Assembly (NCBI GenBank): GCA_036845805.1
Contig: DAIUDD010000001.1
Coordinates: forward strand, 628 to 64,627
DNA from: Patescibacteria group bacterium
Lineage (GTDB): Bacteria; Patescibacteriota; Patescibacteriia; UBA2196
Direction of reading: 5' to 3'
Length of the DNA: 64,000 bases
The notes under the pieces are model-generated. The model saw only the letters and a list, made by a program, of their open reading frames with translations, did no database searches and had not been told where the DNA came from. This document shows positions 1-64,000 of this stretch, piece by piece (positions within the stretch are counted from its first letter, which is position 1; the number at the start of each line of letters is the position of its first letter). Both the position numbers and the translations under genes were made by a program.

Positions 1-63
1 ATTTATAAAACAAAAGTCAAGATTAATCAAAAAAAATCCCCGAACAAAAGTTCAGGGATTTTT

Positions 64-140
64 TGGTGCGCATGGGAGGACTTGAACCTCCGACCCCGTC
101 ATTATCAGTGACGTGCTCTAACCAACTGAGCTACATGCGC
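64..140 (-). tRNA. tRNA-Ile (anticodon GAT), CCA encoded
   Basis: The reverse complement folds as a cloverleaf: acceptor GCGCATG/CATGCGC, anticodon loop CTGATAA, T-loop TTCAAGT, terminal ACCA. Confidence 0.85.
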
Positions 141-179
141 ATAATAAAAACAATTTTAAATTTAGATCTTTATTTTTCC

Positions 180-249
180 GTCATCCTGAGCGATTAGCAA
201 AGGAATTCTTTTAAATTGTATCGAGATTCTTCGCTTCGCTCAGAATGAC
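180..249. repeat. Empty hairpin element (GTCATCC...GAATGAC family), MITE-like
   Basis: Left arm gtcatcctgagcgattagcaaaggaattctt pairs imperfectly with right arm agattcttcgcttcgctcagaatgac around a 13-nt AT loop. The termini are the same type as the GIY-YIG element that starts 30 bp downstream. Confidence 0.7.
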
Positions 250-279
250 AAAAGAAGTTGATATTATTATAACATGTCT

Positions 280-658
280 GTCATCCTGAACGATTAGTGA
301 AGGATCTCTCCTTTATACCTCATCAAATAAATCTTTAAAAGTTGGATTAAAATCTTTTATTAATTTTAATTTCTTTTTTCTTACCCAACCCTTAATTTCT
401 TTTTCTCTCCCAATAGCATCAGCCGGATTATTATAAGTTTCATAGTAGACTAATTTTTTGATATTGTATCTGGCGGTAAAACCTTTGATAATCTTATATT
501 TATGTTGCCAAACTCTAGCCTTTAAATTATTGGTTATACCAGTATAAAGGGTTAAAGAAATATTGGTCATGATATAGACAGAATAGAATTTATTGTGATG
601 TTTTTTATACTTAAAACTATACTTCTGCATAGAGATTCTTCGTTCCGCTCAGAATGAC
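280..658. mobile_element. Palindromic element carrying a GIY-YIG nuclease gene between ~30-bp terminal inverted repeats
   Basis: Left TIR gtcatcctgaacgattagtgaaggatctctcc (280-311) is the inverted complement of right TIR agagattcttcgttccgctcagaatgac (631-658). The ORF stop lies 1 nt inside the left TIR and the ORF start lies immediately next to the right TIR. Confidence 0.6.
313..630 (-). CDS. GIY-YIG nuclease family protein (UPF0213-like)
   Basis: 105 aa. The N-terminus YSVYIMTN...LYTGITNNLKARVWQHK is the GIY-YIG motif. Confidence 0.8.
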   Translation of the reverse strand: MQKYSFKYKKHHNKFYSVYIMTNISLTLYTGITNNLKARVWQHKYKIIKGFTARYNIKKLVYYETYNNPADAIGREKEIKGWVRKKKLKLIKDFNPTFKDLFDEV

Positions 659-667
659 AAACAATGA

Positions 668-744
668 TGGTGGGCGGCACAGGAATTGAACCTGTGACCT
701 TTACAATGTCAATGTAACGCTCTAACCAGCTGAGCTAGCCGCCC
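668..744 (-). tRNA. tRNA-Val (anticodon GAC), CCA encoded
   Basis: The reverse complement is GGGCGGC...GCCGCCCACCA, with anticodon stem TTACA/TGTAA, loop TTGACAT and T-loop TTCAATT. Confidence 0.85.
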
Positions 745-830
745 ATTTATTTTACATTATAAATGTTTTTTTAAAAAACGACAAGATTAAAATTACCGTC
801 TTTTTTATAATTTGTCAATTTAGTCTTCAG

Positions 831-1856
831 GTGATAAAATTTAAGCATATGACTGACCGCTTGATTGGCGCCGAAGAGCGCGAGGATGACCAGAATTTAG
901 ATCTGACTTTACGGCCAAAAAACTTGGCTGAATTTGTTGGTCAAAATAAAATCAAGGAAAATCTGCAGATTTTTATTGAAGCTGCTAAAAAAAGGGGTGA
1001 AGCCTTGGAACATACTTTACTTTATGGCGCGCCTGGTTTGGGTAAAACTACTCTGGCACATATTTTGGCCAAAGAAATGAATACCGGCGTTCGCGTCACT
1101 TCTGGTCCAGCCATTGAGCGCGCCGGCGACTTAGCGGCCATTTTAACCAATTTGGAACCCGGTGATTTTTTATTTATTGATGAAATTCATCGCCTTAATA
1201 AAAATATTGAAGAAGTATTATATCCAGCCATGGAAGATTATGCTTTGGATATTGTGATTGGCAAAGGTCCGTCAGCTCGGACACTTCGTCTTGATTTGCC
1301 TCGCTTTACTTTGGTTGGCGCCACCACTCGGCTTAGTTTATTGTCTTCGCCCTTGCGCGATCGTTTTGGTTCCACCTATCGGATTGATTATTATGAACCA
1401 GACGAATTGCAGCAAATTATTTTACGTTCGGCCAAAATTTTAAACTGCCAAATTGATTCTGCCGCCGCCGGCGAAATAGGGGAGCGCTGTCGCCGTACGC
1501 CCCGTATTGCCAACCGTTTGCTAAAACGGGTGCGTGATTATGCCGATGTTAAAGGCAATGGTCAAATTACGCCTGAAATTTGTCATAGTGCCCTGGACAT
1601 GCTCCGAGTTGATCGCTTAGGTTTGGATGAAATTGATCGCGAGATTTTAAAAGTGATTATTGAAAAATTTAATGGCGGACCAGTCGGCCTTAACACTGTG
1701 GCTGCTGCCACGGGCGAAGAAATGGCTACTATTGAAGATATTTATGAACCGTTTTTAATGCGTCTTGGTTTTTTAGCGCGCACCTCGCGCGGCCGCACCG
1801 TAACTGATTTGGCTTATGAACACCTTGGGTATGAAAAAAATAAAAAATTAATTTAA
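831..1856 (+). CDS. ruvB: Holliday junction branch migration helicase RuvB
   Basis: Walker [19 protein letters not shown] and an AAA+ fold with the RuvB C-terminal winged helix; length is typical. Confidence 0.95.
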
Positions 1857-1861
1857 TAAAT

Positions 1862-2000
1862 TTCCAAGAAACAATAATCAAGAAACAAATAAATTCCAAT
1901 AAGCAATAACCAGTTTTTAATAAAATATTTTGAAAATTATAATTTAGAGCTTGTAATTTATTTGGAAATTGTATCTTGGTAATTGGTAATTTAATCCCTA
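1862..2000. repeat. AT-rich ~130-bp imperfect palindromic intergenic repeat, copy 1 of 3
   Basis: tccaagaaacaataatcaagaaacaaataaattccaataagcaataacc ... aatttatttggaaattgtatcttggtaattggtaatt. Related copies lie at 33541-33680 and, reverse-complemented, at 15190-15340. Confidence 0.6.
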
Positions 2001-2569
2001 TGCCTTACTTAACTCTTTTTCCTGGTCAGGAGCCTGATGAAAAAATAATCATGGTTTTGCGCCGTCATGGTTGGATTTTGTTTAAGACTATTATTTTTTA
2101 TCTTTTTTTAGCTGTTTTGCCTTTTTTCTTTCGTTACCTTATTGCCCGCAATGGTGTTTTTGAAACCGATTTTGGGCCAGTTGGTTTTTATTTGGTTTTA
2201 AGTTTATATTATTTTGTCTGGACAACTTTTTTCTTTCGTTCCTGGCTTGATTATTATCTAGATATTTGGGTGATTACTTCCGAGCATATTGTTAATATTG
2301 AACAAAAAGGTTTATTTTCCCGGGAGATTTCTTCTTTCCAACTTTATCGCATTCAAGATGTCTCGGCCGAGGTGAGAGGTATTTTGGCTACCTTTTTTCA
2401 TTTTGGCAACGTTCATGTGCAAACCGCTGGCGCGGAATCAAATTTTGTTTTTAAACAGATTCCCGAACCATATACGGTAACCAAAAAATTAATGGATTTG
2501 GTTAATATTAAAAAGAAAAATTTAGCCCGCACCAATCCGGTTTTAGACAAGCTTGATAATAATGAATAA
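1976..2569 (+). CDS. Membrane protein with bacterial PH (YdbS/YdbT-like, DUF304) domain
   Basis: Two N-terminal TM segments, then EHIVNIEQKGLFSREISSFQLYRIQDVS...GNVHVQTAG, typical of a bPH_2 domain. The true start may be the ATG at 2000. Confidence 0.5.
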   Translation: MVIGNLIPMPYLTLFPGQEPDEKIIMVLRRHGWILFKTIIFYLFLAVLPFFFRYLIARNGVFETDFGPVGFYLVLSLYYFVWTTFFFRSWLDYYLDIWVITSEHIVNIEQKGLFSREISSFQLYRIQDVSAEVRGILATFFHFGNVHVQTAGAESNFVFKQIPEPYTVTKKLMDLVNIKKKNLARTNPVLDKLDNNE

Positions 2570-2718
2570 AATTTTTTTTGAGCAAATAAAAACTCCGCTG
2601 GTTATTAAATGCGGGGTTTTTTGTTTTTTACTTTTTCATCATTGACATTTTTTGTAAATTTGCTATTTTTAAACCAAAACATTCTTTTACATTGAACTTA
2701 AAAATTGGAGAACTTTTC

Positions 2719-3294
2719 ATGAAAAAGCGCCAAAAAATTGTTTATTCAAAAGAGGGGTATAAATTTGTGGTGGCAGAAGAACCGCCGACAACATTCAAAG
2801 ACTCCACCTGGTATTGCTGGGTGGGGCCAAAGGAGCGACCAACTTTTTGGAGCGAAGAAGGCGGCCAAGATTTTCTGCTTGATGGCAAAGCCCATTTAAG
2901 TATTTTGGGCGATGCCAATAAAGCATCGTTTGCCGATAGTCCGGAACCGGGGCGAATGTGGTATTGGCGCTATGATATAAAGTACTTTCGAGAGTGTTCA
3001 CTGTCCTTAACAGGCAAGCGACAAACAGTGGTATTTTCGAAAGACGGCCAAGTCTTTCGGGTGGGCAGTAAGCCGCCAAAAAAGTTTAGGGCCAATCGCT
3101 GGTATTGTTGGTTAGGCCCAAAAAGGCGCCAACCAGGGTGGAACCTAAGTGGCGATATGAATTTTGTGCTTGATAGTAAAGCACACCTCTGTTGTAAAGC
3201 AGAGGATCACTATGCCGCGTTTGTCGATTCTCCCGATCCAGATCGTCTTTGGAATTGGGGAGAATCAATTGAACACTTTCGACAGTGCAAGTAA
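2719..3294 (+). CDS. Hypothetical protein of two tandem ~95-aa repeats (GC-rich)
   Basis: Internal duplication, both repeats ending in Cys: KIVYSKEGYKF..WYCWVGPKERP..DGKAHL..FADSPEPGRMWYW..YFREC matches TVVFSKDGQVF..WYCWLGPKRRQ..DSKAHL..FVDSPDPDRLWNW..HFRQC. RBS ttggag precedes the ATG at 2719. GC is well above background. Confidence 0.5.
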   Translation: MKKRQKIVYSKEGYKFVVAEEPPTTFKDSTWYCWVGPKERPTFWSEEGGQDFLLDGKAHLSILGDANKASFADSPEPGRMWYWRYDIKYFRECSLSLTGKRQTVVFSKDGQVFRVGSKPPKKFRANRWYCWLGPKRRQPGWNLSGDMNFVLDSKAHLCCKAEDHYAAFVDSPDPDRLWNWGESIEHFRQCK

Positions 3295-3329
3295 TTTTTT
3301 TCCCCGACTCTTAAGAGGAGAACAATTCA

Positions 3330-3569
3330 ATGGAAAAAACACAAAAGAGAAAAGTCCAATTTTCTTTTTCAGCCGAAACCGTAAGAGTTTTGTTTTGGCT
3401 GAAGCAAATAACTGGCGCCGCCTCCTGGTCCGAGGTGGTCAGAAACGCTTTGTATGTTTATTGGCAAATAGTCAAAATGATTATTGCTGGAGGAGAAATT
3501 TTTCACTTTGACAAGTCTGGGAAACAAACAAAATTGATTTTTCCCAATATTCACACAAACAGTGAATAA
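3330..3569 (+). CDS. Small protein, possible ribbon-helix-helix DNA-binding fold
   Basis: RBS agaggag 7 nt upstream. The N-terminal beta-strand plus helix pattern KVQFSFSAETVRVLFWLKQITGAASWSEVVRNALYVY resembles RHH. A terminator hairpin gccactttaggaaaggtggc with T-tract follows. Confidence 0.3.
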   Translation: MEKTQKRKVQFSFSAETVRVLFWLKQITGAASWSEVVRNALYVYWQIVKMIIAGGEIFHFDKSGKQTKLIFPNIHTNSE

Positions 3570-3612
3570 AGGGGCCCATACTATTTATTATTAGCCACTT
3601 TAGGAAAGGTGG

Positions 3613-3660
3613 CTTTTTTATTTGCCAAAAGATGTTTAAAGTGGGAAAATTAAGGTATAA
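3613..3660. repeat. ~45-bp direct repeat, copy 1 (tttatttgccaaaagatgtttaaagtggaaaattaa)
   Basis: A near-identical copy lies at 4483-4530. Each follows a terminator hairpin, and together they flank the TonB-like gene. Confidence 0.7.
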
Positions 3661-3701
3661 AAATATTAACAGGCAAGACTCAAAATAAAAGGAGGTGAGC
3701 T

Positions 3702-4436
3702 GTGAAAACTTCAATGGTTGGTATTGGCGCGGTGGAGCTGAAGGCCGTAGCCCAAAAATATATGCTGTGGGCCTTGGTCATTGCTTCACTCATTCATTTG
3801 TCGGTGGTCGGCGCATACTGGGGATCGATTTATCTGGCCAAAGATGAGGAGCCGGTGCGTACTGTCAGAATCATGAAATACACTGACTTGGTTCAGCCGC
3901 CTTCTATTGATCCGACCAGAAATGTGGTGGCGCCAAATGTAGCCATGGCCTCGCCCACGGCTAGGCCCAGCTTGGGAATCCCCGTGCCCGTGCCCGATGC
4001 CGAAGTGAGCCCGGATCAAACTTTTGCTAGTCAACAAGAAATGAATGTCGCCACTGGTCCAGTCACTGATGTGGCCGGATCTGGAGCAGTGCAGATAGAA
4101 AGAGATGTACAAGTTGAAAATATTACCGAAGAGGCACCGCCGCCAGATTTTGTACCGTTTGAGAAAGAACCACAGGTGATCAAACGGATAGAACCGGTTT
4201 ATCCGGAACTGGCGCGCAAAGCCGGTCTCGAAGGCATGGTCTGGGTCAAGCTCTGGGTAGACAAAGAAGGCAAAGTGAAGGATGTGGTTGTCCTGAAAAG
4301 TGCGTCAGAAATTTTCAACCAGCCAGCGATTGAGGCAGCCAAACAATGGATCTTCACGCCAGCCCTCATGAAAACCGGGCCAGTCTCGGTGTGGATCTCT
4401 CTGTCTTTCAGCTTCAAGCTGACGGCGACTAATTGA
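3702..4436 (+). CDS. TonB C-terminal domain protein (energy transducer TonB-like), GC-rich
   Basis: GTG start with aggagg RBS. N-terminal TM segment, Pro-rich linker, and C-terminus PQVIKRIEPVYPELARKAGLEGMVWVKLWVDKEGKVKDVVVLKSASEIFNQPAIEAAKQWIFTPA, the TonB_C fold signature. Confidence 0.65.
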   Translation: MKTSMVGIGAVELKAVAQKYMLWALVIASLIHLSVVGAYWGSIYLAKDEEPVRTVRIMKYTDLVQPPSIDPTRNVVAPNVAMASPTARPSLGIPVPVPDAEVSPDQTFASQQEMNVATGPVTDVAGSGAVQIERDVQVENITEEAPPPDFVPFEKEPQVIKRIEPVYPELARKAGLEGMVWVKLWVDKEGKVKDVVVLKSASEIFNQPAIEAAKQWIFTPALMKTGPVSVWISLSFSFKLTATN

Positions 4437-4482
4437 TTGATCCAATAGAAAAAAGTGGCCGCTCTTTGGGGGAGGAGCGGTT

Positions 4483-4530
4483 TTTTATTTGCCAAAAGAT
4501 GTTTAAAGTGGAAAAATTAAAGTAGTTGGG
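4483..4530. repeat. ~45-bp direct repeat, copy 2
   Basis: ttttttatttgccaaaagatgtttaaagtggaaaaattaaagta, closely matching 3613-3660. Confidence 0.7.
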
Positions 4531-4546
4531 CTAATCAATATATTTT

Positions 4547-4951
4547 ATGTCTAATAGTTATACTTGGTATCAAAATCTAATTAAGCCATTCTTTGCTCCG
4601 CCGAGCTGGCTTTTTGGCCCAGTCTGGAGTGTGCTTTATATATTAATTATTATTTCCTATGGTTATGTTGGTTTTCTGTTTTTCAAACACAAAATCTCTT
4701 TTTTAATTTTTTTACCTTTTATCTTAAATATTATTTTTAATCTGCTTTTTACGCCGCTTCAGTTTGGCTTGAAAAATAATTTTCTCGCCGCCATTGATAT
4801 TCTCTTGGTTTTAGGCACGCTCATTTGGGCCATAATTGCTATTTTCCCTTATGCCAAATGGGTAAGCTATATTAATTTGCCATATTTGCTTTGGGTTTGT
4901 TTTGCCACCGTGTTACAACTTTCGATTACGGTTCTAAATTGGAACCGATGA
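4547..4951 (+). CDS. TspO/MBR (tryptophan-rich sensory protein) family membrane protein
   Basis: WYQNLIKPFFAPPSWLFGPVWSVLYILI matches the TspO N-terminal consensus; several TM segments follow. Confidence 0.55.
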   Translation: MSNSYTWYQNLIKPFFAPPSWLFGPVWSVLYILIIISYGYVGFLFFKHKISFLIFLPFILNIIFNLLFTPLQFGLKNNFLAAIDILLVLGTLIWAIIAIFPYAKWVSYINLPYLLWVCFATVLQLSITVLNWNR

Positions 4952-5011
4952 AAATTTGTATCATGTATTATGTATCATGGATAATGGAAAATAAAAAAGT
5001 TATATAAATAT

Positions 5012-8000
5012 ATGTTTAGGATTCTTTGGTCATTAATTAACCTTAATGCCAGGAAAATATTTTCGCTGACACTTTTTTGTGCCAGCGTTTTTGTTTTTAT
5101 TGTGTTATTATTTTCTAATTATGTTCAAGCCGCCAGCACGGAAGTTTATGGGGTAATGACTACCGATCAGGTTTGGGATAAGGCTCATTCACCCTATGTG
5201 ATTAGTTGGCGCGGTAATGGTTTGATTATTCAAGCAAAATTAACTATTTTGCCTGGCACAGTAATTAAAATTTATGCTAATCGCAATTGGAACGAATATT
5301 TCGGTTTAAAAATTGATGGCGCTAATGGTGGCCAATTGATTGCCGAAGGTACTATCGAAGAACCAATAATTTTTACTTCTTGGTATGATGACGAAATAAT
5401 GGGTGATACCAATAATGACGCTACTTGGTATCAAGCGCCCCAATCCGGTGATTATCGCGCACTTAATTTTTATCAAACAAATAATTCTCATTTAGAAAAT
5501 GTCATTATTAAATATGGTGGCACAGCTCGTAATAATAACAGTACAATTTTGGTAGATAATTCCATTATTAATTTTAATAATTTGAAATTAATAAAAAATT
5601 TGCAGCCAGGAATTGTACTCAAAAACAATAGTCAGGCCACAATAGAAAATCTTGAGGCCGTCGAAAATAAAAATGAAATTTTGCAACTTTATGACGCCAG
5701 TAAGGCAATTTTTGATAATTCTTTAGTGCATAATAATTTTGGTAATAGTGTAATTAAAATTTCTGCCGCGGCTGATTTGTCTGGCACTAATAATTCTTTT
5801 ATTGATAATAGTAATCAAAAAATAATTATTAGCCCCTACGATATTAATCAAACGGTAACTTGGCGAAAATTTGATTTACCATATTATTTAGAAGGACAAA
5901 TTAAAATTACACCCACTGGCCAATTAAATATTAATGCTGGAGTAGAAGCACATTTTGGTTATTATTACAGCCGACTTTTTAATTTAGGCGAATTAAATAT
6001 TATGGGAGCCGCGGCTGCTCCAGTTGTTTTTACTTCTTTCTCTAATAATGCCAGCATTAATAATGATTTTTGGGGTGGCGTGGTTTTTGAAGCGGGCAGC
6101 CGCGGTCAAATTAATTATTTAACCATTAAAGACGCTGGCACTTATGCCGCTGATTGGACCGGTAGTACTTATTTAACTAATGAATATAATGCTTTACGCA
6201 TTACTTCAGCGCATCCAGAATTTAATCATTTAACCATTGATAGCAGTAAAATTAATGGTTTAAACATTACTGATTCTAGCGCACCAGTTATTAATCACTG
6301 TGATATAAAAAATAATTTACAATGGGGTGCAATTAGCAATTCTTCTGCTTTGGTAACTTTTAATAAGTGTTCTTTTATTAACAATACTGCTGGTGCCTTA
6401 CGAAATGATAGCCAAGTGGTGGTTGATGCGCGTGATAGTTGGTGGGGGAGCGAGACTGGACCGAAAACCGGCATTCATTCGCAAGGTCAAGGCTCTCAAA
6501 TTCAAGGCTTGGTTGTTTATGAACCATGGCAGGGCAAAGAAAATTTGCCATTTTCTGATTTAGAACCGGTTATTGTGATCCCGGGCATTACTGGTTCATG
6601 GCAAAAATATATTGTCGCTGGTGAATGGCGCTTGGATCCATTTTTTCATACTTATGATAATTTATTAGCTGCTTTGCGTCAGATTGGTTATCAAGATGAT
6701 GTTAATTTGTTTCCTTTTCCCTATCAATGGCGCCAAGATAATAATTTAACAGCCATTGATTTAAAAAACAAAATCCAAACAGTAAAAAATATTACTGGTA
6801 AAAACAAAGTTGATCTAATAGCTCATTCCATGGGTGGTTTAATAGCACGCGCCTACATTCAAAGCGCCGATTATATGAATGATGTAGATCAGTTAATATT
6901 TCTTGGCACCCCGCAAACTGGTTCGGTTAATGCCTATGTGCCGTGGATGAGTGGCTTAAATTTAGTCAAAGGCAAGAGTGATATTTTTCCACGTTTAACA
7001 AATAAAATTTTTCAGATCGAAGCAGATTATTATGGCTATAATGATTTATTTAATTATGTTCAGGACAAAATTAAAAGTGTAGCACAATTATTGCCAATTT
7101 TTGATTATTTAATTGACAATGAAACAAATATTTTAAGAATTTATCCTGATAATTATCCAGCCAATACTTTTTTAGAAAATTTAAACCAAGCAGCTAATGT
7201 TTTAAAATTAAAACAGCGCGTGCAAATGACTAATGTGGTTAGTAAAACCACCATTACCAATACCGTGGAATTTTTAAAAGTAATGCCTTATCTTGGCGCT
7301 GATGGTAAATGGCCATATGGTTATCCTAATAATTATGATAATGCTAGCGGCGATCATGGTTTAATTATGGGTGAAGGTGATGAAACCGTACCTTTAAAAA
7401 GCGCGGCTGATTTGGATATTTATCCTTTTATTCAAAGTGATGCTAAACACGTTAATTTGCCTACTACTAATCAAAATGACGTTATTTACGCTTTAACTGG
7501 TAAGCAGCCTACCACTATTGTGGAACAAAATAATTTTAATGGTTCAAGCGTCATCAAAGCCTTTTTATTATTTACTTTACATTCACCCATTGATATTGAA
7601 ATCATTGATCCTAGTGGTAATAAAATTGGCAAGGATTTTAATAATAATCTTGAAATTAATAATATTCCCGGCGGTTTTTATTCTGGTTTTGACGGTCCGA
7701 CTGAATTTATTTTTATTCCTAATCCTTTGGCTGGCGAATATAAAATAAATTTACAAGGCACTGCTGATGGCGCTTATGGCGTGGAAATAAATTATAATAA
7801 TGAAAACCAAGAAAAAAATATTATTTTTGAAAGCACTATTCGCGCCGGCGAACTAATTAATTTAACCAGTAATTTGGAACCAGCCAATTTAGATAATTGG
7901 CAAATAAAAACTTCGGTTGATATTAACCAAATTATTAATCTAGCCGAAAATATTTGGTATAAATATTTATGGGCAAAGAAAATTGTTTTGGTTTCTTTAC

Positions 8001-8188
8001 AAAGCATTAAAAAAGATTATGAAATTTTATCAACCGCCATTAAATATGATAGAATTAAATTAAGCATCAGATTAAAAATCGCGGCTTTAAAATTAGTGCT
8101 TAAAACTTATCAAAACCAAGGCCTTATTAAAATCACTGATTATCAAATTTTAATTAATAATTTAAATTATTTATTAAGTAAATTGTAA
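5012..8188 (+). CDS. Large secreted/membrane-anchored protein: beta-helix repeat region plus alpha/beta-hydrolase (lipase-like, GHSMGG) domain
   Basis: N-terminal signal/TM. Repetitive N/S/T-rich segments typical of a right-handed beta-helix. Nucleophile elbow LIAHSMGGLIARAY as in PGAP1-like/lipase class 2. 1058 aa. Confidence 0.55.
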   Translation: MFRILWSLINLNARKIFSLTLFCASVFVFIVLLFSNYVQAASTEVYGVMTTDQVWDKAHSPYVISWRGNGLIIQAKLTILPGTVIKIYANRNWNEYFGLKIDGANGGQLIAEGTIEEPIIFTSWYDDEIMGDTNNDATWYQAPQSGDYRALNFYQTNNSHLENVIIKYGGTARNNNSTILVDNSIINFNNLKLIKNLQPGIVLKNNSQATIENLEAVENKNEILQLYDASKAIFDNSLVHNNFGNSVIKISAAADLSGTNNSFIDNSNQKIIISPYDINQTVTWRKFDLPYYLEGQIKITPTGQLNINAGVEAHFGYYYSRLFNLGELNIMGAAAAPVVFTSFSNNASINNDFWGGVVFEAGSRGQINYLTIKDAGTYAADWTGSTYLTNEYNALRITSAHPEFNHLTIDSSKINGLNITDSSAPVINHCDIKNNLQWGAISNSSALVTFNKCSFINNTAGALRNDSQVVVDARDSWWGSETGPKTGIHSQGQGSQIQGLVVYEPWQGKENLPFSDLEPVIVIPGITGSWQKYIVAGEWRLDPFFHTYDNLLAALRQIGYQDDVNLFPFPYQWRQDNNLTAIDLKNKIQTVKNITGKNKVDLIAHSMGGLIARAYIQSADYMNDVDQLIFLGTPQTGSVNAYVPWMSGLNLVKGKSDIFPRLTNKIFQIEADYYGYNDLFNYVQDKIKSVAQLLPIFDYLIDNETNILRIYPDNYPANTFLENLNQAANVLKLKQRVQMTNVVSKTTITNTVEFLKVMPYLGADGKWPYGYPNNYDNASGDHGLIMGEGDETVPLKSAADLDIYPFIQSDAKHVNLPTTNQNDVIYALTGKQPTTIVEQNNFNGSSVIKAFLLFTLHSPIDIEIIDPSGNKIGKDFNNNLEINNIPGGFYSGFDGPTEFIFIPNPLAGEYKINLQGTADGAYGVEINYNNENQEKNIIFESTIRAGELINLTSNLEPANLDNWQIKTSVDINQIINLAENIWYKYLWAKKIVLVSLQSIKKDYEILSTAIKYDRIKLSIRLKIAALKLVLKTYQNQGLIKITDYQILINNLNYLLSKL

Positions 8189-8214
8189 AATTTTCTTAAT
8201 AGAAAAATAAAAAT

Positions 8215-8466
8215 ATGTATGATACAAATTCCATGGCTTTTTTAGGTATAGTGTTAATATTAGTTTCCTTAATAATAGCTATTATTTTATATTTTGTTCT
8301 AAAAAAATTTATTAATAAACATCTATCTTTGACAATTGTTTTAATGGCTTTTGGGTATTTTTGGCGTGACCTCGATCCTTATAATTATCCTTTTTATCTT
8401 GCCGCTCTTATCTTTTTTCTTCTCTTCCTCTTCCACCTATTCACTCGCCGGAAAAATCACCGCTAG
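8215..8466 (+). CDS. Small hypothetical membrane protein
   Basis: 83 aa with two hydrophobic helices. Confidence 0.35.
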   Translation: MYDTNSMAFLGIVLILVSLIIAIILYFVLKKFINKHLSLTIVLMAFGYFWRDLDPYNYPFYLAALIFFLLFLFHLFTRRKNHR

Positions 8467-8687
8467 CCATAGTAAATTAAAGTTTAGCCAGCCAAGACGC
8501 AGTTTTTTAATCTTTATCAAATCTTAAAAATATTTTTGGTTGATTTAAAAAACGCCACTTTAAAAAATGACTTAGTAGAAGCCGGTTCTGTTATGGCAAA
8601 AATTGAACACGAAGTTGAATTAGAAAAAAAATTACGCGCCCATAGTCACAGTGCCCGCGGCCCTTATGCTAAATGGGGTTCAAGTGT

Positions 8688-8717
8688 TTGACATCTTTTC
8701 TATTTATGCTATAATTA
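8688..8717 (+). promoter_or_regulatory. Near-consensus sigma70 promoter (TTGACA-16-TATAAT)
   Basis: ttgacatcttttctatttatgctataat lies directly upstream of the acidic-peptide gene. Confidence 0.6.
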
Positions 8718-8747
8718 TTGCACTTGTTAATAATTAACCTATTTTTT

Positions 8748-8912
8748 ATGTCTGATCTCGATCAACAACAAAATCCTATGCCTCAAGATGAAGAAGTAAA
8801 AGAAAATGAAGGCATGGAAGGTTTAGAAGATTTATCAGAAACCCCAGCCGAAGAAGAAACAGCTCCAGAAGCTGATGATATGGCTGGTGATGATATGAAT
8901 GCTGAAGTATAA
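8748..8912 (+). CDS. Small highly acidic protein (54 aa)
   Basis: MSDLDQQQNPMPQDEEVKENEGMEGLEDLSETPAEEETAPEADDMAGDDMNAEV. A consensus promoter sits upstream and a terminator hairpin downstream (8927-8958). Confidence 0.45.
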   Translation: MSDLDQQQNPMPQDEEVKENEGMEGLEDLSETPAEEETAPEADDMAGDDMNAEV

Positions 8913-9071
8913 ACTTTAAGTTTATGTAAAAAATACGCTCCGATATTCATCGGGGCGTATTTTATTTTCCCTCTTGACAAAATTTTTTAAATATGCTAAG
9001 CTGCTGTTCAAAGGTCAACCTTAATTATAAGGTTGAAATTCAAAATCATTATTTTTTGGAGGAAAAATCAG

Positions 9072-9349
9072 TGAAAAAAAAGAAACCGGCTTTGCGATGG
9101 AGAGTGTGGCTCAGTTTGTCCTTTTTCGTTTTGGGGCTAGTTGTTCAGCTAGTCTACAAAACCGTGGAAGGACCGACACTGGGTGCCATCGCCGCACAGC
9201 AGGCTCAGAACAGCGATGTGGCTTATGCCAAATCGCACTTTTTCATCAACATGGTCACGATTCCCGGCGCCGTCTGGACTGGAATTTTTATCATCCTGGC
9301 TCTGACATGGATCACATACGCCGTGGCTTTTTATCGGACCGCGAAGTGA
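9072..9349 (+). CDS. Small membrane protein (GC-rich)
   Basis: GTG start with ggagg RBS, two TM helices, and upstream promoter ttgaca-17-taagct at 8974. The ORF-track start at 8993 is probably an upstream extension. Confidence 0.4.
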
Positions 9350-9374
9350 ACCAAAACAAAGGAGTGGAAAAGCT

Positions 9375-10373
9375 ATGAAAAAGAGTATGTTGGTCGTCAC
9401 CATGGTCGTGCTGTTTTCGATCCTTTTCGCTTGCGCGCCATATAAAACTCCGATCTTTGTGGAGATCCAGCCCAACGAAACGGCGTTCCTAGTACCCATG
9501 GAAGGAGCCACAAAAGATAATCAAGCTGCTTTTATGAGTGAAGATTATCTCCGTGATGCCAAGGTGGCTTTAAAGAGAATAGAAATTCCTCAACGCCAAG
9601 TGAGCACAGGACGTATGTGGTGGAGTGAAAAATGGATCCCCACGATGCGCGTTATTGTTGTCAATCGCACACCCGTTACTCGTGAATGGACAGTTGATTC
9701 AAACACCGGGACAAGCACGAAAAACGAAGCTTTGGCTACATCATCCAAGGAGTCCATTCCATTTTATGTCGGTTTAACCATTACCGCCTCAATTTTGGAA
9801 GAAGATGCTCCTCGTTTTTTATACCGATACGCCGGTTCGTCATTGGCGGATGTATTGGATAATAACGTTCGAGGCACCACTCTTGCCAAACTTTCCGATA
9901 ATTTTGGAAAGCTAACGGTTGATCAATGCCGGCTTAATAAGAGTGAAATCGTTGGCAAAATTTTTCAGGAAGTCTCCCTGAAGTATAAAGAAGAAGGTGG
10001 AATAACTATTGATGCCATGGGCACCTCCGGGTCATTAGTTTTCTTGGATGAAAATATTCAAACGCGTGTTAACGCAGTGTTCATTGCTGAACAAAACATC
10101 CAAGTGCAAATGAATGAAAAACTGGCACAGGAGGAAACCAATAAAAAGGTTAAGTCCATTGCCGAGACGCGCCTTTATGAGGCCCAGAAATTCGCGGCAG
10201 CCCAGAATGCCACCAACGATATGGTAAAACTGGAAATCCAAAAAATGGGTGCCCAGGCCATGCTCAATGTTTCCGAAGGCATGAGAGACGGCAAGCTCCA
10301 ATTGCCATCCAACATGCTGCCGATTGGTAGTCAACTCCTTTTCGGGATTGACTCCAAGCCGGCTCAAAAGTAG
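9375..10373 (+). CDS. Lipoprotein with coiled-coil C-terminal region (possibly SPFH/band-7-like), GC-rich
   Basis: Signal peptide with lipobox LFAC, then a long Ala/Gln/Glu-rich region EAQKFAAAQNATNDMVKLEIQKMGAQAM. A terminator follows at 10396-10430. Confidence 0.35.
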   Translation: MKKSMLVVTMVVLFSILFACAPYKTPIFVEIQPNETAFLVPMEGATKDNQAAFMSEDYLRDAKVALKRIEIPQRQVSTGRMWWSEKWIPTMRVIVVNRTPVTREWTVDSNTGTSTKNEALATSSKESIPFYVGLTITASILEEDAPRFLYRYAGSSLADVLDNNVRGTTLAKLSDNFGKLTVDQCRLNKSEIVGKIFQEVSLKYKEEGGITIDAMGTSGSLVFLDENIQTRVNAVFIAEQNIQVQMNEKLAQEETNKKVKSIAETRLYEAQKFAAAQNATNDMVKLEIQKMGAQAMLNVSEGMRDGKLQLPSNMLPIGSQLLFGIDSKPAQK

Positions 10374-10479
10374 CCGACGATAAAGTCGCGCTACGCCCCC
10401 AGCTCTCTTCGGAGAACTGGGTTTTTTATTTTATTTACATTGACATTTACCTCTTAAAACCGCTAAAATTAAGCTAACT

Positions 10480-11712
10480 ATGAATTTAATTACTTCCTTT
10501 AAAACCGCAGTCAAAATCTTACGCACTAATCGGCGCCGGACTTTTTTAACCGTGCTTGGCATTATTATTGGCGTGGCCGCCGTGATTATTATTATGTCGG
10601 TTGGCGCTGGCGCTCAAAGTTTAATTTTTGATCAATTTAGTTCTTTTGGCTCTAATTTAATTAGCGTCATGCCCGGTTTTAGCGATGAAAAAGGACCGCC
10701 TGCCTCTGTTATGGGTATTGTCGTTACCACCTTAAAACAAAGCGATGCGGAAGAATTAAAAAAAATTAAAGAAATAGAAAGCGTGGCCAGTTATGTTCGT
10801 GGCATTGATACTATTACTTGGCAAAACCGCGAGGTTGATGCCACTTTTGTTGGCACCAACGTTGATTATGTGGCAGTGGAATCAGTTAAAATTGAACGCG
10901 GTAATTTTTTTGATGAAAGCGATGAAAAAAGTTTAGCGCGCGTGGCGGTTTTAGGCTATCAGGTGGCCGAAGATTTATTTGGCAATCAAAATCCGGTTGG
11001 CGAAGAAATAAAAATAAAACGTGAACGTTTTCGAGTGATTGGCGTCGTAGCCAAAAGGGGAGTGGAAGCGTTTCAAAATCAAGACAATTTAGTTTTCGTG
11101 CCACTGTTAACCGCTCAAAAAATATTACTGGGCATTGATCATGTTAATATGATTCGCGCGCGCGTTTTTAATGATAGCGATGTGCCAGTAGCTATTGAAC
11201 AAATCGAACAAATTTTACGCGCCAATCATGATATTTTTAGTCAAGATGAAGATGATTTTAGTGTTCGTGCCGCTATTCAAGCCCTTGATGCTTTAAAACA
11301 AGTAACCGATGCTCTGACTTTGTTTTTAGCCGCCATTGCCGCTATTTCGCTTTTAGTCGGCGGAGTCGGTATTATGAATATTATGCTCGCCTCAGTAACT
11401 GAACGGACCAAAGAGATTGGTTTGCGCAAAGCCATCGGCGCCACTGCCAATGGCATTCAAAATCAATTTTTAACCGAAGCCGTGGTGATTACAGTCGTGG
11501 GCGGCGCTACTGGTATTGCTTTTGGTTTTTTATTTTCTGGCCTGATTGCTTTGGTGGCTAATTATTTAGGTTATAATTGGCAATTTGTTATTACCCTTTC
11601 TTCTGTTTTATTAGGTCTTGGTGTGTCTTCCTTGGTTGGCATTATTTTTGGCTGGTATCCAGCTCGCCGCGCCGCTCGTCTCGAACCTGTCGAAGCACTG
11701 CGGTATGAATAA
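10480..11712 (+). CDS. ABC transporter permease, MacB/FtsX family
   Basis: N-terminal TM, MacB periplasmic domain, and C-terminal FtsX four-helix region (LLVGGVGIMNIMLASVTERTKEIGLRKAIGA). Confidence 0.85.
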   Translation: MNLITSFKTAVKILRTNRRRTFLTVLGIIIGVAAVIIIMSVGAGAQSLIFDQFSSFGSNLISVMPGFSDEKGPPASVMGIVVTTLKQSDAEELKKIKEIESVASYVRGIDTITWQNREVDATFVGTNVDYVAVESVKIERGNFFDESDEKSLARVAVLGYQVAEDLFGNQNPVGEEIKIKRERFRVIGVVAKRGVEAFQNQDNLVFVPLLTAQKILLGIDHVNMIRARVFNDSDVPVAIEQIEQILRANHDIFSQDEDDFSVRAAIQALDALKQVTDALTLFLAAIAAISLLVGGVGIMNIMLASVTERTKEIGLRKAIGATANGIQNQFLTEAVVITVVGGATGIAFGFLFSGLIALVANYLGYNWQFVITLSSVLLGLGVSSLVGIIFGWYPARRAARLEPVEALRYE

Positions 11713-11831
11713 TAAAAATTTAAAATTCAAAAATCAAAAATTAAAATTACAATTTAAAATCATTAAAATTTTTAAAAAATTTTAATACTTTAATTTTGAC
11801 TTTTGCCTTTTAACTTTTGTTTTTATTTTTT

Positions 11832-13079
11832 ATGTCTTTTCTCTCTACTCTCCATATTGCTTATCGTGCTATCAGATTGCACAAAGTCCGTTCGGTTTTA
11901 ACCGTACTCGGTCTTTTAATTGGCGTCATGTCTATTATTATTGTCATGAATGTCGGGCAGGGTTTAAAAGGTTTAATTTTAGATTATATAAAAATTTTTG
12001 GCTCGGATTATGTGCAAGTGGAAACAAAAGTTCCTACTACCGCTAGAAATTCAGCTGACAACGCTACTAGCATGGCCCAAGGCGTGACCGTTACCACTAT
12101 GAAAATTTCTGATGCCGAGGCGGTTGGTCGTCATCCTAATGTCAAAGGCTACTATGCTGGTCAGATGGGCCAGGCCGTGGCTTCCTATTTAGACGAGAAA
12201 AAAACCGCCATGCTTTGGGGTATTTCCAGCAGTTTTTTTACTTTATCTGAAGCCAAGGTGGAAGCGGGTCGCGAATTTAGTGATGAAGAGGATCGTTCTC
12301 AGGCACGGGTAGTTGTTTTGGGCGCCAACTTAAAAGAGAAACTTTTTGGTTCTGATGACGCTTTGGAAAAATATATAAAAATTGGTAATAAAAATTTTAA
12401 AGTTATTGGCGTTTTGGAAAAACAAGGCGGCAGCATGTTTTTTGACATGGATTCAATTGTTTTTATGCCGGTCAGAACTTTGCAAAAACAAATTATGGGT
12501 GTTGATCATATTCAATTTTTTACTGTTTATTTAAAAGATGCCAGTCAGGCCTATGCCACCGCTGCCGAGATCGAAGATATTTTAAGAGCCGAACATAAAA
12601 TTACTGATCCTAAAAAAGATGACTTTTCTGTCACCACTATGGACGAGGCCATGGGCATGTTAAATACTGTCACTGGTGGCATTTCACTTTTGCTTGTTGC
12701 TATTGCCGCTATTTCTTTAATTGTCGGTGGGGTCGGTATTATGAATATTATGTATGTTTCGGTGACTGAGCGTACTTATGAAATTGGTTTAAGAAAAGCC
12801 TTGGGCGCCACTAGCAAAAATATTTTATGGCAATTTTTATGGGAAGCGATTTTTTTAACTTTTTTAGGCGGTTTGATTGGTGTTTTTCTGGGTACGATTT
12901 TTAGTTTTCTCGGCGCCATAGCCGCTAAATCCGCCGGCTTTGATTTGGGCTTGAATTTTTCTTTAACTGGTTTTATTTTAGGCACGGTTTTTTCCGCCAC
13001 GGTCGGTTTGATTTTTGGCGTTTATCCGGCGCGCAAAGCCGCCGCTTTGGATCCGGTCGAAGCGTTGAGACAAGAATAA
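11832..13079 (+). CDS. ABC transporter permease, MacB/FtsX family (paralog)
   Basis: Same architecture, with LIVGGVGIMNIMYVSVTERTYEIGLRKALGA. ATG at 11832 preferred over the upstream TTG. Confidence 0.85.
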   Translation: MSFLSTLHIAYRAIRLHKVRSVLTVLGLLIGVMSIIIVMNVGQGLKGLILDYIKIFGSDYVQVETKVPTTARNSADNATSMAQGVTVTTMKISDAEAVGRHPNVKGYYAGQMGQAVASYLDEKKTAMLWGISSSFFTLSEAKVEAGREFSDEEDRSQARVVVLGANLKEKLFGSDDALEKYIKIGNKNFKVIGVLEKQGGSMFFDMDSIVFMPVRTLQKQIMGVDHIQFFTVYLKDASQAYATAAEIEDILRAEHKITDPKKDDFSVTTMDEAMGMLNTVTGGISLLLVAIAAISLIVGGVGIMNIMYVSVTERTYEIGLRKALGATSKNILWQFLWEAIFLTFLGGLIGVFLGTIFSFLGAIAAKSAGFDLGLNFSLTGFILGTVFSATVGLIFGVYPARKAAALDPVEALRQE

Positions 13080-13253
13080 AATGTATTATGATTTTTGTAG
13101 GGGTGGGTTTAAAACCCACCCTTTTGTTTTTATCAATATTTCAATATTTTATTTGTAGAGACAAAAAATTTTTGCCCTCCTTGCTCCATTTTTATTGAAG
13201 GCGGGGTTCCGGAACCCCGCCTTCACAACAGGACAGCTCCAGAGCCGCTCTAC

Positions 13254-13280
13254 ATTTTTTGTAACTCTGGTCTTCCCGCC
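13254..13280. repeat. Direct repeat ttttttgtaacYctggtctt, copy 1; copy 2 at 13590-13615
   Basis: tacattttttgtaactctggtcttcccgcc matches attatttttttgtaaccctggtctttaacc; the pair flanks the putative ncRNA locus. Confidence 0.5.
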
Positions 13281-13350
13281 CCGCCGTCTGGCAGGTAGAC
13301 CGGATTTTTTTAAAGCTTGACAAAAAAAACGCTTATGCTAAGATAGTTTT

Positions 13351-13548
13351 AGAAAGATTTTTAAAAAGGCACATCGTCCCAGCGGGTGTGTGCTAGTACT
13401 GCGAACAGCTGGGTATGGGACAGAGGTAGCCTTACTCTGCTCCAGAACGGCTATAAGGCTGCAGCCCGTCTAAGGTGTGCCCTTGCTGGACGGGAATAAG
13501 ATGGCGCGGCACAACGCCCAGGCGAAACATGCCTGGGCTTTTTTTATT
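13351..13548 (+). ncRNA. Candidate structured small RNA (~200 nt, GC-rich) with its own promoter and intrinsic terminator; identity unknown
   Basis: Promoter ttgaca-16-taagat at 13317-13344. Multiple internal hairpins (ggctgcagcc, gggacagagg/ctctgctcc, cgtcccagc/gctggacg). Terminator cccaggcgaaacatgcctggg plus T7 at 13516-13546. No ORF. Confidence 0.45.
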
Positions 13549-13685
13549 CTGTCATAATTATATACTTCATTTTTTTATTTTTGATTTATAATTATTTTTT
13601 TGTAACCCTGGTCTTTAACCGGAGTTTTTAAAAATAAAAAAGCCGAGGTGTGCGCCTCGGCTGTATTGCTACTAACTATGTTAGA

Positions 13686-14237
13686 TTAGAAGAGGAAATC
13701 CAACCCCACATAGCTTTTGTCTTTCATCAAGGTCCCCCAGACCTTAATTTTTTTAGAGGAAAACTCGACGCGCGGGCCAGTACGACGGCCAACGCCAACG
13801 ACCGTTTCGTTGAGGGCACCAACGCCGAGCGTTTTCCAAACTTGGCAATTGGCGATTTGGCGATGCCAGTAGCCGTTTCCGGCTTCATAGAAGCCGATGA
13901 ATGAGATCGGTCCCTTCCCCAACCAAATAAAACTCCCATAACGGTTGGGGTCGGCACCGTTTTGGATGCCGTAGGCCAGGCCCATTTGGCACCAAGATGT
14001 CGGCGCGAGCGACGGACCCGCGTAAGCCTCGGCCCAATATTGACTGATGAGGGCCCATCCCCACCAGCCAATTTTGCCAACCAGAGATCCGCCAACCGAA
14101 ATGTCGATCTGGTTGGCAACCTTGAGGTCACTTCCCGCGGGTTTGGTAAGGCCCGATTGGACCTCAACGAAATTCTGCGCGGTCGCCACTGCAACCAGCG
14201 CCAGAATCATCGCCAAAACTTCCATCATTTTTTTCAT
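13686..14237 (-). CDS. Small outer-membrane beta-barrel protein (OmpW/OmpX-like), GC-rich
   Basis: Signal peptide MKKMMEVLAMILALVAVATA-QNF. Alternating hydrophobic strands and a C-terminus YVGLDFLF with terminal Phe (BAM beta-signal). Terminator gccgaggtgtgcgcctcggc on the minus strand. 183 aa. Confidence 0.6.
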   Translation of the reverse strand: MKKMMEVLAMILALVAVATAQNFVEVQSGLTKPAGSDLKVANQIDISVGGSLVGKIGWWGWALISQYWAEAYAGPSLAPTSWCQMGLAYGIQNGADPNRYGSFIWLGKGPISFIGFYEAGNGYWHRQIANCQVWKTLGVGALNETVVGVGRRTGPRVEFSSKKIKVWGTLMKDKSYVGLDFLF

Positions 14238-14482
14238 TTTTCCCTCCTTGGGAATTAAATTATTATCTGTGATTTATATTTAAAATTATTTTTTCATTTA
14301 AAAAAACTCTTCCACAAAGAAGAGCGCATATTGGCCGAAATTAGCCAAATTATTTCTCTTCTCTTGTAACTATATTATAGCAAATTCACAGAAAATGTCA
14401 ATACCTAATCTGTGTATAAAACAAAAAAATGACTTTCATTAGCCATTTTTTTATATTTTATTTTTATCTCTATAAATCTTTT

Positions 14483-15190
14483 TTATTTAATTAATCCTGC
14501 CTTTCTCCTTTCTATTACTTTTTCATCACTCATAATTTCTCCGTCTTTTAATTTAATAATCCGCTCGGCATATTCGGCCGTATATTGTTCATGAGTGACT
14601 AAAATAATTGTTTTGCCTTGCTCATGTAATTTGTTTAAAATTTGCATCACCTGTTCGCCAGATTTTGAATCCAAATTACCGGTTGGTTCGTCCGCAAAAA
14701 TAAGTGCTGGTTGATTAACCAAAGCTCGGGCAATGGCCACCCTTTGTTTTTCCCCGCCCGATAATTGGTTAGAAAGATTTTCTATTCTGTGTGTTAAATC
14801 CACTGCTTCGACTGCTTGCCTCGACATTTTTTCTTTTTCTGCTGGTGTTAAATTGGGCGTGTAAGTCAGCGGCAATTTAACATTTTCTAAAACCGAAGTG
14901 CGCGGCAATAAATTAAATTGCTGAAAAACAAAACCAATTTCCGCATTGCGCAAGGCCGCTAATTTTTCATCACTAAATTCCGCTGTATTTTCGCCCTTAA
15001 AAATATAGGCGCCCTTGGTCGGTCGGTCTAAGAAACCCAAAATATGCATTAAGGTCGATTTGCCTGAACCAGATTTTCCCATAATCGCCACAAACTCGCC
15101 TTGATTGATGGAAAAATTTAAATCAAACAAAACTGGCGTCACCACTTCATCATTCACATAATCTTTAAATAAGTTTTTAGCTTCGATTAA
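14483..15190 (-). CDS. ABC transporter ATP-binding protein (MacB/LolD-type ATPase)
   Basis: Walker A GKSGSGKST, signature LSGGEKQRVAIARAL, Walker B LIFADEPT. Probable start at MLIEAKNLFKDY. Confidence 0.9.
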   Translation of the reverse strand, partial: LIEAKNLFKDYVNDEVVTPVLFDLNFSINQGEFVAIMGKSGSGKSTLMHILGFLDRPTKGAYIFKGENTAEFSDEKLAALRNAEIGFVFQQFNLLPRTSVLENVKLPLTYTPNLTPAEKEKMSRQAVEAVDLTHRIENLSNQLSGGEKQRVAIARALVNQPALIFADEPTGNLDSKSGEQVMQILNKLHEQGKTIILVTHEQYTAEYAERIIKLKDGEIMSDEKVIERRKAGLIK

Positions 15191-15340
15191 CATTTTTTTA
15201 ATTTCCAAGATACAATTTTCAATTTCCAAATAAGTATCAAATTTCAATAACCAAATTTAAATTATTGGGGATTATAATTTGATTTTTGTAATTTATTTGG
15301 AAATTGTTTCTTGATTATTGGAATTTACTAAAGGTTAATT
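15190..15340. repeat. AT-rich palindromic intergenic repeat, copy 3 (reverse orientation)
   Basis: ccaagatacaattttcaatttccaaataag...tttatttggaaattgtttcttgattattggaatttac sits between the HlyD stop and the ATPase start. Confidence 0.55.
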
Positions 15341-17029
15341 TTTTACAAACGTTATTACTTCTTCTCCCGCCTGCAAACCAGAAATAATTTCTATGCCCTC
15401 ATTACCTTTTAAACCAATTATTACTGTTTTATCTGCAGTGATATTTTTTTTAGCATCAACCAAAACAGTGACATATTTATCGCCATTTTGACTTTTCACT
15501 GCTCTTCCCGGCACCACCAAAACCTGATCTTTTTTAGCTGTGCAAATGGTTACATTAGCGGTCATGCCCGGCTTGACGCCGATTGCTGTTTGATCATTAA
15601 ATTGTACTGTCACTTTATAATAAACCACGTCTTGGATTTCTGTTTCGGCCGGATCAACAAAAACCACCTGGCCCATAAATTTTTGATCTGGCCCAAAAGC
15701 GTCCAAGGTAATTTCTACTTCTTGGCCGACTTGCACTTTGGCAATATCCGATTCGGGAATATCTACTTTTATTTCCAAATTGGTTTTGCCAATCATTTCT
15801 AAAACCGGTGTAGTTAATAATGATTGTTCGCCCACTGAAAAATTTTTCTTGGTAATAGTGCCATCAACCGGCGCAACAATTATCGCATCATTAAAATTGG
15901 CGCGGGCTAAAGCTAAACTGGCGCTGGCTTGCGCCACTCGTGCTTCGGCTGATTTAATATCATAGCTTTGGGCCGGTTTCTTTTTTAGCAGCAATTCTGC
16001 CTCGGCAATGGTCAGGGCTTTTTGAGCGCTCGCCACCGAATTTTCAGCTGAAGCAATTAGATCTTCGTAATAACTTATTTTATTAAGCCAGCTGGCTTTA
16101 GCACTTTGCAAGGTGGAATTGGCTGTATTAATGGCGGTTTGTCTGGTTTTGATATTAGTTTTTAAAGCGTCTAATTCGGTTTCGCTTAAATCAGCAGAAG
16201 TGGTCGTGGCGCCTAAGACATCTAAAGTATCAGCCAAGGCGGTAGCAATTTTGTTAAGCACATTTTTTAAATTGTCACTTATAATTTTCAAATCTTCCGT
16301 ACCAACTGTCAGCTCTAAAGTGTTAATAGTATTTTTTATTTCCTCATAAGCTGTTTGGGCCACAATTTTATTTGTTTCGGCAATATTTAATAACTCTTTG
16401 TTTTTTATTGATAAGGTTCCTTGAGCATCAGTATCATTTAAAGAATTATCAATTTCTTCCAAAGCCGCTTGGGCCGTAACCAATTCATTTTTAAGTGTGG
16501 TAATCAAAGCGTCTTTCAAATTATTTATTTCCACCGCCCCTTTGCTTTTGGTAGTATTTAAATTACTTTCCGCGTTTAATAATTCTTGTTCTTTTTGTAC
16601 TACTCTATCTTCATAAACTTTAATATCTTCAGCCGTGGCCCCGGCTTTTATTTTTTCATAATCAGCTTGAGCTTGTCTGACCGCTGCTTCCGCGTTAGTA
16701 ATTTGACTAGCTAAAGCGCCAGTATCTAAACTGGCTAATTTTTGATTTGCCACCACCTTGTCACCGGCTTTGACTAGAATTTCTTTAATCCGACCAGTAG
16801 TTTTAAAGTTTAAATTAATGGCTTGGGCTGAAGCCACTTGTCCGGTTACATCTACGGTTTGTTTTAAAGTCATAATTTCTACTTTGGCCGTGGTATAGGT
16901 GATGGTTTGGCCGGATTTTTTAGCGCGATAAACTAGACCGATAATTATAATTAAAATTATTAAGCCGATAATCACAAATTTTTTGCGGAATATTTTTAGC
17001 ATATTTTTATAAAAAATTATTATTGCCAT
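15335..17029 (-). CDS. HlyD/MacA-family periplasmic adaptor (membrane fusion protein)
   Basis: N-terminal TM, long coiled coil, and C-terminal beta-barrel/lipoyl-like region (VAPVDGTITKKNFSVGEQ...). 564 aa. Confidence 0.8.
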   Translation of the reverse strand: MAIIIFYKNMLKIFRKKFVIIGLIILIIIIGLVYRAKKSGQTITYTTAKVEIMTLKQTVDVTGQVASAQAINLNFKTTGRIKEILVKAGDKVVANQKLASLDTGALASQITNAEAAVRQAQADYEKIKAGATAEDIKVYEDRVVQKEQELLNAESNLNTTKSKGAVEINNLKDALITTLKNELVTAQAALEEIDNSLNDTDAQGTLSIKNKELLNIAETNKIVAQTAYEEIKNTINTLELTVGTEDLKIISDNLKNVLNKIATALADTLDVLGATTTSADLSETELDALKTNIKTRQTAINTANSTLQSAKASWLNKISYYEDLIASAENSVASAQKALTIAEAELLLKKKPAQSYDIKSAEARVAQASASLALARANFNDAIIVAPVDGTITKKNFSVGEQSLLTTPVLEMIGKTNLEIKVDIPESDIAKVQVGQEVEITLDAFGPDQKFMGQVVFVDPAETEIQDVVYYKVTVQFNDQTAIGVKPGMTANVTICTAKKDQVLVVPGRAVKSQNGDKYVTVLVDAKKNITADKTVIIGLKGNEGIEIISGLQAGEEVITFVKN

Positions 17030-17286
17030 ATTATAGCTAATTTTACATCTTTTTGCAAGTTTTTTATAAATTTGACAAAGTATTTTTATTGTGCTATTAT
17101 TTTTTTACAAAATTAAGAAGTTCTTTAAAAAATAGCCCAAAAACGGGTTAATTTTGTTAAATAAAAAGGAGGTTAAAGGAAAAGAAAAAAATGTTTTTCC
17201 TGCAGGAAACTACTTTTGGGTGGGGATTTTTAATTCGTGAGTTATGTTATGTAAAGAAAAAAGAAAGTTGTAAAACGGAGGTTAAG

Positions 17287-19422
17287 ATGAAAAAGTTTTT
17301 GTTGTTTTTTGCGGTTGTACTGGCGTTTGCTACTTTGTTGTTAGCAGCGCCTCCTGGTGGCAATTCCGGCGCCATTTGGACCACCCGCGGAGACTGCGGT
17401 GATGAAACCAAAGACGCCAATCACTACAAAATTGGTGATCATATTTTTCTCAATGGGCACCAGTTTGATCCCGGCGAGTATGAATGGGAAATAAAAGGCC
17501 AGCCGGGCAATGCTAGTTGCGATCACGGCGACGTCGTCGCGAGTGGTGCATTTACCATTAGCGAAGAAGACAGTGGCGGGTTTTGCTTCGAGGCATATAC
17601 TGTGGCCGAAGATGACTGCGGCGAATATCAAGTCAAATTCGGCAACAAAGGCGACAATTATCGGGTTGAATTGCCACCACCCCCGCCTAACCCTGCCATC
17701 GACATCGAAAAGCTGGTACAAGGTGAAGACGCCGACGTGCCCACCGGTCCTGTTGTGACCGTCGGTGCAACCGTCACGTTTTCATTCATCATCACCAACA
17801 TCGGCGATGTGCCTTTGACCAACATCGTGGTCACGGATAATATCTATGGCACGATCACCCTGCCCAAGACCAGCCTGGAGGCTGGCGAATCCATGACCGG
17901 TTCGACGACCGCAATGGCCGTCGCGGGCCAGCACACCAACACCGCCACGGTGACGGGCAACTACGAAGCGCAGACCGTGACGGACGCGGATCCCGCCAAC
18001 TACTGGGGCGAAACAATGATCGAGCACCATCCTGGCATCGACCTCGAGAAACTGGTACAGGGTGAGGATGCGGATACGCCCACCGGCCCGAATGTGACAG
18101 TTGGCGCCATGGTAACCTTCCAGTTCGTTGTCACCAACACCGGCGATGTGCCGTTGACCAACATTGTGGTCACGGATGATGTCTATGGTACGATAACCAT
18201 GCCAAAGAGCAGTCTGGCTGTGGGTGAATCCATGACCGGCTCGACTGCCGCGGTGGCCGTCGCAGGCCAGCACACCAATATGGCAACCGTCACTGGTAAT
18301 TATGAAACACAAACCGTGACGGATCAGGACCCAGGTAATTACTGGGGAGAGACAAAGCGGCTGCCCCTTGGGGTACACGTGGAGTGCGTGGACAAATATG
18401 TTTTCCGTGATACATATCGGGTACACTTTATTGTTAATAACGCAAACCCGTATGAAGTTCAAATTGGGCTCGGAGCATTTAACAATATTGCTCCAATTGA
18501 GTATGATGGAAAACAGCCAACATCTTTTGGGCCAGGCAAAACCGAATATTTTCTTGAGGTGCCCAATGATGTTTTAGTGAGCTGGTTTCTCGATGTTGAT
18601 TTTGCCATGGCATCAAGAAACTCGGAAATCTGCAAATACGCCGGTACCGACGATGTTGTTGTCGCCGGAATCGGTGTGTATAAAGACGTCAATACAAATG
18701 GTCTATACGATGTCGGGGAGGATTGGATAGAGGCTGATGACCGTGGATTCATGGCTGAGGTTTACATGATTAACGCTTGGACAGGCGAGGTCGTTGGTTC
18801 ACATGCATTGTCTCCGACATTGTTCTTCCGTGCTGGGCGGTATGTTAATTACAGTTTCCGCCAAAAATGGGGCGAGTTTTATATTTTGGCGAAAACTAAA
18901 ATGCCGACCCCATCAGGATATAGGCTTTATCCAAATTACCGAGTCGTGCGCACCAGCGAGTTTCCGGAGCCGTTTTACTCGCTGGAAAATGATTTCGGCC
19001 TAGTGCCGGAATCATTTGAAGGTCCGCTGGACGGCCCATACTTGCCGATGTTGGCGGAATATTTGCCAGCGAGCGCAACTTTGGCTTATCGGGCGCAGTC
19101 ACAGCAGGCTAAGGGTAAGCTGAAAACCGAAGAAGGGATTGGGATCGCGGCTTTGCCCACCGAATTCCAACTGGAGCAGAACTATCCCAACCCGTTCAAT
19201 CCGACCACTACGATCGCCTATGATCTGCCGGCAAGCGGCCAGGTGACGTTGAAGATTTACGATGTATCCGGCCGTGAGGTTGCTGCGCTGGTGAATGAAC
19301 AGCAGCCCGCCGGCCACTACTCGGTCACCTGGCGTGCCGATCACCTCGCCAGTGGCATTTATTTCTATTGCCTCCAGGCCGGGTCGTTCAGTCAGACCAA
19401 ACGTCTGGTTCTAACTAAATAA
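17287..19422 (+). CDS. Secreted protein with two DUF11/conserved-repeat domains and a T9SS C-terminal sorting domain (Por_Secre_tail), GC-rich
   Basis: Signal peptide MKKFLLFFAVVLAFATLLLA. Two tandem repeats at about 80% identity (IDIEKLVQGEDADVPTGP...TNIVVTD). C-terminus NYPNPFNPTTTIAYDLPASGQVTLKIYDVSGREVAALVNEQQPAGHYSVTWRA..ASGIYFYCLQAGSFSQTKRLVLTK matches the type-A T9SS CTD. Confidence 0.75.
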   Translation: MKKFLLFFAVVLAFATLLLAAPPGGNSGAIWTTRGDCGDETKDANHYKIGDHIFLNGHQFDPGEYEWEIKGQPGNASCDHGDVVASGAFTISEEDSGGFCFEAYTVAEDDCGEYQVKFGNKGDNYRVELPPPPPNPAIDIEKLVQGEDADVPTGPVVTVGATVTFSFIITNIGDVPLTNIVVTDNIYGTITLPKTSLEAGESMTGSTTAMAVAGQHTNTATVTGNYEAQTVTDADPANYWGETMIEHHPGIDLEKLVQGEDADTPTGPNVTVGAMVTFQFVVTNTGDVPLTNIVVTDDVYGTITMPKSSLAVGESMTGSTAAVAVAGQHTNMATVTGNYETQTVTDQDPGNYWGETKRLPLGVHVECVDKYVFRDTYRVHFIVNNANPYEVQIGLGAFNNIAPIEYDGKQPTSFGPGKTEYFLEVPNDVLVSWFLDVDFAMASRNSEICKYAGTDDVVVAGIGVYKDVNTNGLYDVGEDWIEADDRGFMAEVYMINAWTGEVVGSHALSPTLFFRAGRYVNYSFRQKWGEFYILAKTKMPTPSGYRLYPNYRVVRTSEFPEPFYSLENDFGLVPESFEGPLDGPYLPMLAEYLPASATLAYRAQSQQAKGKLKTEEGIGIAALPTEFQLEQNYPNPFNPTTTIAYDLPASGQVTLKIYDVSGREVAALVNEQQPAGHYSVTWRADHLASGIYFYCLQAGSFSQTKRLVLTK

Positions 19423-19468
19423 AATAACAAATCGTCTTTTGGAGGAAAGACGATTACATCTCATTAAG

Positions 19469-19505
19469 CCCGCGGACTTTGTCTTGCGGGCTTTTTATTT
19501 TTAGT
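19469..19505 (+). terminator. Intrinsic terminator
   Basis: agcccgcggactttgtcttgcgggcttttt. Confidence 0.6.
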
Positions 19506-19544
19506 TTCTGATTCCTGTTTATTTTGTTATAATAACAACAACAT

Positions 19545-20978
19545 ATGTTTAATTTAAAAACAGAACAACCGCTTAGCAAATTAGCCTTAATTATTCTTAT
19601 TGGCTTTTTTTTATTATCTCACTTTTATTTCGCCCTCATGTATGAGACGCCGGGTAGCGACACCTATATTTATGGCACTTACGCGCTGTGTTGGTATCAG
19701 TCATTGGGCGCTAATCAGTCTGTTTATGAAATTAATGAAAAACCAATTGAGTACCCACCGTTGTCTGTGCTCTGGATGTCTTTGCCTGCAGTTTTTATTA
19801 ACCAACCGACTTTTGTCGCTTCAGAATTTTTGGCTCAAAATCCGTCCTTGGTTGATTGGCATTCTATTTTTAAATTTTGGTATTGGCTTTTTGACGTTTT
19901 TATTTTCTTAATTGTTTTATTGCTTTTTAAAAAACCTCATAAATTTTTAAAAATCGAACCGCCTAATTTAATCTTATTTATTATTTTTGGTTTGTTATTA
20001 TTAAATTTTCTTTATGATCGCCTTGATTTTTGGCTGGCGGGTTTAATTTTTTTGGCCTTTATTGCCCTTATTAGCCGCCAAACTTATTGGCTGTCATTTT
20101 TTTTATTAGCAATCGCTATTAATTTTAAACTCATTCCAATTTTTTTAGCTCCCATTTTTCTCATTGGCTCTTTGCCGCTTGAATATTTTAAAAATTTTTC
20201 TGCTAATTTTTTTGATCAAAAAATTTGGCTGGCGCTTTTTAAGCGCGGTCTGGTTTTAGTTATTTTAACTGCAGTTATTTTTCTGCCTTTTTATTTCTAT
20301 GATTCAAATCATGTGTTTGATTTTTTTACCTATCATCAAAGCCGCGGCTTGCAATTAGAGTCTTTTTTTAGCTCTTTGCTTTTAATTGGTTCTTGGTTTA
20401 ATGTGCCGCTCCACATTTATCACGATTTTGGCGCCTATAATCTACAAGCGCCCGGCGTTTCTTTTTTGGCCAAGATTTCTTTGCCACTAATTTGTTTTTT
20501 GGTTTTGGTTCTGGCTTGGCGGTTTTTATTGTCTTTTAAAAAAATATTTTCAAAAATTAATGTTTTTTCTTTTGGGAAAGCCCACCATCTGGCTCAATTT
20601 CAGCCGCAAATATTTTTAAAACTGGTTATTGTTGTCCTGCTGGTGGTTATGATTTTTTCCAAAGTCCTTTCCCCTCAATATTTGTTGTGGCTGGTGCCGC
20701 TCTATCCTTTTTTGGCTGTTAAAAACAAAGATAACGTTTTAGCCCTTATCTTCTTCATTTTTTCTCTTTTTTTAACCAATCTAATTTATCCCTATCTTTA
20801 TTCCTATTTTATCCACGGCCAAATTTTATTAGCGAGTGGCGTTACTATTTGGAGCAGCCCCACCACCACGGCCATTATTGTTTTATTAGCTCGCAATATT
20901 TTACTTATCATTACCGCCCTTTTTTTAATTAAAAGTATTTCTAAAGATATTAAAAACATTAACCATCTTGCTAATTAA
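19545..20978 (+). CDS. Polytopic membrane protein, putative GT-C type glycosyltransferase (DUF2029/GT87-like)
   Basis: 477 aa with more than 10 TM helices and no soluble domain. The family call is tentative. Confidence 0.35.
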   Translation: MFNLKTEQPLSKLALIILIGFFLLSHFYFALMYETPGSDTYIYGTYALCWYQSLGANQSVYEINEKPIEYPPLSVLWMSLPAVFINQPTFVASEFLAQNPSLVDWHSIFKFWYWLFDVFIFLIVLLLFKKPHKFLKIEPPNLILFIIFGLLLLNFLYDRLDFWLAGLIFLAFIALISRQTYWLSFFLLAIAINFKLIPIFLAPIFLIGSLPLEYFKNFSANFFDQKIWLALFKRGLVLVILTAVIFLPFYFYDSNHVFDFFTYHQSRGLQLESFFSSLLLIGSWFNVPLHIYHDFGAYNLQAPGVSFLAKISLPLICFLVLVLAWRFLLSFKKIFSKINVFSFGKAHHLAQFQPQIFLKLVIVVLLVVMIFSKVLSPQYLLWLVPLYPFLAVKNKDNVLALIFFIFSLFLTNLIYPYLYSYFIHGQILLASGVTIWSSPTTTAIIVLLARNILLIITALFLIKSISKDIKNINHLAN

Positions 20979-21020
20979 TATTTTTTTCTTTATTTTTTAT
21001 TACTTATTATTATTTATCCT

Positions 21021-21245
21021 ATGCTTCTTAATATTAAAGTCATTCCTAAATCCAGTCTTAACCAAGTCATTAAACAAACTGATGGCAGTTATAAAATTAA
21101 AATTACTACTGCTCCAGAGCAGGGGAGGGCCAATAAAAAAGTTATTGCTCTTTTGGCCAAAGAATTGAAAGTTTCCAAATCTTCCCTAGAAATTGTTCAA
21201 GGCTTGACTAGCCGAAATAAATTAGTTAAAATAAATAATAATTAA
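21021..21245 (+). CDS. YggU/DUF167 family protein
   Basis: LNIKVIPKSSLNQV...KIKITTAPEQGRANKKVIALLAKELKVSKSSLEIVQGLTSRNKLVKI matches UPF0235. Confidence 0.7.
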   Translation: MLLNIKVIPKSSLNQVIKQTDGSYKIKITTAPEQGRANKKVIALLAKELKVSKSSLEIVQGLTSRNKLVKINNN

Positions 21246-21298
21246 AAATAAACATTAATTTTGATTTTTGATTTTTAAATTTTGAATTTAATTTTATT

Positions 21299-21373
21299 GC
21301 GGGTATCGTATAATAGTTATTATGCGTCCTTGCCAAGGACGAGAAACGGGTGCGATTCCCGTTACCCGCTCCA
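21299..21373 (+). tRNA. Candidate tRNA-Gly (anticodon GCC), atypical D- and T-loops, CCA encoded
   Basis: Acceptor GCGGGTA/TACCCGC, anticodon stem CGTCC/GGACG, loop TTGCCAA, T-stem ACGGG/CCCGT, terminal TCCA. The D-stem has only 3 bp, and positions G19 and U55 are non-canonical. Confidence 0.5.
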
Positions 21374-21444
21374 AGAAATCATCTGTTTTTGCAGGTGGTT
21401 TTTTGTTTTTATCAAAAAATCAAAAATATCAATAAAAAAAGGGC

Positions 21445-21600
21445 GATGCTAAGCATCACCCTCGACGACTTTTGGTGTTACTAAATCACCTCAGCCAACT
21501 TCACCCGGGCTTTAGTGATTTCCAGCTCCTTCGTTGTGGTTCAACAACGCAGTAGCTACGGTCGCCAAATTTTGGGCAATCAAGTGAGCCTCCTTTGTTT
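21445..21600 (-). ncRNA. GC-rich structured transcript on minus strand (possible small ORF of 23 aa plus structured 3' part), unknown function
   Basis: On the minus strand, aaaggagg-5nt-TTG opens a 23-codon ORF. Hairpins aaatcac/gtgattt and cgttgttg/cacaacg follow. Terminator gggtgatgcttagcatcgccc plus T7 at the 21441 end. Confidence 0.3.
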
Positions 21601-21724
21601 GGTTAATTTAACTATATTACTTTTTAAAAAATAACGCAAGTATTTATTCGCAAGCGTTTATGTTTTTTATTTGACATTTCTTTATTTTTTCCATAAAATA
21701 AAAACAGTTTAAAAAATATTTTCT

Positions 21725-21808
21725 GCCCAGGTGGTGAAACTGGTATACACTCAAGACTTAAAATCTTGCGGTCGCAAGACCATGCGGGTTCGACCCCCGC
21801 CCTGGGCA
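21725..21808 (+). tRNA. tRNA-Leu (anticodon TAA), long variable arm, no encoded CCA
   Basis: GCCCAGG...CCTGGGCA, anticodon loop CTTAAAA, variable stem GGTC/GACC, T-loop TTCGACC. Promoter ttgaca-17-taaaat at 21671-21699. Confidence 0.85.
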
Positions 21809-21902
21809 AATTTAATTAGCTAATTTTATTTAGCTATTTTTATTTGCCAAAATAAGCTTTTTATTATAAAATTAAATATATTCTGTGACCAGTTATTAAT
21901 CT

Positions 21903-23321
21903 TTGATGGTTAAAAATATTATGAAAAAGACAAATCGAACCTCTTTAGAGGCAGATAAAATGGATAAATTAATTTCCTTAGCCAAACGTCGTGGCTTTAT
22001 TTTTCAGTCCTCGGAAATTTATGGCGGATTTGGCGCCTACGACTACGGTCCCTTAGGTGTGGAATTAAAAAATAATATCAAACGCGCTTGGTGGCGCATG
22101 TTTGTGACTGAACGGCCGGACATGTTTGGAGTGGATGCCGCTATTATTATGCACCCGCGTGTTTGGGAAGCTTCTGGCCACTTGAAAAATTTTTCTGACG
22201 CCCTGGTTGATTGCAAGAAATGCCACAAACGTTTTCGCGCTGACCATGTCTTGGAATTGGAAAATTTAAAACCTGGTTTTGATAAAGAAAAAAATAAAGA
22301 ACCGGAAAAAATGATTTGTCCAGAATGTGGCGGCGAATTAACAGCTGCGCGTCAGTTTAATTTAATGTTTAAAACTTTTATTGGGCCAGTTGAAGAAGAG
22401 GGCAGTGTTAGCTATCTGCGGCCAGAAACTGCTGGCGGCATTTTTACTAATTATAAAAATATCCTACAAGCCACTCGTACCAAGATTCCTTTTGGCATCG
22501 CCCAGATTGGCAAGGCTTTCCGCAATGAAATTACCACGGAAAATTATATTTTTCGCACCCGCGAATTTGAACAAATGGAAGTGGAATATTTTATTCATCC
22601 TAAAAACTGGGAAAAGAGTTTTGAGCAGTGGCAGAAACTAATGGAAGAGTGGTGCGCTTTTTTAGGCATTAAAAAAGAAAATTTAAAACTTCATGAAATT
22701 TCTGATAATGACCGCGCTTTTTATTCTAAGCGCACTATTGATTTTGAATACGAGTATCCGTTTGGGGTTAAAGAATTATATGGCTTGGCCTATCGCACTG
22801 ATTATGATTTAAGCCAGCATCAAAAATTTTCTGGCGAAGATTTAACTTATACTGATCCAGAAAGCAATGAAAAATTTTTACCGCATGTGATCGAACCATC
22901 GCTTGGTGTTGATCGCAGTGTGCTAGTGGCTTTATTAGAAGCTTATAGCGAAGTAGCAGCCCGGAGTGGGGAAGATGATGCTAAACATGAAACCGAAGTA
23001 GTTTTAAAATTGCCTTATGAACTGGCCCCAATTAAAGTCGCTATTTTGCCTTTATCTAAAAAAGAACCGCTGATTAATTTGGCTAAAGAAATTGAAAATG
23101 ATTTAAGAAAAACAGGCCTTATGATTCAATACGATGAAACCGGTTCGATTGGCAAACGTTATCGTCGTCAAGATGAAATTGGCACGCCCTTTTGTGTGAC
23201 TGTGGACTTTGACAGTTTAGAGGATAAAAAAGTGACAGTGCGTGACCGCGACACAATGCAACAAGAGCGCATCGCCATTGAAGATTTGGGAGAATGTCTA
23301 GAAAATAAATTAAGAAGCTAA
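21903..23321 (+). CDS. glyQS: Glycine--tRNA ligase (single-chain GlyQS type)
   Basis: RRGFIFQSSEIYGGFGAYDYGPLGVELK, class II motifs, and a C-terminal anticodon-binding domain. The start may be a downstream Met (MKKT or MDKL). Confidence 0.9.
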   Translation: MMVKNIMKKTNRTSLEADKMDKLISLAKRRGFIFQSSEIYGGFGAYDYGPLGVELKNNIKRAWWRMFVTERPDMFGVDAAIIMHPRVWEASGHLKNFSDALVDCKKCHKRFRADHVLELENLKPGFDKEKNKEPEKMICPECGGELTAARQFNLMFKTFIGPVEEEGSVSYLRPETAGGIFTNYKNILQATRTKIPFGIAQIGKAFRNEITTENYIFRTREFEQMEVEYFIHPKNWEKSFEQWQKLMEEWCAFLGIKKENLKLHEISDNDRAFYSKRTIDFEYEYPFGVKELYGLAYRTDYDLSQHQKFSGEDLTYTDPESNEKFLPHVIEPSLGVDRSVLVALLEAYSEVAARSGEDDAKHETEVVLKLPYELAPIKVAILPLSKKEPLINLAKEIENDLRKTGLMIQYDETGSIGKRYRRQDEIGTPFCVTVDFDSLEDKKVTVRDRDTMQQERIAIEDLGECLENKLRS

Positions 23322-23337
23322 GGGTTTTTTGTCCCCT

Positions 23338-23432
23338 CCTTTTCAAGGAGGGGCGGACTCTGATGAAATCAGAGCCGGGGAGGTTAATATATTCGCCGAT
23401 AGGCGTTTTGTCATCCCGCGTCCACGGGATCC
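23338..23432. repeat. Cluster of three hairpins: cccctccttttcaaggagggg, ctctgatgaaatcagag, gtcatcccgcgtccacgggatcc (GTCAT family)
   Basis: Perfect stems, located between the glyS stop and the true start of the next gene. The ORF-track N-terminal extension (23363) reads through them. Confidence 0.6.
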
Positions 23433-23446
23433 ATAAAATAATAAAT

Positions 23447-23944
23447 ATGCGCAAAGCTTTAATTGTGATTGATATTCAAAGAGGATTCCTAAATCCTTTA
23501 ACCAAAAACCTGCCCGCTAAAATAAAAAAATTTTTAGAGTTAAATAAAAATAATTTTAATTTAATTTTATTTACCCAATATTTCAATCGTCCTAACAGCC
23601 CCTTTGTTAAATTTTTAAATTGGCGTGGTTTTATAGATAAAAAAGAAAATGATTTGTGTGAAGAAATAAAACCATTAATCAATAAAAATAATTTATTTAA
23701 GAAATATACTTATAGCAGTTTTGTGGATAATAAATTATTAAATATTTTAAAGAAAAATAAAATCGGCGAAGTTTATTTAATGGGCATTTCTACTGAAAAT
23801 TGCGTGCTTACTTTCTCCCGTGACGCCTTTGATCGCGGATTTAAAGTGGTGGTTTTAAAAAATTATTGCGCCAGCGCTGATAGTAAAAAACTACACCAAG
23901 CCGCCCTAGAAATCATCAAAAACAATATCGGACAAGTAAAATAA
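23447..23944 (+). CDS. Isochorismatase-family cysteine hydrolase
   Basis: MRKALIVIDIQRGF... and ISTENCV in an alpha/beta fold typical of the family. Confidence 0.6.
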   Translation: MRKALIVIDIQRGFLNPLTKNLPAKIKKFLELNKNNFNLILFTQYFNRPNSPFVKFLNWRGFIDKKENDLCEEIKPLINKNNLFKKYTYSSFVDNKLLNILKKNKIGEVYLMGISTENCVLTFSRDAFDRGFKVVVLKNYCASADSKKLHQAALEIIKNNIGQVK

Positions 23945-23996
23945 TTTTTAATATACTTTTTTACCAATTACTTATTACCAATTACATATTACACAC

Positions 23997-25262
23997 ATGC
24001 AAAAATATACTTTAAAAAACGGCACGCGCGTTATTTTAACCCCCCAAAAAGAAACCCAAGCGGTAACTGTTTTAGTTTTGTATGGGGTTGGCTCTCGTTA
24101 TGAAAGCGAAGAGGTGGCTGGCATCTCACATTTTTTAGAGCACATGATGTTTAAAGGCACTACTCGCCGGCCAAACACCTTGGCTTTGTCCAAAGAATTA
24201 GATCAAGTCGGCGCGCAATTCAATGCTTTCACTGGCAAAGATCACACGGGTTATTGGATTAAGGTGAATGGCGAGCATTTAGAATTGGCTTTGGATATGC
24301 TTTCTGATATGTTGTACAATTCCAAATTAGAAACTACTGAAATTGAACGGGAAAAAGGCACGATTATTGAAGAAATTAATATGTATGAAGATACACCCAT
24401 GCGTCACGTGGAAACATTATTGGAAGAAATAGTTTTTAAGGGTAATTTTTTGGGGCGCGATATTGCCGGTTCTAAAAAATCCGTCAAAAATACCACTCGT
24501 GAAAAAATGTTGGCTTATTTAAAAAACCACTACACTCCTTTAAATTGTGTTATTAGTATCGCCGGTAATTTAAATTTAGCACTTACTAAAAAAATGTTAC
24601 TTAAATATTTTGGCCAGCGCGCCAATCGCGATGAAAAAAATAAATTTTTACCTTTTGTTAGTTCACAAAAAAAACCGCAGCTTAAATTACAATATAAAAA
24701 AACTGAGCAAGTCCATCTAACTTTTGGGTTTCTGGGCCCCCAATTAAATGATCACGATTTAGTCGCCGCTCAATTATTGTCTGTCATTCTTGGCGGTTCG
24801 ATGAGTTCGCGTCTGTTTATTAATATTCGCGAGCGCCACGGGCTTTGTTATTATATCCGCGCCACCCATGATGCTCTTGAAGATACTGGTCTTTTTACTA
24901 TTGCTGCTGGTTTAGATAAAAAAAGAATTAACCAAGCCATTACTCTAATTTTGAAAGAAGTTCAGTTGATAAAAAACAAAGGGATCACACCTGCCGAACT
25001 AAATAAAGCCCAAGAATTTTTAAAAGGGCACTTGATTTTAGAAATGGAAGATTCGGCTAATGTTTCCGAGTGGTACGCCCGTCAAGAATTATTTTTAAAT
25101 AAATCCAAGACTCCGGAACAGAAAATCAAAGAAGTCATGGCGGTTACTAAAAACCAGGTTGATTTGGTTGCAAAAAAAATTTTTAAAAATGAAAAAATTA
25201 ACTTGGCTTTAATCGGCCCTTACCAGACTACCAAAGAATTTGAAAAACTTCTTTCTCTTTAA
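23997..25262 (+). CDS. M16 family zinc peptidase (insulinase-like)
   Basis: Inverted zinc motif HFLEHMMFKGT (HxxEH), a downstream E, and a two-domain length of 421 aa. Confidence 0.85.
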   Translation: MQKYTLKNGTRVILTPQKETQAVTVLVLYGVGSRYESEEVAGISHFLEHMMFKGTTRRPNTLALSKELDQVGAQFNAFTGKDHTGYWIKVNGEHLELALDMLSDMLYNSKLETTEIEREKGTIIEEINMYEDTPMRHVETLLEEIVFKGNFLGRDIAGSKKSVKNTTREKMLAYLKNHYTPLNCVISIAGNLNLALTKKMLLKYFGQRANRDEKNKFLPFVSSQKKPQLKLQYKKTEQVHLTFGFLGPQLNDHDLVAAQLLSVILGGSMSSRLFINIRERHGLCYYIRATHDALEDTGLFTIAAGLDKKRINQAITLILKEVQLIKNKGITPAELNKAQEFLKGHLILEMEDSANVSEWYARQELFLNKSKTPEQKIKEVMAVTKNQVDLVAKKIFKNEKINLALIGPYQTTKEFEKLLSL

Positions 25263-25410
25263 ATTACAAATTTTTATTTTTCCGCGTCAGTCCGCGTTAA
25301 GTCAGCGTATGTCAGCGATAAAATCGTTTTTATCGCAAACTGACATGGACAACACACTAAACTACGCAGAAAAAATATTTTTTATATTTTAAAATTAAAT
25401 TTTAAATTTT

Positions 25411-26454
25411 ATGACTTCTAACTCCCATGCTCCCGTGTCCTACGTGTCCATCATTCGGGTGATGGCGGTGATTTTGGGTTTATTTTTTCTTTATTTGATT
25501 CGTGAGGTTGTGGCATTAGTTTTTATTTCGGTCGTGGCCGCTGCCGCGCTTGATCCCTTTGTTGATTATCTGCAAAAACATAAAGTGCCTCGAGCCTTGT
25601 CCATCGTGATGATTTATTTGGTTGTTTTATCTCTTTTTAGTATTGTGGTTGTTTTGCTTATTCCTCCTGTGTCCGAACAGGTTGGTCAATTGGCTCGCAA
25701 TTTGCCGGCCTATTATGAAAAAGTGGCTTTGGGTTTCAATAGTTTACGTGATGGCACTAATACTGACGTACCCGCCACACTGCCGGAAGCTTTATCTGGC
25801 TTAAGCACCAATTTAGCCTCTGCCACCAGTGGTTTGTTTTCTACCCTAACCGGAATTTTTGGCGGTTTAATTTCTTTTTTGTCATTTTTGGTTATTACTT
25901 TTTACTTATTAGTGCAAAAAGACGGTTTAAAATTTTTCCTTCGTTATTTAGCTCCGCCGCAACATCAGGATTATATCATGGGCTTAATTGATCGTGTCGA
26001 AAAAAGAGTAGGTATGTGGCTTCGTGGGCAATTGATTTTGTGCTTGATCGTGGGTTTGGCTGTTTATCTCGGTTTAACAATTTTGGGCGTTAAATATGCA
26101 TTATTGTTAGGCGTCATTGCCGCCTTAACCGAAATTATTCCCTATGTCGGTCCTTTTATTGGCGCCATCCCTGGTATTTTTATTGCTTTTTCTGATTCCT
26201 TAACTAAAGTGATTTTAGTGGTCGTCGTTTATTTTATTGTGCAGCAGTTAGAAAATTATGTTTTAACCCCACGGGTGATGCAGCGCACCACCGGATTAAA
26301 TGCCGTGGTGGTAATGGTTGGAATTTTAATTGGTGCCAAACTTGGTGGCATTGTCGGCGCCCTTTTGGCCGTGCCAGTTATTTCTATGGCCGAGGTTATT
26401 TTATTAGATATTTTTCCCCATTGGCGCCAACTGCAAGCAGAAAAAACAAAATAA
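25411..26454 (+). CDS. AI-2E family transporter (PerM/UPF0118)
   Basis: 347 aa with about 8 TM helices and the characteristic Gly-rich C-terminal helices. Confidence 0.6.
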   Translation: MTSNSHAPVSYVSIIRVMAVILGLFFLYLIREVVALVFISVVAAAALDPFVDYLQKHKVPRALSIVMIYLVVLSLFSIVVVLLIPPVSEQVGQLARNLPAYYEKVALGFNSLRDGTNTDVPATLPEALSGLSTNLASATSGLFSTLTGIFGGLISFLSFLVITFYLLVQKDGLKFFLRYLAPPQHQDYIMGLIDRVEKRVGMWLRGQLILCLIVGLAVYLGLTILGVKYALLLGVIAALTEIIPYVGPFIGAIPGIFIAFSDSLTKVILVVVVYFIVQQLENYVLTPRVMQRTTGLNAVVVMVGILIGAKLGGIVGALLAVPVISMAEVILLDIFPHWRQLQAEKTK

Positions 26455-26563
26455 AATTTTATACAAAATTTGAATGTTAATTATTTTTAATTATTAAATG
26501 TTTTAATGTTTTTTTATTTTTTTCCATAATTCATAATTCTTAATTTATAATTCACGGCTTTCT

Positions 26564-27256
26564 ATGCTCTACCTTGTTGCCACTCCGATTGGTAATTTAA
26601 AAGATATCACTCTTCGCGCTTTGGAAATTTTAAAGAGTGTTGATTTCATTTTATGCGAGGATACTCGTGTGACCAGAAAACTTCTCGATCATTATGAAAT
26701 AAAAAATAAAAAATTGATTGCTTATCATCATCATACTGATGCTAAAAAAACTGCCGAAATCATTGAATTAATTAAAAATAATAATGTGGCTTTGGTCACC
26801 GATGCGGGCACCCCTGGTATTTCCGATCCCGGCAATATTTTAATTGCCGCGCTTGCAGGGACAGGTTTTGACCTGTCCGCTGTGTCTGTCATTCCTATTC
26901 CCGGTCCCTCTGCTTTAATTACCGCACTTTCTATTTCTGGCTTACCTACAGATAAATTTATTTTTAAAGGTTTTGTGCCGCACAAAAAAGGCCGGGAAAC
27001 TTTTTTAAGACAAGTTTTAGAAGCCAAAGAGACAGTTGTTTTTTATGAATCATGTCATCGAATAATAAAGTGTCTAGAACAATTAAATTTATTTTGTAGG
27101 GACAGGTCTCGACCTGTCCAAATGGTTGTCTGCCGCGAACTGACCAAAAAATTTGAAACTATTTATCGCGGCACTGCCGAAGAAATCCTCGCGCAAATAA
27201 AAAAGGAGTTCCCGAACGGAACCCCAAAAGGTGAATTTGTGATCATTTCACAATAA
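26564..27256 (+). CDS. rsmI: 16S rRNA (cytidine1402-2'-O)-methyltransferase RsmI, with two in-frame palindromic insertions
   Basis: LYLVATPIGNLKDIT, ILCEDTR, DAGTPGISDPG, FYESCHR and RELTKKFE. Insertions at 26858-26878 and 27096-27119 encode GTGFDLS and CRDRSRPVQ. Confidence 0.85.
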   Translation: MLYLVATPIGNLKDITLRALEILKSVDFILCEDTRVTRKLLDHYEIKNKKLIAYHHHTDAKKTAEIIELIKNNNVALVTDAGTPGISDPGNILIAALAGTGFDLSAVSVIPIPGPSALITALSISGLPTDKFIFKGFVPHKKGRETFLRQVLEAKETVVFYESCHRIIKCLEQLNLFCRDRSRPVQMVVCRELTKKFETIYRGTAEEILAQIKKEFPNGTPKGEFVIISQ

Positions 27257-27449
27257 AAATTGAAAAAAAACGGAAATGTTGGTTTATTAACAATAAACCA
27301 GCTATTATACCTATATAACACCACCCCCGAAGATCAATAATTGGGGGGCGACCAGCAAACTCTGGTCCATCTTTCTCGTTTATTTTGTTTATAACGAGAC
27401 CTACAAACCCAGAGATTAGGCAACCAATCCCTATTAGACAAAGTTTCAT
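27243..27449 (-). CDS. Small membrane protein (68 aa)
   Basis: ggagg RBS 6 nt before the ATG on the minus strand; two TM helices. Confidence 0.35.
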   Translation of the reverse strand: MKLCLIGIGCLISGFVGLVINKINEKDGPEFAGRPPIIDLRGWCYIGIIAGLLLINQHFRFFSIFIVK

Positions 27450-27470
27450 GTTTCCTCCACCATTATTTTT

Positions 27471-28958
27471 ATGTTAAATAAATTCTATCTTACCACCACC
27501 CTGCCATATGTCAATAGCGAACCGCATATTGGTTTTGCTTTGGAAATTATTCAAGCCGATACCATTGCCCGTTGGCAGCGTTTGAATGACAATGAAGTAT
27601 TTTTTAATACTGGCACTGATGAGCATGGTTTAAAAATTTATCGAAAAGCCATGGAAGAGGGCAAAGAACCGCAAGAATATTGTGACGAATATGCGGCCAA
27701 ATTTGATAATTTAAAAAACGCGCTGAATTTAAGTTATAATAATTTTATCCGCACGACCGACAAGCATCATCTAAAAGCAGCGCAAGAATTTTGGCAACGT
27801 TGTGAAAAAAACGGCGACATTTACAAAAAAAACTATCAGGTTAAATATTGTGTCGGCTGCGAATTGGAAAAAACCGAATCGGAATTAGAAAATGACAAAT
27901 GTCCGATTCATCCTAATTTAGAATTAGAATTAATTAATGAAGAAAATTATTTTTTTCGTTTTAGTAAATATCAACAGCCGCTTTTAGATTTATATCATAA
28001 AAATCCAGAATTTGTGGTGCCGGCGCATCGGCTAACCGAAATTAAAAATTTTGTCGCCGCTGGTTTGGAAGATTTTAGCATCTCCCGCCTTAAAGAAAAA
28101 ATGCCTTGGGGTATTAGCGTGCCGGGCGATGAAAATCATGTGATGTATGTTTGGTTTGATGCTCTGATCAATTATATTTCCTGTTTGGGTTGGCCCGAAG
28201 ATGAAAAAAAATTTCAAGAATTTTGGCCAGGGTGTCAGGTTGCGGGCAAAGACAATTTGCGCCAGCAATCGGCCATGTGGCAAGCCATGTTAATGTCTGC
28301 TGGCTTACCGCCATCCAAGCAAATATTTATTCATGGTTTTATTACGGCCAATGGTGAAAAAATGAGTAAATCTCTGGGCAATGTGATTAATCCATTTGAA
28401 TTAGTTAAAAAATTTGGCACTGATGCCGTGCGTTATTATTTGCTGGCTAAAATTTCTCCTTTTGAAGATGGCGATTATACTGAAGAAAAATTTAAAGAAG
28501 CTTATATTGCCGATCTTTGTAATGGTCTTGGCAATCTGGTTTCGCGTGTTTCCAATTTAATTGAAAAGAATGATATTCAAATAGAATGTCATCCTGAGCG
28601 ATTAGCGAAGGATCCCGCATCTTTTCTGTCATCCTCGCGAACGCGAGGATCCCATGGTTTTAAAGATGATCAACTGTCTAAATCATTCTCTGAAAAATTA
28701 GAAAACTATAAATTTAACGAAGCCTTGGAAATTCTTTGGAATAAACTGCGCGCCTGCGATGAAACAGTCACTAAAACTGAACCATGGAAAATTAAAGATC
28801 AAGATAGATTAAAAGAAATTTTAGAACCAATTGCAGAAGATATTTTAAATGTGGCAATTTTACTCCAACCTTTTATGCCCGAAACCGCGGAAAAAATTAA
28901 GGCTACTTTTACCGCAGAAAAAATTAAAAAAAGCGAGCCCTTATTTCCCAGAATATAA
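27471..28958 (+). CDS. metG: Methionine--tRNA ligase, carrying a 66-bp in-frame repeat-element insertion
   Basis: Class I HIGH region (PYVNSEPHIGFA), KMSKS, and zinc knuckles CxxC. The insertion CHPERLAKDPASFLSSSRTRGSHG is encoded by element 28588-28653. Confidence 0.9.
   Translation: MLNKFYLTTTLPYVNSEPHIGFALEIIQADTIARWQRLNDNEVFFNTGTDEHGLKIYRKAMEEGKEPQEYCDEYAAKFDNLKNALNLSYNNFIRTTDKHHLKAAQEFWQRCEKNGDIYKKNYQVKYCVGCELEKTESELENDKCPIHPNLELELINEENYFFRFSKYQQPLLDLYHKNPEFVVPAHRLTEIKNFVAAGLEDFSISRLKEKMPWGISVPGDENHVMYVWFDALINYISCLGWPEDEKKFQEFWPGCQVAGKDNLRQQSAMWQAMLMSAGLPPSKQIFIHGFITANGEKMSKSLGNVINPFELVKKFGTDAVRYYLLAKISPFEDGDYTEEKFKEAYIADLCNGLGNLVSRVSNLIEKNDIQIECHPERLAKDPASFLSSSRTRGSHGFKDDQLSKSFSEKLENYKFNEALEILWNKLRACDETVTKTEPWKIKDQDRLKEILEPIAEDILNVAILLQPFMPETAEKIKATFTAEKIKKSEPLFPRI
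28588..28653 (+). repeat. GTCAT-family double hairpin element inside metG, read in-frame
   Basis: gtcatcctgagcgattagcgaaggatccc + gtcatcctcgcgaacgcgaggatccc. The first unit nearly matches the left arm of the element at 180-210. Confidence 0.7.
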
Positions 28959-29033
28959 TATATTTTGTCATTCCCGACCCGATCGGGAATCAAGAAATTT
29001 TAAAATTTAAAATTTTAAATTTAAAATTATTCT

Positions 29034-29552
29034 ATGACTATTCTCGACCTAATCTTAATTCTCATTATTTTCTTTTTTGTTTTTTCAGGTTTTTGGTTTG
29101 GCTTAATCCACGCGCTTGGCGCTTTAATTGGTACTATTGCCGGTGTCTTAGTGGCTGGTCAGTATTTTGAAAAATTGGCCGTGACGATCGGTCCGATTTT
29201 CGGTAGCAATAACAATTTGGCGCGCATCATTTCTTTTTTAATTATTTTTGTGGTGGTTAATCGCTTGGTCGGTTTGGTTTTTTGGCTGATTAATAAAATT
29301 TTCAATGTGATTGCCATTATTCCGTTTTTAAAAACCATCAATCGTTTGGCTGGCGCCATCTTGGGTTTTTTAGAAGGCGCCATTGTTTTGGGCGTCGTCT
29401 TAATAATGATTGGCAAATTTCCTTTCGCTGGTTTTATTATTCCGGCCGTGGAAGCCTCGAGCGTAGCCAAATGGTTGACTAGTATTGGTAAAATTTTTGT
29501 CCCGCTTTTGCCAGAACTTGTGCGCCAAGCACGAAGCTATCTGAATTTTTAA
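29034..29552 (+). CDS. cvpA: CvpA family membrane protein
   Basis: MTILDLILILIIFFFVFSGFWFGLIHALGALIG and four TM helices. Confidence 0.7.
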   Translation: MTILDLILILIIFFFVFSGFWFGLIHALGALIGTIAGVLVAGQYFEKLAVTIGPIFGSNNNLARIISFLIIFVVVNRLVGLVFWLINKIFNVIAIIPFLKTINRLAGAILGFLEGAIVLGVVLIMIGKFPFAGFIIPAVEASSVAKWLTSIGKIFVPLLPELVRQARSYLNF

Positions 29553-29562
29553 TTTTTAAATT

Positions 29563-29642
29563 GTCATGCTGAACTTGATTCAGCATCCCTTTACTTTGAG
29601 ATAATTTTTGATATTTAGATCCCGAAACAAGTTCGGGATGAC
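29563..29642 (+). repeat. GTCAT-family element (two hairpins; termini gtcat...atgac) immediately upstream of tatD
   Basis: gtcatgctgaacttgattcagcatccc ... agatcccgaaacaagttcgggatgac. Confidence 0.65.
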
Positions 29643-29658
29643 AGAACAGGGTTTTGTT

Positions 29659-30624
29659 ATGACCATAATCGACTCCCACTGCCATCTTAATTTTCCCGAA
29701 TATAAAGATGATCAGGAAAATATCATTGCCGATTGCCTAAAAAAAGGGATCGGCCTTATTAACATTGGCACCAGTTTAAAAACTTCGACCGAAGTTTTTA
29801 ATTTAGCCAATCAATACCCAAATAAACCAATCTACGCCGCGATTGGTCTTTATCCCTCACATTGTTCTGATACTGATTATGACGCGCACGAGCAAGCCTT
29901 AAAAGATCCGGACATTTTTTTTAACCCAGCTTTATATCAGAAATTAATTGATGCTGATATAAATAAAAAAATTGTGGCGGTGGGTGAAATTGGTTTGGAA
30001 TATAGTTATGTGCCCTCTGGCCGTGATCTTGCAGAAATAAAAAGTTTGCAAAGACAGGGTTTTATTGATCAATTAAATTTTGCCGGGAAAAATAATCTGC
30101 CAGTAATTCTCCATGCCCGCGGGTCAAAGGAAAAACCAGATGACGCATATGAAGATATGTTAGAAATTTTAACCGCCTTTTTGTCATCCTCGCGAAAGCG
30201 AGGATCCCATGGTTTAGGTGATGAAACACAAGATTCCCGCTGGAGTTTACCCCGTACCGCGATACGGGGCGGGAATGACAGTAACCTAAAAGGCGTTCTT
30301 CATTGTTTTAGTTCAACAATCGAAATCGCTCAAAAATTTCTTGATTTAGGTTTTTATCTTGGTTTTACCGGTATTATTACTTTTAAAAATAAATCTGTTG
30401 ACAATTTGCGGAAAGTTGTTAAACTAATTTCCTTGGAGAAAATTTTAGTCGAAACCGATGCCCCGTATTTAACCCCCGAACCACATCGCGGGGAAATTAA
30501 TAAGCCGCAAAATGTTACTCTAGTGGCGCAAAAAATTGCTGAGCTTAAAAACATTTCTTATGGGGAAGTGTGTAAAATAACCACAAACAATGTTAAAAAT
30601 TTGTTTTTATGTTTTAATGTTTAA
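29659..30624 (+). CDS. tatD: TatD family metal-dependent hydrolase, with a 97-bp in-frame element insertion
   Basis: IDSHCHLNF, VGEIGLEY, ILHARGS, VLHCFSST and ILVETDAPYL. The ~31-aa insertion LSSSRKRGSHG...RGGNDSNLK is encoded by 30183-30279. The start should be the MTIID Met, not the ORF-track 29608. Confidence 0.85.
   Translation: MTIIDSHCHLNFPEYKDDQENIIADCLKKGIGLINIGTSLKTSTEVFNLANQYPNKPIYAAIGLYPSHCSDTDYDAHEQALKDPDIFFNPALYQKLIDADINKKIVAVGEIGLEYSYVPSGRDLAEIKSLQRQGFIDQLNFAGKNNLPVILHARGSKEKPDDAYEDMLEILTAFLSSSRKRGSHGLGDETQDSRWSLPRTAIRGGNDSNLKGVLHCFSSTIEIAQKFLDLGFYLGFTGIITFKNKSVDNLRKVVKLISLEKILVETDAPYLTPEPHRGEINKPQNVTLVAQKIAELKNISYGEVCKITTNNVKNLFLCFNV
30183..30279 (+). repeat. GTCAT-family composite element inside tatD, in-frame
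   Basis: gtcatcctcgcgaaagcgaggatccc...aagattcccgc...ccccgtaccgcgatacgggg cgggaatgac has the same architecture as 56513-56593. Confidence 0.7.
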
Positions 30625-30642
30625 ATGTTTTAATAACTTTTT

Positions 30643-30984
30643 ATGCCTTTTCATCAAGAAAAATTAAATAAATTATTTTTACATGAATTGTCTGAGATTA
30701 TTGCCAACTATCTAGAATTTCCTGCCGGCACGTTAGTGACATTAATGCACGTGGAGGTGGCCAAGAATTTAAGCCAGGCCAAAATTTGGCTTTCGGTTTT
30801 GCCTTTTTCTAAATCGGCAGCAGCGGTTTCTGTTTTAATTAAAAATCAACAGCTTTTGGTCGAACACCTCAATCAACGCATTAAATTACGGCGCCTGCCG
30901 AAATTTATTTTTTTAATTGATGATACCGAAGAAAAAGCTGCGGCCATGGAAAAACAAATCAGCAAATTGTTTACCAATGATTAA
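30643..30984 (+). CDS. rbfA: Ribosome-binding factor A
   Basis: LTLMHVEVAKNLSQAKIWLSVLP...RLPKFIFLIDDTEEK matches the RbfA KH-like fold. Confidence 0.7.
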   Translation: MPFHQEKLNKLFLHELSEIIANYLEFPAGTLVTLMHVEVAKNLSQAKIWLSVLPFSKSAAAVSVLIKNQQLLVEHLNQRIKLRRLPKFIFLIDDTEEKAAAMEKQISKLFTND

Positions 30985-31102
30985 TTGTTTTAATATTTTT
31001 ATTCCTAAATCATAAATCTTAATTCGTAATTCCTTTCCTTTTGATATTTCTAATGCTTGACACTTTGACACTTTTAGCCAGTCATGATATTCTTCATCAA
31101 TT

Positions 31103-32089
31103 ATGAAAGATATCATTAAAAAACAAATTTTCGCCGATGTTTTAAAAGCTATAAATCAAGCCAAGCAAATTCTTGTTGTTACTCATCATAGTCCTGACGG
31201 CGATGCCCTTGGTTCGTTATCTGCTTTTTATAGCTGGATTCGGATGTTTAAAAAAAGTGTCACTTTGTTTGTGGCGGAAAAAATTCCCGCTGTTTTTTAT
31301 TTTCTCCCCTTTATGGGCCAGATAGAAACTGATTGGCACAATTTGCTGAATCACAATTACGATTTAATTATTATTTTGGATTGTGGCGAAGAAAAACGCG
31401 CCGGCCTTACTGAATATTTTTCTTATCTTAAATCTCGGCCCACTATTATCAATATTGATCATCACCAATCGAACAACTCTTTTGGCAATATTAATTTAAT
31501 TGATTTAGATGCATCTTCCACCACTGAGATTTTGACCGAATTTTTTATTTATCAAAAAACAGATTTTAACAAAAATCTCGCCACCACTCTGCTTTTTGGT
31601 ATTATGCAAGACACTGATTTTTTAGCCCATAACAATACCACTGAGCGCACCATTTATCTGGCCGGCGAGCTAATTAAACATGGTGCCAGCTTGCATCGCA
31701 TCGTCTTATCTAATAAAAAAAATTTACCTCCCAATGGTTTAAGGCTCTGGGGTAAAATTTTATCACGTTTAACATTTGATGAATCAACCGGTCTTGGCAT
31801 CACCGCTATTTTTTTAGAAGATTGGCAGGAAGATTTTTCCGATGACGAAATTTTTAGCTCTCTTAGTAATTTTTTAAACGCGGTTAATGATGTTAAGGGC
31901 ATCATGGTTTTAAAAGAGCAAGCCGGTAATCTGGTAAAGGGCAGTTTGCGCACCACCAAAGATGAAATTGATGTTTCCGTAATTGCTTCTCAATACGGTG
32001 GCGGTGGTCATAAACGTTCAGCTGGCTTTATCACTTCCGGTCGAATTGTTAAAACAGAAAAAAATATTTGGCAAATAGAAAAAATTTAA
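31103..32089 (+). CDS. DHH/DHHA1 phosphoesterase (NrnA-like nanoRNase/pAp phosphatase)
   Basis: LVVTHHSPDGDALGS, IDHH, and DHHA1 GGGGH. Confidence 0.8.
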   Translation: MKDIIKKQIFADVLKAINQAKQILVVTHHSPDGDALGSLSAFYSWIRMFKKSVTLFVAEKIPAVFYFLPFMGQIETDWHNLLNHNYDLIIILDCGEEKRAGLTEYFSYLKSRPTIINIDHHQSNNSFGNINLIDLDASSTTEILTEFFIYQKTDFNKNLATTLLFGIMQDTDFLAHNNTTERTIYLAGELIKHGASLHRIVLSNKKNLPPNGLRLWGKILSRLTFDESTGLGITAIFLEDWQEDFSDDEIFSSLSNFLNAVNDVKGIMVLKEQAGNLVKGSLRTTKDEIDVSVIASQYGGGGHKRSAGFITSGRIVKTEKNIWQIEKI

Positions 32090-32274
32090 TTATCACTCCC
32101 TCTCCTTACGAAGGAGAGGGGTGGGGCGAGGTTAATTTTTTTGACTCTTTACCAAACATCTTTTTTGTCGTAAAATCAAAATTATATAAATGTTGGTTCA
32201 AGGTTGGCATTGGAACTAAAATATTTCACTTTAATTTGTTTTAAATTTAAAATTTTATTATTAATTTTAATTCT

Positions 32275-32853
32275 ATGTATCTTATACCGACTGTCGTGGA
32301 AAAATCTAACTTTGGCGAACGCGCCTATGATATTTATTCCCGACTTTTAAAAGAGCGTATTATTTTTTTGGGCGCGCCCATCGATGATGCAGTAGCCAAT
32401 ACCGTTATTGCCCAATTATTGTTTTTAGCTTCCGAAGATCCTAAAAAGGATATTAAGCTTTATATTAATTCGCCCGGTGGCTCTGTTTCTGCTGGTTTAG
32501 CTATCTATGATACCATGCAATATATTAAAAACGATGTCTCGACCATTTGCGTTGGCACCGCTGCTTCCATGGGCGCGGTTTTATTAGCTGCTGGCGCGCC
32601 GGGTAAACGCTTGGCTTTGCCTAATTCCGAAATTCTTTTGCACCAAGTGATGGGCGGGGCTGAAGGCCAAGCGATTGATGTTAAAATTAGAGCCGAGCAT
32701 ATTTTAAAAATCAAAGATCGGATTAATAAAATTTTATCCGTCCACACCAATCAACCTTTGGATAAAATTGAAAAAGATACTGACCGTGATTATTTTATGA
32801 GTGCGGAAGAAGCCAAAAAATTTGGTCTGATTGATAAAGTGATTAAGCAATAA
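32275..32853 (+). CDS. clpP: ATP-dependent Clp protease proteolytic subunit
   Basis: [12 protein letters not shown], catalytic [14 protein letters not shown], and the His and Asp downstream. Confidence 0.95.
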
Positions 32854-32859
32854 TTTTTT

Positions 32860-33555
32860 ATGCCCGAGCGCCTGCAAAAAATTTTATCACGCTTAGGCAT
32901 TGCTTCTCGTCGCGAAGCCGAGAAGCTTATTTTATCTGGCCATGTCTTGGTTAATGGCCAGCGCCCAAAATTGGGTGACAAGGCCGATGAAACTCAAGAT
33001 AAAATAGTAGTCAATAATTGTTTGATTAATAGCGGGTCAAAAAATAAAGAAAGTAAAAATAATTTTATTTATTATTTATTAAATAAGCCGGTTGGCTATA
33101 TTTGTTCCCGACGGCGCAAAAAGGGGGAGCGCTTAGCCATTGATTTGGTGCCAGAAAATCCGCGCGTTTGGACTGTTGGCCGTCTGGACAAAGACTCTTC
33201 TGGATTATTAATTTTAACCAATGATGGCCGTCTGACCGAAGAGTTAACTCATCCTAAATTTGAACACGAAAAAGAATATTTGGTCGAAGTGGACAGAAAA
33301 ATAAAATCAGACTTTTTTGTCAAAATGAAAAGCGGCGTTAAATTAACTGAAGGATTGGCTTGCGCTGACAAAATTAAACCGCTTGGTACTAATAAATTTT
33401 TATTAACTATCCATCAAGGCTGGAAGCGCCAAATTCGGCGCATGTGTTATGCTTTGGGTTATTCGGTCAAATCTTTAACCCGCGTGCGGATTGGCCAGTG
33501 GCGCCTAGAAAATTTAGCAGCAGGGAAGTATCGAATAATTTCCAAGATACAATAA
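32860..33555 (+). CDS. rRNA pseudouridine synthase (RsuA/RluB family) with S4 domain
   Basis: N-terminal S4 domain (RLQKILSRLGIASRREAEKLI) and catalytic VGRLDKDSSGLLILTNDG. Confidence 0.85.
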   Translation: MPERLQKILSRLGIASRREAEKLILSGHVLVNGQRPKLGDKADETQDKIVVNNCLINSGSKNKESKNNFIYYLLNKPVGYICSRRRKKGERLAIDLVPENPRVWTVGRLDKDSSGLLILTNDGRLTEELTHPKFEHEKEYLVEVDRKIKSDFFVKMKSGVKLTEGLACADKIKPLGTNKFLLTIHQGWKRQIRRMCYALGYSVKSLTRVRIGQWRLENLAAGKYRIISKIQ

Positions 33556-33680
33556 CCAAGAAACAAATAAATTCCAACAATCAAATCACAATAAAAGATA
33601 TTTTGGCAATAATAATTTGGTCATTGTTTATTGAAAATTATTTGGAAATTGTATCTTGGAAATTGGAAATTATTTTAAAA
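33541..33680. repeat. AT-rich palindromic intergenic repeat, copy 2
   Basis: tccaagatacaataaccaagaaacaaataaattccaacaa...ttatttggaaattgtatcttggaaattggaaatt overlaps the last codons of the pseudouridine synthase ORF. Confidence 0.55.
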
Positions 33681-33681
33681 T

Positions 33682-34137
33682 ATGTATCTTTATCTTAACA
33701 CCACCGACCATAATTTTATTCATCTGGCCCTAATTAAACCCACTGGCCAGATTTTAGTGACCAAAAAAATTTCTGCGCCCTATCAGCAGTCAGAAAAATT
33801 ATTACTTAATATTCAAAAAATTTTAACCAGCGCCAAATTTCCCTTAACAAAAATCGCGGGCATAATTGTAATCAAAGGACCCGGTGGCTTTACTTCCTTG
33901 CGCATTGGTCTTGGTGTGGCCAACGCCTTGGCCTGGTCCTTACAAATTCCGATTGTGGGCGTGGAGTCAAAGTGTCAGAGTGTCAAAGTGTCAAAGTGTC
34001 AGGGTTTGTCCGCCAAATTGATGGACGAAGATAAACTTATTAGACAAGGACTACTTAAATTAAAAAAAACAAAATATTTCAAACCAATTATGCCAAAATA
34101 TGGCAGTGAACCGCATATTACTATCAAAAATAAATAA
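33682..34137 (+). CDS. tsaB: tRNA threonylcarbamoyladenosine biosynthesis protein TsaB, with in-frame tandem heptamer repeat
   Basis: IKGPGGFTSLRIGLGVANALAWSLQIPIVGV. Then (agtgtca)x5 at 33966-34004 encodes SKCQSVKVSKCQ. Confidence 0.75.
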   Translation: MYLYLNTTDHNFIHLALIKPTGQILVTKKISAPYQQSEKLLLNIQKILTSAKFPLTKIAGIIVIKGPGGFTSLRIGLGVANALAWSLQIPIVGVESKCQSVKVSKCQGLSAKLMDEDKLIRQGLLKLKKTKYFKPIMPKYGSEPHITIKNK

Positions 34138-34249
34138 TTATAGAAATTATTTTCAGATTAACTTGAATTTAATTTTTGTCCGTATTTCTTGTCAGGTTTT
34201 ATTGTTTTTCACTTGACCATTTGTATTGTTTTGCTAAAATAAAAAATAT

Positions 34250-34595
34250 TTATTGAGTAGGCTGGGGACAAAAACATTCCTCTGATGAAGCTTTCAGGGC
34301 CAATTAGTGCCAAAACCGGAGGGAGGAATGTTCCCCAGCACTATTTAATATCACAGGTGTAGCTCAATGTCAGAGCCGTTGACTGGTAGTAGCCAATTGG
34401 TTAGTGGTTCGAATCAACTTGCCCACTCAAAACCGCCATCTAAACAGGATGGCATACCGGGTGTGGCCCACTCTTAACTTAGGTCCGGGGTCGCCGAGAT
34501 ATAATGCAACAAATAACCCCTTTTTACGAGTGAGAGTGTGGCCACACCATTTTTTCAGCCCGATCTCAACACCGAGACGGGCTTTTTATTTTTTA
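34250..34595 (+). ncRNA. Candidate ~345-nt GC-rich structured RNA upstream of secD; class unresolved
   Basis: Promoter ttgacc-16-taaaat at 34213-34240. Long hairpin gctggggac...cattcctc / gagggaggaatgttccccagc. A T-arm-like ggttcgaatc but no complete cloverleaf. Terminator cccgatctcaacaccgagacggg plus T-tract near 34590. Confidence 0.35.
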
Positions 34596-34650
34596 ATTTC
34601 TCTAATATTTTATTCCTTTAGTCCTCTATTTTTTTCTTCTCTGTGTTTTT

Positions 34651-34705
34651 ATTCTTAAATCACCTGCCCGCTATCGCTACGCTCAAGCGTTGCTGGCGGG
34701 TAAAT
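34651..34705 (+). repeat. Conserved GC-rich box, copy 1; identical copy at 38856-38910
   Basis: cttaaatcacctgcccgctatcgctacgctcaagcgttgctggcgggtaaat is identical in both copies, each about 75-100 bp upstream of a start codon (secD and ORF 38963). Confidence 0.75.
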
Positions 34706-34778
34706 CTTAAATCTTTTCTCTCTTTTGTCTTACTATTTGACACATTTTTGCCTTTATTCTAAAATATAAGTAATCTTT

Positions 34779-36464
34779 ATGAATTTATCTCAAGCAACTA
34801 AAACTCGCTATAAATTAGCAGCTATTTTTGTCTTAGCTGTTTTTTGCGCACTGGTTGTTTATCCAAAAGTTCCGGCTGGGACGCCGTTGGAGAGTTTTTG
34901 GAATAAGACTAAATTTAAGCTCGGCCTAGATTTACAAGGTGGCGCTCATTTAGTTTTTCAAGCCGATACTTCACAAATTGATGCTCGGGATCAAGCTTCG
35001 GCTGTGGCTGGCACACGCGATGTCATTGAAAAACGCGTTAATGCTTTTGGTGTATCCGAACCAGTGGTGCAAACTAATCAAGTTGGCGACAGCTATCGCG
35101 TTATTGTGGAGTTGGCTGGTGTTAAAGATGTTAAAGAAGCTATTAAATCCATTGGCGAAATGCCCCTTTTGGAATTTAAGGAATTAAATCCAGAACAAAA
35201 AACAACCTTAACCCCAGAAGAAACTAAACAATTGGAAGAATATAATAACAATGCCAAAAAGAAAGCGGAAGAAATTTTAGCCCAAACCCTAAAACCAGGT
35301 GCTGATTTTAATCAGCTTGCCATTCAATACTCCGAAGACGAAGGTTCCAAAAACAGCGGTGGTGATTTGGGTTTTGCTAAACCCGGCATGTTTGTCACCG
35401 AATTTAATGATGTTATTTTTAATAAACAAAAAAACCCTGGCATTTATCCGCAAATTGTGCAAACCCAGTTTGGTTATCATATTATTAAAAAAATCGCCAC
35501 GCGCGGGGAAGGGGAGAATCTGGAAGTTAATGCCGCGCACATTTTAATTAAAACCAAATCTGAAACCGATTATCAACAATTAGATCAATGGTTAAATACT
35601 AAGCTTTCCGGCCGTCATCTAAAACGCTCCGAAGTGCAATTTGATCAAAACTCTGGCGAACCGCAAGTTGGTTTGGAATTTAATGATGAAGGCAAGGATC
35701 TGTTTGCTGACATTACCACCAGAAATGTGGGTAAACCTGTCGCCATTTTTTTAGACGGCGAAGCCATTTCTGTGCCCAATGTTAATGAACCAATTAAAGA
35801 GGGGCGAGCTGTTATTTCTGGTCGTTTTAATATTAAAGAAGCTAAACAACTGGTTGAACGTCTCAACGCCGGCGCCTTGCCTGTGCCAATTACTTTAATT
35901 TCCCAAGAAACCGTGGGCGCTTCTTTGGGTCAAGAATCTCTCGATAAAAGTTTGTTTGCTGGTTTGATTGGCATTTTAGCCGTGGCTCTTTTTATGATTA
36001 TTTTTTATCGCTTACCTGGTTTAATGGCCGTCATCGCCTTGGCTGTTTATGCTTTGATTAACTTGGCAATTTTTCAATTATTTTCCATTACTCTAACTTT
36101 GGCTGGTATTGCTGGTTTTGTTTTATCGGTCGGCATGGCTGTTGACGCCAATGTCTTAATTTTTGAGCGCTTAAAAGAAGAACTCCGCCATGGCCGCGAA
36201 TTAACCTCGGCTATTGATGAGGGTTTTAAACGCGCTTGGACTTCTATTCGTGATTCTAATATTTCTTCTTTAATTACCTGTGTCATTTTATATTGGATTG
36301 GCTCTTCCATGGTCAAGGGTTTTGCTTTGACCTTATTTATTGGTATTGTTGTTTCTTTGTTTTCAGCCATTACCGTTACCAGAATTTTATTAAAAATTTT
36401 GGTCGGTAAAAGTTTAAAAGAAAAAAAATGGCTCTTTGGCATCCATCAACATAATACTGCCTAA
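34779..36464 (+). CDS. secD: Protein translocase subunit SecD with an inserted parvulin-type PPIase-like domain
   Basis: C-terminal SecD TM bundle (GASLGQESL...LTLAGIAGFVLSVGMAVDANVLIFERL). The periplasmic segment DFNQLAIQYSEDEGSKNSGGDLGFAKPGMFVTEFNDVIFN...QFGYHIIKK resembles a PpiC/PrsA rotamase domain. Confidence 0.8.
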   Translation: MNLSQATKTRYKLAAIFVLAVFCALVVYPKVPAGTPLESFWNKTKFKLGLDLQGGAHLVFQADTSQIDARDQASAVAGTRDVIEKRVNAFGVSEPVVQTNQVGDSYRVIVELAGVKDVKEAIKSIGEMPLLEFKELNPEQKTTLTPEETKQLEEYNNNAKKKAEEILAQTLKPGADFNQLAIQYSEDEGSKNSGGDLGFAKPGMFVTEFNDVIFNKQKNPGIYPQIVQTQFGYHIIKKIATRGEGENLEVNAAHILIKTKSETDYQQLDQWLNTKLSGRHLKRSEVQFDQNSGEPQVGLEFNDEGKDLFADITTRNVGKPVAIFLDGEAISVPNVNEPIKEGRAVISGRFNIKEAKQLVERLNAGALPVPITLISQETVGASLGQESLDKSLFAGLIGILAVALFMIIFYRLPGLMAVIALAVYALINLAIFQLFSITLTLAGIAGFVLSVGMAVDANVLIFERLKEELRHGRELTSAIDEGFKRAWTSIRDSNISSLITCVILYWIGSSMVKGFALTLFIGIVVSLFSAITVTRILLKILVGKSLKEKKWLFGIHQHNTA

Positions 36465-36472
36465 GTTAATAT

Positions 36473-37399
36473 ATGCATTTAGCTATCGTTAAAAATCGCA
36501 ATAAATTCTTTATCTTCTCTGGGGTTTTAGTAATCCTCAGTATTATTAGTATTGCTGTTTGGGGTTTGAATTTTGGCATTGATTTTACCGGCGGTTCTCT
36601 TTTGGAAATTAAAATTAATAATGCCGAATTAATGAGTGCTTCTGATTTTTCCAACAAAATTACTACTCTCATGCCAACCTTGGGTGAAGTCCGCGTTCAA
36701 CCCTCTTCCGATGGCGGATATCTTATTCGTTTAAAACATCTGAGTGAAGAAGAACATCAGCAATTATTAAGAATGGCAACCGAAATTTTTAATGATCAAA
36801 ACAAAGACGTGCAAATTGAAGAAAAAAGGTTTGAATCTATCGGTCCGGTTATCGGTCAAGAATTAAAGGTTAAAGCTGTTTGGGCCATAATTTTGGCCAT
36901 GATCATGATTATTCTCTATATTGCCTATTCTTTCCGTCACGTTAGTAAACCAGTGGCTTCTTGGAAATATGGCGTCGGTGCTGTTATTGCTTTATTTCAT
37001 GATATTATTATTGTTACCGGTATTTTTGCTGCCCTCGGGCATTTTTTTGGCTATGAGATTGATTTATTATTTGTTTCCGCCCTTTTAACCATTTTAGGTT
37101 TTTCTGTTCATGATACCATTGTCGTTTATGATCGCACGCGGGAAAATTTAATTCATAATCCACAAAAAACTTTTGAGGATACCGTTGATAAAGCCACTAA
37201 TGATACCATCACTCGTTCCATTAACACTTCCTTAACCGTGTTTTTTGTTTTACTGGCCATGTATTTATTAGGTGGTGATTCTACTCGTAATTTTGTACTC
37301 GCTCTTTTAATTGGCGTCTTTTTCGGCACTTATTCTTCAATTTTTGTTGCCTCAACCCTGCTTGTTGTCTGGCATAAACTTGGCCTTAAGAAAAAATAA
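36473..37399 (+). CDS. secF: Protein translocase subunit SecF
   Basis: INFGIDFTGG and six TM helices, located immediately after secD. Confidence 0.9.
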   Translation: MHLAIVKNRNKFFIFSGVLVILSIISIAVWGLNFGIDFTGGSLLEIKINNAELMSASDFSNKITTLMPTLGEVRVQPSSDGGYLIRLKHLSEEEHQQLLRMATEIFNDQNKDVQIEEKRFESIGPVIGQELKVKAVWAIILAMIMIILYIAYSFRHVSKPVASWKYGVGAVIALFHDIIIVTGIFAALGHFFGYEIDLLFVSALLTILGFSVHDTIVVYDRTRENLIHNPQKTFEDTVDKATNDTITRSINTSLTVFFVLLAMYLLGGDSTRNFVLALLIGVFFGTYSSIFVASTLLVVWHKLGLKKK

Positions 37400-37436
37400 T
37401 TTCGGTCATCATCTGTCTCTATTTTTAAGGCGGCAC

Positions 37437-37472
37437 GTCGACGTGCCGCCTTCCTTTATTTATTAATTTTTT
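37437..37472 (+). terminator. Intrinsic terminator after secF
   Basis: Perfect palindrome aaggcggcacgtcgacgtgccgcctt followed by a T-rich run. Confidence 0.6.
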
Positions 37473-37617
37473 GTCTTTTCCTTGTCACTCACCTTAATTT
37501 CTCTCGCCCGCCAAGTGGCTGAAGGCGAAACCAGTGGCGAGCAGGCAATTTCTTTATTTCTCAATTTATTTTTTATTCATTTGACATTTTTTTCTAATTA
37601 TTGTATGATGATTATAT

Positions 37618-38754
37618 ATGACAGATCAAATACTCGATAATTTAATAAATTTTAGCCAAAATCAGGCAAAAAATCAGTTTTCTGCTCCAGAAATAGTTGA
37701 TTCTATTTTGGCCTTAATTAGTGACCGTGAGGCCAGTATTTTGCGTCAGCGCTATGGTTTAAATAATCAAAAAACACGTACTCTCGAAGCAATTGGTCAA
37801 AGTTTAAATTTAACTCGGGAGCGGGTTCGCCAAATAGAAAATCAGGCTGTCAAAAATATCTTAAAAAATAAGCGCTACGAAGAAATAGTCGCCCCTTTTC
37901 AGCGTTTAATTTTTTCTCTGGTTGCCGAACACGGCGGCTTAATGTCCGAAGATTGTTTAATTTCTAAATTAAAAGAAATGTCTATTGGCCAGCCAGACGT
38001 AGTGCCCTTTCTTAAATTTTTGTTAGCCAACTTTGTTACCGGTTTAGAACGTTTAGAGCAAGGTAATTTTAAGCCTGGTTGGCGTTCTTTAGATTTAACT
38101 TTGGAATGGGTGCAAAATATCCTTAATACTTTTGAAAAAATTTTAAACGAAAAAAATCAAATTATGGCGCACAGTGAATTAATGGATGCTTTTAAACAAA
38201 GTGAATTTTATCAAAGTGAACAAAATCACTGGCAAGAATTATTAGCAGCTAATAATCGTAATTTAGAGCAAGTAATCAATTCCTACCTTCTAGCTAGTCC
38301 CAAGTTTGCTCAAACCCCCTTTAATCAGTGGGGCCTGACCAGCTGGGGCAGTGCTTCTCCCCGTCGGATTAATGGTAAAATTTATTTATTGATGCTCCAT
38401 AAAAAACAACCGATGCATTTTACCGAAATTGCTGATTTGATTAATAAACACTGGAGTGATGAACGCCAAGTTAAAACCGCCACCGTGCACAATGAATTAA
38501 TTTTTGATCCGCGTTTTGTTTTAATTGGCCGTGGTCTTTATGGCTTGAAAGATTGGGGTTATCAAGAAGGTAATGTAGCGGATATTGTAATTGAAGTCTT
38601 AAAAAATAGCACGACCCCATTAAGTGAAGCTGAAATAATTAAGCAAGTAAAAGATAAAAAACAGGTTAAGGAAGCCACTATTAGATTAGTTTTAAAGAAT
38701 AAAGATAAATTTGAAAAATCCGCAGATAATACTTATCATTTAAAAGCCAGTTAA
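37618..38754 (+). CDS. DNA-binding protein: sigma-70 region-4-like HTH plus two C-terminal HARE-HTH-like winged helices
   Basis: ILRQRYGLNNQKTRTLEAIGQSLNLTRERVRQIENQAVKNI is sigma region 4. C-terminal MHFTEIADLINKH...GRGLYGLKDWGY and IVIEVLKNSTTPLSEAEII...YHLK are HARE-HTH-like. Confidence 0.45.
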   Translation: MTDQILDNLINFSQNQAKNQFSAPEIVDSILALISDREASILRQRYGLNNQKTRTLEAIGQSLNLTRERVRQIENQAVKNILKNKRYEEIVAPFQRLIFSLVAEHGGLMSEDCLISKLKEMSIGQPDVVPFLKFLLANFVTGLERLEQGNFKPGWRSLDLTLEWVQNILNTFEKILNEKNQIMAHSELMDAFKQSEFYQSEQNHWQELLAANNRNLEQVINSYLLASPKFAQTPFNQWGLTSWGSASPRRINGKIYLLMLHKKQPMHFTEIADLINKHWSDERQVKTATVHNELIFDPRFVLIGRGLYGLKDWGYQEGNVADIVIEVLKNSTTPLSEAEIIKQVKDKKQVKEATIRLVLKNKDKFEKSADNTYHLKAS

Positions 38755-38855
38755 TTAACATGGCTGCCGAGCAATCGGTGTCTTTTCTATTTAATATTTT
38801 TGAAGGCGAGGTTCCAGAACCTCGCCTTCATTGTTTATTAGCCATCTATTCTTAA

Positions 38856-38910
38856 ATCTTAAATCACCTGCCCGCTATCGCTACGCTCAAGCGTTGCTGG
38901 CGGGTAAATT
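38856..38910 (+). repeat. Conserved GC-rich box, copy 2
   Basis: Identical 51-mer to 34651-34705; a palindrome gaaggcgaggttccagaacctcgccttc lies just upstream at 38806-38833. Confidence 0.75.
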
Positions 38911-38962
38911 TTAGATTTTTCTCTTGTTTTTATTTTAATGTTTTTATGTTATAATATTAACT

Positions 38963-40402
38963 ATGGAAATACTCCTAAATTATTTATCCAATTGGGGACT
39001 GAAAAGCGATAATCCTTGGGATGTTTTTGCTTTTATTTTTACCCACGGTGGTTTTATTTTGGTTTTTTGGGTTTTAATTACTGGGTTTATGCTTGTTTGG
39101 TTAGAATGGCGCCAGGGAAAATTTTCTAGTCAGTTAAAATGGGTTTATCTGGCCATTGATGTCCCGCGCAATAACGAACAATCTCCCAAGGCAGTGGAGC
39201 AAATTTTTAATCAACTTTGGGGTATTATTAAAGGCCCAACTTTTGTCGAAAAATGGCTTGATGGTTATGGCCAGGTTAATTATAGTCTAGAATTAGTTTC
39301 CATTGATGGTTACGTGCAATTTGTTATCAGGTGTCTAGCTGGTGTCAGAGATGTGGTCGAGGCTGCTATTTATGCCCAATACCCTGAAGCACAGATTACT
39401 GAAATTGAAGATTATGCGAAAAATTTTACACCAGATAATTTTAAAGAATTGGGTTATGATTTATGGGGCGCGCAAATTGGCATTATTAAAGACGAAATGT
39501 ATCCCATTCGCACTTACCCTGTTTTTGAACACGCCATTACTAAAACCAAAGAATCAATTGGTATTATCGATCCCCTGGCCGCGCTTTTAGAAATTTTTAG
39601 CCGTTTTAATAAAGGTGAACAAGGTTGGTTGCAAATTACCATTCGACCAGTCGATGATTCTTGGAAAGAAAAGTGTTTAAAAGAAGTTCAAAAAATAATT
39701 GGTGCTCCTACTAAACCGCCAGCGCCGGGTTTGGTTGATCAGTTGCTAGACATGCCGGTTTCTGCGGTTAGTAAATTTGCTGATCAAATGTTTATTCCCG
39801 CTTCTGTTAAAAGTGACGAAAAAAAACAAGACGTACCTTCCAAAATGTTATATTTATCACCGGGTGAAAGACAGACAGTTGAAGCCATTGATAATAAAGC
39901 CACCAAAACCGGTTTCAAAGCGAAAATTCGTTATATTTATCTCTATAAAAAAGAGGTTGGTAATAAATCAAAGGGTGTTTCGGGAGTAATGGGGGCGCTT
40001 AAACAATTCAGTGCTCTAAATTCTAATGGATTTAAACCGCTTGGACCAACCGTCACCAATTCTAATCTTATTTTTAAATCTTTGCGTGAAAAAAAGAAGC
40101 TTGAATTACAGAGAAAAATTTTAAAATCTTATAAATCGAGAAGTTCGGGTTCCGGCATTAGCGAGAAAGGTTATTTTATTTTAAACACGGAAGAACTAGC
40201 TACTCTTTATCACTTTCCCTATAAGGGCGTGGCTGGCACTTCGGTCAAGGCTGTTAGCGCTAAGCGAGCCGAAGCGCCTTATACTTTGCCTTATGACGAG
40301 GAAAAAGAAGAGACAAAATCGAATAGCGCTCCCACGGTTAATAAAGCAGACAATCTGGGCGTAGCTGATAAGTTGTCAGCACCAGATAATTTACCCATGT
40401 AA
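38963..40402 (+). CDS. Membrane-anchored hypothetical protein (479 aa)
   Basis: N-terminal TM hairpin then a large soluble domain with no recognisable motif; located 9 bp upstream of a TraG/VirD4-like ATPase gene. Confidence 0.35.
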   Translation: MEILLNYLSNWGLKSDNPWDVFAFIFTHGGFILVFWVLITGFMLVWLEWRQGKFSSQLKWVYLAIDVPRNNEQSPKAVEQIFNQLWGIIKGPTFVEKWLDGYGQVNYSLELVSIDGYVQFVIRCLAGVRDVVEAAIYAQYPEAQITEIEDYAKNFTPDNFKELGYDLWGAQIGIIKDEMYPIRTYPVFEHAITKTKESIGIIDPLAALLEIFSRFNKGEQGWLQITIRPVDDSWKEKCLKEVQKIIGAPTKPPAPGLVDQLLDMPVSAVSKFADQMFIPASVKSDEKKQDVPSKMLYLSPGERQTVEAIDNKATKTGFKAKIRYIYLYKKEVGNKSKGVSGVMGALKQFSALNSNGFKPLGPTVTNSNLIFKSLREKKKLELQRKILKSYKSRSSGSGISEKGYFILNTEELATLYHFPYKGVAGTSVKAVSAKRAEAPYTLPYDEEKEETKSNSAPTVNKADNLGVADKLSAPDNLPM

Positions 40403-40411
40403 TTTTATTTT

Positions 40412-42145
40412 ATGGTTAATAATAATGAAGAAATTACTTATTTTGCGCGGACTAATTACCGCAATCAGAATAAAAAATTCGGCATCAAATTAGATGATCG
40501 CCGTCGGCATATGTATGTGTTGGGAAAAACCGGTGTGGGTAAAACCACTTTATTGAAAAACATGATTATTCAAGATATTGATAATGGCCATGGTTTGGCC
40601 TATATTGATCCACATGGTGATGATGTCCAAGAAGTTTTAGAGTGTATTCCCGCTCATCGCACTAATGATGTTATCTATTTTAATCCGGCCGATTTGTCTT
40701 ATCCGATTGCATTTAATATTTTGGAAAACATCAATCCCGATTATAAGCATTTGGTCTCTGATGGTTTGATGGGTGTTTTTACTAAAATTTGGGCCAACAT
40801 GTGGTCAGCCAGAATGGAGTATATTTTACGTAATTGTATTTTGGCGCTTTTAGATTCACCCGGCAATACTCTGCTTGGTATTATGCGTCTTTTAGTCGAT
40901 AAAGAATTTCGTCGAAAAATTGTCGAAAAAATTCAAGACCCAGTGGTCAAAACTTTTTGGGTAGAAGAATACGCCAATTATAATGAACGTTTCCGTACCG
41001 AGGCGATTGCGCCTATTCAAAATAAAGTTGGACAGTTTTTATCTTCAGCGGTAATAAGAAACATTGTCGGTCAGCCCAAATCCACTATTGATATCCGTGA
41101 TTTTATGGATAACGACAAAGTTCTTTTAATGAATTTATCTAAAGGAAAAATTGGTGAAGATAATTCCAATTTGCTTGGCGCCATGATGATTACTAAAATT
41201 CAATTAGCGGCCATGAGTCGAGTTGATATTACCGAGGCCGAACGGAGTGATTTTTTCCTCTATGTTGATGAAATGCAAAATTTTGTCACCGAATCTTTTG
41301 CCGATATTTTATCTGAAGCCAGAAAATATCATTTGGGTTTAATTTTATCTCATCAATATATTGCTCAACTATCAACTCCCGAAAGCACCAAGGTTCGTGA
41401 TGCTGTTTTTGGCAACGTGGGCACCATTGTTTGTTTTCGTGTTGGTGCTGATGATGCTAAATTTTTAATTAAAGAATTTGAACCATATTTAACCGAAGAA
41501 GATTTGGTTAATATTAATAATCGGGAAATTTATTTAAAATTAATGATCGACGGTGTTAATTCCCGTCCTTTTTCTGCCTCCACTTTGGCGCCATTTTCCA
41601 TTGGCCGGCGGAGCGATAAGACCGCCGAAAAAGTGATCAAGGTTTCTCGCGAGCGTTATGCTAATCCCAGAGAAGAAGTCGAAGAGAAAATTATGCGCTG
41701 GCTTAATTTAGATGAAACCTTTAAAGCTCAAGCGGCTGAAGGCAAGCTCGCTGGTGACGAAGCCATTTTTCGTGCCAAAACCTCGAGTGAAAAAAAATCG
41801 ACCGAAATCGTTAAATCCAACAAAAAAAATGTCGAGCTTAAAGCCGTTTGTGATAATTGCGGGGCTGGCACTGTCCTATCTTTTATTCCGAAACCAAATT
41901 TAAATATTTTTTGTAAAGATTGTTTGAAAAAATTTAAGGATGGAAAAATTGATGTGGCTAAACTAACTTTTCATAATAGTGAATTATTTGCTAATTTAAA
42001 TCAAAACAAGCCCGCTCCTACAGAAACGCCGCCTGTTATTACCCAAGTTAAAGAAGTTTCTCTTACTGATTTAAACCGTCTGGCTGTTGAAGAAAAATCG
42101 GCTCAACCCCAAGACTTAAATCCAGGCCAGCGAGTAAAATTATAA
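40412..42145 (+). CDS. P-loop NTPase related to TraG/VirD4/TraD coupling proteins (AAA_10/DUF87 clan) with C-terminal zinc ribbon
   Basis: Walker A VLGKTGVGKTTLL followed by YIDPHGD, Walker B FFLYVDEMQNF, and a C-terminal CDNCG...CKDC. Confidence 0.45.
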   Translation: MVNNNEEITYFARTNYRNQNKKFGIKLDDRRRHMYVLGKTGVGKTTLLKNMIIQDIDNGHGLAYIDPHGDDVQEVLECIPAHRTNDVIYFNPADLSYPIAFNILENINPDYKHLVSDGLMGVFTKIWANMWSARMEYILRNCILALLDSPGNTLLGIMRLLVDKEFRRKIVEKIQDPVVKTFWVEEYANYNERFRTEAIAPIQNKVGQFLSSAVIRNIVGQPKSTIDIRDFMDNDKVLLMNLSKGKIGEDNSNLLGAMMITKIQLAAMSRVDITEAERSDFFLYVDEMQNFVTESFADILSEARKYHLGLILSHQYIAQLSTPESTKVRDAVFGNVGTIVCFRVGADDAKFLIKEFEPYLTEEDLVNINNREIYLKLMIDGVNSRPFSASTLAPFSIGRRSDKTAEKVIKVSRERYANPREEVEEKIMRWLNLDETFKAQAAEGKLAGDEAIFRAKTSSEKKSTEIVKSNKKNVELKAVCDNCGAGTVLSFIPKPNLNIFCKDCLKKFKDGKIDVAKLTFHNSELFANLNQNKPAPTETPPVITQVKEVSLTDLNRLAVEEKSAQPQDLNPGQRVKL

Positions 42146-42264
42146 ATAATAATAACAAATCAGAAATTAGAAGCTCTAAATTTTAAATAAATTATAGTTT
42201 TTAATTTTTAATATTAAAATTTAAATATTGTTTAGAATTTCGAATTTAAGATTTGGAATTTTTT

Positions 42265-42693
42265 ATGAAAATCCTTGCTCTCGACTATGGCGTTAAAAAT
42301 ATTGGCCTTGCCCTCACCGATGTTGAGGGCAATTTTGCTTTTGCCTATGACACCTTGCGCGTAGAGACACAAAATTTTGCGTCTCTACAAAAAATAATTG
42401 CTGATTTAAAAAATATTTGTGCTAAAGAAAAAGTGGAGAAAATAATTATTGGCTTGCCCGTACAATTATCTGGAGAAAATAGTTCTGCTACTGTGGCCGT
42501 GTTTGAGTTTGTTAAACAACTAGAGCAGGGGATAGGTTTGCCAGTAGAAACCATTGATGAGCGCTGGAGCACCATGCAAGCTCACAAAATTAGTAGGGAC
42601 AGGTCGCGACCTGTCCGTGCCAATAATATCGATGCTCTTTCCGCCCAAATTTTATTGCAAGGGTATTTAGAAAAAATAAGAATTACTAATTAA
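42265..42693 (+). CDS. ruvX: Putative pre-16S rRNA nuclease / Holliday junction resolvase-like RuvX (YqgF), with in-frame 24-bp palindrome
   Basis: MKILALDYGVKNIGLALTD and RNase H-like fold. The insertion SRDRSRPVR is encoded by 42593-42616. Confidence 0.8.
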   Translation: MKILALDYGVKNIGLALTDVEGNFAFAYDTLRVETQNFASLQKIIADLKNICAKEKVEKIIIGLPVQLSGENSSATVAVFEFVKQLEQGIGLPVETIDERWSTMQAHKISRDRSRPVRANNIDALSAQILLQGYLEKIRITN

Positions 42694-42756
42694 TACAAAT
42701 ATACTAATATACTAATATTTTTAAATTTGTATATTCGTAATTTTTTGTCATTCCAG

Positions 42757-42796
42757 CGAGCTTTAAGTTGCCAGTGGCAAGTTAAAGCTGGAATCC
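42757..42796. repeat. GTCAT-family long hairpin
   Basis: gtcattccagcgagctttaagttgccagtggcaagttaaagctggaatcc forms a ~20-bp stem with one mismatch. Confidence 0.6.
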
Positions 42797-42844
42797 AGAA
42801 AAAACAAAAATAAAAAAGCCGCCGATTGCTCGACGGCCAAAGCG

Positions 42845-43042
42845 CTAGAATATTATTTTGGACATTTTTGTGGCCAAAAAAGTAGCCACAACGATCGAGA
42901 TGGTCCCGATCAAACAAATAACCAAAATAATCCAGCTAATCTTGTATATTTTTTGAAATTTGTGGCGGTTTGGCATTACCGCCGCCACCACCACCGCCGC
43001 GGCTATTCCGACCGCTCGAAACAACTCGAAAAGATTATCCAT
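42845..43042 (-). CDS. Small hydrophobic protein (65 aa), GC-rich
   Basis: Two TM helices (AAAVVVAAV..., IILVICLIGTISIVVATFLA); GC is well above background. Confidence 0.3.
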   Translation of the reverse strand: MDNLFELFRAVGIAAAVVVAAVMPNRHKFQKIYKISWIILVICLIGTISIVVATFLATKMSKIIF

Positions 43043-43092
43043 AAAATCCTCCTCCTTTTTATCAATTTAAATAGTAGCATATTATTATTATT

Positions 43093-44187
43093 ATGTCAAT
43101 AGTAAATAATTTAAAATACATTTTTCCATTTCTTTTTTCGCTAATATTAGCGCTTATTTTAACTCCCTTAATTAAAAAATTAGCGGAAAAATTTAAAATT
43201 TTAGACGAGCCAAAAAGCGAAAGAAAAACACATCAAAAACCAACTCCGTTACTTGGCGGTCTCTCTGTTTTTTTAGCATTTTTAATTACTTTAATAATTG
43301 TTTGGTTTTTGGGCTGGCTTAATGATGGAGTTTTAAAGTCAACACAAATTTTTGGAATAATTTTTGGCAGTTCAATTTTAATTATTGGTGGTTTTTTAGA
43401 CGATAAATATAATTTAAAACCTTGGCAATCTTTTTTATTTCCGCTCTTAGCCGTCATCATCGCCATTTTCTTTGGCATTGCTATTAAATATGTGACTAAT
43501 CCTTTTATCGCGGGCACTGGTCCCTATGGCCGCGCTTTATTTTATTTTGATTGGTTAAATTTGCCTGCCATTTCTTTTGGTGCTGTTTTTTCTTTCTTTT
43601 GGCTGCTTGGCATGATTTATACCACTAAATTTTTAGATGGCCTTGATGGGCTTGTTACTGGTGTTGGCACCCTTGGCGCCGTGATTTTATTTATCGTTTC
43701 TCTTTTTTGGGACGTGCCCTTAAGCGGCACTTCTTTAATTTGCTTAATTTTAGCTGGCGCGCTCTTGGGTTTTTTAAAATATAATTTTTATCCAGCTAAA
43801 ATTTTTTTAGGCGAAGGCGGTTCCACTTTAATTGGTTTTCTTTTGGGCATATTGGCCATTATTTCCGGTGGCAAGATTGCCACCGCACTTTTAATTATGG
43901 GCATTCCAGTTTTAGACGTGTTGTTTGTAATTTTTCAGCGCTTATTTTCTCGCCGCCATATTTATGAAGGCGATCGCAAACACTTGCATTTTCGTTTTCT
44001 TGACGCCGGTTTTTCCCAGCGCCAAACTGTTTTTTTGTTATATTTTTTGACTTTAATTTTTGGCAGCTCAGCTATTTTTTTGCAAAGCCAGTCCAAAGTC
44101 ATTGCCATTGGCGTGCTTTTTTTGGTAATGATTAGTTTAGTTATTGCTGTGTCAATAAAATATAATAACAAGAATTACGATTTATGA
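43093..44187 (+). CDS. Polyprenyl-phosphate N-acetylhexosamine-1-phosphate transferase (MraY/WecA, glycosyltransferase family 4)
   Basis: 10-11 TM helices and NTKFLDGLDGL (NxxNxxDGIDGL-type) motif; HQKPTPLLGG. Confidence 0.8.
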   Translation: MSIVNNLKYIFPFLFSLILALILTPLIKKLAEKFKILDEPKSERKTHQKPTPLLGGLSVFLAFLITLIIVWFLGWLNDGVLKSTQIFGIIFGSSILIIGGFLDDKYNLKPWQSFLFPLLAVIIAIFFGIAIKYVTNPFIAGTGPYGRALFYFDWLNLPAISFGAVFSFFWLLGMIYTTKFLDGLDGLVTGVGTLGAVILFIVSLFWDVPLSGTSLICLILAGALLGFLKYNFYPAKIFLGEGGSTLIGFLLGILAIISGGKIATALLIMGIPVLDVLFVIFQRLFSRRHIYEGDRKHLHFRFLDAGFSQRQTVFLLYFLTLIFGSSAIFLQSQSKVIAIGVLFLVMISLVIAVSIKYNNKNYDL

Positions 44188-44239
44188 TTTTTTATTCTTA
44201 AATCGTAATTCTTAAATCTTAAATCGTTTTTTAAGTAAT

Positions 44240-44267
44240 TTGACTTTTTTTCGCCTTTTGCTATAAT
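44240..44267 (+). promoter_or_regulatory. sigma70-like promoter upstream of rplU (TTGACT-16-TATAAT)
   Basis: ttgactttttttcgccttttgctataat. Confidence 0.5.
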
Positions 44268-44288
44268 TAGCTTAATTAATGTATTTTT

Positions 44289-44615
44289 ATGTCGCAATTA
44301 GCAGTCATTAAAACCGGTGGTAAACAATATGTGGTCAAACCCGGCAGTGTCCTAAAAATAGAGAAAATAATCGGTGGAAAAGACACTTCTTTGATTTTTA
44401 ACGACGTCTTAATGTTGGCCGATGAAAAAGATCATAGTGTTACTCTTGGCAACCCGCTAGTTAAAAATGCTTCTGTTTCTGCCTCGGTCATGGAGCAGGG
44501 CCGCGCTAAAAAAATTCGCGTGGTGCACTATAAAGCCAAGACCAGGGAGCACAAAGTCTATGGCCACCGCCAGCCGTTTACCAAAATAAAAATCGAAAAG
44601 ATAATTACTAGTTAA
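44289..44615 (+). CDS. rplU: 50S ribosomal protein L21
   Basis: AVIKTGGKQYVVKPG...HYKAKTREHKVYGHRQPFTKIKI. Confidence 0.9.
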   Translation: MSQLAVIKTGGKQYVVKPGSVLKIEKIIGGKDTSLIFNDVLMLADEKDHSVTLGNPLVKNASVSASVMEQGRAKKIRVVHYKAKTREHKVYGHRQPFTKIKIEKIITS

Positions 44616-44633
44616 TTTTTAAAACCATGATTT

Positions 44634-45407
44634 GTGTCATGGTTTTTGCTTAAAAATATGAAAAATTATCACGAAAATGATTTTCCTTCAACCGCTGAAA
44701 TATTACAGCATGGCGATGAAGCATATCAGGGTGATTTTTTTGTCAATAAAAATGACCAATTAAAAAATAAACCAAAAGGAAGAAATAGAGCTCATCAGCA
44801 AAACCTTACTGAGCAATTTCCTGATGAAGCGGATGCATCAATGGAGGACCAGATTCTTGAAAGAATAGATAATGGACAAGAAGAAAAAGAAGATTTTGAC
44901 AAAATAAAAAGCAACGCCCCTGGCGGCATTAGAACTTGGCATGCGCCTGATCTAAAAATTAATTCACCCGAAATCAGTCCAGATAAGTGGCCAGAACTTA
45001 TTGATAATTATCAATTATCAAAAGGCGTGATTGATGGTTTAAAAACCAAAGAATTAACTGAACTTAGTTGGTATTTAACTATTCAGGCAGACGCCGAAGA
45101 ATTTTTTAATCGCTTGGGAAAAGCCGCAAAAAAATATGGCAAAGAAAGTCCAGAATACAAAAAAGCCAGAACAGCTTGGGACAGAGCAAAAGAAAAAGAT
45201 TTATTGAATTCTTTTCACAAAGAACAATCAGACAGCTTGGCGCCAGCCGAAATTAATGTGGCTTATAGTCTGCCATACATAATAAGAAAACATAATTTAG
45301 GTACCTTAAAAAAAAGTCATCGCGAATTTTTGTTAGGTTATGTTGATCGTCTGCTAAAAAAGCGTTCAGTAAAAATTCCGTTAGTAAAAGATAGAATAGT
45401 GGCATAA
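44634..45407 (+). CDS. Hypothetical protein (257 aa, acidic N-terminal half)
   Basis: No recognisable motif. Followed by bidirectional terminator ccccggctttggccgggg at 45412-45441. Confidence 0.4.
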   Translation: MSWFLLKNMKNYHENDFPSTAEILQHGDEAYQGDFFVNKNDQLKNKPKGRNRAHQQNLTEQFPDEADASMEDQILERIDNGQEEKEDFDKIKSNAPGGIRTWHAPDLKINSPEISPDKWPELIDNYQLSKGVIDGLKTKELTELSWYLTIQADAEEFFNRLGKAAKKYGKESPEYKKARTAWDRAKEKDLLNSFHKEQSDSLAPAEINVAYSLPYIIRKHNLGTLKKSHREFLLGYVDRLLKKRSVKIPLVKDRIVA

Positions 45408-45441
45408 TTAAAAACCCCGGCTTTGGCCGGGGGTTTTTTTA

Positions 45442-45771
45442 TTATTTCTCTAACCATTTTAATTTATTGCTTTGACAGTGGGGACATTTTTCCCCTGTTA
45501 TTTTTGTACCTTTTCTTGCCAAACTCGTTTTTTTACATTGGCCACAAAAGATGTAATTATAGTTTCTTATCTGCCATTTTTCCACTTGTATGGCTGCGTA
45601 ATATCCAATTATCGCGGCTATTAATGACAAATAAGAGAACCATTCTTTGTTTATATACATGCTGAGTAAAAAAAACACGATCAGCACCATTATGCCCCCA
45701 AAAAATGCCCAGTTAAAACTGCCTTTTACTATTTTCTTCATCTTCGTTTCCTCTTTTTTTAAACTTGCCAT
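45442..45771 (-). CDS. Small membrane protein with C-terminal 4-Cys zinc ribbon (paralog A)
   Basis: Two TM helices, then CGQC...CPHC. Confidence 0.45.
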   Translation of the reverse strand: MASLKKEETKMKKIVKGSFNWAFFGGIMVLIVFFLLSMYINKEWFSYLSLIAAIIGYYAAIQVEKWQIRNYNYIFCGQCKKTSLARKGTKITGEKCPHCQSNKLKWLEK

Positions 45772-46088
45772 TTTTGTACAACAACTTTTTCTTCATCACA
45801 GAATGGGCAACGACCCATATTATTTCCTTTTTTTAGTTTCCATGACTGGCCCCCACAATTAATACAAACGGCCTGACTGTATTTTTTGCTCACATAAATG
45901 ATGCGTGTATATATTGGCACAAAAATTAACAAACTAAGTCCGGCAGTAATTTCTAAAATTTTTATTTTTTTTAAATCCTGCTCGGTTTGTATCAACAAAA
46001 TCAAAGCAACTATTAAAAAAAACATTAGTCCCAAAAGTAAAAATTTTTCTGGGCAATCCATTTTGTATCTTTTAATTACGCTTTTCAT
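45759..46088 (-). CDS. Small membrane protein with C-terminal 4-Cys zinc ribbon (paralog B)
   Basis: Two TM helices, then CINCGG...CPFCDE; overlaps paralog A by 13 nt. Confidence 0.45.
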   Translation of the reverse strand: MKSVIKRYKMDCPEKFLLLGLMFFLIVALILLIQTEQDLKKIKILEITAGLSLLIFVPIYTRIIYVSKKYSQAVCINCGGQSWKLKKGNNMGRCPFCDEEKVVVQKWQV

Positions 46089-46109
46089 TTTTCCTCCCGC
46101 ATTTATTTT

Positions 46110-46715
46110 TTAAACAACAGTGCGGCCCTTAAACGCATTTGTTAGTGTGATCTCATCAGCATATTCTAAATCTCCTCCTTGGGGCAAACCGCGGGCTAAT
46201 CTGGTGATTTTTATGTTAGGATAACTCTTTTTTAATATTTTTGTCAAGTATAGCGCTGTAGTTTCGCCTTCAATTGTGGGATTTAAAGCCAAAATAATTT
46301 CTTTTATTTTTTGGCTATTAATTCTTTCAAATAATTTTTTAATATTTAATTTTTCTGGCATAATCCCTTCAATTGGATTAAGATAACCCTCTAAAATATG
46401 ATACACGCCGCCAAAGGCATGAGTTTTTTCTAAAGCCACCACATCTTGTTGTTCCGCTACCACCGTGATTACGCTTTGGTCACGATTTTTATCAGCACAA
46501 ATCAAACACAGTTCTTTTTCTGACCAATTGTGGCATTGATGGCATTTTTTTATTGCTTCGCCTGCATTTAAAATTGCTGCCGCCAAATTTTGACTAAAAA
46601 TTGGTTCTTGATTTAATAAATAAAAAACCAGCCGTTCTGCTGTTTTGGGCCCAATGCCAGGCAGACGGGAAAAAAGTTCAATTATTTTATTTAAATTATT
46701 TGGCCATTGATTCAT
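46110..46715 (-). CDS. recR: Recombination protein RecR
   Basis: LPGIGPKTAERL HhH, zinc finger CHQCHNW...CLIC, and Toprim domain. Confidence 0.9.
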   Translation of the reverse strand: MNQWPNNLNKIIELFSRLPGIGPKTAERLVFYLLNQEPIFSQNLAAAILNAGEAIKKCHQCHNWSEKELCLICADKNRDQSVITVVAEQQDVVALEKTHAFGGVYHILEGYLNPIEGIMPEKLNIKKLFERINSQKIKEIILALNPTIEGETTALYLTKILKKSYPNIKITRLARGLPQGGDLEYADEITLTNAFKGRTVV

Positions 46716-46804
46716 AAAATTATCTTGACAAGTGAAATTTTATTTGTTATAATATTTTAGCATTCATTCTTTTTTTATTGCCCATTACATTTTTGGAGGT
46801 GACC

Positions 46805-47143
46805 ATGAGTGATTTTGGCGAATATTTTAAGAAAATCGTGATTATTTCTTTAATTTTCATTTCTTGTTTGTGTCAGTCATTAGTGGCCCACAAACTACAT
46901 TCTTGGGCTCAACACAACAAGAATTTGTATAAAATTTTAGAAATCACGGACTTGGTCGGTTTCATTAGTAGCGGGGGGGAATCATTTGGCTACGCCAATC
47001 AATACAAGTGGTCATATGCCAGATGGTTAAATAATCCAAAAAGAACCACCATAGAGAAGTTACTGTTTTGGAAAGTCGGTATTCTGTATGACGCAACCAA
47101 CCCGCCAGATGAATATCAATACCCGCCGCTTTTTAAAGAGTAA
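46805..47143 (+). CDS. Hypothetical secreted/membrane protein
   Basis: ggagg RBS, N-terminal hydrophobic segment, and terminator at 47148-47185. Confidence 0.35.
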   Translation: MSDFGEYFKKIVIISLIFISCLCQSLVAHKLHSWAQHNKNLYKILEITDLVGFISSGGESFGYANQYKWSYARWLNNPKRTTIEKLLFWKVGILYDATNPPDEYQYPPLFKE

Positions 47144-47183
47144 ATTTTGAGACAGGGAACGCAACGGTTTCCTGTCTTTTTGT

Positions 47184-47438
47184 TTACATCCTCATCATCT
47201 CTTCGGCCATTAATCTTTGCACCTTGCCAGAAACATCATTAAAAGCCTTAATTAAATTTTGTTCCTGATTTGCGATGTCTAATTCTGGATTAAGTTTAAG
47301 ATTAATTATTTCTTGCGAGCCATTCATGGTAATAATAACTCCATTACTTTCTCCTGTTACCTGTTTGCCTGCTAGGACATTTTTTAATTCTTTGGCGCGC
47401 GATTGCAATTGATATAGATCTTTAATTTGATTAAACAT
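47184..47438 (-). CDS. ybaB: Nucleoid-associated protein YbaB/EbfC
   Basis: 84 aa; LQSRAKELKN...GESNGVIITMNGSQEII matches DUF149. Adjacent to recR. Confidence 0.8.
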   Translation of the reverse strand: MFNQIKDLYQLQSRAKELKNVLAGKQVTGESNGVIITMNGSQEIINLKLNPELDIANQEQNLIKAFNDVSGKVQRLMAEEMMRM

Positions 47439-47458
47439 ATTTTGTTAATTGTTTTTTA

Positions 47459-48853
47459 TTAATTATTTTCTGGTGTTCCTTCTCTTTTGGTTTCCAAATT
47501 CTTAAAAGTTGCTTTGGTCTCATCAAAATATAAAGAGATCATGCCGGTGGGGCCATTTCTGTGTTTGGCAATATAAACATCAGCTTCATTGCCGCGCACC
47601 GAGTCTTGCTTATACATTTTATCACGATAGATAAACAATACCACATCCGCATCTTGTTCAATCGAGCCAGATTCTCTTAAATCCGCTAGTTTGGGAATGG
47701 CGGTGGGCCGGTTTTCCACCTGGCGCGATAATTGTGAGAGTGCCAAAAGGGGCACATTAATTTCTCTGGCCACCGCTTTTAAACCGCGGGAAATTTCCGA
47801 AACCACTTGCACTCGATTATCAGAATCATTCGCTCCCGAACCTTCCATCAGCTGTAAATAATCCAGGACAATAAAACCCACCCCATGTTCTGCCTGCAAT
47901 CTTCTGGCCTTGGTGCGTATTTCCATCACATTGGCCGTGGGCGAGTCATCAATAAAAATTTTTGCTTCTGCCAATTGTCCCATGGCGTGCCCAATTTTAG
48001 AAAAATCAGATTCACCACCAAAATCCTCGCGGTCTGATAAGCGGCCGGTGCGCATTTTCCACATATCCACGTCTGCTTGGGCGCAAAGCATTCGATCCAC
48101 CAATTCTTCTTTCGACATTTCCAGAGAAAAAACCCCAACTGGTATTTTTTGTTGCACTGCAATTTGGCGCGCCAAATCCAAAGCCAAAGAGGTTTTGCCC
48201 ATCGACGGCCTGGCCGCTAAAATAATTAAATTTGATTTTTGTAAACCGGCCAATTTTTGGTCTAATTCAAAAAAACCAGTTGGTAAACCACGTAATTTAC
48301 CTGCTTCCCGGTGTAATTCGTCAATCCGATCAAAAGCCTCACTCAATAATTCCTTGATCGAGCTAAATTGATTTTTTAAAAATTGTTGCGAGACGTTATA
48401 AAGCTTGCTTTCAGCTTTGTCTAAAATATTTTGTATTTCTTCTTCTTCTTGATAACCCAATTGCACAATTTCCGTGGCCGCGTGAATTAATCGATTTAAG
48501 GTTGATTTTTTTTGGATTATTTTGGCATAATAGACCACGTGGGATGCCGTGGGCACCATATTAGCCAGAGAAGCCAAATAACTGCGGTCGCCAATTTGTT
48601 CTAATTGTCCCTTTTCTTCCAATCTTGAAGCCAAACTCAAAATATCAACCGGTTCTCTTTTTTCATATAATTCGAGCATCGCCTGATAGATTTTTGCATG
48701 GGCGTCTTTATAAAAATCAGCCGGTGTTAGAAAATCAGCGATTTTAATAATCGCGTCTTTATCAATTAACAGTGCGCCCAAAACCGATTGTTCGGCTTCA
48801 ATGTTTTGTGGCGGCAAACGGTCGCCCAAATTAGTTTTTTTATTTTCTGGCAT
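47459..48853 (-). CDS. dnaB: Replicative DNA helicase DnaB
   Basis: N-terminal DnaB domain, Walker A ARPSMGKTSLAL, Walker B FIVLDYLQLM, SRQVENR. Confidence 0.95.
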   Translation of the reverse strand: MPENKKTNLGDRLPPQNIEAEQSVLGALLIDKDAIIKIADFLTPADFYKDAHAKIYQAMLELYEKREPVDILSLASRLEEKGQLEQIGDRSYLASLANMVPTASHVVYYAKIIQKKSTLNRLIHAATEIVQLGYQEEEEIQNILDKAESKLYNVSQQFLKNQFSSIKELLSEAFDRIDELHREAGKLRGLPTGFFELDQKLAGLQKSNLIILAARPSMGKTSLALDLARQIAVQQKIPVGVFSLEMSKEELVDRMLCAQADVDMWKMRTGRLSDREDFGGESDFSKIGHAMGQLAEAKIFIDDSPTANVMEIRTKARRLQAEHGVGFIVLDYLQLMEGSGANDSDNRVQVVSEISRGLKAVAREINVPLLALSQLSRQVENRPTAIPKLADLRESGSIEQDADVVLFIYRDKMYKQDSVRGNEADVYIAKHRNGPTGMISLYFDETKATFKNLETKREGTPENN

Positions 48854-48952
48854 GCTTATACTTTAACTGATTTTTTTATTCAAAGCAAGCTGTCTTTTTT
48901 GCACAAGCTGTCAACTTTTAATGCACACGGTTATGGTTTATAATTAAATTAT

Positions 48953-50605
48953 ATGAACCTAAAAAATCATGCCAATTTGCTTATTTTAATTATTTCTGGC
49001 CTTGTTTTTTTCTTTATTTATAGTCTTTTGCCAGGTAGTCAGTTATTAAATAATATTAAAAATGATTACAATTTAAATTATAAATTTAATACCCCTGATG
49101 AGGTAATTAATTATTATTTTTCCGTCTCTTACGCCCAGACTGGTAATTTATATTATCTCGAACCACTCAATGTTTTTATGCACCGGGTAATTTTTCCGCG
49201 CTGGGCCTTGGTCGTCGGTAATAAAATTACTCCGGGTAATTTTTTAGGTCTTGATTTAATTTTTGGCTCCGTCGCTAAAGTTTTTGGTTTAGGAATAATT
49301 CCTTTTTTAACCCCACTTTTTGCTTTTGGCCTAGTGCTTTTTTGCTATTTTTTATTTCGTCTCTTTTGGTCAGAGAAAATAGCTTTCTTGTCTTGTTTGT
49401 TAATTTATATTTTTCCGCCTTTTTGGTATTACGCCAGCCGCACCTTGTTCCCTAATATTTTATTTTTATTTTGTCTAATTGCGGCGCTTTATTTTTTTAT
49501 TAAATTAATTTCCGGCGAGAACTTTGATGCCAATCGTAAAAATGTGTTTTTATCGGTCTTGGGTGGTCTTTTTTTAGGCGCTGCTTTAATTGGGCGTACT
49601 TCCGAAATTGTCTGGCTCTTTTTTCTTTTTTTATTATTATTAATTTTTTGGCACCCACCGCTTAAAAAGGTTTATCCTTTTTTGTTATTAATTATCTTTG
49701 TGGCGGCGCTCTGTTTTGTGCCAGTTTTTTATCATCATAAAATTTTATACGATAATTATTTTTCTACCGGCTATCCCTTAGATACCGTTAGTAATAATTT
49801 AGAAACCAACACCATTTCACAAATTGCTTGGTTAAAAGCCCTATTTTTGCCTTTTGGTTTGCATTTAAAAAATATTATTTTAGTTATTTATCATTATCTT
49901 TTAAAAATGCTTTGGTCCTGGTTTATTTTTTGGCTTATCGGTTTTGTATTTTTTATTAAAAATAAACCCAGTTTAAAAGAGAAAAAATTTTTAATTTTAT
50001 CCTTGGTGCCAAGTTATCTTTTAATTTATTATGGCTCTTGGCAATTTTATGATGCTACCGTGCCTGGCTTAATCAGTTTAGGTTCGTCCTATGTGCGCTA
50101 TTTTTTACCCTTATTTATTTTTAATTTGCCTTTTGTGGCTTGGCTTTTGTTTTTTGTCAAAGCCAAAATTAAAAATAAATATCTGTCTTTTTCTTTTATT
50201 TTTTTAGTCATCATTTGTTTATTTTTTTGGTCCTTAAATCTTGTTTGGTTTAAAGGTCCAGAATCTCTTTCACCACTTAAAAAACAACTTTTGATTTCTC
50301 AAACATTGGCCGTGGAAGTTGTTAAAAATACTAAACCCCATGACTTGATTTTAGTTTCTGCTTCGGCTGATAAAATAATTTTTCCTGAACATCAGCGCTT
50401 AATTGTGCCGCAAAATGGCGTGGAATGGCCAGAAATCAGGCGTCTATTAGCTGTTACCTCTAATAGCAATGTTTATTATTTTACGCCGGAAAATTCTGAT
50501 GTTATGGAATTAAATGAACAAATTTTTAAACCGCAAAATTTAAATTTAATAAACCCAGTTTATTTATCTCAGGGCTTTTTAGCGCAAATAAAATTAATTA
50601 AATAA
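48953..50605 (+). CDS. Polytopic membrane glycosyltransferase-like protein (PMT/ArnT GT39/GT83-like)
   Basis: 550 aa, about 12 TM helices, and an N-terminal periplasmic loop with acidic motif. Tentative. Confidence 0.4.
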   Translation: MNLKNHANLLILIISGLVFFFIYSLLPGSQLLNNIKNDYNLNYKFNTPDEVINYYFSVSYAQTGNLYYLEPLNVFMHRVIFPRWALVVGNKITPGNFLGLDLIFGSVAKVFGLGIIPFLTPLFAFGLVLFCYFLFRLFWSEKIAFLSCLLIYIFPPFWYYASRTLFPNILFLFCLIAALYFFIKLISGENFDANRKNVFLSVLGGLFLGAALIGRTSEIVWLFFLFLLLLIFWHPPLKKVYPFLLLIIFVAALCFVPVFYHHKILYDNYFSTGYPLDTVSNNLETNTISQIAWLKALFLPFGLHLKNIILVIYHYLLKMLWSWFIFWLIGFVFFIKNKPSLKEKKFLILSLVPSYLLIYYGSWQFYDATVPGLISLGSSYVRYFLPLFIFNLPFVAWLLFFVKAKIKNKYLSFSFIFLVIICLFFWSLNLVWFKGPESLSPLKKQLLISQTLAVEVVKNTKPHDLILVSASADKIIFPEHQRLIVPQNGVEWPEIRRLLAVTSNSNVYYFTPENSDVMELNEQIFKPQNLNLINPVYLSQGFLAQIKLIK

Positions 50606-50610
50606 AATAT

Positions 50611-51024
50611 ATGTCCGACCCCAATTGTATTTTTTGTAAAATTATAACTGGCGAAATTCCTTCGGAAAAAATTTATGAAGATGAAAAATGTTTGGCGTTT
50701 TTGGATATTCGTCCCGTGGTGCCTGGCCATGTTTTAGTCGTGCCCAAAAATCATTGCCGTAATATTTTTGATGCCACGCCTGAGGATATTACGAGCTTAT
50801 TTTTGGTTGTAAAAAAAATCAGCACCGCTTTAAAACAAGCGCTGAACTGTGATGGTGTTAATATCCAAAACAATAATGAATCAGCCGCTGGTCAGGTGAT
50901 TATGCACCTTCATATCCACCTCATTCCTCGCTACCAAGACGACAATTTGCATTTATGGCCCGGTACTGACTATGAACCTGGGCAGATTTCCCTCATCGCA
51001 GAAAAAATAAGAAAAGAGATTTAA
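50611..51024 (+). CDS. HIT family (histidine triad) hydrolase
   Basis: CIFCKII and HLHIHLIP (HxHxHxx). Confidence 0.9.
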   Translation: MSDPNCIFCKIITGEIPSEKIYEDEKCLAFLDIRPVVPGHVLVVPKNHCRNIFDATPEDITSLFLVVKKISTALKQALNCDGVNIQNNNESAAGQVIMHLHIHLIPRYQDDNLHLWPGTDYEPGQISLIAEKIRKEI

Positions 51025-51082
51025 TTTTTTATCTCCTCCTTTTTAAGGAGGAGTGGTCCGATATAAAATCGGACCGAGGTGG

Positions 51083-51475
51083 TTATTTTTTATGAATAAT
51101 CAACTTTTTAATCAAAAATATCAGAAAGAACGTAGAAAATTACTTAGAAGATCAATGCCCAAAGGCGAAGCAGTTTTATGGAGTAAAATTAAAAACAATC
51201 AGCTTGGTTATAAATTTAGAAGACAGCAAGGAATTGATAAATATGTAGTAGATTTCTATTGTCCAGAATTAAAATTAATTTTGGAAATTGATGGCGGGAC
51301 ACATCAATTAAACGGGGCTTTTATATATGATGAACAAAGACAAAAATATCTAGAATCTAAAGGTTTAATAGTTAAAAGATATAGTAATGATTTTATTCTT
51401 AATACTTTGAATGCCGTTTTAGACGATTTATATGCTTTTTGTTCTGATTTAAAAAACAAAATTAAAAATACATAA
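51083..51475 (+). CDS. DUF559 endonuclease-domain protein (Vsr/restriction-endonuclease-like fold)
   Basis: EAVLWSKIKNNQLGYKFRRQQGIDKYVVDFYCPELKLILEIDGGTH. Flanked by ctcctcctttttaaggaggag and cccctccttgaaaaggagggg hairpins. Confidence 0.65.
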   Translation, partial: LFFMNNQLFNQKYQKERRKLLRRSMPKGEAVLWSKIKNNQLGYKFRRQQGIDKYVVDFYCPELKLILEIDGGTHQLNGAFIYDEQRQKYLESKGLIVKRYSNDFILNTLNAVLDDLYAFCSDLKNKIKNT

Positions 51476-51614
51476 CCACCCCCCCGACAGTGCTATGCTT
51501 GTCGGATACCCCTCCTTGAAAAGGAGGGGATAGAATCTCCCCGAATCAAAAAAACCCATATACCAATGGGTTTTGTTATTCATAATTCTTAATTCATTAT
51601 TCCAAATTCATATC

Positions 51615-53006
51615 TTACTCAATTAGTGCCTGATATAAATTATTGTCATCGCTAAAATAAAGTCGATCGCCATCTTGATTAATAAAAATCATTTTAGCCG
51701 GGTAATTATTAATTAAATTGATTTGGACTTTTTCTCCCACCAAAGTTTCAATCACTTTTATTTCTTCTCCTGTCGCAAATACCACATGAGTTGGCACTGG
51801 ATACCATCGAGCTTGATTAATAGTTTGCGAGAGACGAGTGATAATTTTTTCTTCTTTATCTTTAATATTATAAACGGAAAATTCCCATTGATTGCCCATT
51901 AAAATATCCTGATTATTAATGGCTACATATTCTACCTCCGGAAAAACTTTTATTTTTTCTGTTAAATCAGCGCTGTTAATCAAATACAAGATCTTGTTTT
52001 TTGTTTCTCTAATTAAAATATATTCATTAATCATGCCGCTGATTTCATAATTACTGCTTAGGGGTAGGCCTTTAATATTAAGAGTATCGTTGTTATCTAA
52101 AAATTCACTCTTTTTAATTATTATTTCTTCTTTTTCCCTGCTTAAATAAAACAACTGATTTTTATCAGCCCAGCAATCAATTACTGGATTTTCTGTGGCC
52201 AGATTAGAAGTTTTATTAAGGGCCAGATCCAGACGTTTTATTTTTTGTTCAGCCACCATTAATAAATTTTCACTATTGTTTTGTTTAGACCAATGCCAAG
52301 CGCTAATTTCTCCGGTGATCAAATCTTCGAGATTAATAATTTTTTTAGCCAAAGTATCAAAAACAAAAAGACGCTGTTTTTTATTAAAGGCTATATACTG
52401 CTCAGTCGGCGAAATACTAATTTTGTCTGGTTTAAAATTTAATTCTAAAATCGGGCGCACTTCGGCTTTATCCAAATCAAGCAAAGCTAACTGATATTTT
52501 TCTTCTTCAAAATAAAGTAAGGCGACGCTTTTTTCTGTTGGTTCGCTGGCCAAAATTATTTTATGAGGCCAGATTTTTTCTACCGCTGGGTTTTCTTTAA
52601 ACAAGCGCACATATTGGGCAAAGGTGGTTTGATTAGGATAAACCGTCAATTTTTTTTGCCAACCATTATAATCTTGTTTTTTTAACTCTACTAAATATTC
52701 TCCCGGCAGGAGATTTTTTATTCTCGCTTCCGTGGTATCTTTTTGTTCCTTGCCGTTTAAAAATATTTTAGCTTTATCTGGTTTTGATTCCAAAAAAAGC
52801 ACCCCGGTTTTCTCCATGGTTCTTTTTTTAAAATTATAACGATAACCCTCAGCCATTAAAATCACCAAGGGAGCGGTGATAAAAAAAATCAAAAAAAAGA
52901 TAATATAAAGCACGCGCCGGTATTTTAAAGACATGTTAGCTTTTAATTGTTTTAAATATAAACTCCAAGACAATTTTATTCTATCAAAAAATGCCTTAAA
53001 AATCAA
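51615..53006 (-). CDS. Membrane-anchored PEGA-domain protein with beta-rich repeats
   Basis: N-terminal TM; PEGA-like LESKPDKAKIFLNGKE...LLPGEYLVELKKQDYNGWQKKLTV. Confidence 0.45.
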   Translation of the reverse strand: MIFKAFFDRIKLSWSLYLKQLKANMSLKYRRVLYIIFFLIFFITAPLVILMAEGYRYNFKKRTMEKTGVLFLESKPDKAKIFLNGKEQKDTTEARIKNLLPGEYLVELKKQDYNGWQKKLTVYPNQTTFAQYVRLFKENPAVEKIWPHKIILASEPTEKSVALLYFEEEKYQLALLDLDKAEVRPILELNFKPDKISISPTEQYIAFNKKQRLFVFDTLAKKIINLEDLITGEISAWHWSKQNNSENLLMVAEQKIKRLDLALNKTSNLATENPVIDCWADKNQLFYLSREKEEIIIKKSEFLDNNDTLNIKGLPLSSNYEISGMINEYILIRETKNKILYLINSADLTEKIKVFPEVEYVAINNQDILMGNQWEFSVYNIKDKEEKIITRLSQTINQARWYPVPTHVVFATGEEIKVIETLVGEKVQINLINNYPAKMIFINQDGDRLYFSDDNNLYQALIE

Positions 53007-53068
53007 TTACTTGGCTATTTATTAATAACAAAAATGAGTGATCTTAATATTTTTTCTTTTTTTCCATC

Positions 53069-54358
53069 ATGTGTTATAATATTTTTATTATGTACCCGGA
53101 ATTATCAGTCAATCCACAATCCGAATCAAAATTTAAAAAACGCGTCCCTCTTTGGCTGGCGGTTTTTTTGGTCATTATTGCTTTAACTGCCGGTGTTTTT
53201 TGGGGCGAGGGTATTGCTGATAAAAAAAATAGTGACAATCTGTCGGCCAAAACTTATGGCACGGTTGTAAGCAAAGATGGTCCTTTGCCGGAATATTTAA
53301 CCAAAGATGTTAATTTTAATTTATTTTGGGAAGTGTGGCAGAAGATTCAAAATTTATATATTGATCGGCCGGTTGGCGAAACTAAAATGCTCTATGGCGC
53401 GATGAGTGGATTAGTTGGTTCTTTGGGTGATCCCTATTCTATTTTTTTAGAACCAGTCACCACCAAAAAATTTAGTGATGATTTAAAAGGTAAGTTCGAA
53501 GGCATTGGCGCCGAAATTGGCTTGCGCGATAAGCTTATTACCATTGTTTCTCCACTGCCGGAATCGCCAGCCGAGCGCGCGGGTCTAAAAGCCGGCGATA
53601 AAATCGTCGAAATTAATGGCGAATCAACCGAAAAAATGACCTTGGATGATGCCGTCAATAAAATTCGTGGCGACAAAGGCACTATAGTTAAGTTAAAAAT
53701 TTTCCGTGAAAAAGATAATAATTTTCATGAGTACGACATTACCCGAGATGAAATTAAAATTGTCAGTGTCCGTTTAGAAATAAAAGATAATAATATTGCC
53801 TATCTGCAAGTGACTAATTTTAACGATGATACCGATGTTCGTTTTAAAAAAGCCGTGGAAGAAATTATTTTAAAAAATCCCAAAGGTATAATTTTAGATA
53901 TGCGCAATAATCCCGGTGGTTATTTGGAGCGCGCGGTTGACGTTGCTTCTTATTGGTTAACCAGTGATCAATCTGTGGTTTTGGAAGAGTTTGCCTCTGG
54001 CGAACGGCAAACTTATTTTTCTAAAGGCGTGGGGCAATTAAAAAATTATCCGACCGTTGTTTTGGTTAACGGCGGCTCGGCTTCCGCTTCCGAAATTGTA
54101 GCCGGCGCTCTGCAAGATGCGGGGTTAGCCAAACTGGTGGGAGAAAAGACTTTTGGCAAGGGTTCAGTCCAAACCCTAGAAAATTTATCTGACGGTTCAT
54201 CAGTTAAATTAACCATTGCCCGCTGGTTAACGCCTCTGGGGCGTCAAATTGATGTGGTCGGCATTGAACCAGATGAAAAAATTGAATTAACCGAAGAAGA
54301 TTTTAATCAAGGCAAAGACCCGCAGTTAGATAAAGCGCTGGAAATGCTTTCTCGTTGA
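53069..54358 (+). CDS. ctpA: S41 family C-terminal processing peptidase (CtpA/Prc)
   Basis: PDZ (GLKAGDKIVEING), catalytic GGSASASEIVAGALQD and K in NPGGYLE. Confidence 0.85.
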   Translation: MCYNIFIMYPELSVNPQSESKFKKRVPLWLAVFLVIIALTAGVFWGEGIADKKNSDNLSAKTYGTVVSKDGPLPEYLTKDVNFNLFWEVWQKIQNLYIDRPVGETKMLYGAMSGLVGSLGDPYSIFLEPVTTKKFSDDLKGKFEGIGAEIGLRDKLITIVSPLPESPAERAGLKAGDKIVEINGESTEKMTLDDAVNKIRGDKGTIVKLKIFREKDNNFHEYDITRDEIKIVSVRLEIKDNNIAYLQVTNFNDDTDVRFKKAVEEIILKNPKGIILDMRNNPGGYLERAVDVASYWLTSDQSVVLEEFASGERQTYFSKGVGQLKNYPTVVLVNGGSASASEIVAGALQDAGLAKLVGEKTFGKGSVQTLENLSDGSSVKLTIARWLTPLGRQIDVVGIEPDEKIELTEEDFNQGKDPQLDKALEMLSR

Positions 54359-54359
54359 T

Positions 54360-54445
54360 GTCATTTTGAGAAGCAAAGCGACGAGGAATCCCAATATAAA
54401 TTTAAAAGAGATCCTTCGCCCCGCATTTGCGGTGTTCAGGATGAC
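54360..54445 (+). repeat. GTCAT-family MITE with both arms related to the GIY-YIG element TIRs
   Basis: gtcattttgagaagcaaagcgacgaggaatccc...AT loop...agagatccttcgccccgcatttgcggtgttcaggatgac. Compare with 280-311 and 631-658. Confidence 0.7.
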
Positions 54446-54460
54446 AACCGTTTAGTTTTT

Positions 54461-54907
54461 ATGAAAGTCATTTTACTAAAAAATATTGATAAACTTGGTC
54501 AAAAAAATGACATCAAAAATGTTTCTGATGGTTATGCTTTGAATTATTTATTGCCATTAAAATTAGCCCTGCCGGTTAACGCCGCTAACTTAAAAAATAT
54601 TAATGATCAAGCGCATAAAATTTTGACCACCAAAAATAAACTTGATAATCAATGGGAAAAAATAAGCAAAATTTTAACTAACAAAAAATTTGTAATTAAA
54701 AAAACTACCTCTGATCGGGGTAAATTATTCGCCGCGGTTAATCTTGATGATGTGCTGTTGACTATTAAAAAATCAACCGGGCTGATTATTGAAAAATCTC
54801 AAGCCAGTTTAGAAGGCGCGCACATTAAAGAAACCGGCTCTCATAATGCGATTTTAGTTATTCCGCATCATAAAATTAATTTAACCGTTCAAGTGGAAGC
54901 TGAGTAA
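54461..54907 (+). CDS. rplI: 50S ribosomal protein L9
   Basis: MKVILLKNIDKLGQKNDIKNVSDGYALNYLLP. Confidence 0.85.
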   Translation: MKVILLKNIDKLGQKNDIKNVSDGYALNYLLPLKLALPVNAANLKNINDQAHKILTTKNKLDNQWEKISKILTNKKFVIKKTTSDRGKLFAAVNLDDVLLTIKKSTGLIIEKSQASLEGAHIKETGSHNAILVIPHHKINLTVQVEAE

Positions 54908-55095
54908 TTTTTTATAAATAATAAAAACCGGCCATTAAAGCCGATTTTTGTTTTGATTTTTATCTTTTTCCGCGCTTGCGTCCAAGTTTTTTCTTAGCTA
55001 TTTTTTTCATTTGTTCTTGGCGCGCTTTTTTAGCACTGCATCCACCCATATATTTTTTTATCTCATTCCTTGACCCCCAAAGAATCAAGGAGAGA

Positions 55096-55371
55096 CTATT
55101 TAATAATCGAAACAAATTTAGTTAATTTTAAACTGCCGTCAAATTTTCTTTTTTTCCTAGCATAAAAATGGACTTTGCCCGTCGCGGCGGCAAACAAAGT
55201 ATCATCGCCGCCTTTTTTAACATTTAATCCAGCGTGTATCGGTGTGCCTCTTTGACGCACTAAAATTGAACCGGCATTTACTTGTTGGCCTTCATAACGT
55301 TTAGTCCCTAGTCTTTTAGAAATTGAATCGCGGCCCAACCGAGTCGAACCGCCAGCTTTACGATGTGCCAT
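55096..55371 (-). CDS. rpmA: 50S ribosomal protein L27
   Basis: [43 protein letters not shown]. The ORF-track start at 55410 adds a non-homologous extension. Confidence 0.85.
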
Positions 55372-55586
55372 ATAAAAAATAAGCGAAATTAAACGAACCT
55401 CGAGAACCAAGGACGCTAATTAACGCCAAAATAAATATTTAAATAACGTTTGTATTTTAGCAGAAGGTTAAAGAAGTGTCAAATTGCAGTAATTGGATAA
55501 ATAGGGTATGATTATAATGATTATCAATAATCAAGTTAAATATAAATTTTTGTTTGAAAATTAAAAATTTAAAATTATAAATATAT

Positions 55587-55973
55587 ATGTATAGTCCTAT
55601 CGTTTTAGAACATTTTAAAAATCCACACAATCAGGGCTCCATCGCCGATGCCGATGCCGTTGGTCAAGTTGGCAATCCAGTTTGTGGTGATATTATGAAA
55701 TTATATATCAAATTTAGAGAAGCTGATAAAAGTTTGCCGGTGGCAGAAAGAATTATTGAAGATGTAAAATTTGAAACCTTGGGTTGTGGCGCGGCTATTG
55801 CTTCCACATCGATGTTAACAGATTTAATTAAAGGCAAGACAGTGACCGAGGCACTTAAGGTTTCCAAGCAAGACGTCGCCGAAGCGCTTGGCGGTTTGCC
55901 AGCTGCAAAAATTCATTGCTCAATTTTAGCCACTGAAGCTCTGGAAGAAGCAATTAAGAAACTTAAAAATTAA
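55587..55973 (+). CDS. iscU: Fe-S cluster assembly scaffold IscU/SufU-type (NifU N-terminal domain)
   Basis: NPVCGDIMKLYIKF, LGCGAAIAS and HCSIL conserved Cys. Confidence 0.85.
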   Translation: MYSPIVLEHFKNPHNQGSIADADAVGQVGNPVCGDIMKLYIKFREADKSLPVAERIIEDVKFETLGCGAAIASTSMLTDLIKGKTVTEALKVSKQDVAEALGGLPAAKIHCSILATEALEEAIKKLKN

Positions 55974-56062
55974 GAAATAGATAAATAAAGAAATTAAAGT
56001 AATAAATTAATTAAATTGCGTTAGTTCGCGTAGTTATTCGCGTAAATTCGCGCTAAATTTAT

Positions 56063-56500
56063 ATGAAAAACCCCATTATTCGTTCAATTTATGTTTATCT
56101 TTTTTCTTTGGTCGGTTTAGCCATGTTAGTTATTGGCGCCGCCATGATTATTAATTTGGGTTTAAAAACCTGGATTTTTACTCAAGTTGACAAAGTGGAT
56201 ATTATGAACCAGCAGCCCGTGCCGTTGTATTTTATGAAAGAAGTTTCCACCGTTGAAAATTTACAAGCTTGCCAAGATAAATGTCTTTTAACTGCCAGTG
56301 AAAAAGAACAAATTAAAAATTGGCTTAATGATTATAAGAGCTGGCAAGAACAAGAAAAAAACCGTGATCCAAATTTTTATCGCTTGCAAAATCGCCAACG
56401 TCAGGCGGCTACTGCTATTTCTTTAATTTTAGTTGGCTTGCCATTATGGTTATTTCATTGGGGAGTGATTAAAAAAGATAATAAAGAAAAAAGTGAATAA
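56063..56500 (+). CDS. Hypothetical membrane protein
   Basis: Two TM helices; 145 aa. Confidence 0.35.
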   Translation: MKNPIIRSIYVYLFSLVGLAMLVIGAAMIINLGLKTWIFTQVDKVDIMNQQPVPLYFMKEVSTVENLQACQDKCLLTASEKEQIKNWLNDYKSWQEQEKNRDPNFYRLQNRQRQAATAISLILVGLPLWLFHWGVIKKDNKEKSE

Positions 56501-56512
56501 TTAATTTTTTGT

Positions 56513-56593
56513 GTCATCCCCGCGTAAGCGGGGATCTCGTGAACCAAGAGTTTGTAACAAAGATTCTGGGATTCCCGCTTTCGCGGGAATGAC
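56513..56593 (+). repeat. GTCAT-family composite element (termini gtcatcc...gggaatgac)
   Basis: gtcatccccgcgtaagcggggatc...aagattc...gggattcccgctttcgcgggaatgac. The ORF-track reads it as an N-terminal extension of nfu. Confidence 0.7.
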
Positions 56594-56603
56594 AATAATA
56601 TTT

Positions 56604-56843
56604 ATGTCTACACAAAATATTCAAGAAAAAATACAACAAGAATTAGAATTAATTCGTCCGCATTTACAAATGGATGGTGGCGATGTTGAATTGGTGGAAT
56701 TTAATGAACAAAAAGGCGTTTTAAAATTGCGTCTTCAAGGCGCTTGCGTTGGTTGTCCTATGAGCGCCATGACTTTACAAGAAGGCATTGGCCGCGCTAT
56801 TAAAGAAAAAATACCTGAAGTAAAAGAAGTGATGGCAGTGTAA
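56604..56843 (+). CDS. NifU-like C-terminal domain protein (Nfu)
   Basis: LELIRPHLQMDGGDVELVEF...LQGACVGCPMSAMTLQ. Confidence 0.8.
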   Translation: MSTQNIQEKIQQELELIRPHLQMDGGDVELVEFNEQKGVLKLRLQGACVGCPMSAMTLQEGIGRAIKEKIPEVKEVMAV

Positions 56844-56925
56844 TAATTGAATAACGAATCAAGAATTATGAATTATGGTTTTTAAATTCCATTATTCATT
56901 ATCCATAATACATAATACAAATTTT

Positions 56926-58107
56926 ATGAAAATCTATTTTGATCATGCGGCTACTACCCCGGTTGATAAACAGGTATTAGAAGCAATGCAACCATATTTT
57001 AGTGAAAAATTTGGCAATGCCTCTTCGGTGCATTCTTTTGGCCAGGAAGCTGAACAAGCCGTGAGTGAAGCCAGAAAAAGGGTGGCGGATTTTTTAAATT
57101 GTAATTCCGAAGAAATAATTTTTACTTCTGGCGCCACTGAAGCAGACAATTTGGCAATAATTGGCATTTGTCATCCTGAACTTTTTTCAGGATCTCTTAG
57201 TAAAGAGACAAAACCACACATTATCACCACGGCTTTTGAGCACCCAGCAGTTTTGGAAACCTGCAAATATTTAGAAAAGAAAGGCGTGGAAGTGAGTTAT
57301 GTTAAACCAGACAGCGAAGGCATTATTCATGTTGAAGATATTGAAAAAGAAATTAAAAATAATACCATTTTAATTTCTGTTATGTATGTTAATAATGAAA
57401 TTGGCACGGTGCAACCGATAAAAAACATTGGCGATTTGTTAAAAAAAATAAACGCCGAAAGAACTAATAAAATATATTTTCATACCGATGCAGTGCAAGC
57501 CACACTTTACCAAGATATGAATGTAGAAAATTTAGGTGTAGATTTGATGTCAATTTCTGGTCATAAAATTTATGGGCCAAAAGGCATCGGTGTTTTATAT
57601 GTTAAAAAAAATACACCCCTAAAAAATATACAACATGGCGGTCATCATGAATTTGGCAAAAGAGCGGGCACTTTAAATACTCCGGGTATTGTGGGTATGG
57701 GCCAAGCCATTGAATTAATAAAAGATCATGATCAAGAAAAAATAAAAAACTTACGCGATTATTTGTGGAGCGAATTACAAAAAAATATTTCCGATTTAAA
57801 ATTAAACGGCAGTTTGGAAAAAAGAACTCCAGGCAATTTGAATTTTTCCGTTAATGGTGTGGAAGGCGAGGCACTTTTATTGGGGCTTGATTTGGCAGGT
57901 GTTGCCATTTCTACTGGTTCGGCTTGTTCATCGGGTTCCTTAGAGCCATCGCATGTTTTAATGGCTATTGGCTTAAGCCATGAATTGGCCCATGGCAGTT
58001 TACGAATTACTTTGGGTTATGAAAATACCAAAGAAGAATGCGATCAATTTGTGAAAACTCTGAAGCCTTTGGTGGAAAAATTTAGAGCTATGGCGCCGAA
58101 GGGATGA
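56926..58107 (+). CDS. iscS: Cysteine desulfurase (IscS/NifS family)
   Basis: MKIYFDHAATTP, PLP Lys in SISGHKIYGPKGIG, and catalytic loop SACSSGS. Confidence 0.9.
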   Translation: MKIYFDHAATTPVDKQVLEAMQPYFSEKFGNASSVHSFGQEAEQAVSEARKRVADFLNCNSEEIIFTSGATEADNLAIIGICHPELFSGSLSKETKPHIITTAFEHPAVLETCKYLEKKGVEVSYVKPDSEGIIHVEDIEKEIKNNTILISVMYVNNEIGTVQPIKNIGDLLKKINAERTNKIYFHTDAVQATLYQDMNVENLGVDLMSISGHKIYGPKGIGVLYVKKNTPLKNIQHGGHHEFGKRAGTLNTPGIVGMGQAIELIKDHDQEKIKNLRDYLWSELQKNISDLKLNGSLEKRTPGNLNFSVNGVEGEALLLGLDLAGVAISTGSACSSGSLEPSHVLMAIGLSHELAHGSLRITLGYENTKEECDQFVKTLKPLVEKFRAMAPKG

Positions 58108-58217
58108 ATTATAAATTAAGAATTATTAATTAAGAATAAATATAAAAAAACAAAAATTAAATAAAATTTTTTAGTCTTAAATCGTAAATCTTAATTCTTA
58201 CCTCTTAAATCTTTTTT

Positions 58218-58565
58218 ATGTTCAAATCTTTTTATTTTAAAGACAAAATTATTAAATGGAATTTAATTTTTGGTTTAATCTTTAATTTGCTTCTATGGTG
58301 TTTAATGTATTTTCGCATGCCCATTCAAGTTGAGCCAATTGTTTTGCGTTATAATATCTATGTCGGTATTAATTTAATTGGTCCGTGGTATGCGGCTTAT
58401 TATTTCCCTGGCCTTGGTTTATTGATTTTTTTAATCAATTTTATTTTCGGCCGCCTGCTTTATAAAAAAGATTATCTTTTACCGCGCCTTCTGGCCACAG
58501 TTTCTTTACTTTGCCAAATTATTTTATTATCTATTGGGGCTCTTTTAGTTATTGTTAACAGCTAA
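58218..58565 (+). CDS. Hypothetical membrane protein (115 aa)
   Basis: Three TM helices. Confidence 0.3.
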   Translation: MFKSFYFKDKIIKWNLIFGLIFNLLLWCLMYFRMPIQVEPIVLRYNIYVGINLIGPWYAAYYFPGLGLLIFLINFIFGRLLYKKDYLLPRLLATVSLLCQIILLSIGALLVIVNS

Positions 58566-58570
58566 TTTTT

Positions 58571-59263
58571 ATGAGTGATAATCTCGCAAAAAATTTAATT
58601 ATCAAAGTAGGGGACAGAGAATTTTCGCGTTATCCTCTTAAAACCCATTTAATTACCAAAGATGATCAGCTGGCTGATGTCATTGAAAAATATGTGCTGC
58701 CGGTTTCACAAATTGGCGATATGATTGTGATGTCCGAGCGCATGGTAGCTATTACCCAAGGGCGCCTGATTCACGAAAGCGAAATTAAAGCTTCTTTTCT
58801 GGCAAAATTTTTAATTAAATTTGTAAAAAAGTGGCCTAATGATCCGGGATTTCGCAATGCCAAAAAAATGCAAGTGGCGATTAATATGATTGGCTACCCG
58901 AGAATTTTATTAGCTGCCCTAGTGAGCGCCCTAACCAAGCCTTTTGGCATCCGCGGTCTGTTTTATAAAATCTGCGGCCACGAAGTCGCCGAAATTGACG
59001 GCTTTGCCCAAGGTACTATTCCACCCTATGATCAATATGCGGTTCTTGGGCCAAAAGACCCCGCCGGTGTTTGTGAAGATTTAAAACAGAAATTTAATTT
59101 GGACTTTGCTATTGTCGATGCTAATAATATTGATGTCGCAATTCTCGGCACGAGTAAAAATTTTCCTCTGACTCATGCTGATTTACGCCTTGCTTTTATT
59201 GATAACCCAATTGGTCAAGGTTTAGAGCAAACTCCAATTTGTATTGTAAGAGAAAAAGTATAA
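58571..59263 (+). CDS. CofE-like (F420-0:gamma-glutamyl ligase family) protein
   Basis: GDMIVMSERMVAITQGR and VDANNIDVAILG resemble the CofE/FbiB N-terminal domain. Tentative. Confidence 0.4.
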   Translation: MSDNLAKNLIIKVGDREFSRYPLKTHLITKDDQLADVIEKYVLPVSQIGDMIVMSERMVAITQGRLIHESEIKASFLAKFLIKFVKKWPNDPGFRNAKKMQVAINMIGYPRILLAALVSALTKPFGIRGLFYKICGHEVAEIDGFAQGTIPPYDQYAVLGPKDPAGVCEDLKQKFNLDFAIVDANNIDVAILGTSKNFPLTHADLRLAFIDNPIGQGLEQTPICIVREKV

Positions 59264-59264
59264 T

Positions 59265-59295
59265 GTAGGGACAGGTCGCGACCTGTCCTGTTTTT
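59265..59295 (+). terminator. Intrinsic terminator formed by the 20-bp palindrome GGACAGGTCGCGACCTGTCC plus T-tract
   Basis: gtagggacaggtcgcgacctgtcctgtttttt lies 2 nt after the stop of the 58571-59263 gene. The same palindrome occurs inside rsmI and ruvX. Confidence 0.7.
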
Positions 59296-59494
59296 TATCC
59301 TTGCCTTTTGAAGGCGGGGTAGGGGGTTTATTTTAAAATAAAACACCGCCCCGACAAATGTTGTCGGGACGGTCAAACTCATTTCATGTATGCGGGTGTG
59401 GCAGAAATGTCACAGCCCGTCTCCACCTCTTCCATGGGCTTAATGATTCCTGCCCACAAAAAAAATCGGCAAAGGCGGAGTCGAAATTTTTTTC

Positions 59495-59680
59495 TCACAA
59501 CCACCTCCTCCTGAAGTTTTTGTCCAGCGCCGCGTAGAACGCAACGGCCCACACGACACTGAGAAGTACGTTCCCCACCACGTGGCCGGCGTTGCTAAAC
59601 GGCTCTTGCTGAAAAACGCAGAAGCACAAAAAAAGAGCCATACCAGCCAAGACCGCAATGATTTTTTTGGTCTTCATCAC
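59495..59680 (-). CDS. Small membrane protein (61 aa), GC-rich
   Basis: gggaggg RBS and two TM helices. GC is well above the flanking sequence. Confidence 0.35.
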   Translation of the reverse strand: MMKTKKIIAVLAGMALFLCFCVFQQEPFSNAGHVVGNVLLSVVWAVAFYAALDKNFRRRWL

Positions 59681-59916
59681 ACCCTCCCATATTTTAGTTA
59701 ATGTTTATAATTATAGCACAAAATGAAAAACTTGTCAAGGTCTAATGAATAAGCTAATATTAGCCATTATAATTTTTTTAAATTTAAATAATCTCAATTG
59801 ACAAAACAGGAATCTGTCTTTGTGTTTTTATGTATTTTTTATTATAATACATTATATCAGTTTTTTCCATAAATAAAGCCATTATTAACTCCTAACGCGC
59901 ATTTTACATTAAATTC

Positions 59917-59991
59917 CGGAGTGTGGTATAAAGGCTATTACGCACGCTTCGGGTGCGTGTAATCCCGGTTCAATTCCGGGCACTCCGACCA
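59917..59991 (+). tRNA. tRNA-Pro (anticodon CGG), CCA encoded
   Basis: Acceptor CGGAGTG/CACTCCG, anticodon stem CACGC/GCGTG, loop TTCGGGT (G37), T-arm CCCGG-TTCAATT-CCGGG, terminal ACCA. Confidence 0.75.
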
Positions 59992-60029
59992 AAATAATCT
60001 AATTAACGCCGATTTTTCGGCCTAATAAT

Positions 60030-60158
60030 ATGGAAGACAAATGTGTTGTTTGTGAAGTTGAGTTGCATGATGGCAACACTTGTTCTTGTCACCCAGACCA
60101 TTGTAAGGATTGTTGCTCTTGCGAGCCAGATTGTGGTTGTGGCTGCAAACCAGAATAG
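60030..60158 (+). CDS. Cys-rich 42-aa peptide (metallothionein-like), unannotated in ORF track
   Basis: MEDKCVVCEVELHDGNTCSCHPDHCKDCCSCEPDCGCGCKPE has 12 Cys in 42 residues, in CxxC, CxC and CC motifs. It starts 39 nt after tRNA-Pro. Confidence 0.4.
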   Translation: MEDKCVVCEVELHDGNTCSCHPDHCKDCCSCEPDCGCGCKPE

Positions 60159-60247
60159 TGTTTTAAAAACATAACTTTAATTGGCTGCATTTAACCATTA
60201 ATGCCATTTTTTGTTATTCCCTAAAGTTTTATTATCTTAAATATTTT

Positions 60248-61507
60248 ATGGATCTCTTTACTGATCATTATCAAAAAAATTGGCGCACTACCGCTCCTTT
60301 AGCCGAACGGCTTCGACCAACAAAACTGGAAGATTTTGTTGGGCAAGAAGAAATTGTCGGCCCCAATTCTTTATTACGAAAAGATATTGCTGCCAATCAG
60401 TTAAGTTCTTTAATTTTTTGGGGCCCGCCCGGGAGTGGTAAAACTACGCTAGCGACCGTGATTGCCAATTTGACCAAATCTTTTTTTATTGAAATTTCAG
60501 CCGTCTCTGCTGGCATTACTGATTTACGCACCGCGATTAAGCAAGCCGCTGACCAAATAAAATTTTATCAGCGTCCAACAATTTTATTTGTTGATGAAAT
60601 TCATCGCTGGAATAAAGCCCAGCAAGATGCTCTCTTGCCTTATGTGGAAAAGGGTCTGATAATTTTAATTGGTGCGACCACTGAAAATCCTTCTTTTGAA
60701 GTGATTGCCCCTTTATTGTCTCGGGTTAGAATTTTTACTCTAAAACCTCTCACGCCCTTAAATTTAAAAATTATTATTAATCGAGCCCTAAAAGACGAAA
60801 TTAACGGTCTTGGTAAATATCGGGCCAAAATAGATCCAGCAGCAGAAAATTTTTTAATTCAAACCAGCAATGGTGATGCGCGTGTTATGCTTAATGTTTT
60901 GGAAGTTGCTATTAAAAATTGCGCTTTAGATAAATTTGATGAGCGTCTGATTGATATTAATTTAATTTCCGAAGCTTTTCAACATCCACCACTTAAATAT
61001 GATAAATCTGGCGAAGAACATTATAATGTTATTTCTGCTTTTATTAAATCAATGCGCGGTTCAGATGTTGATGCTGCTCTTTATTGGTTGGCGCGCTTAC
61101 TTACCGCTGGCGAAGATCCAAAATTTATTGCTCGGCGGATGATTATTTTTTCTTCGGAAGATATTGGTAATGCCGACTCTATGGCTCTCGTGGTAGCCAA
61201 TGCCGTTTTTTCGGCTGTAGAAAAAATTGGTTTGCCCGAATGCCGTATTAATTTGGCCCAGGGGGTGGTTTATTTAGCCAAGGCACCCAAGTCTAACAAG
61301 TCCTATCTTGGTCTTTTAAACGCCGAGGCCGAAGTGAAACAAAGTTTAAACTTGCCCGTGCCTTTGCATTTGCGTAATGCCGTCACCAATTTAATGAAAG
61401 AATGGGGTTATGGCGAGAATTATAAATATCCGCATTTGGAAGATGATTCAGCGCAAAAATATCTGCCGGATAAGTTGATTGGCAAAAAATTTTATCATGA
61501 TTTGTAA
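60248..61507 (+). CDS. rarA: Replication-associated recombination protein A (RarA/MgsA AAA+ ATPase)
   Basis: RPTKLEDFVGQEEIVG, Walker A GPPGSGKTTLA, FVDEIHRWNKAQQD and the MgsA C-terminal domain. Confidence 0.9.
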   Translation: MDLFTDHYQKNWRTTAPLAERLRPTKLEDFVGQEEIVGPNSLLRKDIAANQLSSLIFWGPPGSGKTTLATVIANLTKSFFIEISAVSAGITDLRTAIKQAADQIKFYQRPTILFVDEIHRWNKAQQDALLPYVEKGLIILIGATTENPSFEVIAPLLSRVRIFTLKPLTPLNLKIIINRALKDEINGLGKYRAKIDPAAENFLIQTSNGDARVMLNVLEVAIKNCALDKFDERLIDINLISEAFQHPPLKYDKSGEEHYNVISAFIKSMRGSDVDAALYWLARLLTAGEDPKFIARRMIIFSSEDIGNADSMALVVANAVFSAVEKIGLPECRINLAQGVVYLAKAPKSNKSYLGLLNAEAEVKQSLNLPVPLHLRNAVTNLMKEWGYGENYKYPHLEDDSAQKYLPDKLIGKKFYHDL

Positions 61508-61612
61508 CTCCGAACTTTAGTTCGGATAGTTTTTATCATGATTTGTAACTCCGAACTTTAGTTCGGATAGTTGTTATATCTTGTAACTCCGAACTTTAGT
61601 TCGGAATTCATA
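61504..61612 (+). repeat. Three tandem REP hairpins (tgtaactccgaactttagttcgga), including a duplication of the last rarA codons
   Basis: The 41-bp unit tttatcatgatttgtaactccgaactttagttcggatagtt is repeated. Palindromic core ccgaact-tt-agttcgg. A fourth copy lies at 62346-62369. Confidence 0.8.
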
Positions 61613-61616
61613 ATAT

Positions 61617-62093
61617 ATGAAATATCTAAATTTACCCATACGCCCGCGCTTACCACACACAGAATATATCGGTCAAAAAAGATATTTTATTACTATTAAT
61701 TCTTTTAATCGAAAAAACTATTTTGTTGATAAAAAAATAATTTCTTTTATAAAACCTCATTTGTTTGAAAGTTTAAAGAGTTATAATTTTGAAGTTTGGA
61801 TTTTTCTTTTTATGCCCGATCATTTGCATCTATTATTAGAAGCTAAAGATATAAATTGTAATTTAGAAAATTTTATTAAAGATTTTAAACAAAAATCTAG
61901 TTATTGTTTTAAAAAAATTTTTCGGCAAAGATTATGGGCCAAAAGTTATTGGGATCATATTTTAAGAAAAGACGAGGATATTACCGGTATAGTTTATTAT
62001 ATTTTGTATAATCCCGTGAGAAAAGGATTGATTAAGGACTGGAAGGAATATCAATGGTGGGGTTCCACGCTTTTTAAAAAAGATGAATTTTAA
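61617..62093 (+). CDS. REP-associated tyrosine transposase (RAYT; IS200/IS605 TnpA-like, Y1 HUH)
   Basis: HUH motif MPDHLHLLLEA and catalytic Tyr motif YILYNPVRKGL; 158 aa; flanked by REPs. Confidence 0.8.
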   Translation: MKYLNLPIRPRLPHTEYIGQKRYFITINSFNRKNYFVDKKIISFIKPHLFESLKSYNFEVWIFLFMPDHLHLLLEAKDINCNLENFIKDFKQKSSYCFKKIFRQRLWAKSYWDHILRKDEDITGIVYYILYNPVRKGLIKDWKEYQWWGSTLFKKDEF

Positions 62094-62345
62094 TCCCATC
62101 TAAAGATGGGAGTTACATTCCGGCCTAAAGGCCGGAGTTACATTTTAAAAACCACCACGCGTTGACATGATGGTTTTTTTAATCTTCACCTTACCCCCTG
62201 TTAGCGCAAGATCAAAACAGGAAAACCTGCTTAACCTTGACTTAGACTACTCGATCTAGCTAGGAGGAAGCCGTCACTTTGGTCACTAAACAAGGGGAAA
62301 GGTAAAGATTATGATTTTGAACCTTTGTTCAGAAGTATTATGTCT

Positions 62346-62369
62346 TGTAACTCCGAACTTTAGTTCGGA
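62346..62369 (+). repeat. REP copy downstream of the RAYT gene
   Basis: tgtaactccgaactttagttcgga. Confidence 0.8.
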
Positions 62370-62497
62370 CCTTTGTTAATAAAAAAATCCTCCCACCGAA
62401 ACTCCTGATATAAAACATGATTATCTATATAATATAATAATAAAAAATTAATTTGTCAAATTTAAAAAATAAAAAGGGCGCTATTTTCTCGCGCCCT

Positions 62498-63357
62498 CTA
62501 GAAGTCAAGTGGATCATCAAGACACAACTGACCCTGTCCTTCATCTTCGAGTAGATCGTATTCGTCCCCCCCTTTTGGCAGTCGTATTCTTAACAATCCT
62601 TTTCCTCGCGGTTTATGATTTTTTTTCCGGCCGTGATAATGCCGGTGGTTTAAGGCTCTTTCTACATCTCCCCACGTTTCTTGAGAAGTAAAAAGGTCTG
62701 GTTCCGGTGGTTTTTGTGTTAAGCCCGCTGGATTTTTTGCTGGCGGAAACTTTTTTCTTCTGTATCCTGGCGGTTCTAGATCTTTATAAATTACATCTTT
62801 CCAAACCGCCATTTTTAATCTTTCGTGCCATAAAAAATGTTTTCGTGCCGCTAAGCGCATTAGCACAAAAACATCTCTGGCCACCCGAGTTTCCGTGATG
62901 TGGGGTTTGCCCAAAATTCCCCTTTGCCCCGTGCTTGTTATTCGTCGCGGGTTTTTTTGGTCTTTTTGAAAAATCATCCACTGTTTTGTTTTTTGCCAGA
63001 CCACGCCCACCTTTTTTATATCAATTTCTTTTAGGCCTGGCGATCTGACAAATTTTGTTAAAAAGACCTTCCCGTTAATTTCTATGGTCCTGATTTGCCC
63101 CAAATCAAGACCTGATTCTTTTTCCGTTTTCATCTGCCCTTCTTTCAAAAAATCCCGCATTAAAGCGGGGTTTAATCGTTCCACCAATCACGGCCGCGGC
63201 CCCCCTTTCTTTTTTGTGGAGGTGATGGATTTTTTCTTTTCCATTCAGCTCTCTCTCTCTTTCTTTCTTCTTTTTCTTTTTTAATTCTTCTCTCAATTTT
63301 TTTTCGCTCTTCAATTTTTGCGGCTTCCTCTGGAAACAAATCCGCTTGTTTTGTCAT
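62498..63357 (-). pseudogene. GC-rich gene of unknown function, apparently split by a frameshift (KR-rich 61-aa N-terminal ORF plus 229-aa ORF)
   Basis: Strong aaggagg RBS before the ATG at 63357. Frames switch at 63172-63187 next to homopolymers (aaaaaag, gggggg). Lys/Arg-rich N-terminus; GC is well above background. Confidence 0.35.
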
Positions 63358-63435
63358 GTTAACCTCCTTAATTGCATGACAATTTTCATTTTTTAATTTT
63401 TTATTGTATATTTACAATATACCTTTTTTAATAAA

Positions 63436-64000
63436 ATGTCAATCCATTATAATCAAAATTATAATCAAGAAGTTAAACCAGATTTGCCTTATTGGTTGGC
63501 TTTCAATCGCCTTAATGGTCTTGGTGCCATACGTTTAAAAAAAATTTTTAATTTTTTTCACAGCATGGAAATTGCTTGGAATGCCGAAGCTGAAGATTTA
63601 TTAGCCTGTGGCTTGGAGGCAAATTTAGTGGAAGAAATAATTTTAACGCGACACACGGTTAATCCGATGGCCGAATTAGAAAAAATGCTTGCAGAAAATA
63701 TCTCGGCCCTAACTTTGGCCGACGAAGATTACCCAGAATTGTTAAAACAAATTTATGCTGCTCCCGCTATTCTATATTATAAAGGCCAGCTTGATTATAA
63801 AAAAGACTCCTTTTCTTTAGCTGTGGTTGGCACGAGAAAATGCTCCGCTTATGGCCAGCAAATCACCCCAATTTTAGTTGGCGATTTAGCGCAGGCTGGT
63901 TTAACCATCGTTTCTGGTTTGGCTTTGGGTATTGATTCTTTAGCCCATGAAGCGACATTAAAACAAGCTGATCGCACCATTGCTGTTTTGGGCTCTGGCT
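63436..64000 (+). CDS. dprA: DNA processing protein DprA (Smf), 3' partial
   Basis: ILYYKGQLDYKKDSFSLAVVGTRKCSAYGQQITPILVGDLAQAGLTIVSGLALGIDSLAHEATLKQADRTIAVLGSG. The gene runs off the window end. Confidence 0.85.
   Translation, partial: MSIHYNQNYNQEVKPDLPYWLAFNRLNGLGAIRLKKIFNFFHSMEIAWNAEAEDLLACGLEANLVEEIILTRHTVNPMAELEKMLAENISALTLADEDYPELLKQIYAAPAILYYKGQLDYKKDSFSLAVVGTRKCSAYGQQITPILVGDLAQAGLTIVSGLALGIDSLAHEATLKQADRTIAVLGSG

Follow-up and report, generated by a model that had tools for sequence, protein, structure and literature searches.

An adhesin-like gene with a T9SS type-A sorting domain forms a probably horizontally acquired, GC-rich island in a Patescibacteria genome

The window analysed here, i.e. 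the whole stretch of 64,000 nucleotides, is part of a Patescibacteria (CPR) genome. It was shown to encode an adhesin-like protein in which two repeat domains are combined with a T9SS type-A C-terminal sorting domain (CTD), which confirms the original observation of the initial annotation. The gene represents a horizontally acquired island: its composition deviates from that of the surrounding DNA, it is absent from close relatives and its family has its home elsewhere. We consider it reasonably probable that an FCB-type gene was acquired by a CPR bacterium and that its product is now exported by Sec as a fibrillar-adhesin-like surface or secreted protein with an orphan CTD. The modules themselves, a CLIPPER_2 stalk and a T9SS type-A tail, are known; the unusual part is the genomic location, with a sorting signal for outer-membrane secretion kept intact in a lineage that is presumed to be without an outer membrane. 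The features of the locus are as follows.

17072..17100, forward strand: promoter-like site, TTGACA-17 nt-TATTAT with an upstream TG (consensus match only)
17277..17281, forward strand: Shine-Dalgarno sequence GGAGG, 5 nt before the ATG at 17287 (read from the sequence)
17287..19422, forward strand: coding sequence of the adhesin-like secreted protein with T9SS type-A CTD, 711 aa plus stop (open reading frame and profile matches)
17287..17349, forward strand: predicted Sec-type signal peptide, aa 1 to ~21, MKKFLLFFAVVLAFATLLLAA (hydropathy and structure model)
17356..17676, forward strand: N-terminal β-sandwich, aa 24 to ~130 (~105 aa, four conserved Cys, no Pfam family)
17686..18027, forward strand: CLIPPER_2/DUF7507 repeat 1, aa 134-247 (DNA copy 17692-17991)
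18028..18354, forward strand: CLIPPER_2/DUF7507 repeat 2, aa 248-356 (DNA copy 18031-18330)
18355..19170, forward strand: middle region, aa 357-628 (~270 aa, no Pfam match)
19183..19410, forward strand: T9SS type-A C-terminal sorting domain, aa 633-708 of 711 (PF18962, TIGR04183)
19466..19503, forward strand: intrinsic-terminator-like hairpin and T-run, 44 nt past the stop

The open reading frame spans 17191..19422 (forward strand), and sequence collections carry a 743-aa call from the ATG at 17191, for which reason an exact look-up of the 711-aa product matched no entry. The ATG at 17287 is the better start, because it is preceded at 5 nt by GGAGG and because the resulting product starts with a signal peptide. 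The promoter-like site agrees with the consensus at 11 of 12 positions, representing the best match in the region, and is located in intergenic DNA of a host-typical 24-26% GC; the terminator-like hairpin consists of a 10-bp stem with six G-C pairs, followed by TTTATTTTTA.

The predicted signal peptide represents the only Kyte-Doolittle hydrophobic peak in the 711-aa protein and was modelled as a helix over residues 2-18; its cleavage site was placed by eye. The first 66 nt of the gene exhibit a GC content of 0.39, compared with 0.53 for the remainder. No other anchoring signal was observed in the protein, neither an LPXTG motif with a transmembrane segment nor a second hydrophobic stretch. 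The adjoining N-terminal domain was predicted with a pLDDT of ~82-92 in the full-length model and was more poorly predicted when modelled alone (62, compared with ~90 within the full model). Foldseek searches with this domain returned generic Ig/Fn3-like folds only (E≥0.01), with no significant fold match. The domain shares 85% amino acid and 82% nucleotide identity with that of a GH99- and CTD-containing protein (P0028), and is conserved among the high-GC homologues described below.

Profile searches bore out the two DUF11-type repeats proposed by the initial annotation, as DUF7507/CLIPPER_2 (PF24346; 76.5 bits, cutoff 27, two stretches), DUF11 (PF01345; 27.0 bits, cutoff 24.6) and TIGR01451 (48.9 bits, cutoff 24, two stretches) all matched above their cutoffs. 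The repeat coordinates given previously (17700-18000 and 18040-18340, at ~80% nucleotide identity) were essentially right: at DNA level, 300 nt are repeated at 17692-17991 and 18031-18330 with 77% ungapped identity and a spacing of 339 nt (113 codons), while alignment of the two repeats by MAFFT yielded 76.8% nucleotide identity over 327 nt and 80% amino acid identity, far above chance. The duplication had also been described as recent, which did not hold. NG86 estimates between the repeats (dN 0.12, dS 1.25, dN/dS 0.10) indicate saturation of synonymous sites, and P0007, the closest homologue, has one repeat only, which is 81% identical in nucleotides and 84% in amino acids to repeat 2, compared with 77% nucleotide identity between repeats 1 and 2. 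This single repeat looks like a hybrid of the head of repeat 1 and the tail of repeat 2 and is as near to repeat 2 as repeat 1 is, which places the two-repeat state before the split from the P0007 gene. Local GC3 within repeat 1 reaches 0.78-0.88.

Judged by spacing, putative isopeptide triads are present in both repeats (K142/D184/N218 and K255/D297/N331), at relative positions ~8-9, 50-51 and 84-85, compared with Lys, Asp and Asn at 8, 48 and 88 of the reference CLIPPER_2 domain (PMC12617251). Alignment A3 shows hardly any variation at D184 and N218. The two CLIPPER_2 domains are probably isopeptide-bonded.

The middle region comprises an Ig-like module, a DxNxNGxxDxGE motif that, judged by eye, resembles SdrD-B domains, and a conserved C-terminal part (YRLYPNY, EFPEPFYS, NDFGLVP). 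It was poorly modelled (pLDDT mostly 35-65) and is rare at full length, being found in five of 1.84 billion cluster representatives in an exhaustive HMMER search. All five of these (the protein itself, P0007 and P0272-P0274) also possess a Por_Secre_tail domain.

Type-A CTDs are found on T9SS cargo such as the gingipains of P. gingivalis and the Flavobacterium adhesins SprB and RemA. The assignment of such a domain to the present protein was upheld, as significant matches were obtained to Por_Secre_tail PF18962 (40.6 bits, cutoff 27, aa 633-708 of 711) and to NCBIfam TIGR04183 (45.6 bits, cutoff 23, E=5e-12). The domain retains the NYPNPFNP motif and a terminal KRLVLTK, was modelled as a β-sandwich (pLDDT ~70-83) and is located at the extreme C-terminus of a protein with a predicted N-terminal Sec-type signal peptide (hydropathy and model). 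As in Bacteroidota/FCB T9SS type-A cargo, this signal peptide is combined with a C-terminal β-sandwich of ~75 aa and a modular Ig-like passenger. In contrast to such cargo, the protein is encoded by a member of the Patescibacteria and its CTD is a single orphan, with no T9SS part in 64 kb.

No enzyme family was found among the Pfam or NCBIfam matches of the 711-aa protein, a phmmer comparison with PDB sequences produced no match, and a Foldseek search of the full model against the PDB recovered only generic Ig-like arrays (complement C3, alpha-2-macroglobulin, HYDIN and titin; TM-scores 0.1-0.2) and no enzyme fold. The predicted architecture, i.e. a signal peptide, a terminal putative binding domain, a stalk and a sorting domain, is that of a fibrillar adhesin. 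Fibrillar adhesins whose stalks are built from CLIPPER families likewise possess signal peptides and sorting domains, and the CLIPPER/CLIPPER_2 adhesins (Acinetobacter silvestris B9T28_05395, PDB 9IFR) share with the present protein a signal peptide, an N-terminal putative binding domain, a tandem CnaA-like stalk and a C-terminal sorting domain (PMC12617251). The Lys/Asp/Asn spacing appears to be kept. Both the isopeptide bonds and adhesion are putative for the present protein, which differs from these adhesins in having two stalk repeats only and a T9SS CTD rather than an OmpA-like or LPXTG signal. The stalk is short, consisting of the two CLIPPER_2 repeats and Ig-like modules.

Based on its housekeeping genes, the window belongs to a Patescibacteria genome near Kuenenbacteria and Falkowbacteria. 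The best named relatives of its MetRS are those of Candidatus Kuenenbacteria (77-78%), 'Patescibacteria group' (~65-72%) and Falkowbacteria (64-69%), and its gene content represents a CPR-type housekeeping backbone (SecDF, ClpP, DnaB, RuvB, aminoacyl-tRNA synthetases and a T4SS coupling protein). Among the ~45 ORFs scanned in the 64-kb window, none encodes a T9SS part, and the coding sequence at 17287..19422 is the sole CTD gene, with no second one in the window or in related CPR loci. The FCB/Bacteroidota setting implied by the initial annotation was consequently abandoned, and an FCB host genome was rejected on the basis of MetRS. An absence of an outer membrane has been proposed for Patescibacteria, and CPR bacteria are epibionts (PMC12102498). 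Export through a T9SS is unlikely here, given the proposed lack of an outer membrane in the phylum, the orphan state of the CTD gene and the absence of T9SS parts from the 64 kb and its flanks; the view that the genome as a whole (~0.7 Mb or more) encodes no T9SS is drawn from this window and from general knowledge of the phylum. The earlier remark that the native secretion route is closed without a T9SS is supported and turns out to be the key point.

Two further genes of the window have a diderm flavour: a GC-rich gene for a TonB_C protein (68 bits; TIGR01352, 58 bits) and a GC-rich gene for a 183-aa signal-peptide protein that ends in ...DFLF, the terminal Phe being like that of an outer-membrane β-barrel. 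Both are probably foreign themselves, as both are GC-rich islands, although they leave room for an outer-membrane-like layer that the host may possess. Searches of Pfam and NCBIfam at relaxed thresholds gave no match for the neighbouring 477-aa membrane, 183-aa OMP-like and 332-aa lipoprotein-like proteins.

Several genes for envelope proteins form gene-sized GC-rich islands, among them the adhesin-like gene. Its GC content of 0.52 and GC3 of 0.58 (z=3.1 for GC3) contrast with 36-38% GC and a mean GC3 of 0.34 for the window, and GC varies between 0.50 and 0.59 along the gene, compared with 0.24-0.39 immediately outside. The GC-rich part is coterminous with the open reading frame, and the promoter-like site, ribosome-binding site and terminator are located in host-like, AT-rich DNA. 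The initial annotation had missed this gene-sized foreign island. At least five assemblies that are independent of one another (one with a 722-kb JGI contig, and four others from ENA, JGI and Logan) encode an identical protein, and in these the junctions between the MFP gene, the target gene and the gene for the 477-aa protein are the same and are both spanned; three assemblies stop at one point within the neighbouring MFP gene, ~0.8 kb upstream. The two closest relatives (82-83% MetRS identity) share the downstream backbone and lack the gene at the syntenic site, their syntenic 21 kb containing neither a CTD gene nor a GC island.

Elsewhere, the family was observed in high-GC genomes. The middle domain occurs at 13 other loci, all of them situated in contigs of 57-65% GC, where the GC3 of the gene (0.69-0.85) matches its flanks, and they adjoin CTD paralogues, pectate lyase/GH28 genes and 13x BACON proteins; several share a JGI project series with CPR contigs. 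The GC3 of 0.58 falls between these donor-type values and the 0.34 of the host, which is what a period of residence there would be expected to produce. For the middle region and CTD, no donor was found to be closer than 50-60% identity. The gene is mosaic, its N-terminal domain being nearest to P0028 and its repeats to P0007. Viral contigs contained relatives of neither the middle nor the N-terminal domain and hence gave no sign of a phage vector.

The homologues from high-GC MAGs (HNW59850.1/HPR89266.1, which is P0254 on DAOQAG010000025, and those on JAKPUX010000022 and CAYTCI010000060) display the same domain order, with identities of 59-62% in the N-terminal domain (GxSGAIWTT...DNYRV), 49-55% in the middle region and 54-56% in the CTD. 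They differ in that other Ig-like inserts replace the two CLIPPER_2 repeats, in that their GC3 (0.81-0.85) matches the genome and in that several CTD paralogues are adjacent. They are annotated as 'T9SS type A sorting domain-containing protein', and JAKPUX010000022 and CAYTCI010000060 are listed with the label 'uncultured Cytophagia bacterium'. P0007 (619 aa) was derived from a CPR MAG (GCA_964498445.1) and resembles the target in its CLIPPER_2 domain (81-84% amino acid identity), middle region (55-57%), CTD (51-54%) and MKKFL signal peptide. It also forms a GC-rich island (0.50, compared with 0.31-0.34) and adjoins an orthologous MacB-MacB-ABC-MFP cluster; it differs in its N-terminal domain, its single hybrid repeat and its location on the opposite side of the MacB cluster. 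The GC-island patterns of P0007 and P0046 in other AT-rich contigs are similar, the CTD with all motifs is present in two, probably three, copies in AT-rich contexts, and a separate transfer may account for one or more of the additional copies in other AT-rich contigs.

The gene is maintained and not decaying, as indicated by its intact open reading frame, its low dN/dS and its own promoter-like site, ribosome-binding site and terminator. At saturated dS, dN/dS amounts to 0.07-0.11 for the repeats, compared with ~0.2 for both the middle region and the CTD, and the gene appears to be kept under purifying selection, although part of the path along which this selection acted may lie in donor genomes rather than in the present host.

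According to the reading that we favour, the family would be native to high-GC, diderm, FCB-type polysaccharide degraders, from which a copy would have passed horizontally into a Patescibacteria lineage that shares their anaerobic-digester communities. Within this lineage, the gene would now be transcribed from its own AT-rich promoter. The protein, in the order Sec signal peptide, small putative binding domain, two CLIPPER_2 stalk repeats, further Ig-like modules and type-A T9SS CTD, would be exported via SecYEG/SecDF, after which the signal peptide would be removed. Since the lineage is thought to lack an outer membrane, the Sec-exported protein would already be outside the cell, where the CTD, without its cognate translocon, would remain as an Ig-like domain at the end of the protein. 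The likely role, adhesion to other cells or to polymers, fits the epibiotic CPR lifestyle. The strong HMM match of the CTD and its dN/dS of ~0.2 count against this reading, being unexpected if the domain were useless, as do the two genes with a diderm flavour, the mosaic make-up of the gene and the distance of the nearest donor candidates. In addition, the position of P0007 beside the MacB/MFP cluster in a related genome could point to older vertical inheritance, which fits poorly because GC3 is still high.

That the protein is ordinary T9SS cargo, either of an FCB bacterium or of a CPR lineage that possesses an outer membrane and encodes a T9SS at another locus, is highly unlikely. The clear CTD matches over curated cutoffs, the apparent purifying selection and the TonB_C and ...DFLF proteins would agree with this explanation, yet the housekeeping genes are those of Patescibacteria, the phylum is proposed to be without an outer membrane (PMC12102498), the scanned ORFs include no T9SS part and the two diderm-like genes are probably foreign islands. 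Furthermore, real T9SS genomes examined here harbour several CTD genes per ~10 kb, compared with one in 64 kb. A mis-joined high-GC FCB fragment, produced by assembly or binning, might account for the sharp, gene-sized jump in GC and for the three assemblies that end inside the MFP gene, but it would have had to arise identically, with both junctions spanned, in the 722-kb contig and four assemblies from differing samples and pipelines. The exact coincidence of the GC-rich part with the open reading frame between AT-rich, host-like expression signals, the intermediate GC3 and the comparable islands of P0007 and P0046 also argue against such a chimera, which is exceedingly improbable and was rejected on account of the shared junctions.

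The gene might alternatively be a non-functional passenger, acquired recently and heading for loss with no role in the CPR cell, which is in line with its foreign composition, its absence from the closest relatives and a sorting signal without a known receptor in the phylum. This is rather unlikely given that all 711 codons are intact and identical across assemblies, that selection between the repeats was strongly purifying (dN/dS 0.10 at dS 1.25) and that partly ameliorated GC3 and a host-like signal-peptide segment suggest long, undisrupted residence; small, streamlined CPR genomes would also be unlikely to retain a useless gene of 2.1 kb. Conversely, the CTD may have been repurposed, either docking onto PorV/PorU or the surface of a T9SS-bearing host or anchoring the protein to the CPR bacterium's own envelope. 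The retention of all motifs in the AT-rich-context copies at a dN/dS of ~0.2, the lack of any other anchoring signal and the presence of donor-type bacteria in the same digester sample series as these epibionts (PMC12102498) speak for repurposing, but with dS saturated the selection signal may stem from time in donor genomes, and, as the partial amelioration shows, too little time may simply have passed since the acquisition for the CTD to decay. We regard such a role as very doubtful. It would be a long shot to suppose, more specifically, that a Patescibacteria epibiont took over a T9SS-cargo adhesin of a neighbouring diderm FCB-type bacterium (perhaps the host itself), that the CTD was retained because it now acts from outside, being bound after Sec export by PorV/PorU or a T9SS-bearing surface and so tethering the adhesin to the host envelope, and that the TonB_C and 183-aa genes belong to the same host-interface toolkit.

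If the favoured reading, i.e. horizontal acquisition followed by Sec export, is true, the gene would exemplify inter-phylum transfer of surface adhesins from co-resident FCB-type bacteria to CPR, and would offer a specific candidate for attachment between cells, perhaps together with a clue to the partner organism. A literature search for T9SS sorting domains or Por_Secre_tail in connection with Patescibacteria, CPR or Parcubacteria retrieved nothing relevant. As a caution for annotation, the presence of a T9SS in an organism should not be deduced from the label 'T9SS type A sorting domain-containing protein'.

Within an open reading frame listed at 17191..19422, the ATG at 17287 that had been chosen in the initial annotation is, from its sequence context, the credible start of the 711-aa product, as it is preceded at 5 nt by a GGAGG ribosome-binding site (RBS) and opens an N-terminus (MKKFLLFFAVVLAFATLLLAA) representing a typical Sec signal peptide. 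The frame and its flanking signals are as follows:

17072-17100: promoter-like TTGACA-17-TATTAT (11/12 positions matched)
17191..19422, + strand: open reading frame
19466-19493: terminator-like hairpin, after the C-terminal sorting domain (CTD), at the end of the gene region

The order of elements is promoter-like site, RBS, signal peptide, N-terminal β-sandwich, two CLIPPER_2/DUF7507 repeats, middle region, CTD and hairpin. Por_Secre_tail (PF18962; 40.6 bits, residues 633-708 of 711, Pfam cutoff 27) and TIGR04183 (45.6 bits, NCBIfam cutoff 23) both scored above their cutoffs, which upholds the original call of a type-A T9SS CTD. The DUF11-type repeats were likewise recovered, with DUF7507 (Pfam PF24346) matching two stretches at 76.5 bits, and TIGR01451 (48.9 bits, NCBIfam cutoff 24) and DUF11 (PF01345; 27.0 bits, Pfam cutoff 24.6) exceeding their cutoffs; by domain criteria, the protein is thus assigned to the TIGR04183 and CLIPPER_2 families. 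The N-terminal β-sandwich (~105 aa, four conserved cysteines) was modelled with a pLDDT of ~82-92 in the full-length AlphaFold prediction, and neither it nor the ~270-aa middle region corresponds to a Pfam family. Hydropathy across the whole protein revealed the signal peptide as the only hydrophobic stretch, and no transmembrane or LPXTG anchor was observed in the 711 residues.

DUF11 and DUF7507 are now named CLIPPER and CLIPPER_2 in Pfam, and were described in 2025 as CnaA-like domains, many with an Asp-catalysed Lys-Asn isopeptide bond, which typically make up the stalk in fibrillar adhesins equipped also with a signal peptide, a domain for adhesion and one for sorting (PMC12617251). The putative isopeptide residues retain the expected spacing in the first repeat (rep1; K142/D184/N218) and in the second (rep2; K255/D297/N331). 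Foldseek matches of the structure models were restricted to chains of Ig-like domains, structure searches returned no enzyme fold, and a search of PDB sequences gave no match. Based on this stalk-type architecture, the Ig-like matches and the lack of an enzyme fold among them, the protein looks like a short fibrillar adhesin and, by architecture, a fibrillar-adhesin-like T9SS cargo.

The FCB setting that had been presumed for this protein did not hold. MetRS (27471..28958) has its best named relatives in Candidatus Kuenenbacteria (77-78%), followed by 'Patescibacteria group bacterium' (~65-72%) and Falkowbacteria (64-69%), and the Pfam scan of ~45 ORFs of the window identified no T9SS component. 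These ORFs represent a housekeeping backbone that includes RuvB, SecD/SecF, ClpP, DnaB, RecR, RuvX, ribosomal protein L9, aminoacyl-tRNA synthetases, a T4SS coupling protein and the MacB-MacB-ABC-MFP exporter; proteins of the window also occur in NCBI MAGs and on a JGI contig of 722,062 nt. The literature search returned no paper linking T9SS sorting domains with Patescibacteria. Taken alone, the protein is unremarkable and made up of known kinds of domain; it is the genome that is unexpected.

The gene is a foreign island in its host genome: GC content is 0.50-0.59 across it and 0.24-0.39 immediately outside, and its GC3 is 0.58 (ranging from 0.33 to 0.88 along the gene) versus a mean of 0.34 (sd 0.08) for 48 other ORFs (z=3.1). 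Its neighbours are:

10480..17029: conserved MacB-MacB-(ABC ATPase)-(MFP) exporter cluster, corresponding to 9260..14772 in the related genome L002
19545..20978, + strand: polytopic membrane protein, 477 aa, of host-like GC (0.33), directly 3' of the gene

An assembly chimera was rejected, as the 722-kb contig and four further assemblies (ENA, JGI and Logan) all contain an identical protein in the same MFP-target-477-aa order. Contigs of four loci from several samples (L001, L007, L008 and L009) stop ~0.6-0.7 kb inside the MFP gene, near 16.4 kb of the window and ~0.8 kb 5' of the target, where the 722-kb contig is continuous; this common break points to variation among strains or to a repeat within the coiled-coil region. 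The backbone downstream of the gene (aaRS, isochorismatase, M16 peptidase, AI-2E transporter, methylase, MetRS, CvpA and TatD) is common to two CPR relatives (MetRS identity 82-83%), and the 21 kb retrieved from them contains neither a CTD gene nor a GC island. The 477-aa protein has no family match even at relaxed thresholds, and no equivalent lies between the MFP and PF1765-like genes of L002.

Sequence identities show the gene to be a mosaic. Its N-terminal domain shares 85% aa and 82% nt identity with the one in P0028, a GH99+CTD protein of 1200 aa encoded on a short contig, and its repeats share 81-84% aa identity with the repeat of P0007, whereas its middle region and CTD share only 49-58% identity with anything else. 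P0007 (619 aa, 61% identity) is its closest homologue and is GC-rich (0.50 versus 0.31-0.34) in a related CPR genome (MacB 73%, MFP 53% identical). It adjoins the orthologous MacB cluster on the side opposite to that of the target; both genes may adjoin this cluster because the site is an insertion hot spot or because gene and cluster are functionally linked. A further copy, P0046, lies in another AT-rich contig (flanks 0.29-0.39 GC) and was probably acquired by a separate transfer, since it nests within the high-GC clade with 81% identity to L015. The three copies in an AT-rich context have in common an MKK-type, lower-GC signal-peptide segment, which is absent from the high-GC copies.

The tandem duplication described in the initial annotation is real and its coordinates were correct (17692-17991 versus 18031-18330; 300 nt, 77% ungapped identity, spacing 339 nt), but its supposed recency is contradicted by the substitution pattern. 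The aligned repeats (76.8% over 327 nt, 80% at the protein level) gave dN 0.12, dS 1.25 and dN/dS 0.10, with saturation at synonymous sites and strong purifying selection on both copies. The single repeat of P0007 shares 81% nt identity with rep2 and 78% with rep1 (rep1-rep2 77%). At sites differing between rep1 and rep2, it matches rep1 in the first third and rep2 thereafter (rep1-like:rep2-like counts 5:1 versus 2:10; Fisher p=0.013, with the breakpoint picked post hoc), a pattern that would be the expected trace of an unequal crossover merging two repeats into one. Two repeats were therefore probably already present in the common ancestor of both genes.

The complete middle region was found in only 5 of 1.84 billion cluster representatives by exhaustive HMMER (the target, P0007, P0272, P0273 and P0274), all five of which carry Por_Secre_tail. 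Thirteen further family loci, obtained by scanning GTDB species genomes and JGI metagenomes, all reside in contigs of 57-65% GC, with a gene GC3 (0.69-0.85) in line with that of the flanks; no viral contig searched carries the family (middle region or N-terminal domain). NCBI lists the adjoining CTD proteins at these loci as 'T9SS type A sorting domain-containing protein', and other neighbours include a pectate lyase/GH28, a 13x BACON-repeat protein with a FlgD_ig-type tail and a CsgG-like protein. For one homologue-bearing MAG, the submitters' label is 'uncultured Cytophagia bacterium'. Several high-GC contigs (Ga0116171, Ga0116173) bear JGI identifiers of the same series as the CPR contigs Ga0116158 and Ga0116242, and, going by the sample names, we regard both sets as coming from a single digester project. 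In the simplest interpretation, the gene would have passed into the CPR lineage from a high-GC, diderm, FCB-type degrader of polysaccharides and then partly ameliorated. Donor-type, high-GC contigs encode several distinct T9SS-CTD proteins in the space of a few kb (L013 4881..6986; L016 5450..8488 and 9968..12040; L025 7469..12292), among them BNR/sortilin-like propellers, a DUF7507+discoidin-like protein and the 13x BACON protein, and illustrate a genuine T9SS-cargo neighbourhood.

The ORF is intact, has its own putative expression signals and is under purifying selection. Its product has a Sec signal peptide, SecDF is encoded in the window, and export would be by Sec. As an outer membrane has been proposed to be absent from Patescibacteria (PMC12102498), the exported protein would already be extracellular, where it may act in the manner of an adhesin, either on the surface or after release, its CTD, devoid of cognate machinery, persisting as a terminal Ig-like domain. 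Among the main rivals, T9SS genes in another part of the genome would account for a recognizable CTD, yet an HMM built from the family CTDs detected no second CTD in the window and none in the related CPR loci. The CTD could also have been repurposed, and the foreign composition of the gene would suit a functionless passenger, a reading to be set against its intact frame and selective constraint. Functional status as a T9SS substrate in this host cannot be claimed.

Other genes of note in the window are as follows:

2692..3294, + strand: 200-aa protein with two internal ~90-aa repeats (GC 0.46)
3702..4436, + strand: TonB_C protein, 244 aa, with an N-terminal TM segment (PF03544, 68 bits; TIGR01352, 58 bits)
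5012..8188, + strand: 1058-aa protein with a right-handed β-helix and an LCAT/lipase-type α/β hydrolase (GC 0.33)
9375..10373, + strand: 332-aa protein with a lipoprotein-like leader (…LFAC), just 5' of MacB1 (GC3 0.48)
13686..14237, - strand: OMP-like protein, 183 aa, with signal peptide MKKMMEVLAMILALVAVATAQNF and C-terminus ...VGLDFLF
34779..36464, + strand: SecD with an inserted PpiC-type peptidyl-prolyl isomerase domain (Rotamase_3, 87 bits, aa 153-238)

GC-rich islands both flank and interrupt the MacB cluster. In Gram-negative bacteria, TonB acts as an energy transducer; the TonB_C gene is a GC-rich island of this CPR genome (GC 0.52, GC3 0.54), members of its product's cluster are named 'TonB family protein' by NCBI, and no ExbB/ExbD adjoins it. 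The 183-aa protein, encoded between MacB2 and the ABC ATPase by the GC-richest ORF of the window (GC 0.54, GC3 0.64), ends in Phe, as do outer-membrane β-barrels; it has no Pfam/NCBIfam match and, under this start, is absent from the protein collection. The moderately GC-rich ORFs at 9375..10373 and 2692..3294 are also without family matches. Together with the orphan sorting signal, the GC-rich 'diderm-type' envelope genes for the TonB_C and OMP-like proteins deserve attention at the whole-genome level. The MFP of the exporter is long (564 aa), with precomputed matches to the YknX, LcnD and AprE β-barrel families. The low-GC, host-like gene at 5012..8188 possibly encodes a secreted lipase. In SecD, the Rotamase_3 insert lies between SecD_1st (first P1 subdomain) and SecDF_P1_head (P1 head), so that a foldase is fused to an accessory subunit of the translocon, an unusual combination.

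Follow-up and report, generated by a model that had tools for sequence, protein, structure and literature searches.

A GTAG-tagged palindrome in rsmI, in ruvX and behind a third gene of a Patescibacteria genome, probably a REP element with a RAYT-like partner clade

In a 64-kb stretch of DNA from a Patescibacteria group bacterium (hereafter the window), one short palindrome is found in frame within two protein genes, rsmI and ruvX, and again directly behind the stop codon of a third gene, where it looks like a transcription terminator. This raises the question of what kind of element the palindrome is, and how it came to sit at such different sites.

Four copies of the palindrome in the window

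The window contains four copies with the stem pattern GGACAGGT-NNNN-ACCTGTCC, and the tag side of each is on the + strand (Table 1). An earlier reading made from the sequence only had described a perfect 20-bp palindrome preceded by GTAG at four places, the first of them as a variant. The four copies are real, but only two of them (at 42597 and 59269) are the perfect 20-mer, the other two being variants with intact 8-bp stems, and GTAG precedes three of the four, with GCAG before copy 1. In copy 1 the stems are perfect and both tag and loop have diverged, and in copy 2 the centre CTCG makes one central mismatch against the perfect palindrome. Over all copies, the stem length is 8–10 bp and the centre 0–4 nt. 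Since the GC content of the window is about 36%, the copies are conspicuous as GC-rich islands. Their number is far above what chance gives, a point on which that reading had staked its interest: four were observed, while the dinucleotide-preserving shuffles gave expectations of 0.00 for the 20-mer with up to three mismatches and 0.06 for the stem-only pattern, and four matches were reached in none of 100 shuffles. Folded as RNA, the copies have energies of −13.6 to −18.7 kcal/mol (z −2.6 to −5.1). No RNA family was found at any copy using Rfam with the gathering thresholds, where five tRNAs were the sole matches. All copies in the window are singletons, and the two in rsmI are 241 nt apart in the same orientation. 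In the 8 kb adjoining the window on its right, no further copy was found. Moreover, 12.4 kb of the window including copy 4 is 100% identical in two independent public assemblies.

Table 1. Positions of the palindrome copies, their host genes and associated features in the window
Feature	Coordinates	Strand	Description
Copy 1	26855–26878	+	GCAG + GGACAGGT-TTTG-ACCTGTCC; palindrome 26859–26878; in frame in rsmI
Copy 2	27096–27119	+	GTAG + GGACAGGTCTCGACCTGTCC; palindrome 27100–27119; in frame in rsmI
Copy 3	42593–42616	+	GTAG + perfect GGACAGGTCGCGACCTGTCC; palindrome 42597–42616; in frame in ruvX
Copy 4	59265–59288	+	GTAG + perfect palindrome (59269–59288); extragenic, 3' of 58571–59263
TG + T6 run	59289–59296	+	directly 3' of copy 4; T6 = 59291–59296; jointly terminator-like
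rsmI, 16S rRNA (cytidine1402-2'-O)-methyltransferase	26564–27256	+	Pfam TP_methylase, E 1.4e-32, and source names; hosts copies 1 and 2
ruvX (YqgF-type nuclease)	42265–42693	+	Pfam RuvX, E 2e-33; hosts copy 3
F420-0:gamma-glutamyl-ligase-like gene	58571–59263	+	Pfam F420_ligase, E 1.3e-07; copy 4 at its 3' end
Second, different GTAG palindrome in ruvX	42361–42388		GTAGAGACACAAAATTTTGCGTCTCTAC
Window RAYT	61617–62093		passes NF047646 at 96.5 bits; matches 4ER8 at E 3.6e-8

With three of its four copies inside genes, the window is atypical for REPs, which lie mainly outside genes, 3' of ORFs. The reading frames agree with the two in-frame copies in rsmI and the one in ruvX that had been proposed, and also with the peptides given for copies 2 and 3. 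Copy 1 is translated as AGTGFDLS (frame GTA GGG ACA GGT...). In copies 2 and 3 the frame AGG GAC AGG TCG CGA CCT GTC yields RDRSRPV, that is, CRDRSRPVQ in rsmI and SRDRSRPVR in ruvX; the database protein of the latter gene (P0121) begins at MKIL. Two reading frames of the element are stop-free and both are used, and the remaining frame holds the TAG of the tag. As for the second palindrome of ruvX, the ruvX gene of P0122 has GTAGAGACGCGCCGTGGCGCGTCTCTAC at the position of GTAGAGACACAAAATTTTGCGTCTCTAC.

The tag of copy 4 starts 1 nt after the TAA stop codon (59261–59263) of the F420-ligase-like gene, and not 2 nt as had been given for the palindrome. A terminator scan lists this copy with 9 pairs (5 GC), a loop of 4 and the tail GTTTTTTATC, and the RNA hairpin with its context has −14.8 kcal/mol. 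The sequence-only reading was right about the anatomy of an intrinsic terminator at this place, i.e. a GC-rich stem-loop followed by a U-tract at the 3' end of a gene, and right that no T-run accompanies the copies in rsmI and ruvX. Because copy 4 adjoins a T-run, its RNA hairpin and the U-tract probably terminate transcription. In other genomes, a T-rich run adjoins only 8 of 145 copies (among the matches listed), so the T-run is not a part of the element and the terminator role would come from the local context of the site. Furthermore, the palindrome is found downstream of none of 19 relatives of the F420-ligase-like gene (37–80% identity), several of which have ordinary hairpin/T-run terminators there instead. 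The claim that the same sequence works either as coding insert or as terminator thus stands for the translation in rsmI and ruvX, but not for termination as a second function of the family, given the 8/145 and 0/19 counts; termination at copy 4 is plausibly a property of that site and not of the palindrome family. Copy 4 resembles intrinsic terminators in its 8–9-bp GC-rich stem, 4-nt loop and U-tract 1–2 nt past the stem, right behind the stop codon. It is unlike them in that the hairpin is supplied by a repeat, and the U-tract is missing at the other three copies in the window and at about 95% of the copies elsewhere (among the matches listed).

Spread in other genomes and a linked RAYT-like clade

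A scan of genomes for GTAGGGACAGGTNNNNACCTGTCC, in which one genome per species was used and one GTAG tag was required, gave at least 120 stretches. Among the matches listed, the hosts belong to about ten phyla with GC contents of 31–66%, and an identical 24–28-mer is present in genomes of about ten phyla. They comprise at least 13 Pontibacter species, other Bacteroidota and several Patescibacteria lineages, and further Nitrospinota, Methylococcaceae, Desulfuromonadaceae, Omnitrophota, Fibrobacter, Spirochaetia, Zixibacteria and Ignavibacteriales; cultured isolates also carry the palindrome. The centre is CGCG in 115 of the 145 copies among the matches listed, and 30 of these 145 are full 28-bp palindromes (GTAG...CTAC), a count biased by the one tag that the scan required. 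The contexts vary elsewhere, and the copies can be coding, intergenic, in tandem or embedded in longer repeats. No common target was found in the 5' flanks of the 167 copies listed, and viral contigs, with only 6 stretches, give no sign of phages as the main carriers. A BLAST comparison of the window DNA with the 120 fetched loci showed no overlap, and the window copies are outside the counts from those loci.

The ORFs within 2.5 kb of the listed copies were clustered all-against-all. The sole recurrent protein family beside the palindrome is RAYT-like (found by clustering at 8 of the 120 loci listed and by tblastn at 2 others of them), with the pattern NRLxGYDYS...MPNHIHGIIEI...KIKSLSE...WQRSFHDHIIR. 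Two members match NF047646 (REP_Tyr_transpos) at E values of 1e-15 to 1e-17, with 58 and 63 bits, below the cutoff of 80, and many members are named 'REP element-mobilizing transposase RayT' by JGI. Searching with a single RAYT-like sequence found no solved structure; only the profile of motif-less members did, its best solved-structure match being 4ER8 (E. coli TnpA_REP, E 2.7e-5). In this alignment PNHiHgi falls on PEHMHCI (HUH) and eYIknNP on DYIYINP (Tyr), which are the two marks of an HUH/Tyr (Y1) enzyme. In the isolate Pontibacter oryzae (locus L113), the RAYT-like ORF is bracketed by two inverted copies whose tags point towards it, each at a distance of 18 nt, and by this arrangement the locus is a classical REPtron.

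In addition, most close members of the RAYT-like family carry the palindrome within their own ORF, where it occupies the loop that directly follows the HUH strand and reads VGTGRDLSL; these in-ORF copies are often tandem or partial, and sometimes there are two further sites. A translated palindrome follows PNHxHGIIEI in 110 of the 120 best homologs, a figure biased by a query that itself had the motif. Using a motif-less query, an exhaustive search found 12,057 relatives at E ≤ 1e-10, and peptides of the present palindrome occur in 31 of the 150 best cluster representatives. In many other members this loop is occupied by peptides from different GTAG palindromes, among them VGNGRDRSLQ, GGSRTAPT, VGAIHESPLQ and RGELHSP. 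Two sister subclades (L156 and L157) each have their own palindrome both in the ORF and just upstream, for example GTAGGGAACGGTCGCGACCGTTCCCTAC and GGGCGGTTCGCGAACCGCCC. The type of palindrome thus co-varies with the RAYT-like subclade, as expected of cognate pairs.

The window itself contains a RAYT gene (Table 1), whose product shares only 25–29% identity with the palindrome-linked clade. It is flanked by another hairpin, TGTAAC-TCCGAACTTTAGTTCGGA, in three copies upstream and one downstream, the inverted relatives of which end in GTTACA. Judging from these sequences, the GGACAGG palindrome probably has another partner than this RAYT. Neither the 64-kb window nor the 8 kb to its right was found to contain a gene of the cognate RAYT-like clade.

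We consider it probable that the palindrome is a GTAG-tagged REP element with a RAYT-like partner clade, that the copies at harmless sites have been retained, and that copy 4 is a local terminator. The family would be GTAG-GGACAGGTCGCGACCTGTCC(-CTAC), a short GC-rich hairpin with unpaired 5' GTAG, and its partner a distinct RAYT-like clade of HUH/Tyr (Y1) transposases. By analogy with TnpA_REP of E. coli, the enzyme of this clade might bind the folded single-stranded hairpin, use GTAG and cut beside it, and such cutting could spread or homogenise the copies; mobilisation of the palindrome by a RAYT-like enzyme is thus inferred from the analogy. In the AT-rich genome of this Kuenenbacteria-like member of the Patescibacteria, copies would survive only at harmless sites, as selection would remove those bringing the TAG frame or disturbing folded regions, and the positions in loops and behind stop codons would remain. 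The intragenic copies would accordingly be those in the two TAG-free frames and in surface loops, adding 4–5 net codons and read as RDRSRPV or GTGxDLS, and the copies behind genes would be those that sit in spacers.

Inserts in RsmI and RuvX and the alternative explanations

For the alignments, 37 RsmI orthologs from Kuenenbacteria-like Patescibacteria (216–273 aa) and 32 RuvX orthologs were used. RDRS(R/G)PV is present in only 5 of the 37 RsmI proteins, and RDRSRPV in only 2 of the 32 RuvX proteins. At the copy-1 site of RsmI, VGTG(R/L/F)(D/N)L is found in P0007, P0013, P0014 and P0015, and unrelated sequence in the others; the remaining RsmI orthologs have no insert or unrelated inserts. At the copy-2 site, P0017 is shorter by 4 codons, and P0002, the sister of the window RsmI, has another palindrome (HSRESGNP). 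P0122, the closest RuvX ortholog (82% identity), lacks the insert and has the common short loop, which is 5 codons shorter, and in the codon alignment the palindrome of P0123 (68% identity) coincides to the nucleotide with that of the window gene. The segment is therefore lineage-specific, as the sequence-only reading had expected, and represents inserts rather than a conserved motif. Since RDRSRPV is missing from most RsmI and RuvX orthologs, a peptide conserved in unrelated bacteria, which that reading had named as the outcome that would speak against it, is not what is seen.

In AlphaFold models, the inserts are predicted to be located in loops of RsmI and RuvX. The copy-1 segment of RsmI (residues 98–105) covers the end of the helix 89–101 and the coil before the strand 109–112 (AF2 model), and the copy-2 segment (residues 178–186) is the coil between the helix 167–178 and the strand 187–192. 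The segment in RuvX (residues 111–117) is the coil between the helices 102–110 and 122–141, where the pLDDT of the model is at its lowest. Moreover, three positions in RsmI and two in RuvX hold other palindrome-derived peptides in other lineages (VETRHCLVS, VGAIHELP, VGAYCNTPLP, CHSRESGNP... and YPVK...FDRVK). Several palindrome families share the same hot spots in rsmI and ruvX, the present palindrome being one of them.

The length gained by the insert is 4–5 codons (+12 to +15 nt), less than the 8 codons of the 24–28-nt unit, and thus no clean empty site was recovered. Codon alignments of rsmI and ruvX revealed no pair of filled and empty sites with a target duplication or a target motif. 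In the rsmI carriers, the boundaries of the palindromes are identical to the nucleotide and the site-C palindromes are identical at 23–26 of 27 positions, in genes with 70–75% nucleotide identity and 55–61% identity at synonymous third positions; at site B, the stems are perfect or G-U paired and the loops vary (TTTG, CTTG, CTTA and CGCG). The carriers of RDRSRPV fall in three separate clades of a neighbour-joining tree of RsmI, which was made with the hot-spot columns left out and without bootstrap. The conserved boundaries and sequence in rsmI would fit either an inherited copy that was conserved or converted, or repeated site-specific insertion, and for the boundaries shared by the three clades, inheritance with conservation may fit at least as well as repeated transposition.

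Such constancy could also mean that the hairpin is selected because it serves the host as DNA or RNA, for instance by stabilising mRNA or causing a pause, by binding a protein or as a signal in replication or recombination, and that the copies in rsmI and ruvX are old and inherited. The near-identity at site C within fixed boundaries against the lower synonymous identity, the paired stems with variable loops at site B, and a 28-mer that is identical across phyla of 31–66% GC (among the matches listed) are consistent with it, although the comparison of synonymous sites has little power, as it covers only 9 third positions. We nevertheless regard a host function as unlikely, because the palindrome is patchy, with three carrier clades whose sisters have nothing or another palindrome at the same spot, because the closest RuvX ortholog lacks the insert and the context of the copies elsewhere is inconsistent, and because the link to RAYT-like genes accounts for the constancy of the sequence without such a function.

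The mismatch between the net change of +12 to +15 nt and the 24–28-nt unit could point to an origin without any transposase, in which existing palindromes are copied by gene conversion or by template switching during replication and the RAYT-like genes would be just another favoured target. Partial or tandem half-copies such as VRDLSVRDLSLRDLSL, which are common in the RAYT-like loops and resemble slippage, and the replacement of one palindrome family by another at the same hot spots agree with this idea. Against it, a complete REPtron with inverted tagged copies exists, the palindrome type tracks the RAYT subclade both in the ORF and upstream, and the strictly conserved GTAG is the tag that TnpA_REP requires (PMC8266576). 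On balance, we find this origin quite improbable.

The DNA uptake sequences of Neisseria (DUS) and Haemophilus (USS) occur inside genes and as terminator hairpins. The present palindrome is likewise found within coding sequence and also where a terminator would be, and ruvX is a genome-maintenance gene, but the window has only about 1 copy per 16 kb of the palindrome where roughly one per kb would be expected of such a signal, about ten phyla carry the sequence rather than one lineage (among the matches listed), and it is linked to a transposase family and not to competence genes, which makes an uptake signal very improbable. That the repeat is due to chance or composition, to a conserved protein motif or to faulty assembly has nothing in its favour beyond the short length of the sequence, and deserves practically no credence in view of the shuffles, the orthologs without the motif, the two identical assemblies and the cultured isolates. 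A CRISPR-type array and an operator site were rejected as identities of the palindrome.

The reading of the palindrome as a GTAG-tagged REP element can also be extended to an active and promiscuous REPtron, in which one REP with its divergent RAYT-like clade works across about ten phyla and stays nearly invariant in essential genes and in its own ORF; in both respects it would differ from the REP/RAYT model, in which REPs are extragenic and passed on vertically. The invariance in essential genes would then be kept by ongoing conversion or by selection, the hairpin in the ORF could be a site of self-recognition or autoregulation, and competing palindrome families in Patescibacteria would re-write the same loops of core proteins repeatedly. 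We hold this extension to be possible but doubtful.

Relation to known systems

A REP element is defined as a short perfect palindrome preceded by GTAG (Corneloup et al. 2021, PMC8266576; PMC3733652), and TnpA_REP recognises the folded single strand, depends on GTAG and cleaves in its vicinity (PMC8266576). Di Nocera et al. (2013) described GTAG REPs in more than 80 species of 8 phyla, with families common to distant organisms and tags that supply stop codons, and also REPs wholly within ORFs, often of DNA repair genes, and different REPs at about the same site in recB of Xanthomonas (PMC3733652). As intragenic and cross-phylum GTAG REPs have already been described (PMC3733652), the kind of element is known. 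A full-text search found no paper on the DNA sequence of the palindrome or on its peptides, and nothing specific was found in the literature on palindromic inserts in candidate phyla. What appears to be undescribed in the searched literature is the sequence family itself with its near-invariance over about ten phyla (among the matches listed), its presence at recurrent hot spots in core genes of Patescibacteria, and a cognate palindrome that is habitually inside the RAYT-like ORF.

The mode of spread of REPs is still unresolved (PMC8266576), and the present family offers a handle on it: a perfectly palindromic and sharply defined substrate, a partner enzyme clade with thousands of members, cultivable hosts (Pontibacter), and natural contrasts of presence and absence within conserved genes. 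For the annotation of genomes from candidate phyla, it explains odd GC-rich peptides such as RDRSRPV, VGTGRDLS and HSRESGNP and the length variation of core proteins, and warns that such segments are derived from repeats and are not functional motifs.

Rickettsia palindromic elements (RPEs) are about 100–150 bp long and specific for Rickettsia. They are selfish DNA in frame in protein genes (summarised in PMC3733652), and the present palindrome is like them a repeat that lies in frame in conserved protein genes and is tolerated as an extra peptide; it is unlike them in its unit of 24–28 nt, its GTAG tag and its link to RAYT. REPINs are doublets of REPs for which RAYTs are the presumed mobilising enzymes (Bertels and Rainey 2011; PMC3116915), and mobilisation by a RAYT is supposed here as well, but the copies in the window are singletons, and the pair in rsmI is no inverted doublet that folds into one hairpin. 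Vertical inheritance is emphasised in the RAYT-REPIN model (PMC5581495); the sharing of identical sequence between phyla suggests horizontal spread of the palindrome.

The closest comparison is with the REPtrons of GTAG REPs and RAYTs (PMC3733652; PMC8266576). The present palindrome differs from them in that three of the four copies in the window are intragenic, in a host from the Patescibacteria with a genome of less than 1 Mb, in that the partner clade is divergent, below the NCBIfam cutoff for RAYT and usually with copies in its own ORF, and in that the identical sequence extends across many phyla and the cognate gene is not seen in the window. It shares with them the GC-rich palindrome of 20–28 nt, in which the loop is short and a 5' GTAG stays unpaired, the recurrence of copies (four in the 64-kb window), positions that are often just behind stop codons and occasionally intragenic and translated, the inverted copies that bracket the cognate HUH/Tyr gene, and the subfamilies that differ by compensatory changes in the stem.

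Palindrome families within the window

GC-rich perfect hairpins with a stem of at least 7 bp number 40 in the 64-kb window versus about 4 in mononucleotide shuffles, and this small AT-rich genome has an unusual abundance of palindromes from several distinct families (see the table). The third of these is tagged by TGTCAT, with the arms ATCCTCGCG..CGCGAGGAT and ATTCCCG..CGGGAAT. Two of its copies lie in frame within the ORFs 27471-28958 and 29608-30624, where they encode the peptide LSSSR(T/K)RGSH, and the HSRESGNP inserts of RsmI and RuvX orthologs are the product of the same family. Moreover, the TGTCAT-tagged palindrome adjoins the GGACAGG palindrome in Nitrospinota loci. A second GTAG...CTAC palindrome of ruvX, GTAGAGACACAAAATTTTGCGTCTCTAC, is likewise read in frame, and P0122, the closest ortholog of the window RuvX, has GTAGAGACGCGCCGTGGCGCGTCTCTAC at the same codons. 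Past the gene 11817-13079 there is also a second REP-type hairpin with a T-run. In addition, three perfect long palindromes are intergenic, which are probably the 'first palindrome' family implied by the sequence-only reading. In four further perfect hairpins, one arm is of anti-Shine-Dalgarno type and the other is AAGGAGG(G/A)G, for example CCCCTCCTT-nnn-AAGGAGGGG; the hairpin at 23333-23353 ends 9 nt upstream of the ATG at 23363, and therefore the ribosome-binding site of this start codon would be sequestered by it.

Positions of palindromes and repeats in the window and in loci (L numbers) from other genomes
Feature	Positions or loci	Context
TGTCAT-tagged family	28627-28654, 30182-30209, 28966-28990, 29619-29644, 56512-56540, 56571-56595	window
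GTAGAGACACAAAATTTTGCGTCTCTAC	42361-42388	ruvX; peptide VETQNFASL
GTAG-GGGTGGGTTTAAAACCCACCC hairpin, then TTTTGTTTTT	13097-13131	~20 nt past gene 11817-13079
TGAAGGCGGGGTTCC/GGAACCCCGCCTTCA	13196-13225	intergenic
TGAAGGCGAGGTTC..GAACCTCGCCTTCA	38801-38830	intergenic
AAGGCGGCACGTC/GACGTGCCGCCTT	37427-37452	intergenic
Anti-Shine-Dalgarno hairpins	23333-23353, 32098-32120, 51033-51053, 51509-51529	window
TGTAAC-TCCGAACTTTAGTTCGGA, three copies	61503-61526, 61544-61567, 61582-61605	upstream of RAYT gene
TGTAAC-TCCGAACTTTAGTTCGGA, one copy	62346-62369	downstream of RAYT gene
Inverted-type hairpins, GTTACA end	62094-62117, 62119-62142	near RAYT gene
Pontibacter repeat type 1	L001, L030, L037, L052, L056, L067, L074-L076	
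Pontibacter repeat type 2	L014, L016, L020, L032, L038, L040, L060, L098	
Pontibacter repeat type 3	L035, L039, L047, L051, L057, L113	
Tandem GGACAGG-palindrome arrays	L027 1886-2173; L069 4342-4923; L033 6609-7437	Bacteroidota MAGs
GTAGGGCACGGTCGCGACCGTGCCCTAC and GTAGGGAACGGTCGCGACCGTTCCCTAC	L156 1502-1529, 1816-1843	RAYT-like subclade
GGGCGGTTCGCGAACCGCCC	L157 3927-3946, 4264-4283, 4501-4520	RAYT-like subclade

Larger contexts of the GGACAGG palindrome in Bacteroidota

In Pontibacter, the GGACAGG palindrome is set within at least three types of longer conserved repeat, in which conservation extends about 30-40 bases to either side of it; such repeats may represent composite elements or else structured RNAs. 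Furthermore, the palindrome is tandemly repeated in Bacteroidota MAGs, forming arrays whose spacers are constant and whose period is 44/88 nt in L027 and 279 nt in L069. A CRISPR-like nature of the three arrays was rejected because their spacers are identical.

Palindromes around RAYT-like genes

Other RAYT-like subclades have a palindrome of their own, located just upstream of the ORF as well as inside it, as in L156 and L157. Across the RAYT-like family, the loop past the HUH motif is filled by peptides from many different GTAG palindromes. The window itself contains a complete REPtron (61503-62369), which belongs to a family different from that of the GGACAGG palindrome. Its RAYT gene (61617-62093) scores 96.5 bits against the REP_Tyr_transpos profile NF047646 and matches 4ER8, the E. 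coli TnpA_REP, with an E value of 3.6e-8.

Follow-up and report, generated by a model that had tools for sequence, protein, structure and literature searches.

CGTC-tagged REPs were described by Di Nocera, De Gregorio & Rocco (2013, BMC Genomics 14:522; PMC3733652) as hairpins with an unpaired 5' tag CGTC, often TGTC, a stem of 8-9 bp starting from AT, a loop of 4-5 nt and a 3-nt tail near CCA. They are multicopy, mainly intergenic and mostly organised as inverted dimers, but occasionally lie wholly inside ORFs, including those of tRNA synthetase genes, with dimers encoding 20-30 aa (PMC3733652). In the same study, the palindromic elements RPE-6 and RPE-4 of Rickettsia conorii were classed as CGTC-1 and CGTC-4 REPs. 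According to the summaries given in PMC10969869 and PMC3733652, RPEs (Ogata et al. 2000, Science; Ogata et al. 2002, Genome Res) are palindromic repeats that a small genome carries in frame within conserved genes unrelated to one another, at sites predicted to suit the three-dimensional fold and the function of the protein, and RPE-1 measures about 100-150 bp and encodes a conserved peptide.

Another closely related system was reported from Neisseria by Chenal et al. (2025, Nat Commun 16:2388; PMC11893778), comprising the NTS/dRS3 repeats, the Ssn-related motifs (SRM) and the GIY-YIG ssDNA nuclease SsnA. The hairpin, in single-stranded form, is bound by SsnA and cleaved just upstream, and SsnA cutting of NTS-bearing single-stranded DNA reduces the integration of transforming DNA in Neisseria. 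Transposition activity has not been demonstrated for any Ssn protein (PMC11893778). GTAG REPs and REPINs with their RAYT share with the hairpins presented here the tag-plus-hairpin design, the arrangement as inverted doublets, inverted copies on both sides of an enzyme gene and the occasional presence of copies in genes, whereas their tag is GTAG instead of GTCAT and their enzyme is an HUH tyrosine transposase.

The window, as the whole analysed stretch of 64 kb is called here, comes from a Kuenenbacteria-like Patescibacteria metagenome-assembled genome and contains about 18 hairpins tagged with TGTCAT. The octamer TGTCATYC occurs 18 times in the window against 2.25 expected occurrences, and none of 100 shuffles reached this count, which is thus not a product of chance. 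GTCAT opens each of the 18 curated copies, with a T before it in 17 cases and a C in one. Each element consists of an unpaired 5' tag TGTC, a stem of 8-9 bp that begins with AT, a loop and a short CCN tail, which reads CCC, CCA or CTC and more rarely CTA or CAA. Loops typically have 4-5 nt and range from 2 to 5 nt in most copies, with a few long or nested ones (copies 30232-30280 and 42746-42797). Single units are 24-48 nt long. Ten copies are arranged as five inverted pairs with a tag at either outer end, and such doublets span 63-99 nt.

Conservation of the fold was assessed in an alignment of 26 copies, in which the tag columns were invariant or nearly so and 96.7% of the stem cells were paired, with pairs 5-25 (AU) and 6-24 (UA) invariant. 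Changes on both sides were found in four of the seven stem pairs, and the observed score was not reached in any of 500 shuffles.

The elements of the window thus share tag, stem, the loop size of most copies, tail and the multicopy inverted-dimer arrangement with the CGTC REPs, and differ from them by the long or nested loops of the two copies named above and by a GIY-YIG partner gene, as a dedicated enzyme was not reported by Di Nocera et al. in 2013 (PMC3733652). The similarity to the Neisseria repeats reaches down to the nucleotide level. The minus-strand copy at 56568-56594, GTCATTCCCGCGAAAGCGGGAATC, has 24 contiguous nucleotides identical to the NTS consensus CGTCATTCCCGCGMAVGCGGGAATCYRG and agrees with it at 25 of 28 positions overall, and the other copies in the window resemble this consensus in their tag, in their tail and in the frame AT(Y)C...G(R)ATC. 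The published SRM pattern, HGTCWYN(0-2)YYVSBRHN(0-5)WNVSBRGN(0-2)RNCYNB, which derives from 29 genomes in four phyla, matches only one of the 18 copies (56512-56539, plus strand; 0.04 matches per shuffle), and the rest are near misses. The probable membership in the SRM type is therefore supported by the agreement with the NTS consensus, by the features typical of CGTC REPs and by the associated gene, and not by the SRM pattern.

A resemblance to the Rickettsia elements had already been proposed in a first-pass annotation of this DNA, and it goes beyond analogy, with RPE-6 and RPE-4 belonging to the same superfamily as the elements of the window, a link that is given by the class assignment of Di Nocera et al. 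(PMC3733652) and not by a comparison with Rickettsia sequences. As far as the summaries of the RPE work allow a comparison, both are palindromic repeats in frame in unrelated conserved genes of small genomes at fold-compatible positions, but the units in the window are shorter than RPE-1 and encode a peptide that varies with the open frame. The hosts differ as well, an intracellular alphaproteobacterium for the RPEs and a free-living or episymbiotic Patescibacteria lineage here. Altogether, the GTCAT hairpins most probably belong to the known superfamily of CGTC/TGTC REPs, dRS3/NTS, RPE-4/-6 and SRM, with in-gene survivors filtered by selection.

The putative partner gene lies at 313-630 on the minus strand and encodes a single-domain, SsnA-like GIY-YIG protein of 105 aa with PF01541 (7e-12) as the sole Pfam domain; searches for a PDB sequence match or an NCBIfam match to this ORF gave none. 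It is bracketed by inverted copies, one just beyond its 3' end (279-308, plus strand) and one ending about 3 nt ahead of its start codon in gene orientation (632-659, minus strand), and a further inverted pair occupies the interval between tRNA-Ile and this cassette (179-250). Among 80 homologous GIY-YIG loci from many phyla (44-65% identity), an element was found within 300 bp in 66 and on both sides in 48, and element density was 5.09/kb near the gene as compared to 0.37/kb further off. Chenal et al. reported 71% and 42% for the first two measures (PMC11893778). Both the motif-gene-motif layout around a single-domain gene of about 100 aa (about 94 aa in SsnA) and the strong association of gene and motif across phyla are thus the same as in the NTS/SsnA system. 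Differences are the location of five of the 18 copies inside housekeeping genes and a partner known here from its sequence, for which the nuclease and transformation role is putative.

The window also contains a bona fide RAYT at 61617-62093 (NCBIfam NF047646, 96.5 bits with a cut-off of 80), and the GTCAT hairpins could have been mobilised by this enzyme in the manner of classical REPs and REPINs, with the GIY-YIG gene as a mere frequent neighbour. RAYTs use closely similar tag-plus-hairpin ssDNA substrates, and mobilisation of CGTC REPs by RAYTs was left open by Di Nocera et al. (PMC3733652). However, the RAYT gene is flanked by hairpins of another family, with GTAAC as tag, TCCGAAC as stem and TTTA as loop, and by not a single GTCAT element, whereas GTCAT elements adjoin the GIY-YIG gene here and at the 66 homologous loci, as they do in the work of Chenal et al. 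(PMC11893778), which makes a role for the RAYT very improbable.

Coding sequences make up 84% of the window but contain only five of the 18 copies (28%; P = 2e-7). Because of this deficit, the selection for frame-compatible insertion invoked in the first-pass annotation is better described as purifying selection that spares in-frame, stop-free copies in permissive loops. All five in-gene copies, located in the genes for MetRS, TatD and IscS, are in frame and free of stops.

Two of them lie in tandem on the plus strand of metG (27471-28958, plus strand; MetRS of 495 aa, PDB matches at 2.9e-112) and take up residues 372-395, encoding CHPERLAKDP...LSSSRTRGSHG. The first, TGTCATCCTGAGCGATTAGCGAAGGATCCC (28587-28616), is translated to CHPERLAKDP in the frame TGT-CAT-CCT (Cys-His-Pro), with stops in the other two frames, and the second, TGTCATCCTCGCGAACGCGAGGATCCC (28627-28653), to LSSSRTRGS in the frame xxG-TCA-TCC (Ser-Ser). 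In tatD (29659-30624, plus strand; TatD-family hydrolase of 321 aa), an inverted pair at 30182-30280 (TGTCAT...ATGACA) adds up to 99 nt or 33 codons, at residues 175-208. Its left copy (30182-30208, plus strand) is also read in the frame xxG-TCA-TCC (Ser-Ser) and gives LSSSRKRGS; the right one (30232-30280, minus strand; GTCATTCCCGC...GCGGGAATC) has a nested hairpin in its loop and is translated to ...RGGNDS. The surrounding 116-nt region folds with z = -3.5. The fifth copy, absent from the first-pass annotation, is TGTCATCCTGAACTTTTTTCAGGATCTC at 57169-57196 on the plus strand, within the iscS/nifS-like cysteine desulfurase gene (56926-58107, plus strand; Pfam Aminotran_5 3e-86, PDB 7e-106). 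It is translated to CHPELFSGS in the frame TGT-CAT-CCT (Cys-His-Pro), one of the other two frames holds a stop, and its DNA fold has z = -3.9. The claim that all inserts are read in the same frame was thus correct for the second MetRS copy and the left TatD copy, but not for the first MetRS copy.

Including the tail CCCATGGTTT, the second metG element and the left tatD copy differ by one base over 34 nt. Sharing 33 of 34 nt identifies them as copies of one repeat and not as diverged native loops. The exact MetRS protein (HPL95189.1) was found on 5 contigs (NCBI, JGI, ENA), and 120 homologues were collected. Element-free relatives have 472-474 aa as compared to 495 aa here. The loop concerned comprises 37 aa, but 16 in the element-free proteins P0006-9 and in the relative L003, a gain of 21 aa. 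The TatD loop is about 34 aa longer than the empty ones of the relatives L001 and L003, and PDB homologues have about 13 residues at the insert position. The IscS loop counts 17 aa, some 8 aa more than the roughly 9 of most homologues, and the element coincides exactly with a 7-residue gap in PDB alignments. In AlphaFold (AF2) models, MetRS residues 379-396 (pLDDT below 50; mean about 91) lie between helices 338-366 and 401-411, and TatD residues 181-210 (pLDDT 55-60; mean 91.3) between helix 162-180 and strand 212-214. In these structural models, a check proposed at first pass, the extra residues fall in low-confidence loops between well-modelled elements. The view that dispersed repeat copies interrupt conserved metG and tatD sequence with the frame intact was confirmed, with the gains of 21 and about 34 aa given above.

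Loop lengths of MetRS and TatD vary among bacteria generally and the source of the window is metagenomic, so the extra residues might be ancestral lineage-specific loops that resemble repeats, or else artefacts of assembly or binning. This is hardly credible, since the MetRS and TatD inserts match each other at 33 of 34 nt and also match intergenic copies, element-free relatives exist, the exact MetRS occurs on those 5 contigs, and eight independent assemblies contain comparable copies inside genes; the comparisons with relatives effectively refute it. Removal of the inserts before the protein matures, by a tiny intron, translational bypass or an intein-like process, has a practically negligible probability. 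Judging from article titles, introns in the rRNA and tRNA genes are a known trait of Patescibacteria, but hairpins of 24-48 nt here lack ribozyme or intein features, an Rfam search of these positions returned nothing, and all 21 in-gene copies examined in the window and its relatives are stop-free within uninterrupted host ORFs, which removal would make needless.

The remaining copies of the window are located outside genes. Single elements lie 8 nt past the metG stop codon (28966-28993, plus strand) and upstream of an isochorismatase-family gene (23409-23433, plus strand), where the ORF track reads the element as an N-terminal extension and the isochorismatase-family Pfam domain starts at residue 32. 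A long-stem variant follows ruvX in intergenic sequence (42746-42797, plus strand), with similar long variants in the relatives L085 and L088. Inverted pairs were found between cvpA and tatD (29562-29643; fold z = -4.9), as degenerate elements between an S41 peptidase gene and rplI (54359-54446), and in the intergenic region before nfu (56512-56594; 56512-56539 on the plus and 56568-56594 on the minus strand). The latter pair had been taken as an N-terminal extension of Nfu. The start codon of the ORF that contains it is a GTG within the element itself, and the Pfam NifU domain begins only at residue 41. In the relative L089, Nfu starts at a methionine equivalent to position 56605, and the upstream 'peptide' is unrelated yet also contains an element; the nfu-side copy is therefore intergenic, and the extension is almost certainly an artefact of ORF calling.

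Copies comparable to those in genes of the window occur in MetRS of six relatives (L001, L002, L084, L085, L086 and L088), as pairs in TatD of L087 and L088, as pairs in RsmI of L002, L086 and L088, and in IscS of L089, there in a different loop. In some relatives, the loops occupied in the window hold other copies instead, and RsmI has copies too. Close relatives without elements are L003 for MetRS and L001 and L003 for TatD. The MetRS loop of L084 holds the identical 26-nt body of metG element 1 with a decayed tag, and tags decayed in place read TTTAT in L084 and GCCAT in L002. Insert lengths differ from element lengths, as in MetRS of L001, where an element of 28 nt goes with 13 extra aa (39 nt). 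No target-site duplication was visible around the in-gene copies, and no parent insertion sequence with matching ends was present in the 64-kb window. TatD loops of relatives also contain repeat-like peptides unlike the GTCAT element (ITNYGLQIT and ARNDSQA, seen at the protein level only).

The recurrence of elements at fixed loops in MetRS, TatD and RsmI, across lineages that are 15-25% apart in MetRS sequence, would fit with in-gene copies being kept for a function, either as tags that expose core genes in incoming DNA to SsnA-like cutting or through an effect on mRNA stability or translation rate. Stem complementarity is preserved by both-side changes while the encoded peptides differ, the share of copies in genes is 28% in the window and 2% in N. 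meningitidis, and SsnA modulates transformation in Neisseria (PMC11893778). However, hairpin-dependent spread alone predicts covariation of the stems. Furthermore, the inserts are missing in several close relatives (MetRS of L003 and P0006-9, TatD of L001 and L003), tags have decayed in place in L002 and L084, and the non-matching peptides in the TatD loop speak for permissive loops without an element-specific role. Retention for a function is thus considered unlikely.

For the more probable reading, a known hairpin superfamily with in-gene copies filtered by selection, the following course can be proposed. Copies would spread by a hairpin- or ssDNA-based process, in which the GIY-YIG nuclease may take part, and re-insertion or gene conversion would keep them alike within a genome. 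Selection would remove most copies that land in genes. The remaining ones would be those whose overall length is divisible by three, which bring no stop codon into the frame of the host gene and which sit in surface loops able to accommodate added residues. In the window, this filter would have left the two tandem MetRS copies, the inverted doublet of TatD and the single IscS copy. The inserts are most likely translated to Ser/Arg/Gly-rich or Cys-His-Pro-Glu-type loop extensions, presumably with little effect on the enzymes. Relatives have copies with differing stems in loops that are occupied here too, which may in addition reflect a site preference beyond the selective filter.

The first-pass annotation regarded in-frame insertion as new for this element family, which is incorrect because intragenic CGTC REPs, including those in tRNA synthetase genes, have been published (PMC3733652), and SsnA has been described as well (PMC11893778). 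A literature search retrieved no published report of in-gene GTCAT-type repeats in Patescibacteria. Possibly new for the in-frame elements are thus the host phylum, the gene targets and the recurrent hot-spot loops, the kind of element being already known. The window accordingly presents a known kind of repeat as a real instance in a new host lineage.

About 18 curated elements of the GTCAT hairpin family, with an unpaired TGTC tag, a stem of 8-9 bp starting with AT, a loop of 4-5 nt and a CCN tail, are present in the window, where the motif TGTCATYC occurs 18 times against 2.25 expected, a count reached in none of 100 shuffles. Inverted pairs with the tags outermost lie at 179-250, 29562-29643, 30182-30280 (within tatD), 54359-54446 and 56512-56594 (nfu region). 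A tandem + strand pair lies in metG at 28587-28616 (TGTCATCCTGAGCGATTAGCGAAGGATCCC) and 28627-28653 (TGTCATCCTCGCGAACGCGAGGATCCC), single elements were found at 23409, 28966, 42746 and 57169 (the last within iscS), and two copies bracket a small GIY-YIG ORF at 313-630. Folded as single-stranded DNA, the element regions beat shuffled sequences (z = -3.5 to -5.7), the metG stretch excepted (z = -1.3). When 26 short copies from the window and its relatives were aligned, neither the tag nor the first stem pairs varied, pairing held in 96.7% of stem cells, and four of the seven stem pairs had changed on both sides; the covariation score was unmatched by any shuffle or slid register. An Rfam search returned tRNAs only. 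Only 5 of the 18 copies (28%) lie in coding sequence, though this makes up 84% of the window (P = 2e-7), and coding sequence is therefore clearly under selection against insertion.

The elements are those described by Di Nocera et al. in 2013 as CGTC-tagged REPs, in which the tag is often TGTC, stems of 8-9 bp start from AT, loops have 4-5 nt, the tail is CCA and most copies form inverted dimers (PMC3733652). As CGTC-1 was equated with Neisseria dRS3, and CGTC-1 and CGTC-4 of R. conorii with RPE-6 and RPE-4 (PMC3733652), the resemblance to Rickettsia palindromic elements proposed in the first-pass annotation is more than an analogy and reflects one shared superfamily. The novelty claimed there for the element family has to be given up, because in-frame copies in conserved genes were already published for the superfamily, and intragenic CGTC REPs have been listed in DNA repair, tRNA synthetase and pseudouridine synthase genes (PMC3733652).

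The window has a G+C content of 37% and encodes a MetRS with the exact sequence of HPL95189.1 ('MAG TPA: bacterium'), whose closest named relatives are Candidatus Kuenenbacteria and other Patescibacteria; among recorded contigs with this MetRS, the longest measures 722 kb. Around metG and tatD, the gene order M16 peptidase, AI-2E transporter, rsmI, metG, cvpA, tatD, rbfA, DHH phosphoesterase and clpP is kept in relatives. The insert first noticed in metG was borne out, as two tandem hairpins are present and the protein loop is lengthened. Between GLGNLV.R.SNL.EKN and the next helix, this loop has 37 residues in the window versus about 16 usually found among 120 homologues (for example LSLKLDANSDGEL), and alignments of the window MetRS with PDB entries show a matching gap at the insert. 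Over 34 nt, tail CCCATGGTTT included, a single base separates the right-hand copy in metG from the left copy in tatD, and the inserts in the two genes are thus repeat copies and not native loops.

Comparison with related loci from independent assemblies revealed presence/absence polymorphism at the MetRS site. L003 (78% identity) has the loop without an element at the DNA level. The same loop carries an element in L001 (TGTCATCCCGACGAAAGTCGGGATCCA) and in L086, elements with a TCCCGCG stem plus an upstream remnant in L085 and L088, and elements whose tags have decayed in place in L002 (the L001 body, tag now GCCAT) and L084 (body matching that of window copy 1 at 26/26 nt, tag now TTTAT). On a loop-masked neighbour-joining MetRS tree, the occurrence of elements is patchy, with, for example, the element-free proteins P0006, P0008 and P0009 adjoining the element-bearing P0002. 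Elements must therefore have been gained repeatedly, lost repeatedly or both, on branches too short to choose between these courses or to count gains.

For tatD, the insert is a 99-nt inverted pair (TGTCAT...ATGACA) at 30182-30280, which lengthens a loop to about 50 residues as compared with about 13 in PDB homologues. Element-free relatives also exist for this protein, as the TatD loops of L001 and L003 are short and without an element, whereas in L087 and L088 the same loop holds an inverted pair, 63 and 75 nt long, respectively. In AlphaFold models, confidence falls exactly at the two inserts, which lie in loops as had been expected from the first reading. The MetRS model (mean pLDDT 91.9) drops below 50 at residues 379-396, flanked by helices 338-366 and 401-411, and the TatD model (mean 91.3) drops to 55-60 at residues 181-210, flanked by helix 162-180 and strand 212-214.

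Other relatives have repeat-like peptides unlike the GTCAT element in the TatD loop, seen at the protein level (ITNYGLQIT, ARNDSQA). If these derive from other repeats, a selective filter imposed by few permissive loops would be more likely than a site preference of the element. ITNYGLQIT, ITDYGLRIT and ITRYPLLIT, found in the TatD loop of many relatives, resemble a translated ATTACGA repeat, as in the AT-rich inverted repeat AAGAATTACGATTTATGA / TCTTAAATCGTAATTCTT at 44170-44213, which overlaps the 3' end of gene 43093-44187. The TatD relatives P0143 and P0144 have a second TatD site just past HARGS(K/Q), with extra peptides (PTRNDSQAKHSDSGG and PARNDSQARLAMSGG) resembling reverse-strand readings of a repeat.

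IscS is a new in-gene case. The element TGTCATCCTGAACTTTTTTCAGGATCTC at 57169-57196 is read as CHPELFSGS and coincides with a 7-residue gap relative to solved cysteine desulfurases, in a loop of 17 residues versus about 9 in most homologues. A metagenome scan with IscS retrieved no more than two close relatives, at 68% and 64% identity, and the insertion was judged against more distant homologues. The closest of these relatives, L089 (68% identity), has no element at the window's site and carries a GTCAT hairpin on the - strand at 3041-3082, in a different IscS loop, read as RDSSVSASRRIPRNDI. In rsmI, in-frame inverted pairs add about 30-40 residues (for example CHSRESGNPE...DQVRDDK) in L002 (3537-3603), L086 (3735-3835) and L088 (1525-1632), and the window rsmI is without a pair. 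The independent assemblies show that insertion into MetRS, TatD, IscS and RsmI is general in the lineage.

The two metG copies are read as CHPERLAKDP and LSSSRTRGSHG, and the tatD pair as LSSSRKRGSHG...RGGNDS. The proposal of one common reading frame is thus correct for copy 2 of metG and the left copy of tatD (Leu-Ser-Ser-Ser-Arg) but not for metG copy 1 and the IscS copy (Cys-His-Pro-Glu). Stops occur in both other frames of metG copy 1 and in one of the two for the IscS copy. In the window and eight related loci, the host frame is free of stops in 21 of 21 in-gene copies, which represent about 8 independent events, too few for statistics on frame preference. The in-gene copies are probably translated, given that frame and stop constraints are respected and in-frame RPEs offer an analogy in Rickettsia, and they would be near-neutral. 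Readings as intron, intein, terminator or CRISPR were rejected, the units being too small, without a T-run or regular spacing, and all in frame and stop-free.

The supposed N-terminal extension of Nfu is almost certainly a product of ORF calling. The ORF begins at a GTG within the hairpin, and the NifU domain starts at residue 41. The Nfu of L089 starts at the Met corresponding to 56605, and the upstream 'peptide' is unrelated, yet an element is there too. Hairpins read as N-terminal extensions likewise inflate the calls of an isochorismatase-family ORF (23363) and of a TTG-start version of tatD. For alignments of MetRS, TatD, RsmI and IscS from this lineage, repeat-derived segments should be masked.

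A cognate-looking partner gene stands in the canonical motif-gene-motif architecture. This gene, a 105-aa ORF on the - strand at 313-630, gives GIY-YIG as its sole Pfam domain (7e-12), and searches against PDB and NCBIfam gave nothing usable. An element in the orientation of the gene stops about 3 nt short of the start codon, and an inverted element lies past the stop codon. Within 1-760, the cassette with its four hairpins is situated between tRNA-Ile (64-140) and tRNA-Val (668-744), both on the - strand. In Neisseria, the Neisseria Transformation Sequence (NTS), defined as CGTCATTCCCGCGMAVGCGGGAATCYRG, and the Ssn-related motifs (SRMs) flank the gene of SsnA, a 94-aa single-domain GIY-YIG nuclease that binds the single-stranded DNA form of the hairpin and cleaves upstream of it (PMC11893778). 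The window copy at 56568-56594 has 24 contiguous bases of the NTS consensus.

A scan of species-representative genomes yielded 80 loci with homologues of the GIY-YIG ORF (44-65% identity) from Bacteroidota, Chloroflexota, Acidobacteriota, Alphaproteobacteria, Saccharibacteria, Paceibacterota and others. The published SRM pattern gave one match only in the window, and flanks were counted with a relaxed tag-plus-closing-stem pattern instead. With it, a GTCAT hairpin was found within 300 bp of the homologue at 66 of 80 loci, on both sides at 48 and as two copies facing the gene at 40; perfect-stem hairpin finders, which missed the CCTGAGCG...CGAAGG type, detected 22-28 of 80. Hairpin density was 5.09/kb near the homologues versus 0.37/kb further out. 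The corresponding published shares are 71% with a motif near the gene and 42% on both sides (PMC11893778).

Mobilisation of the GTCAT family might instead be ascribed to a REP-associated tyrosine transposase (RAYT), which the window encodes at 61617-62093 (NCBIfam NF047646, 96.5 bits versus a cut-off of 80). This is unlikely, because the RAYT is flanked by hairpins of its own family (GTAAC-TCCGAAC-TTTA-GTTCGGA), forming a complete REPtron at 61490-62370 with three copies on the + strand upstream, two inverted variants at 62095-62140 downstream and one more at 62349. The first GTAAC tag contains the TAA stop of gene 60248-61507, and a tandemly duplicated unit includes the last five codons of this gene. 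A third, GTAG-tagged family (GTAGGGACAGGTCGCGACCTGTCC) occurs at 27096-27119, 42593-42616 and 59265-59288 (GTAGRGAC: 6 observed versus 0.47 expected), with two copies in frame within rsmI (CRDRSRPV) and ruvX/yqgF (SRDRSRPV). The rsmI copy occupies the loop that holds GTCAT pairs in relatives; this loop is no longer than that of the element-free L003, and the copy is therefore not a clean insertion. Within ruvX, a near-perfect 28-nt palindrome (GTAGAGACACAAAATTTTGCGTCTCTAC, 42361-42388) has GTAG and CTAC as its two ends. Downstream of gene 11817-13079 lies a perfect 30-nt palindrome (TGAAGGCGGGGTTCC/GGAACCCCGCCTTCA, 13196-13225), with GTAGAGAC nearby at 13155, which could represent a terminator or a further REP-like unit.

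The GTCAT elements, by comparison, would spread or be homogenised through nuclease recognition of the single-stranded hairpin. Transposition has not been demonstrated for any Ssn protein (PMC11893778). That the patescibacterial Ssn/hairpin system repeatedly targets, or is retained at, a few specific loops of the core genes for MetRS, TatD, RsmI and IscS, with copies kept uniform per genome, appears improbable. If it were true, the GIY-YIG nuclease would drive site-preferring integration or gene conversion, or the hairpins would have a selected role, for example the tagging of essential genes, with SsnA then destroying incoming homologous single-stranded DNA in cells that naturally scavenge DNA.

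Element type, partner protein and in-frame residence had all been described before, and neither a new element class nor a new mechanism is revealed. A literature search, covering part of the journals, turned up neither these repeats nor copies within genes for Patescibacteria. New aspects may be the host lineage with its target set of MetRS, TatD, IscS and RsmI, and the high in-gene share together with the repeated occupation of the same loops; 28% of window copies lie in genes, versus 2% in N. meningitidis (PMC11893778). With this case, the known range of the CGTC REP/SRM family and of its GIY-YIG partner extends to the Candidate Phyla Radiation, and in this very small genome the repeats are tolerated inside essential enzymes far more often than in Neisseria. 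Recurrent loops together with within-genome uniformity offer a natural test of repeat mobility and of the role of Ssn proteins in moving or homogenising these repeats, which was left open in the earlier work (PMC11893778).
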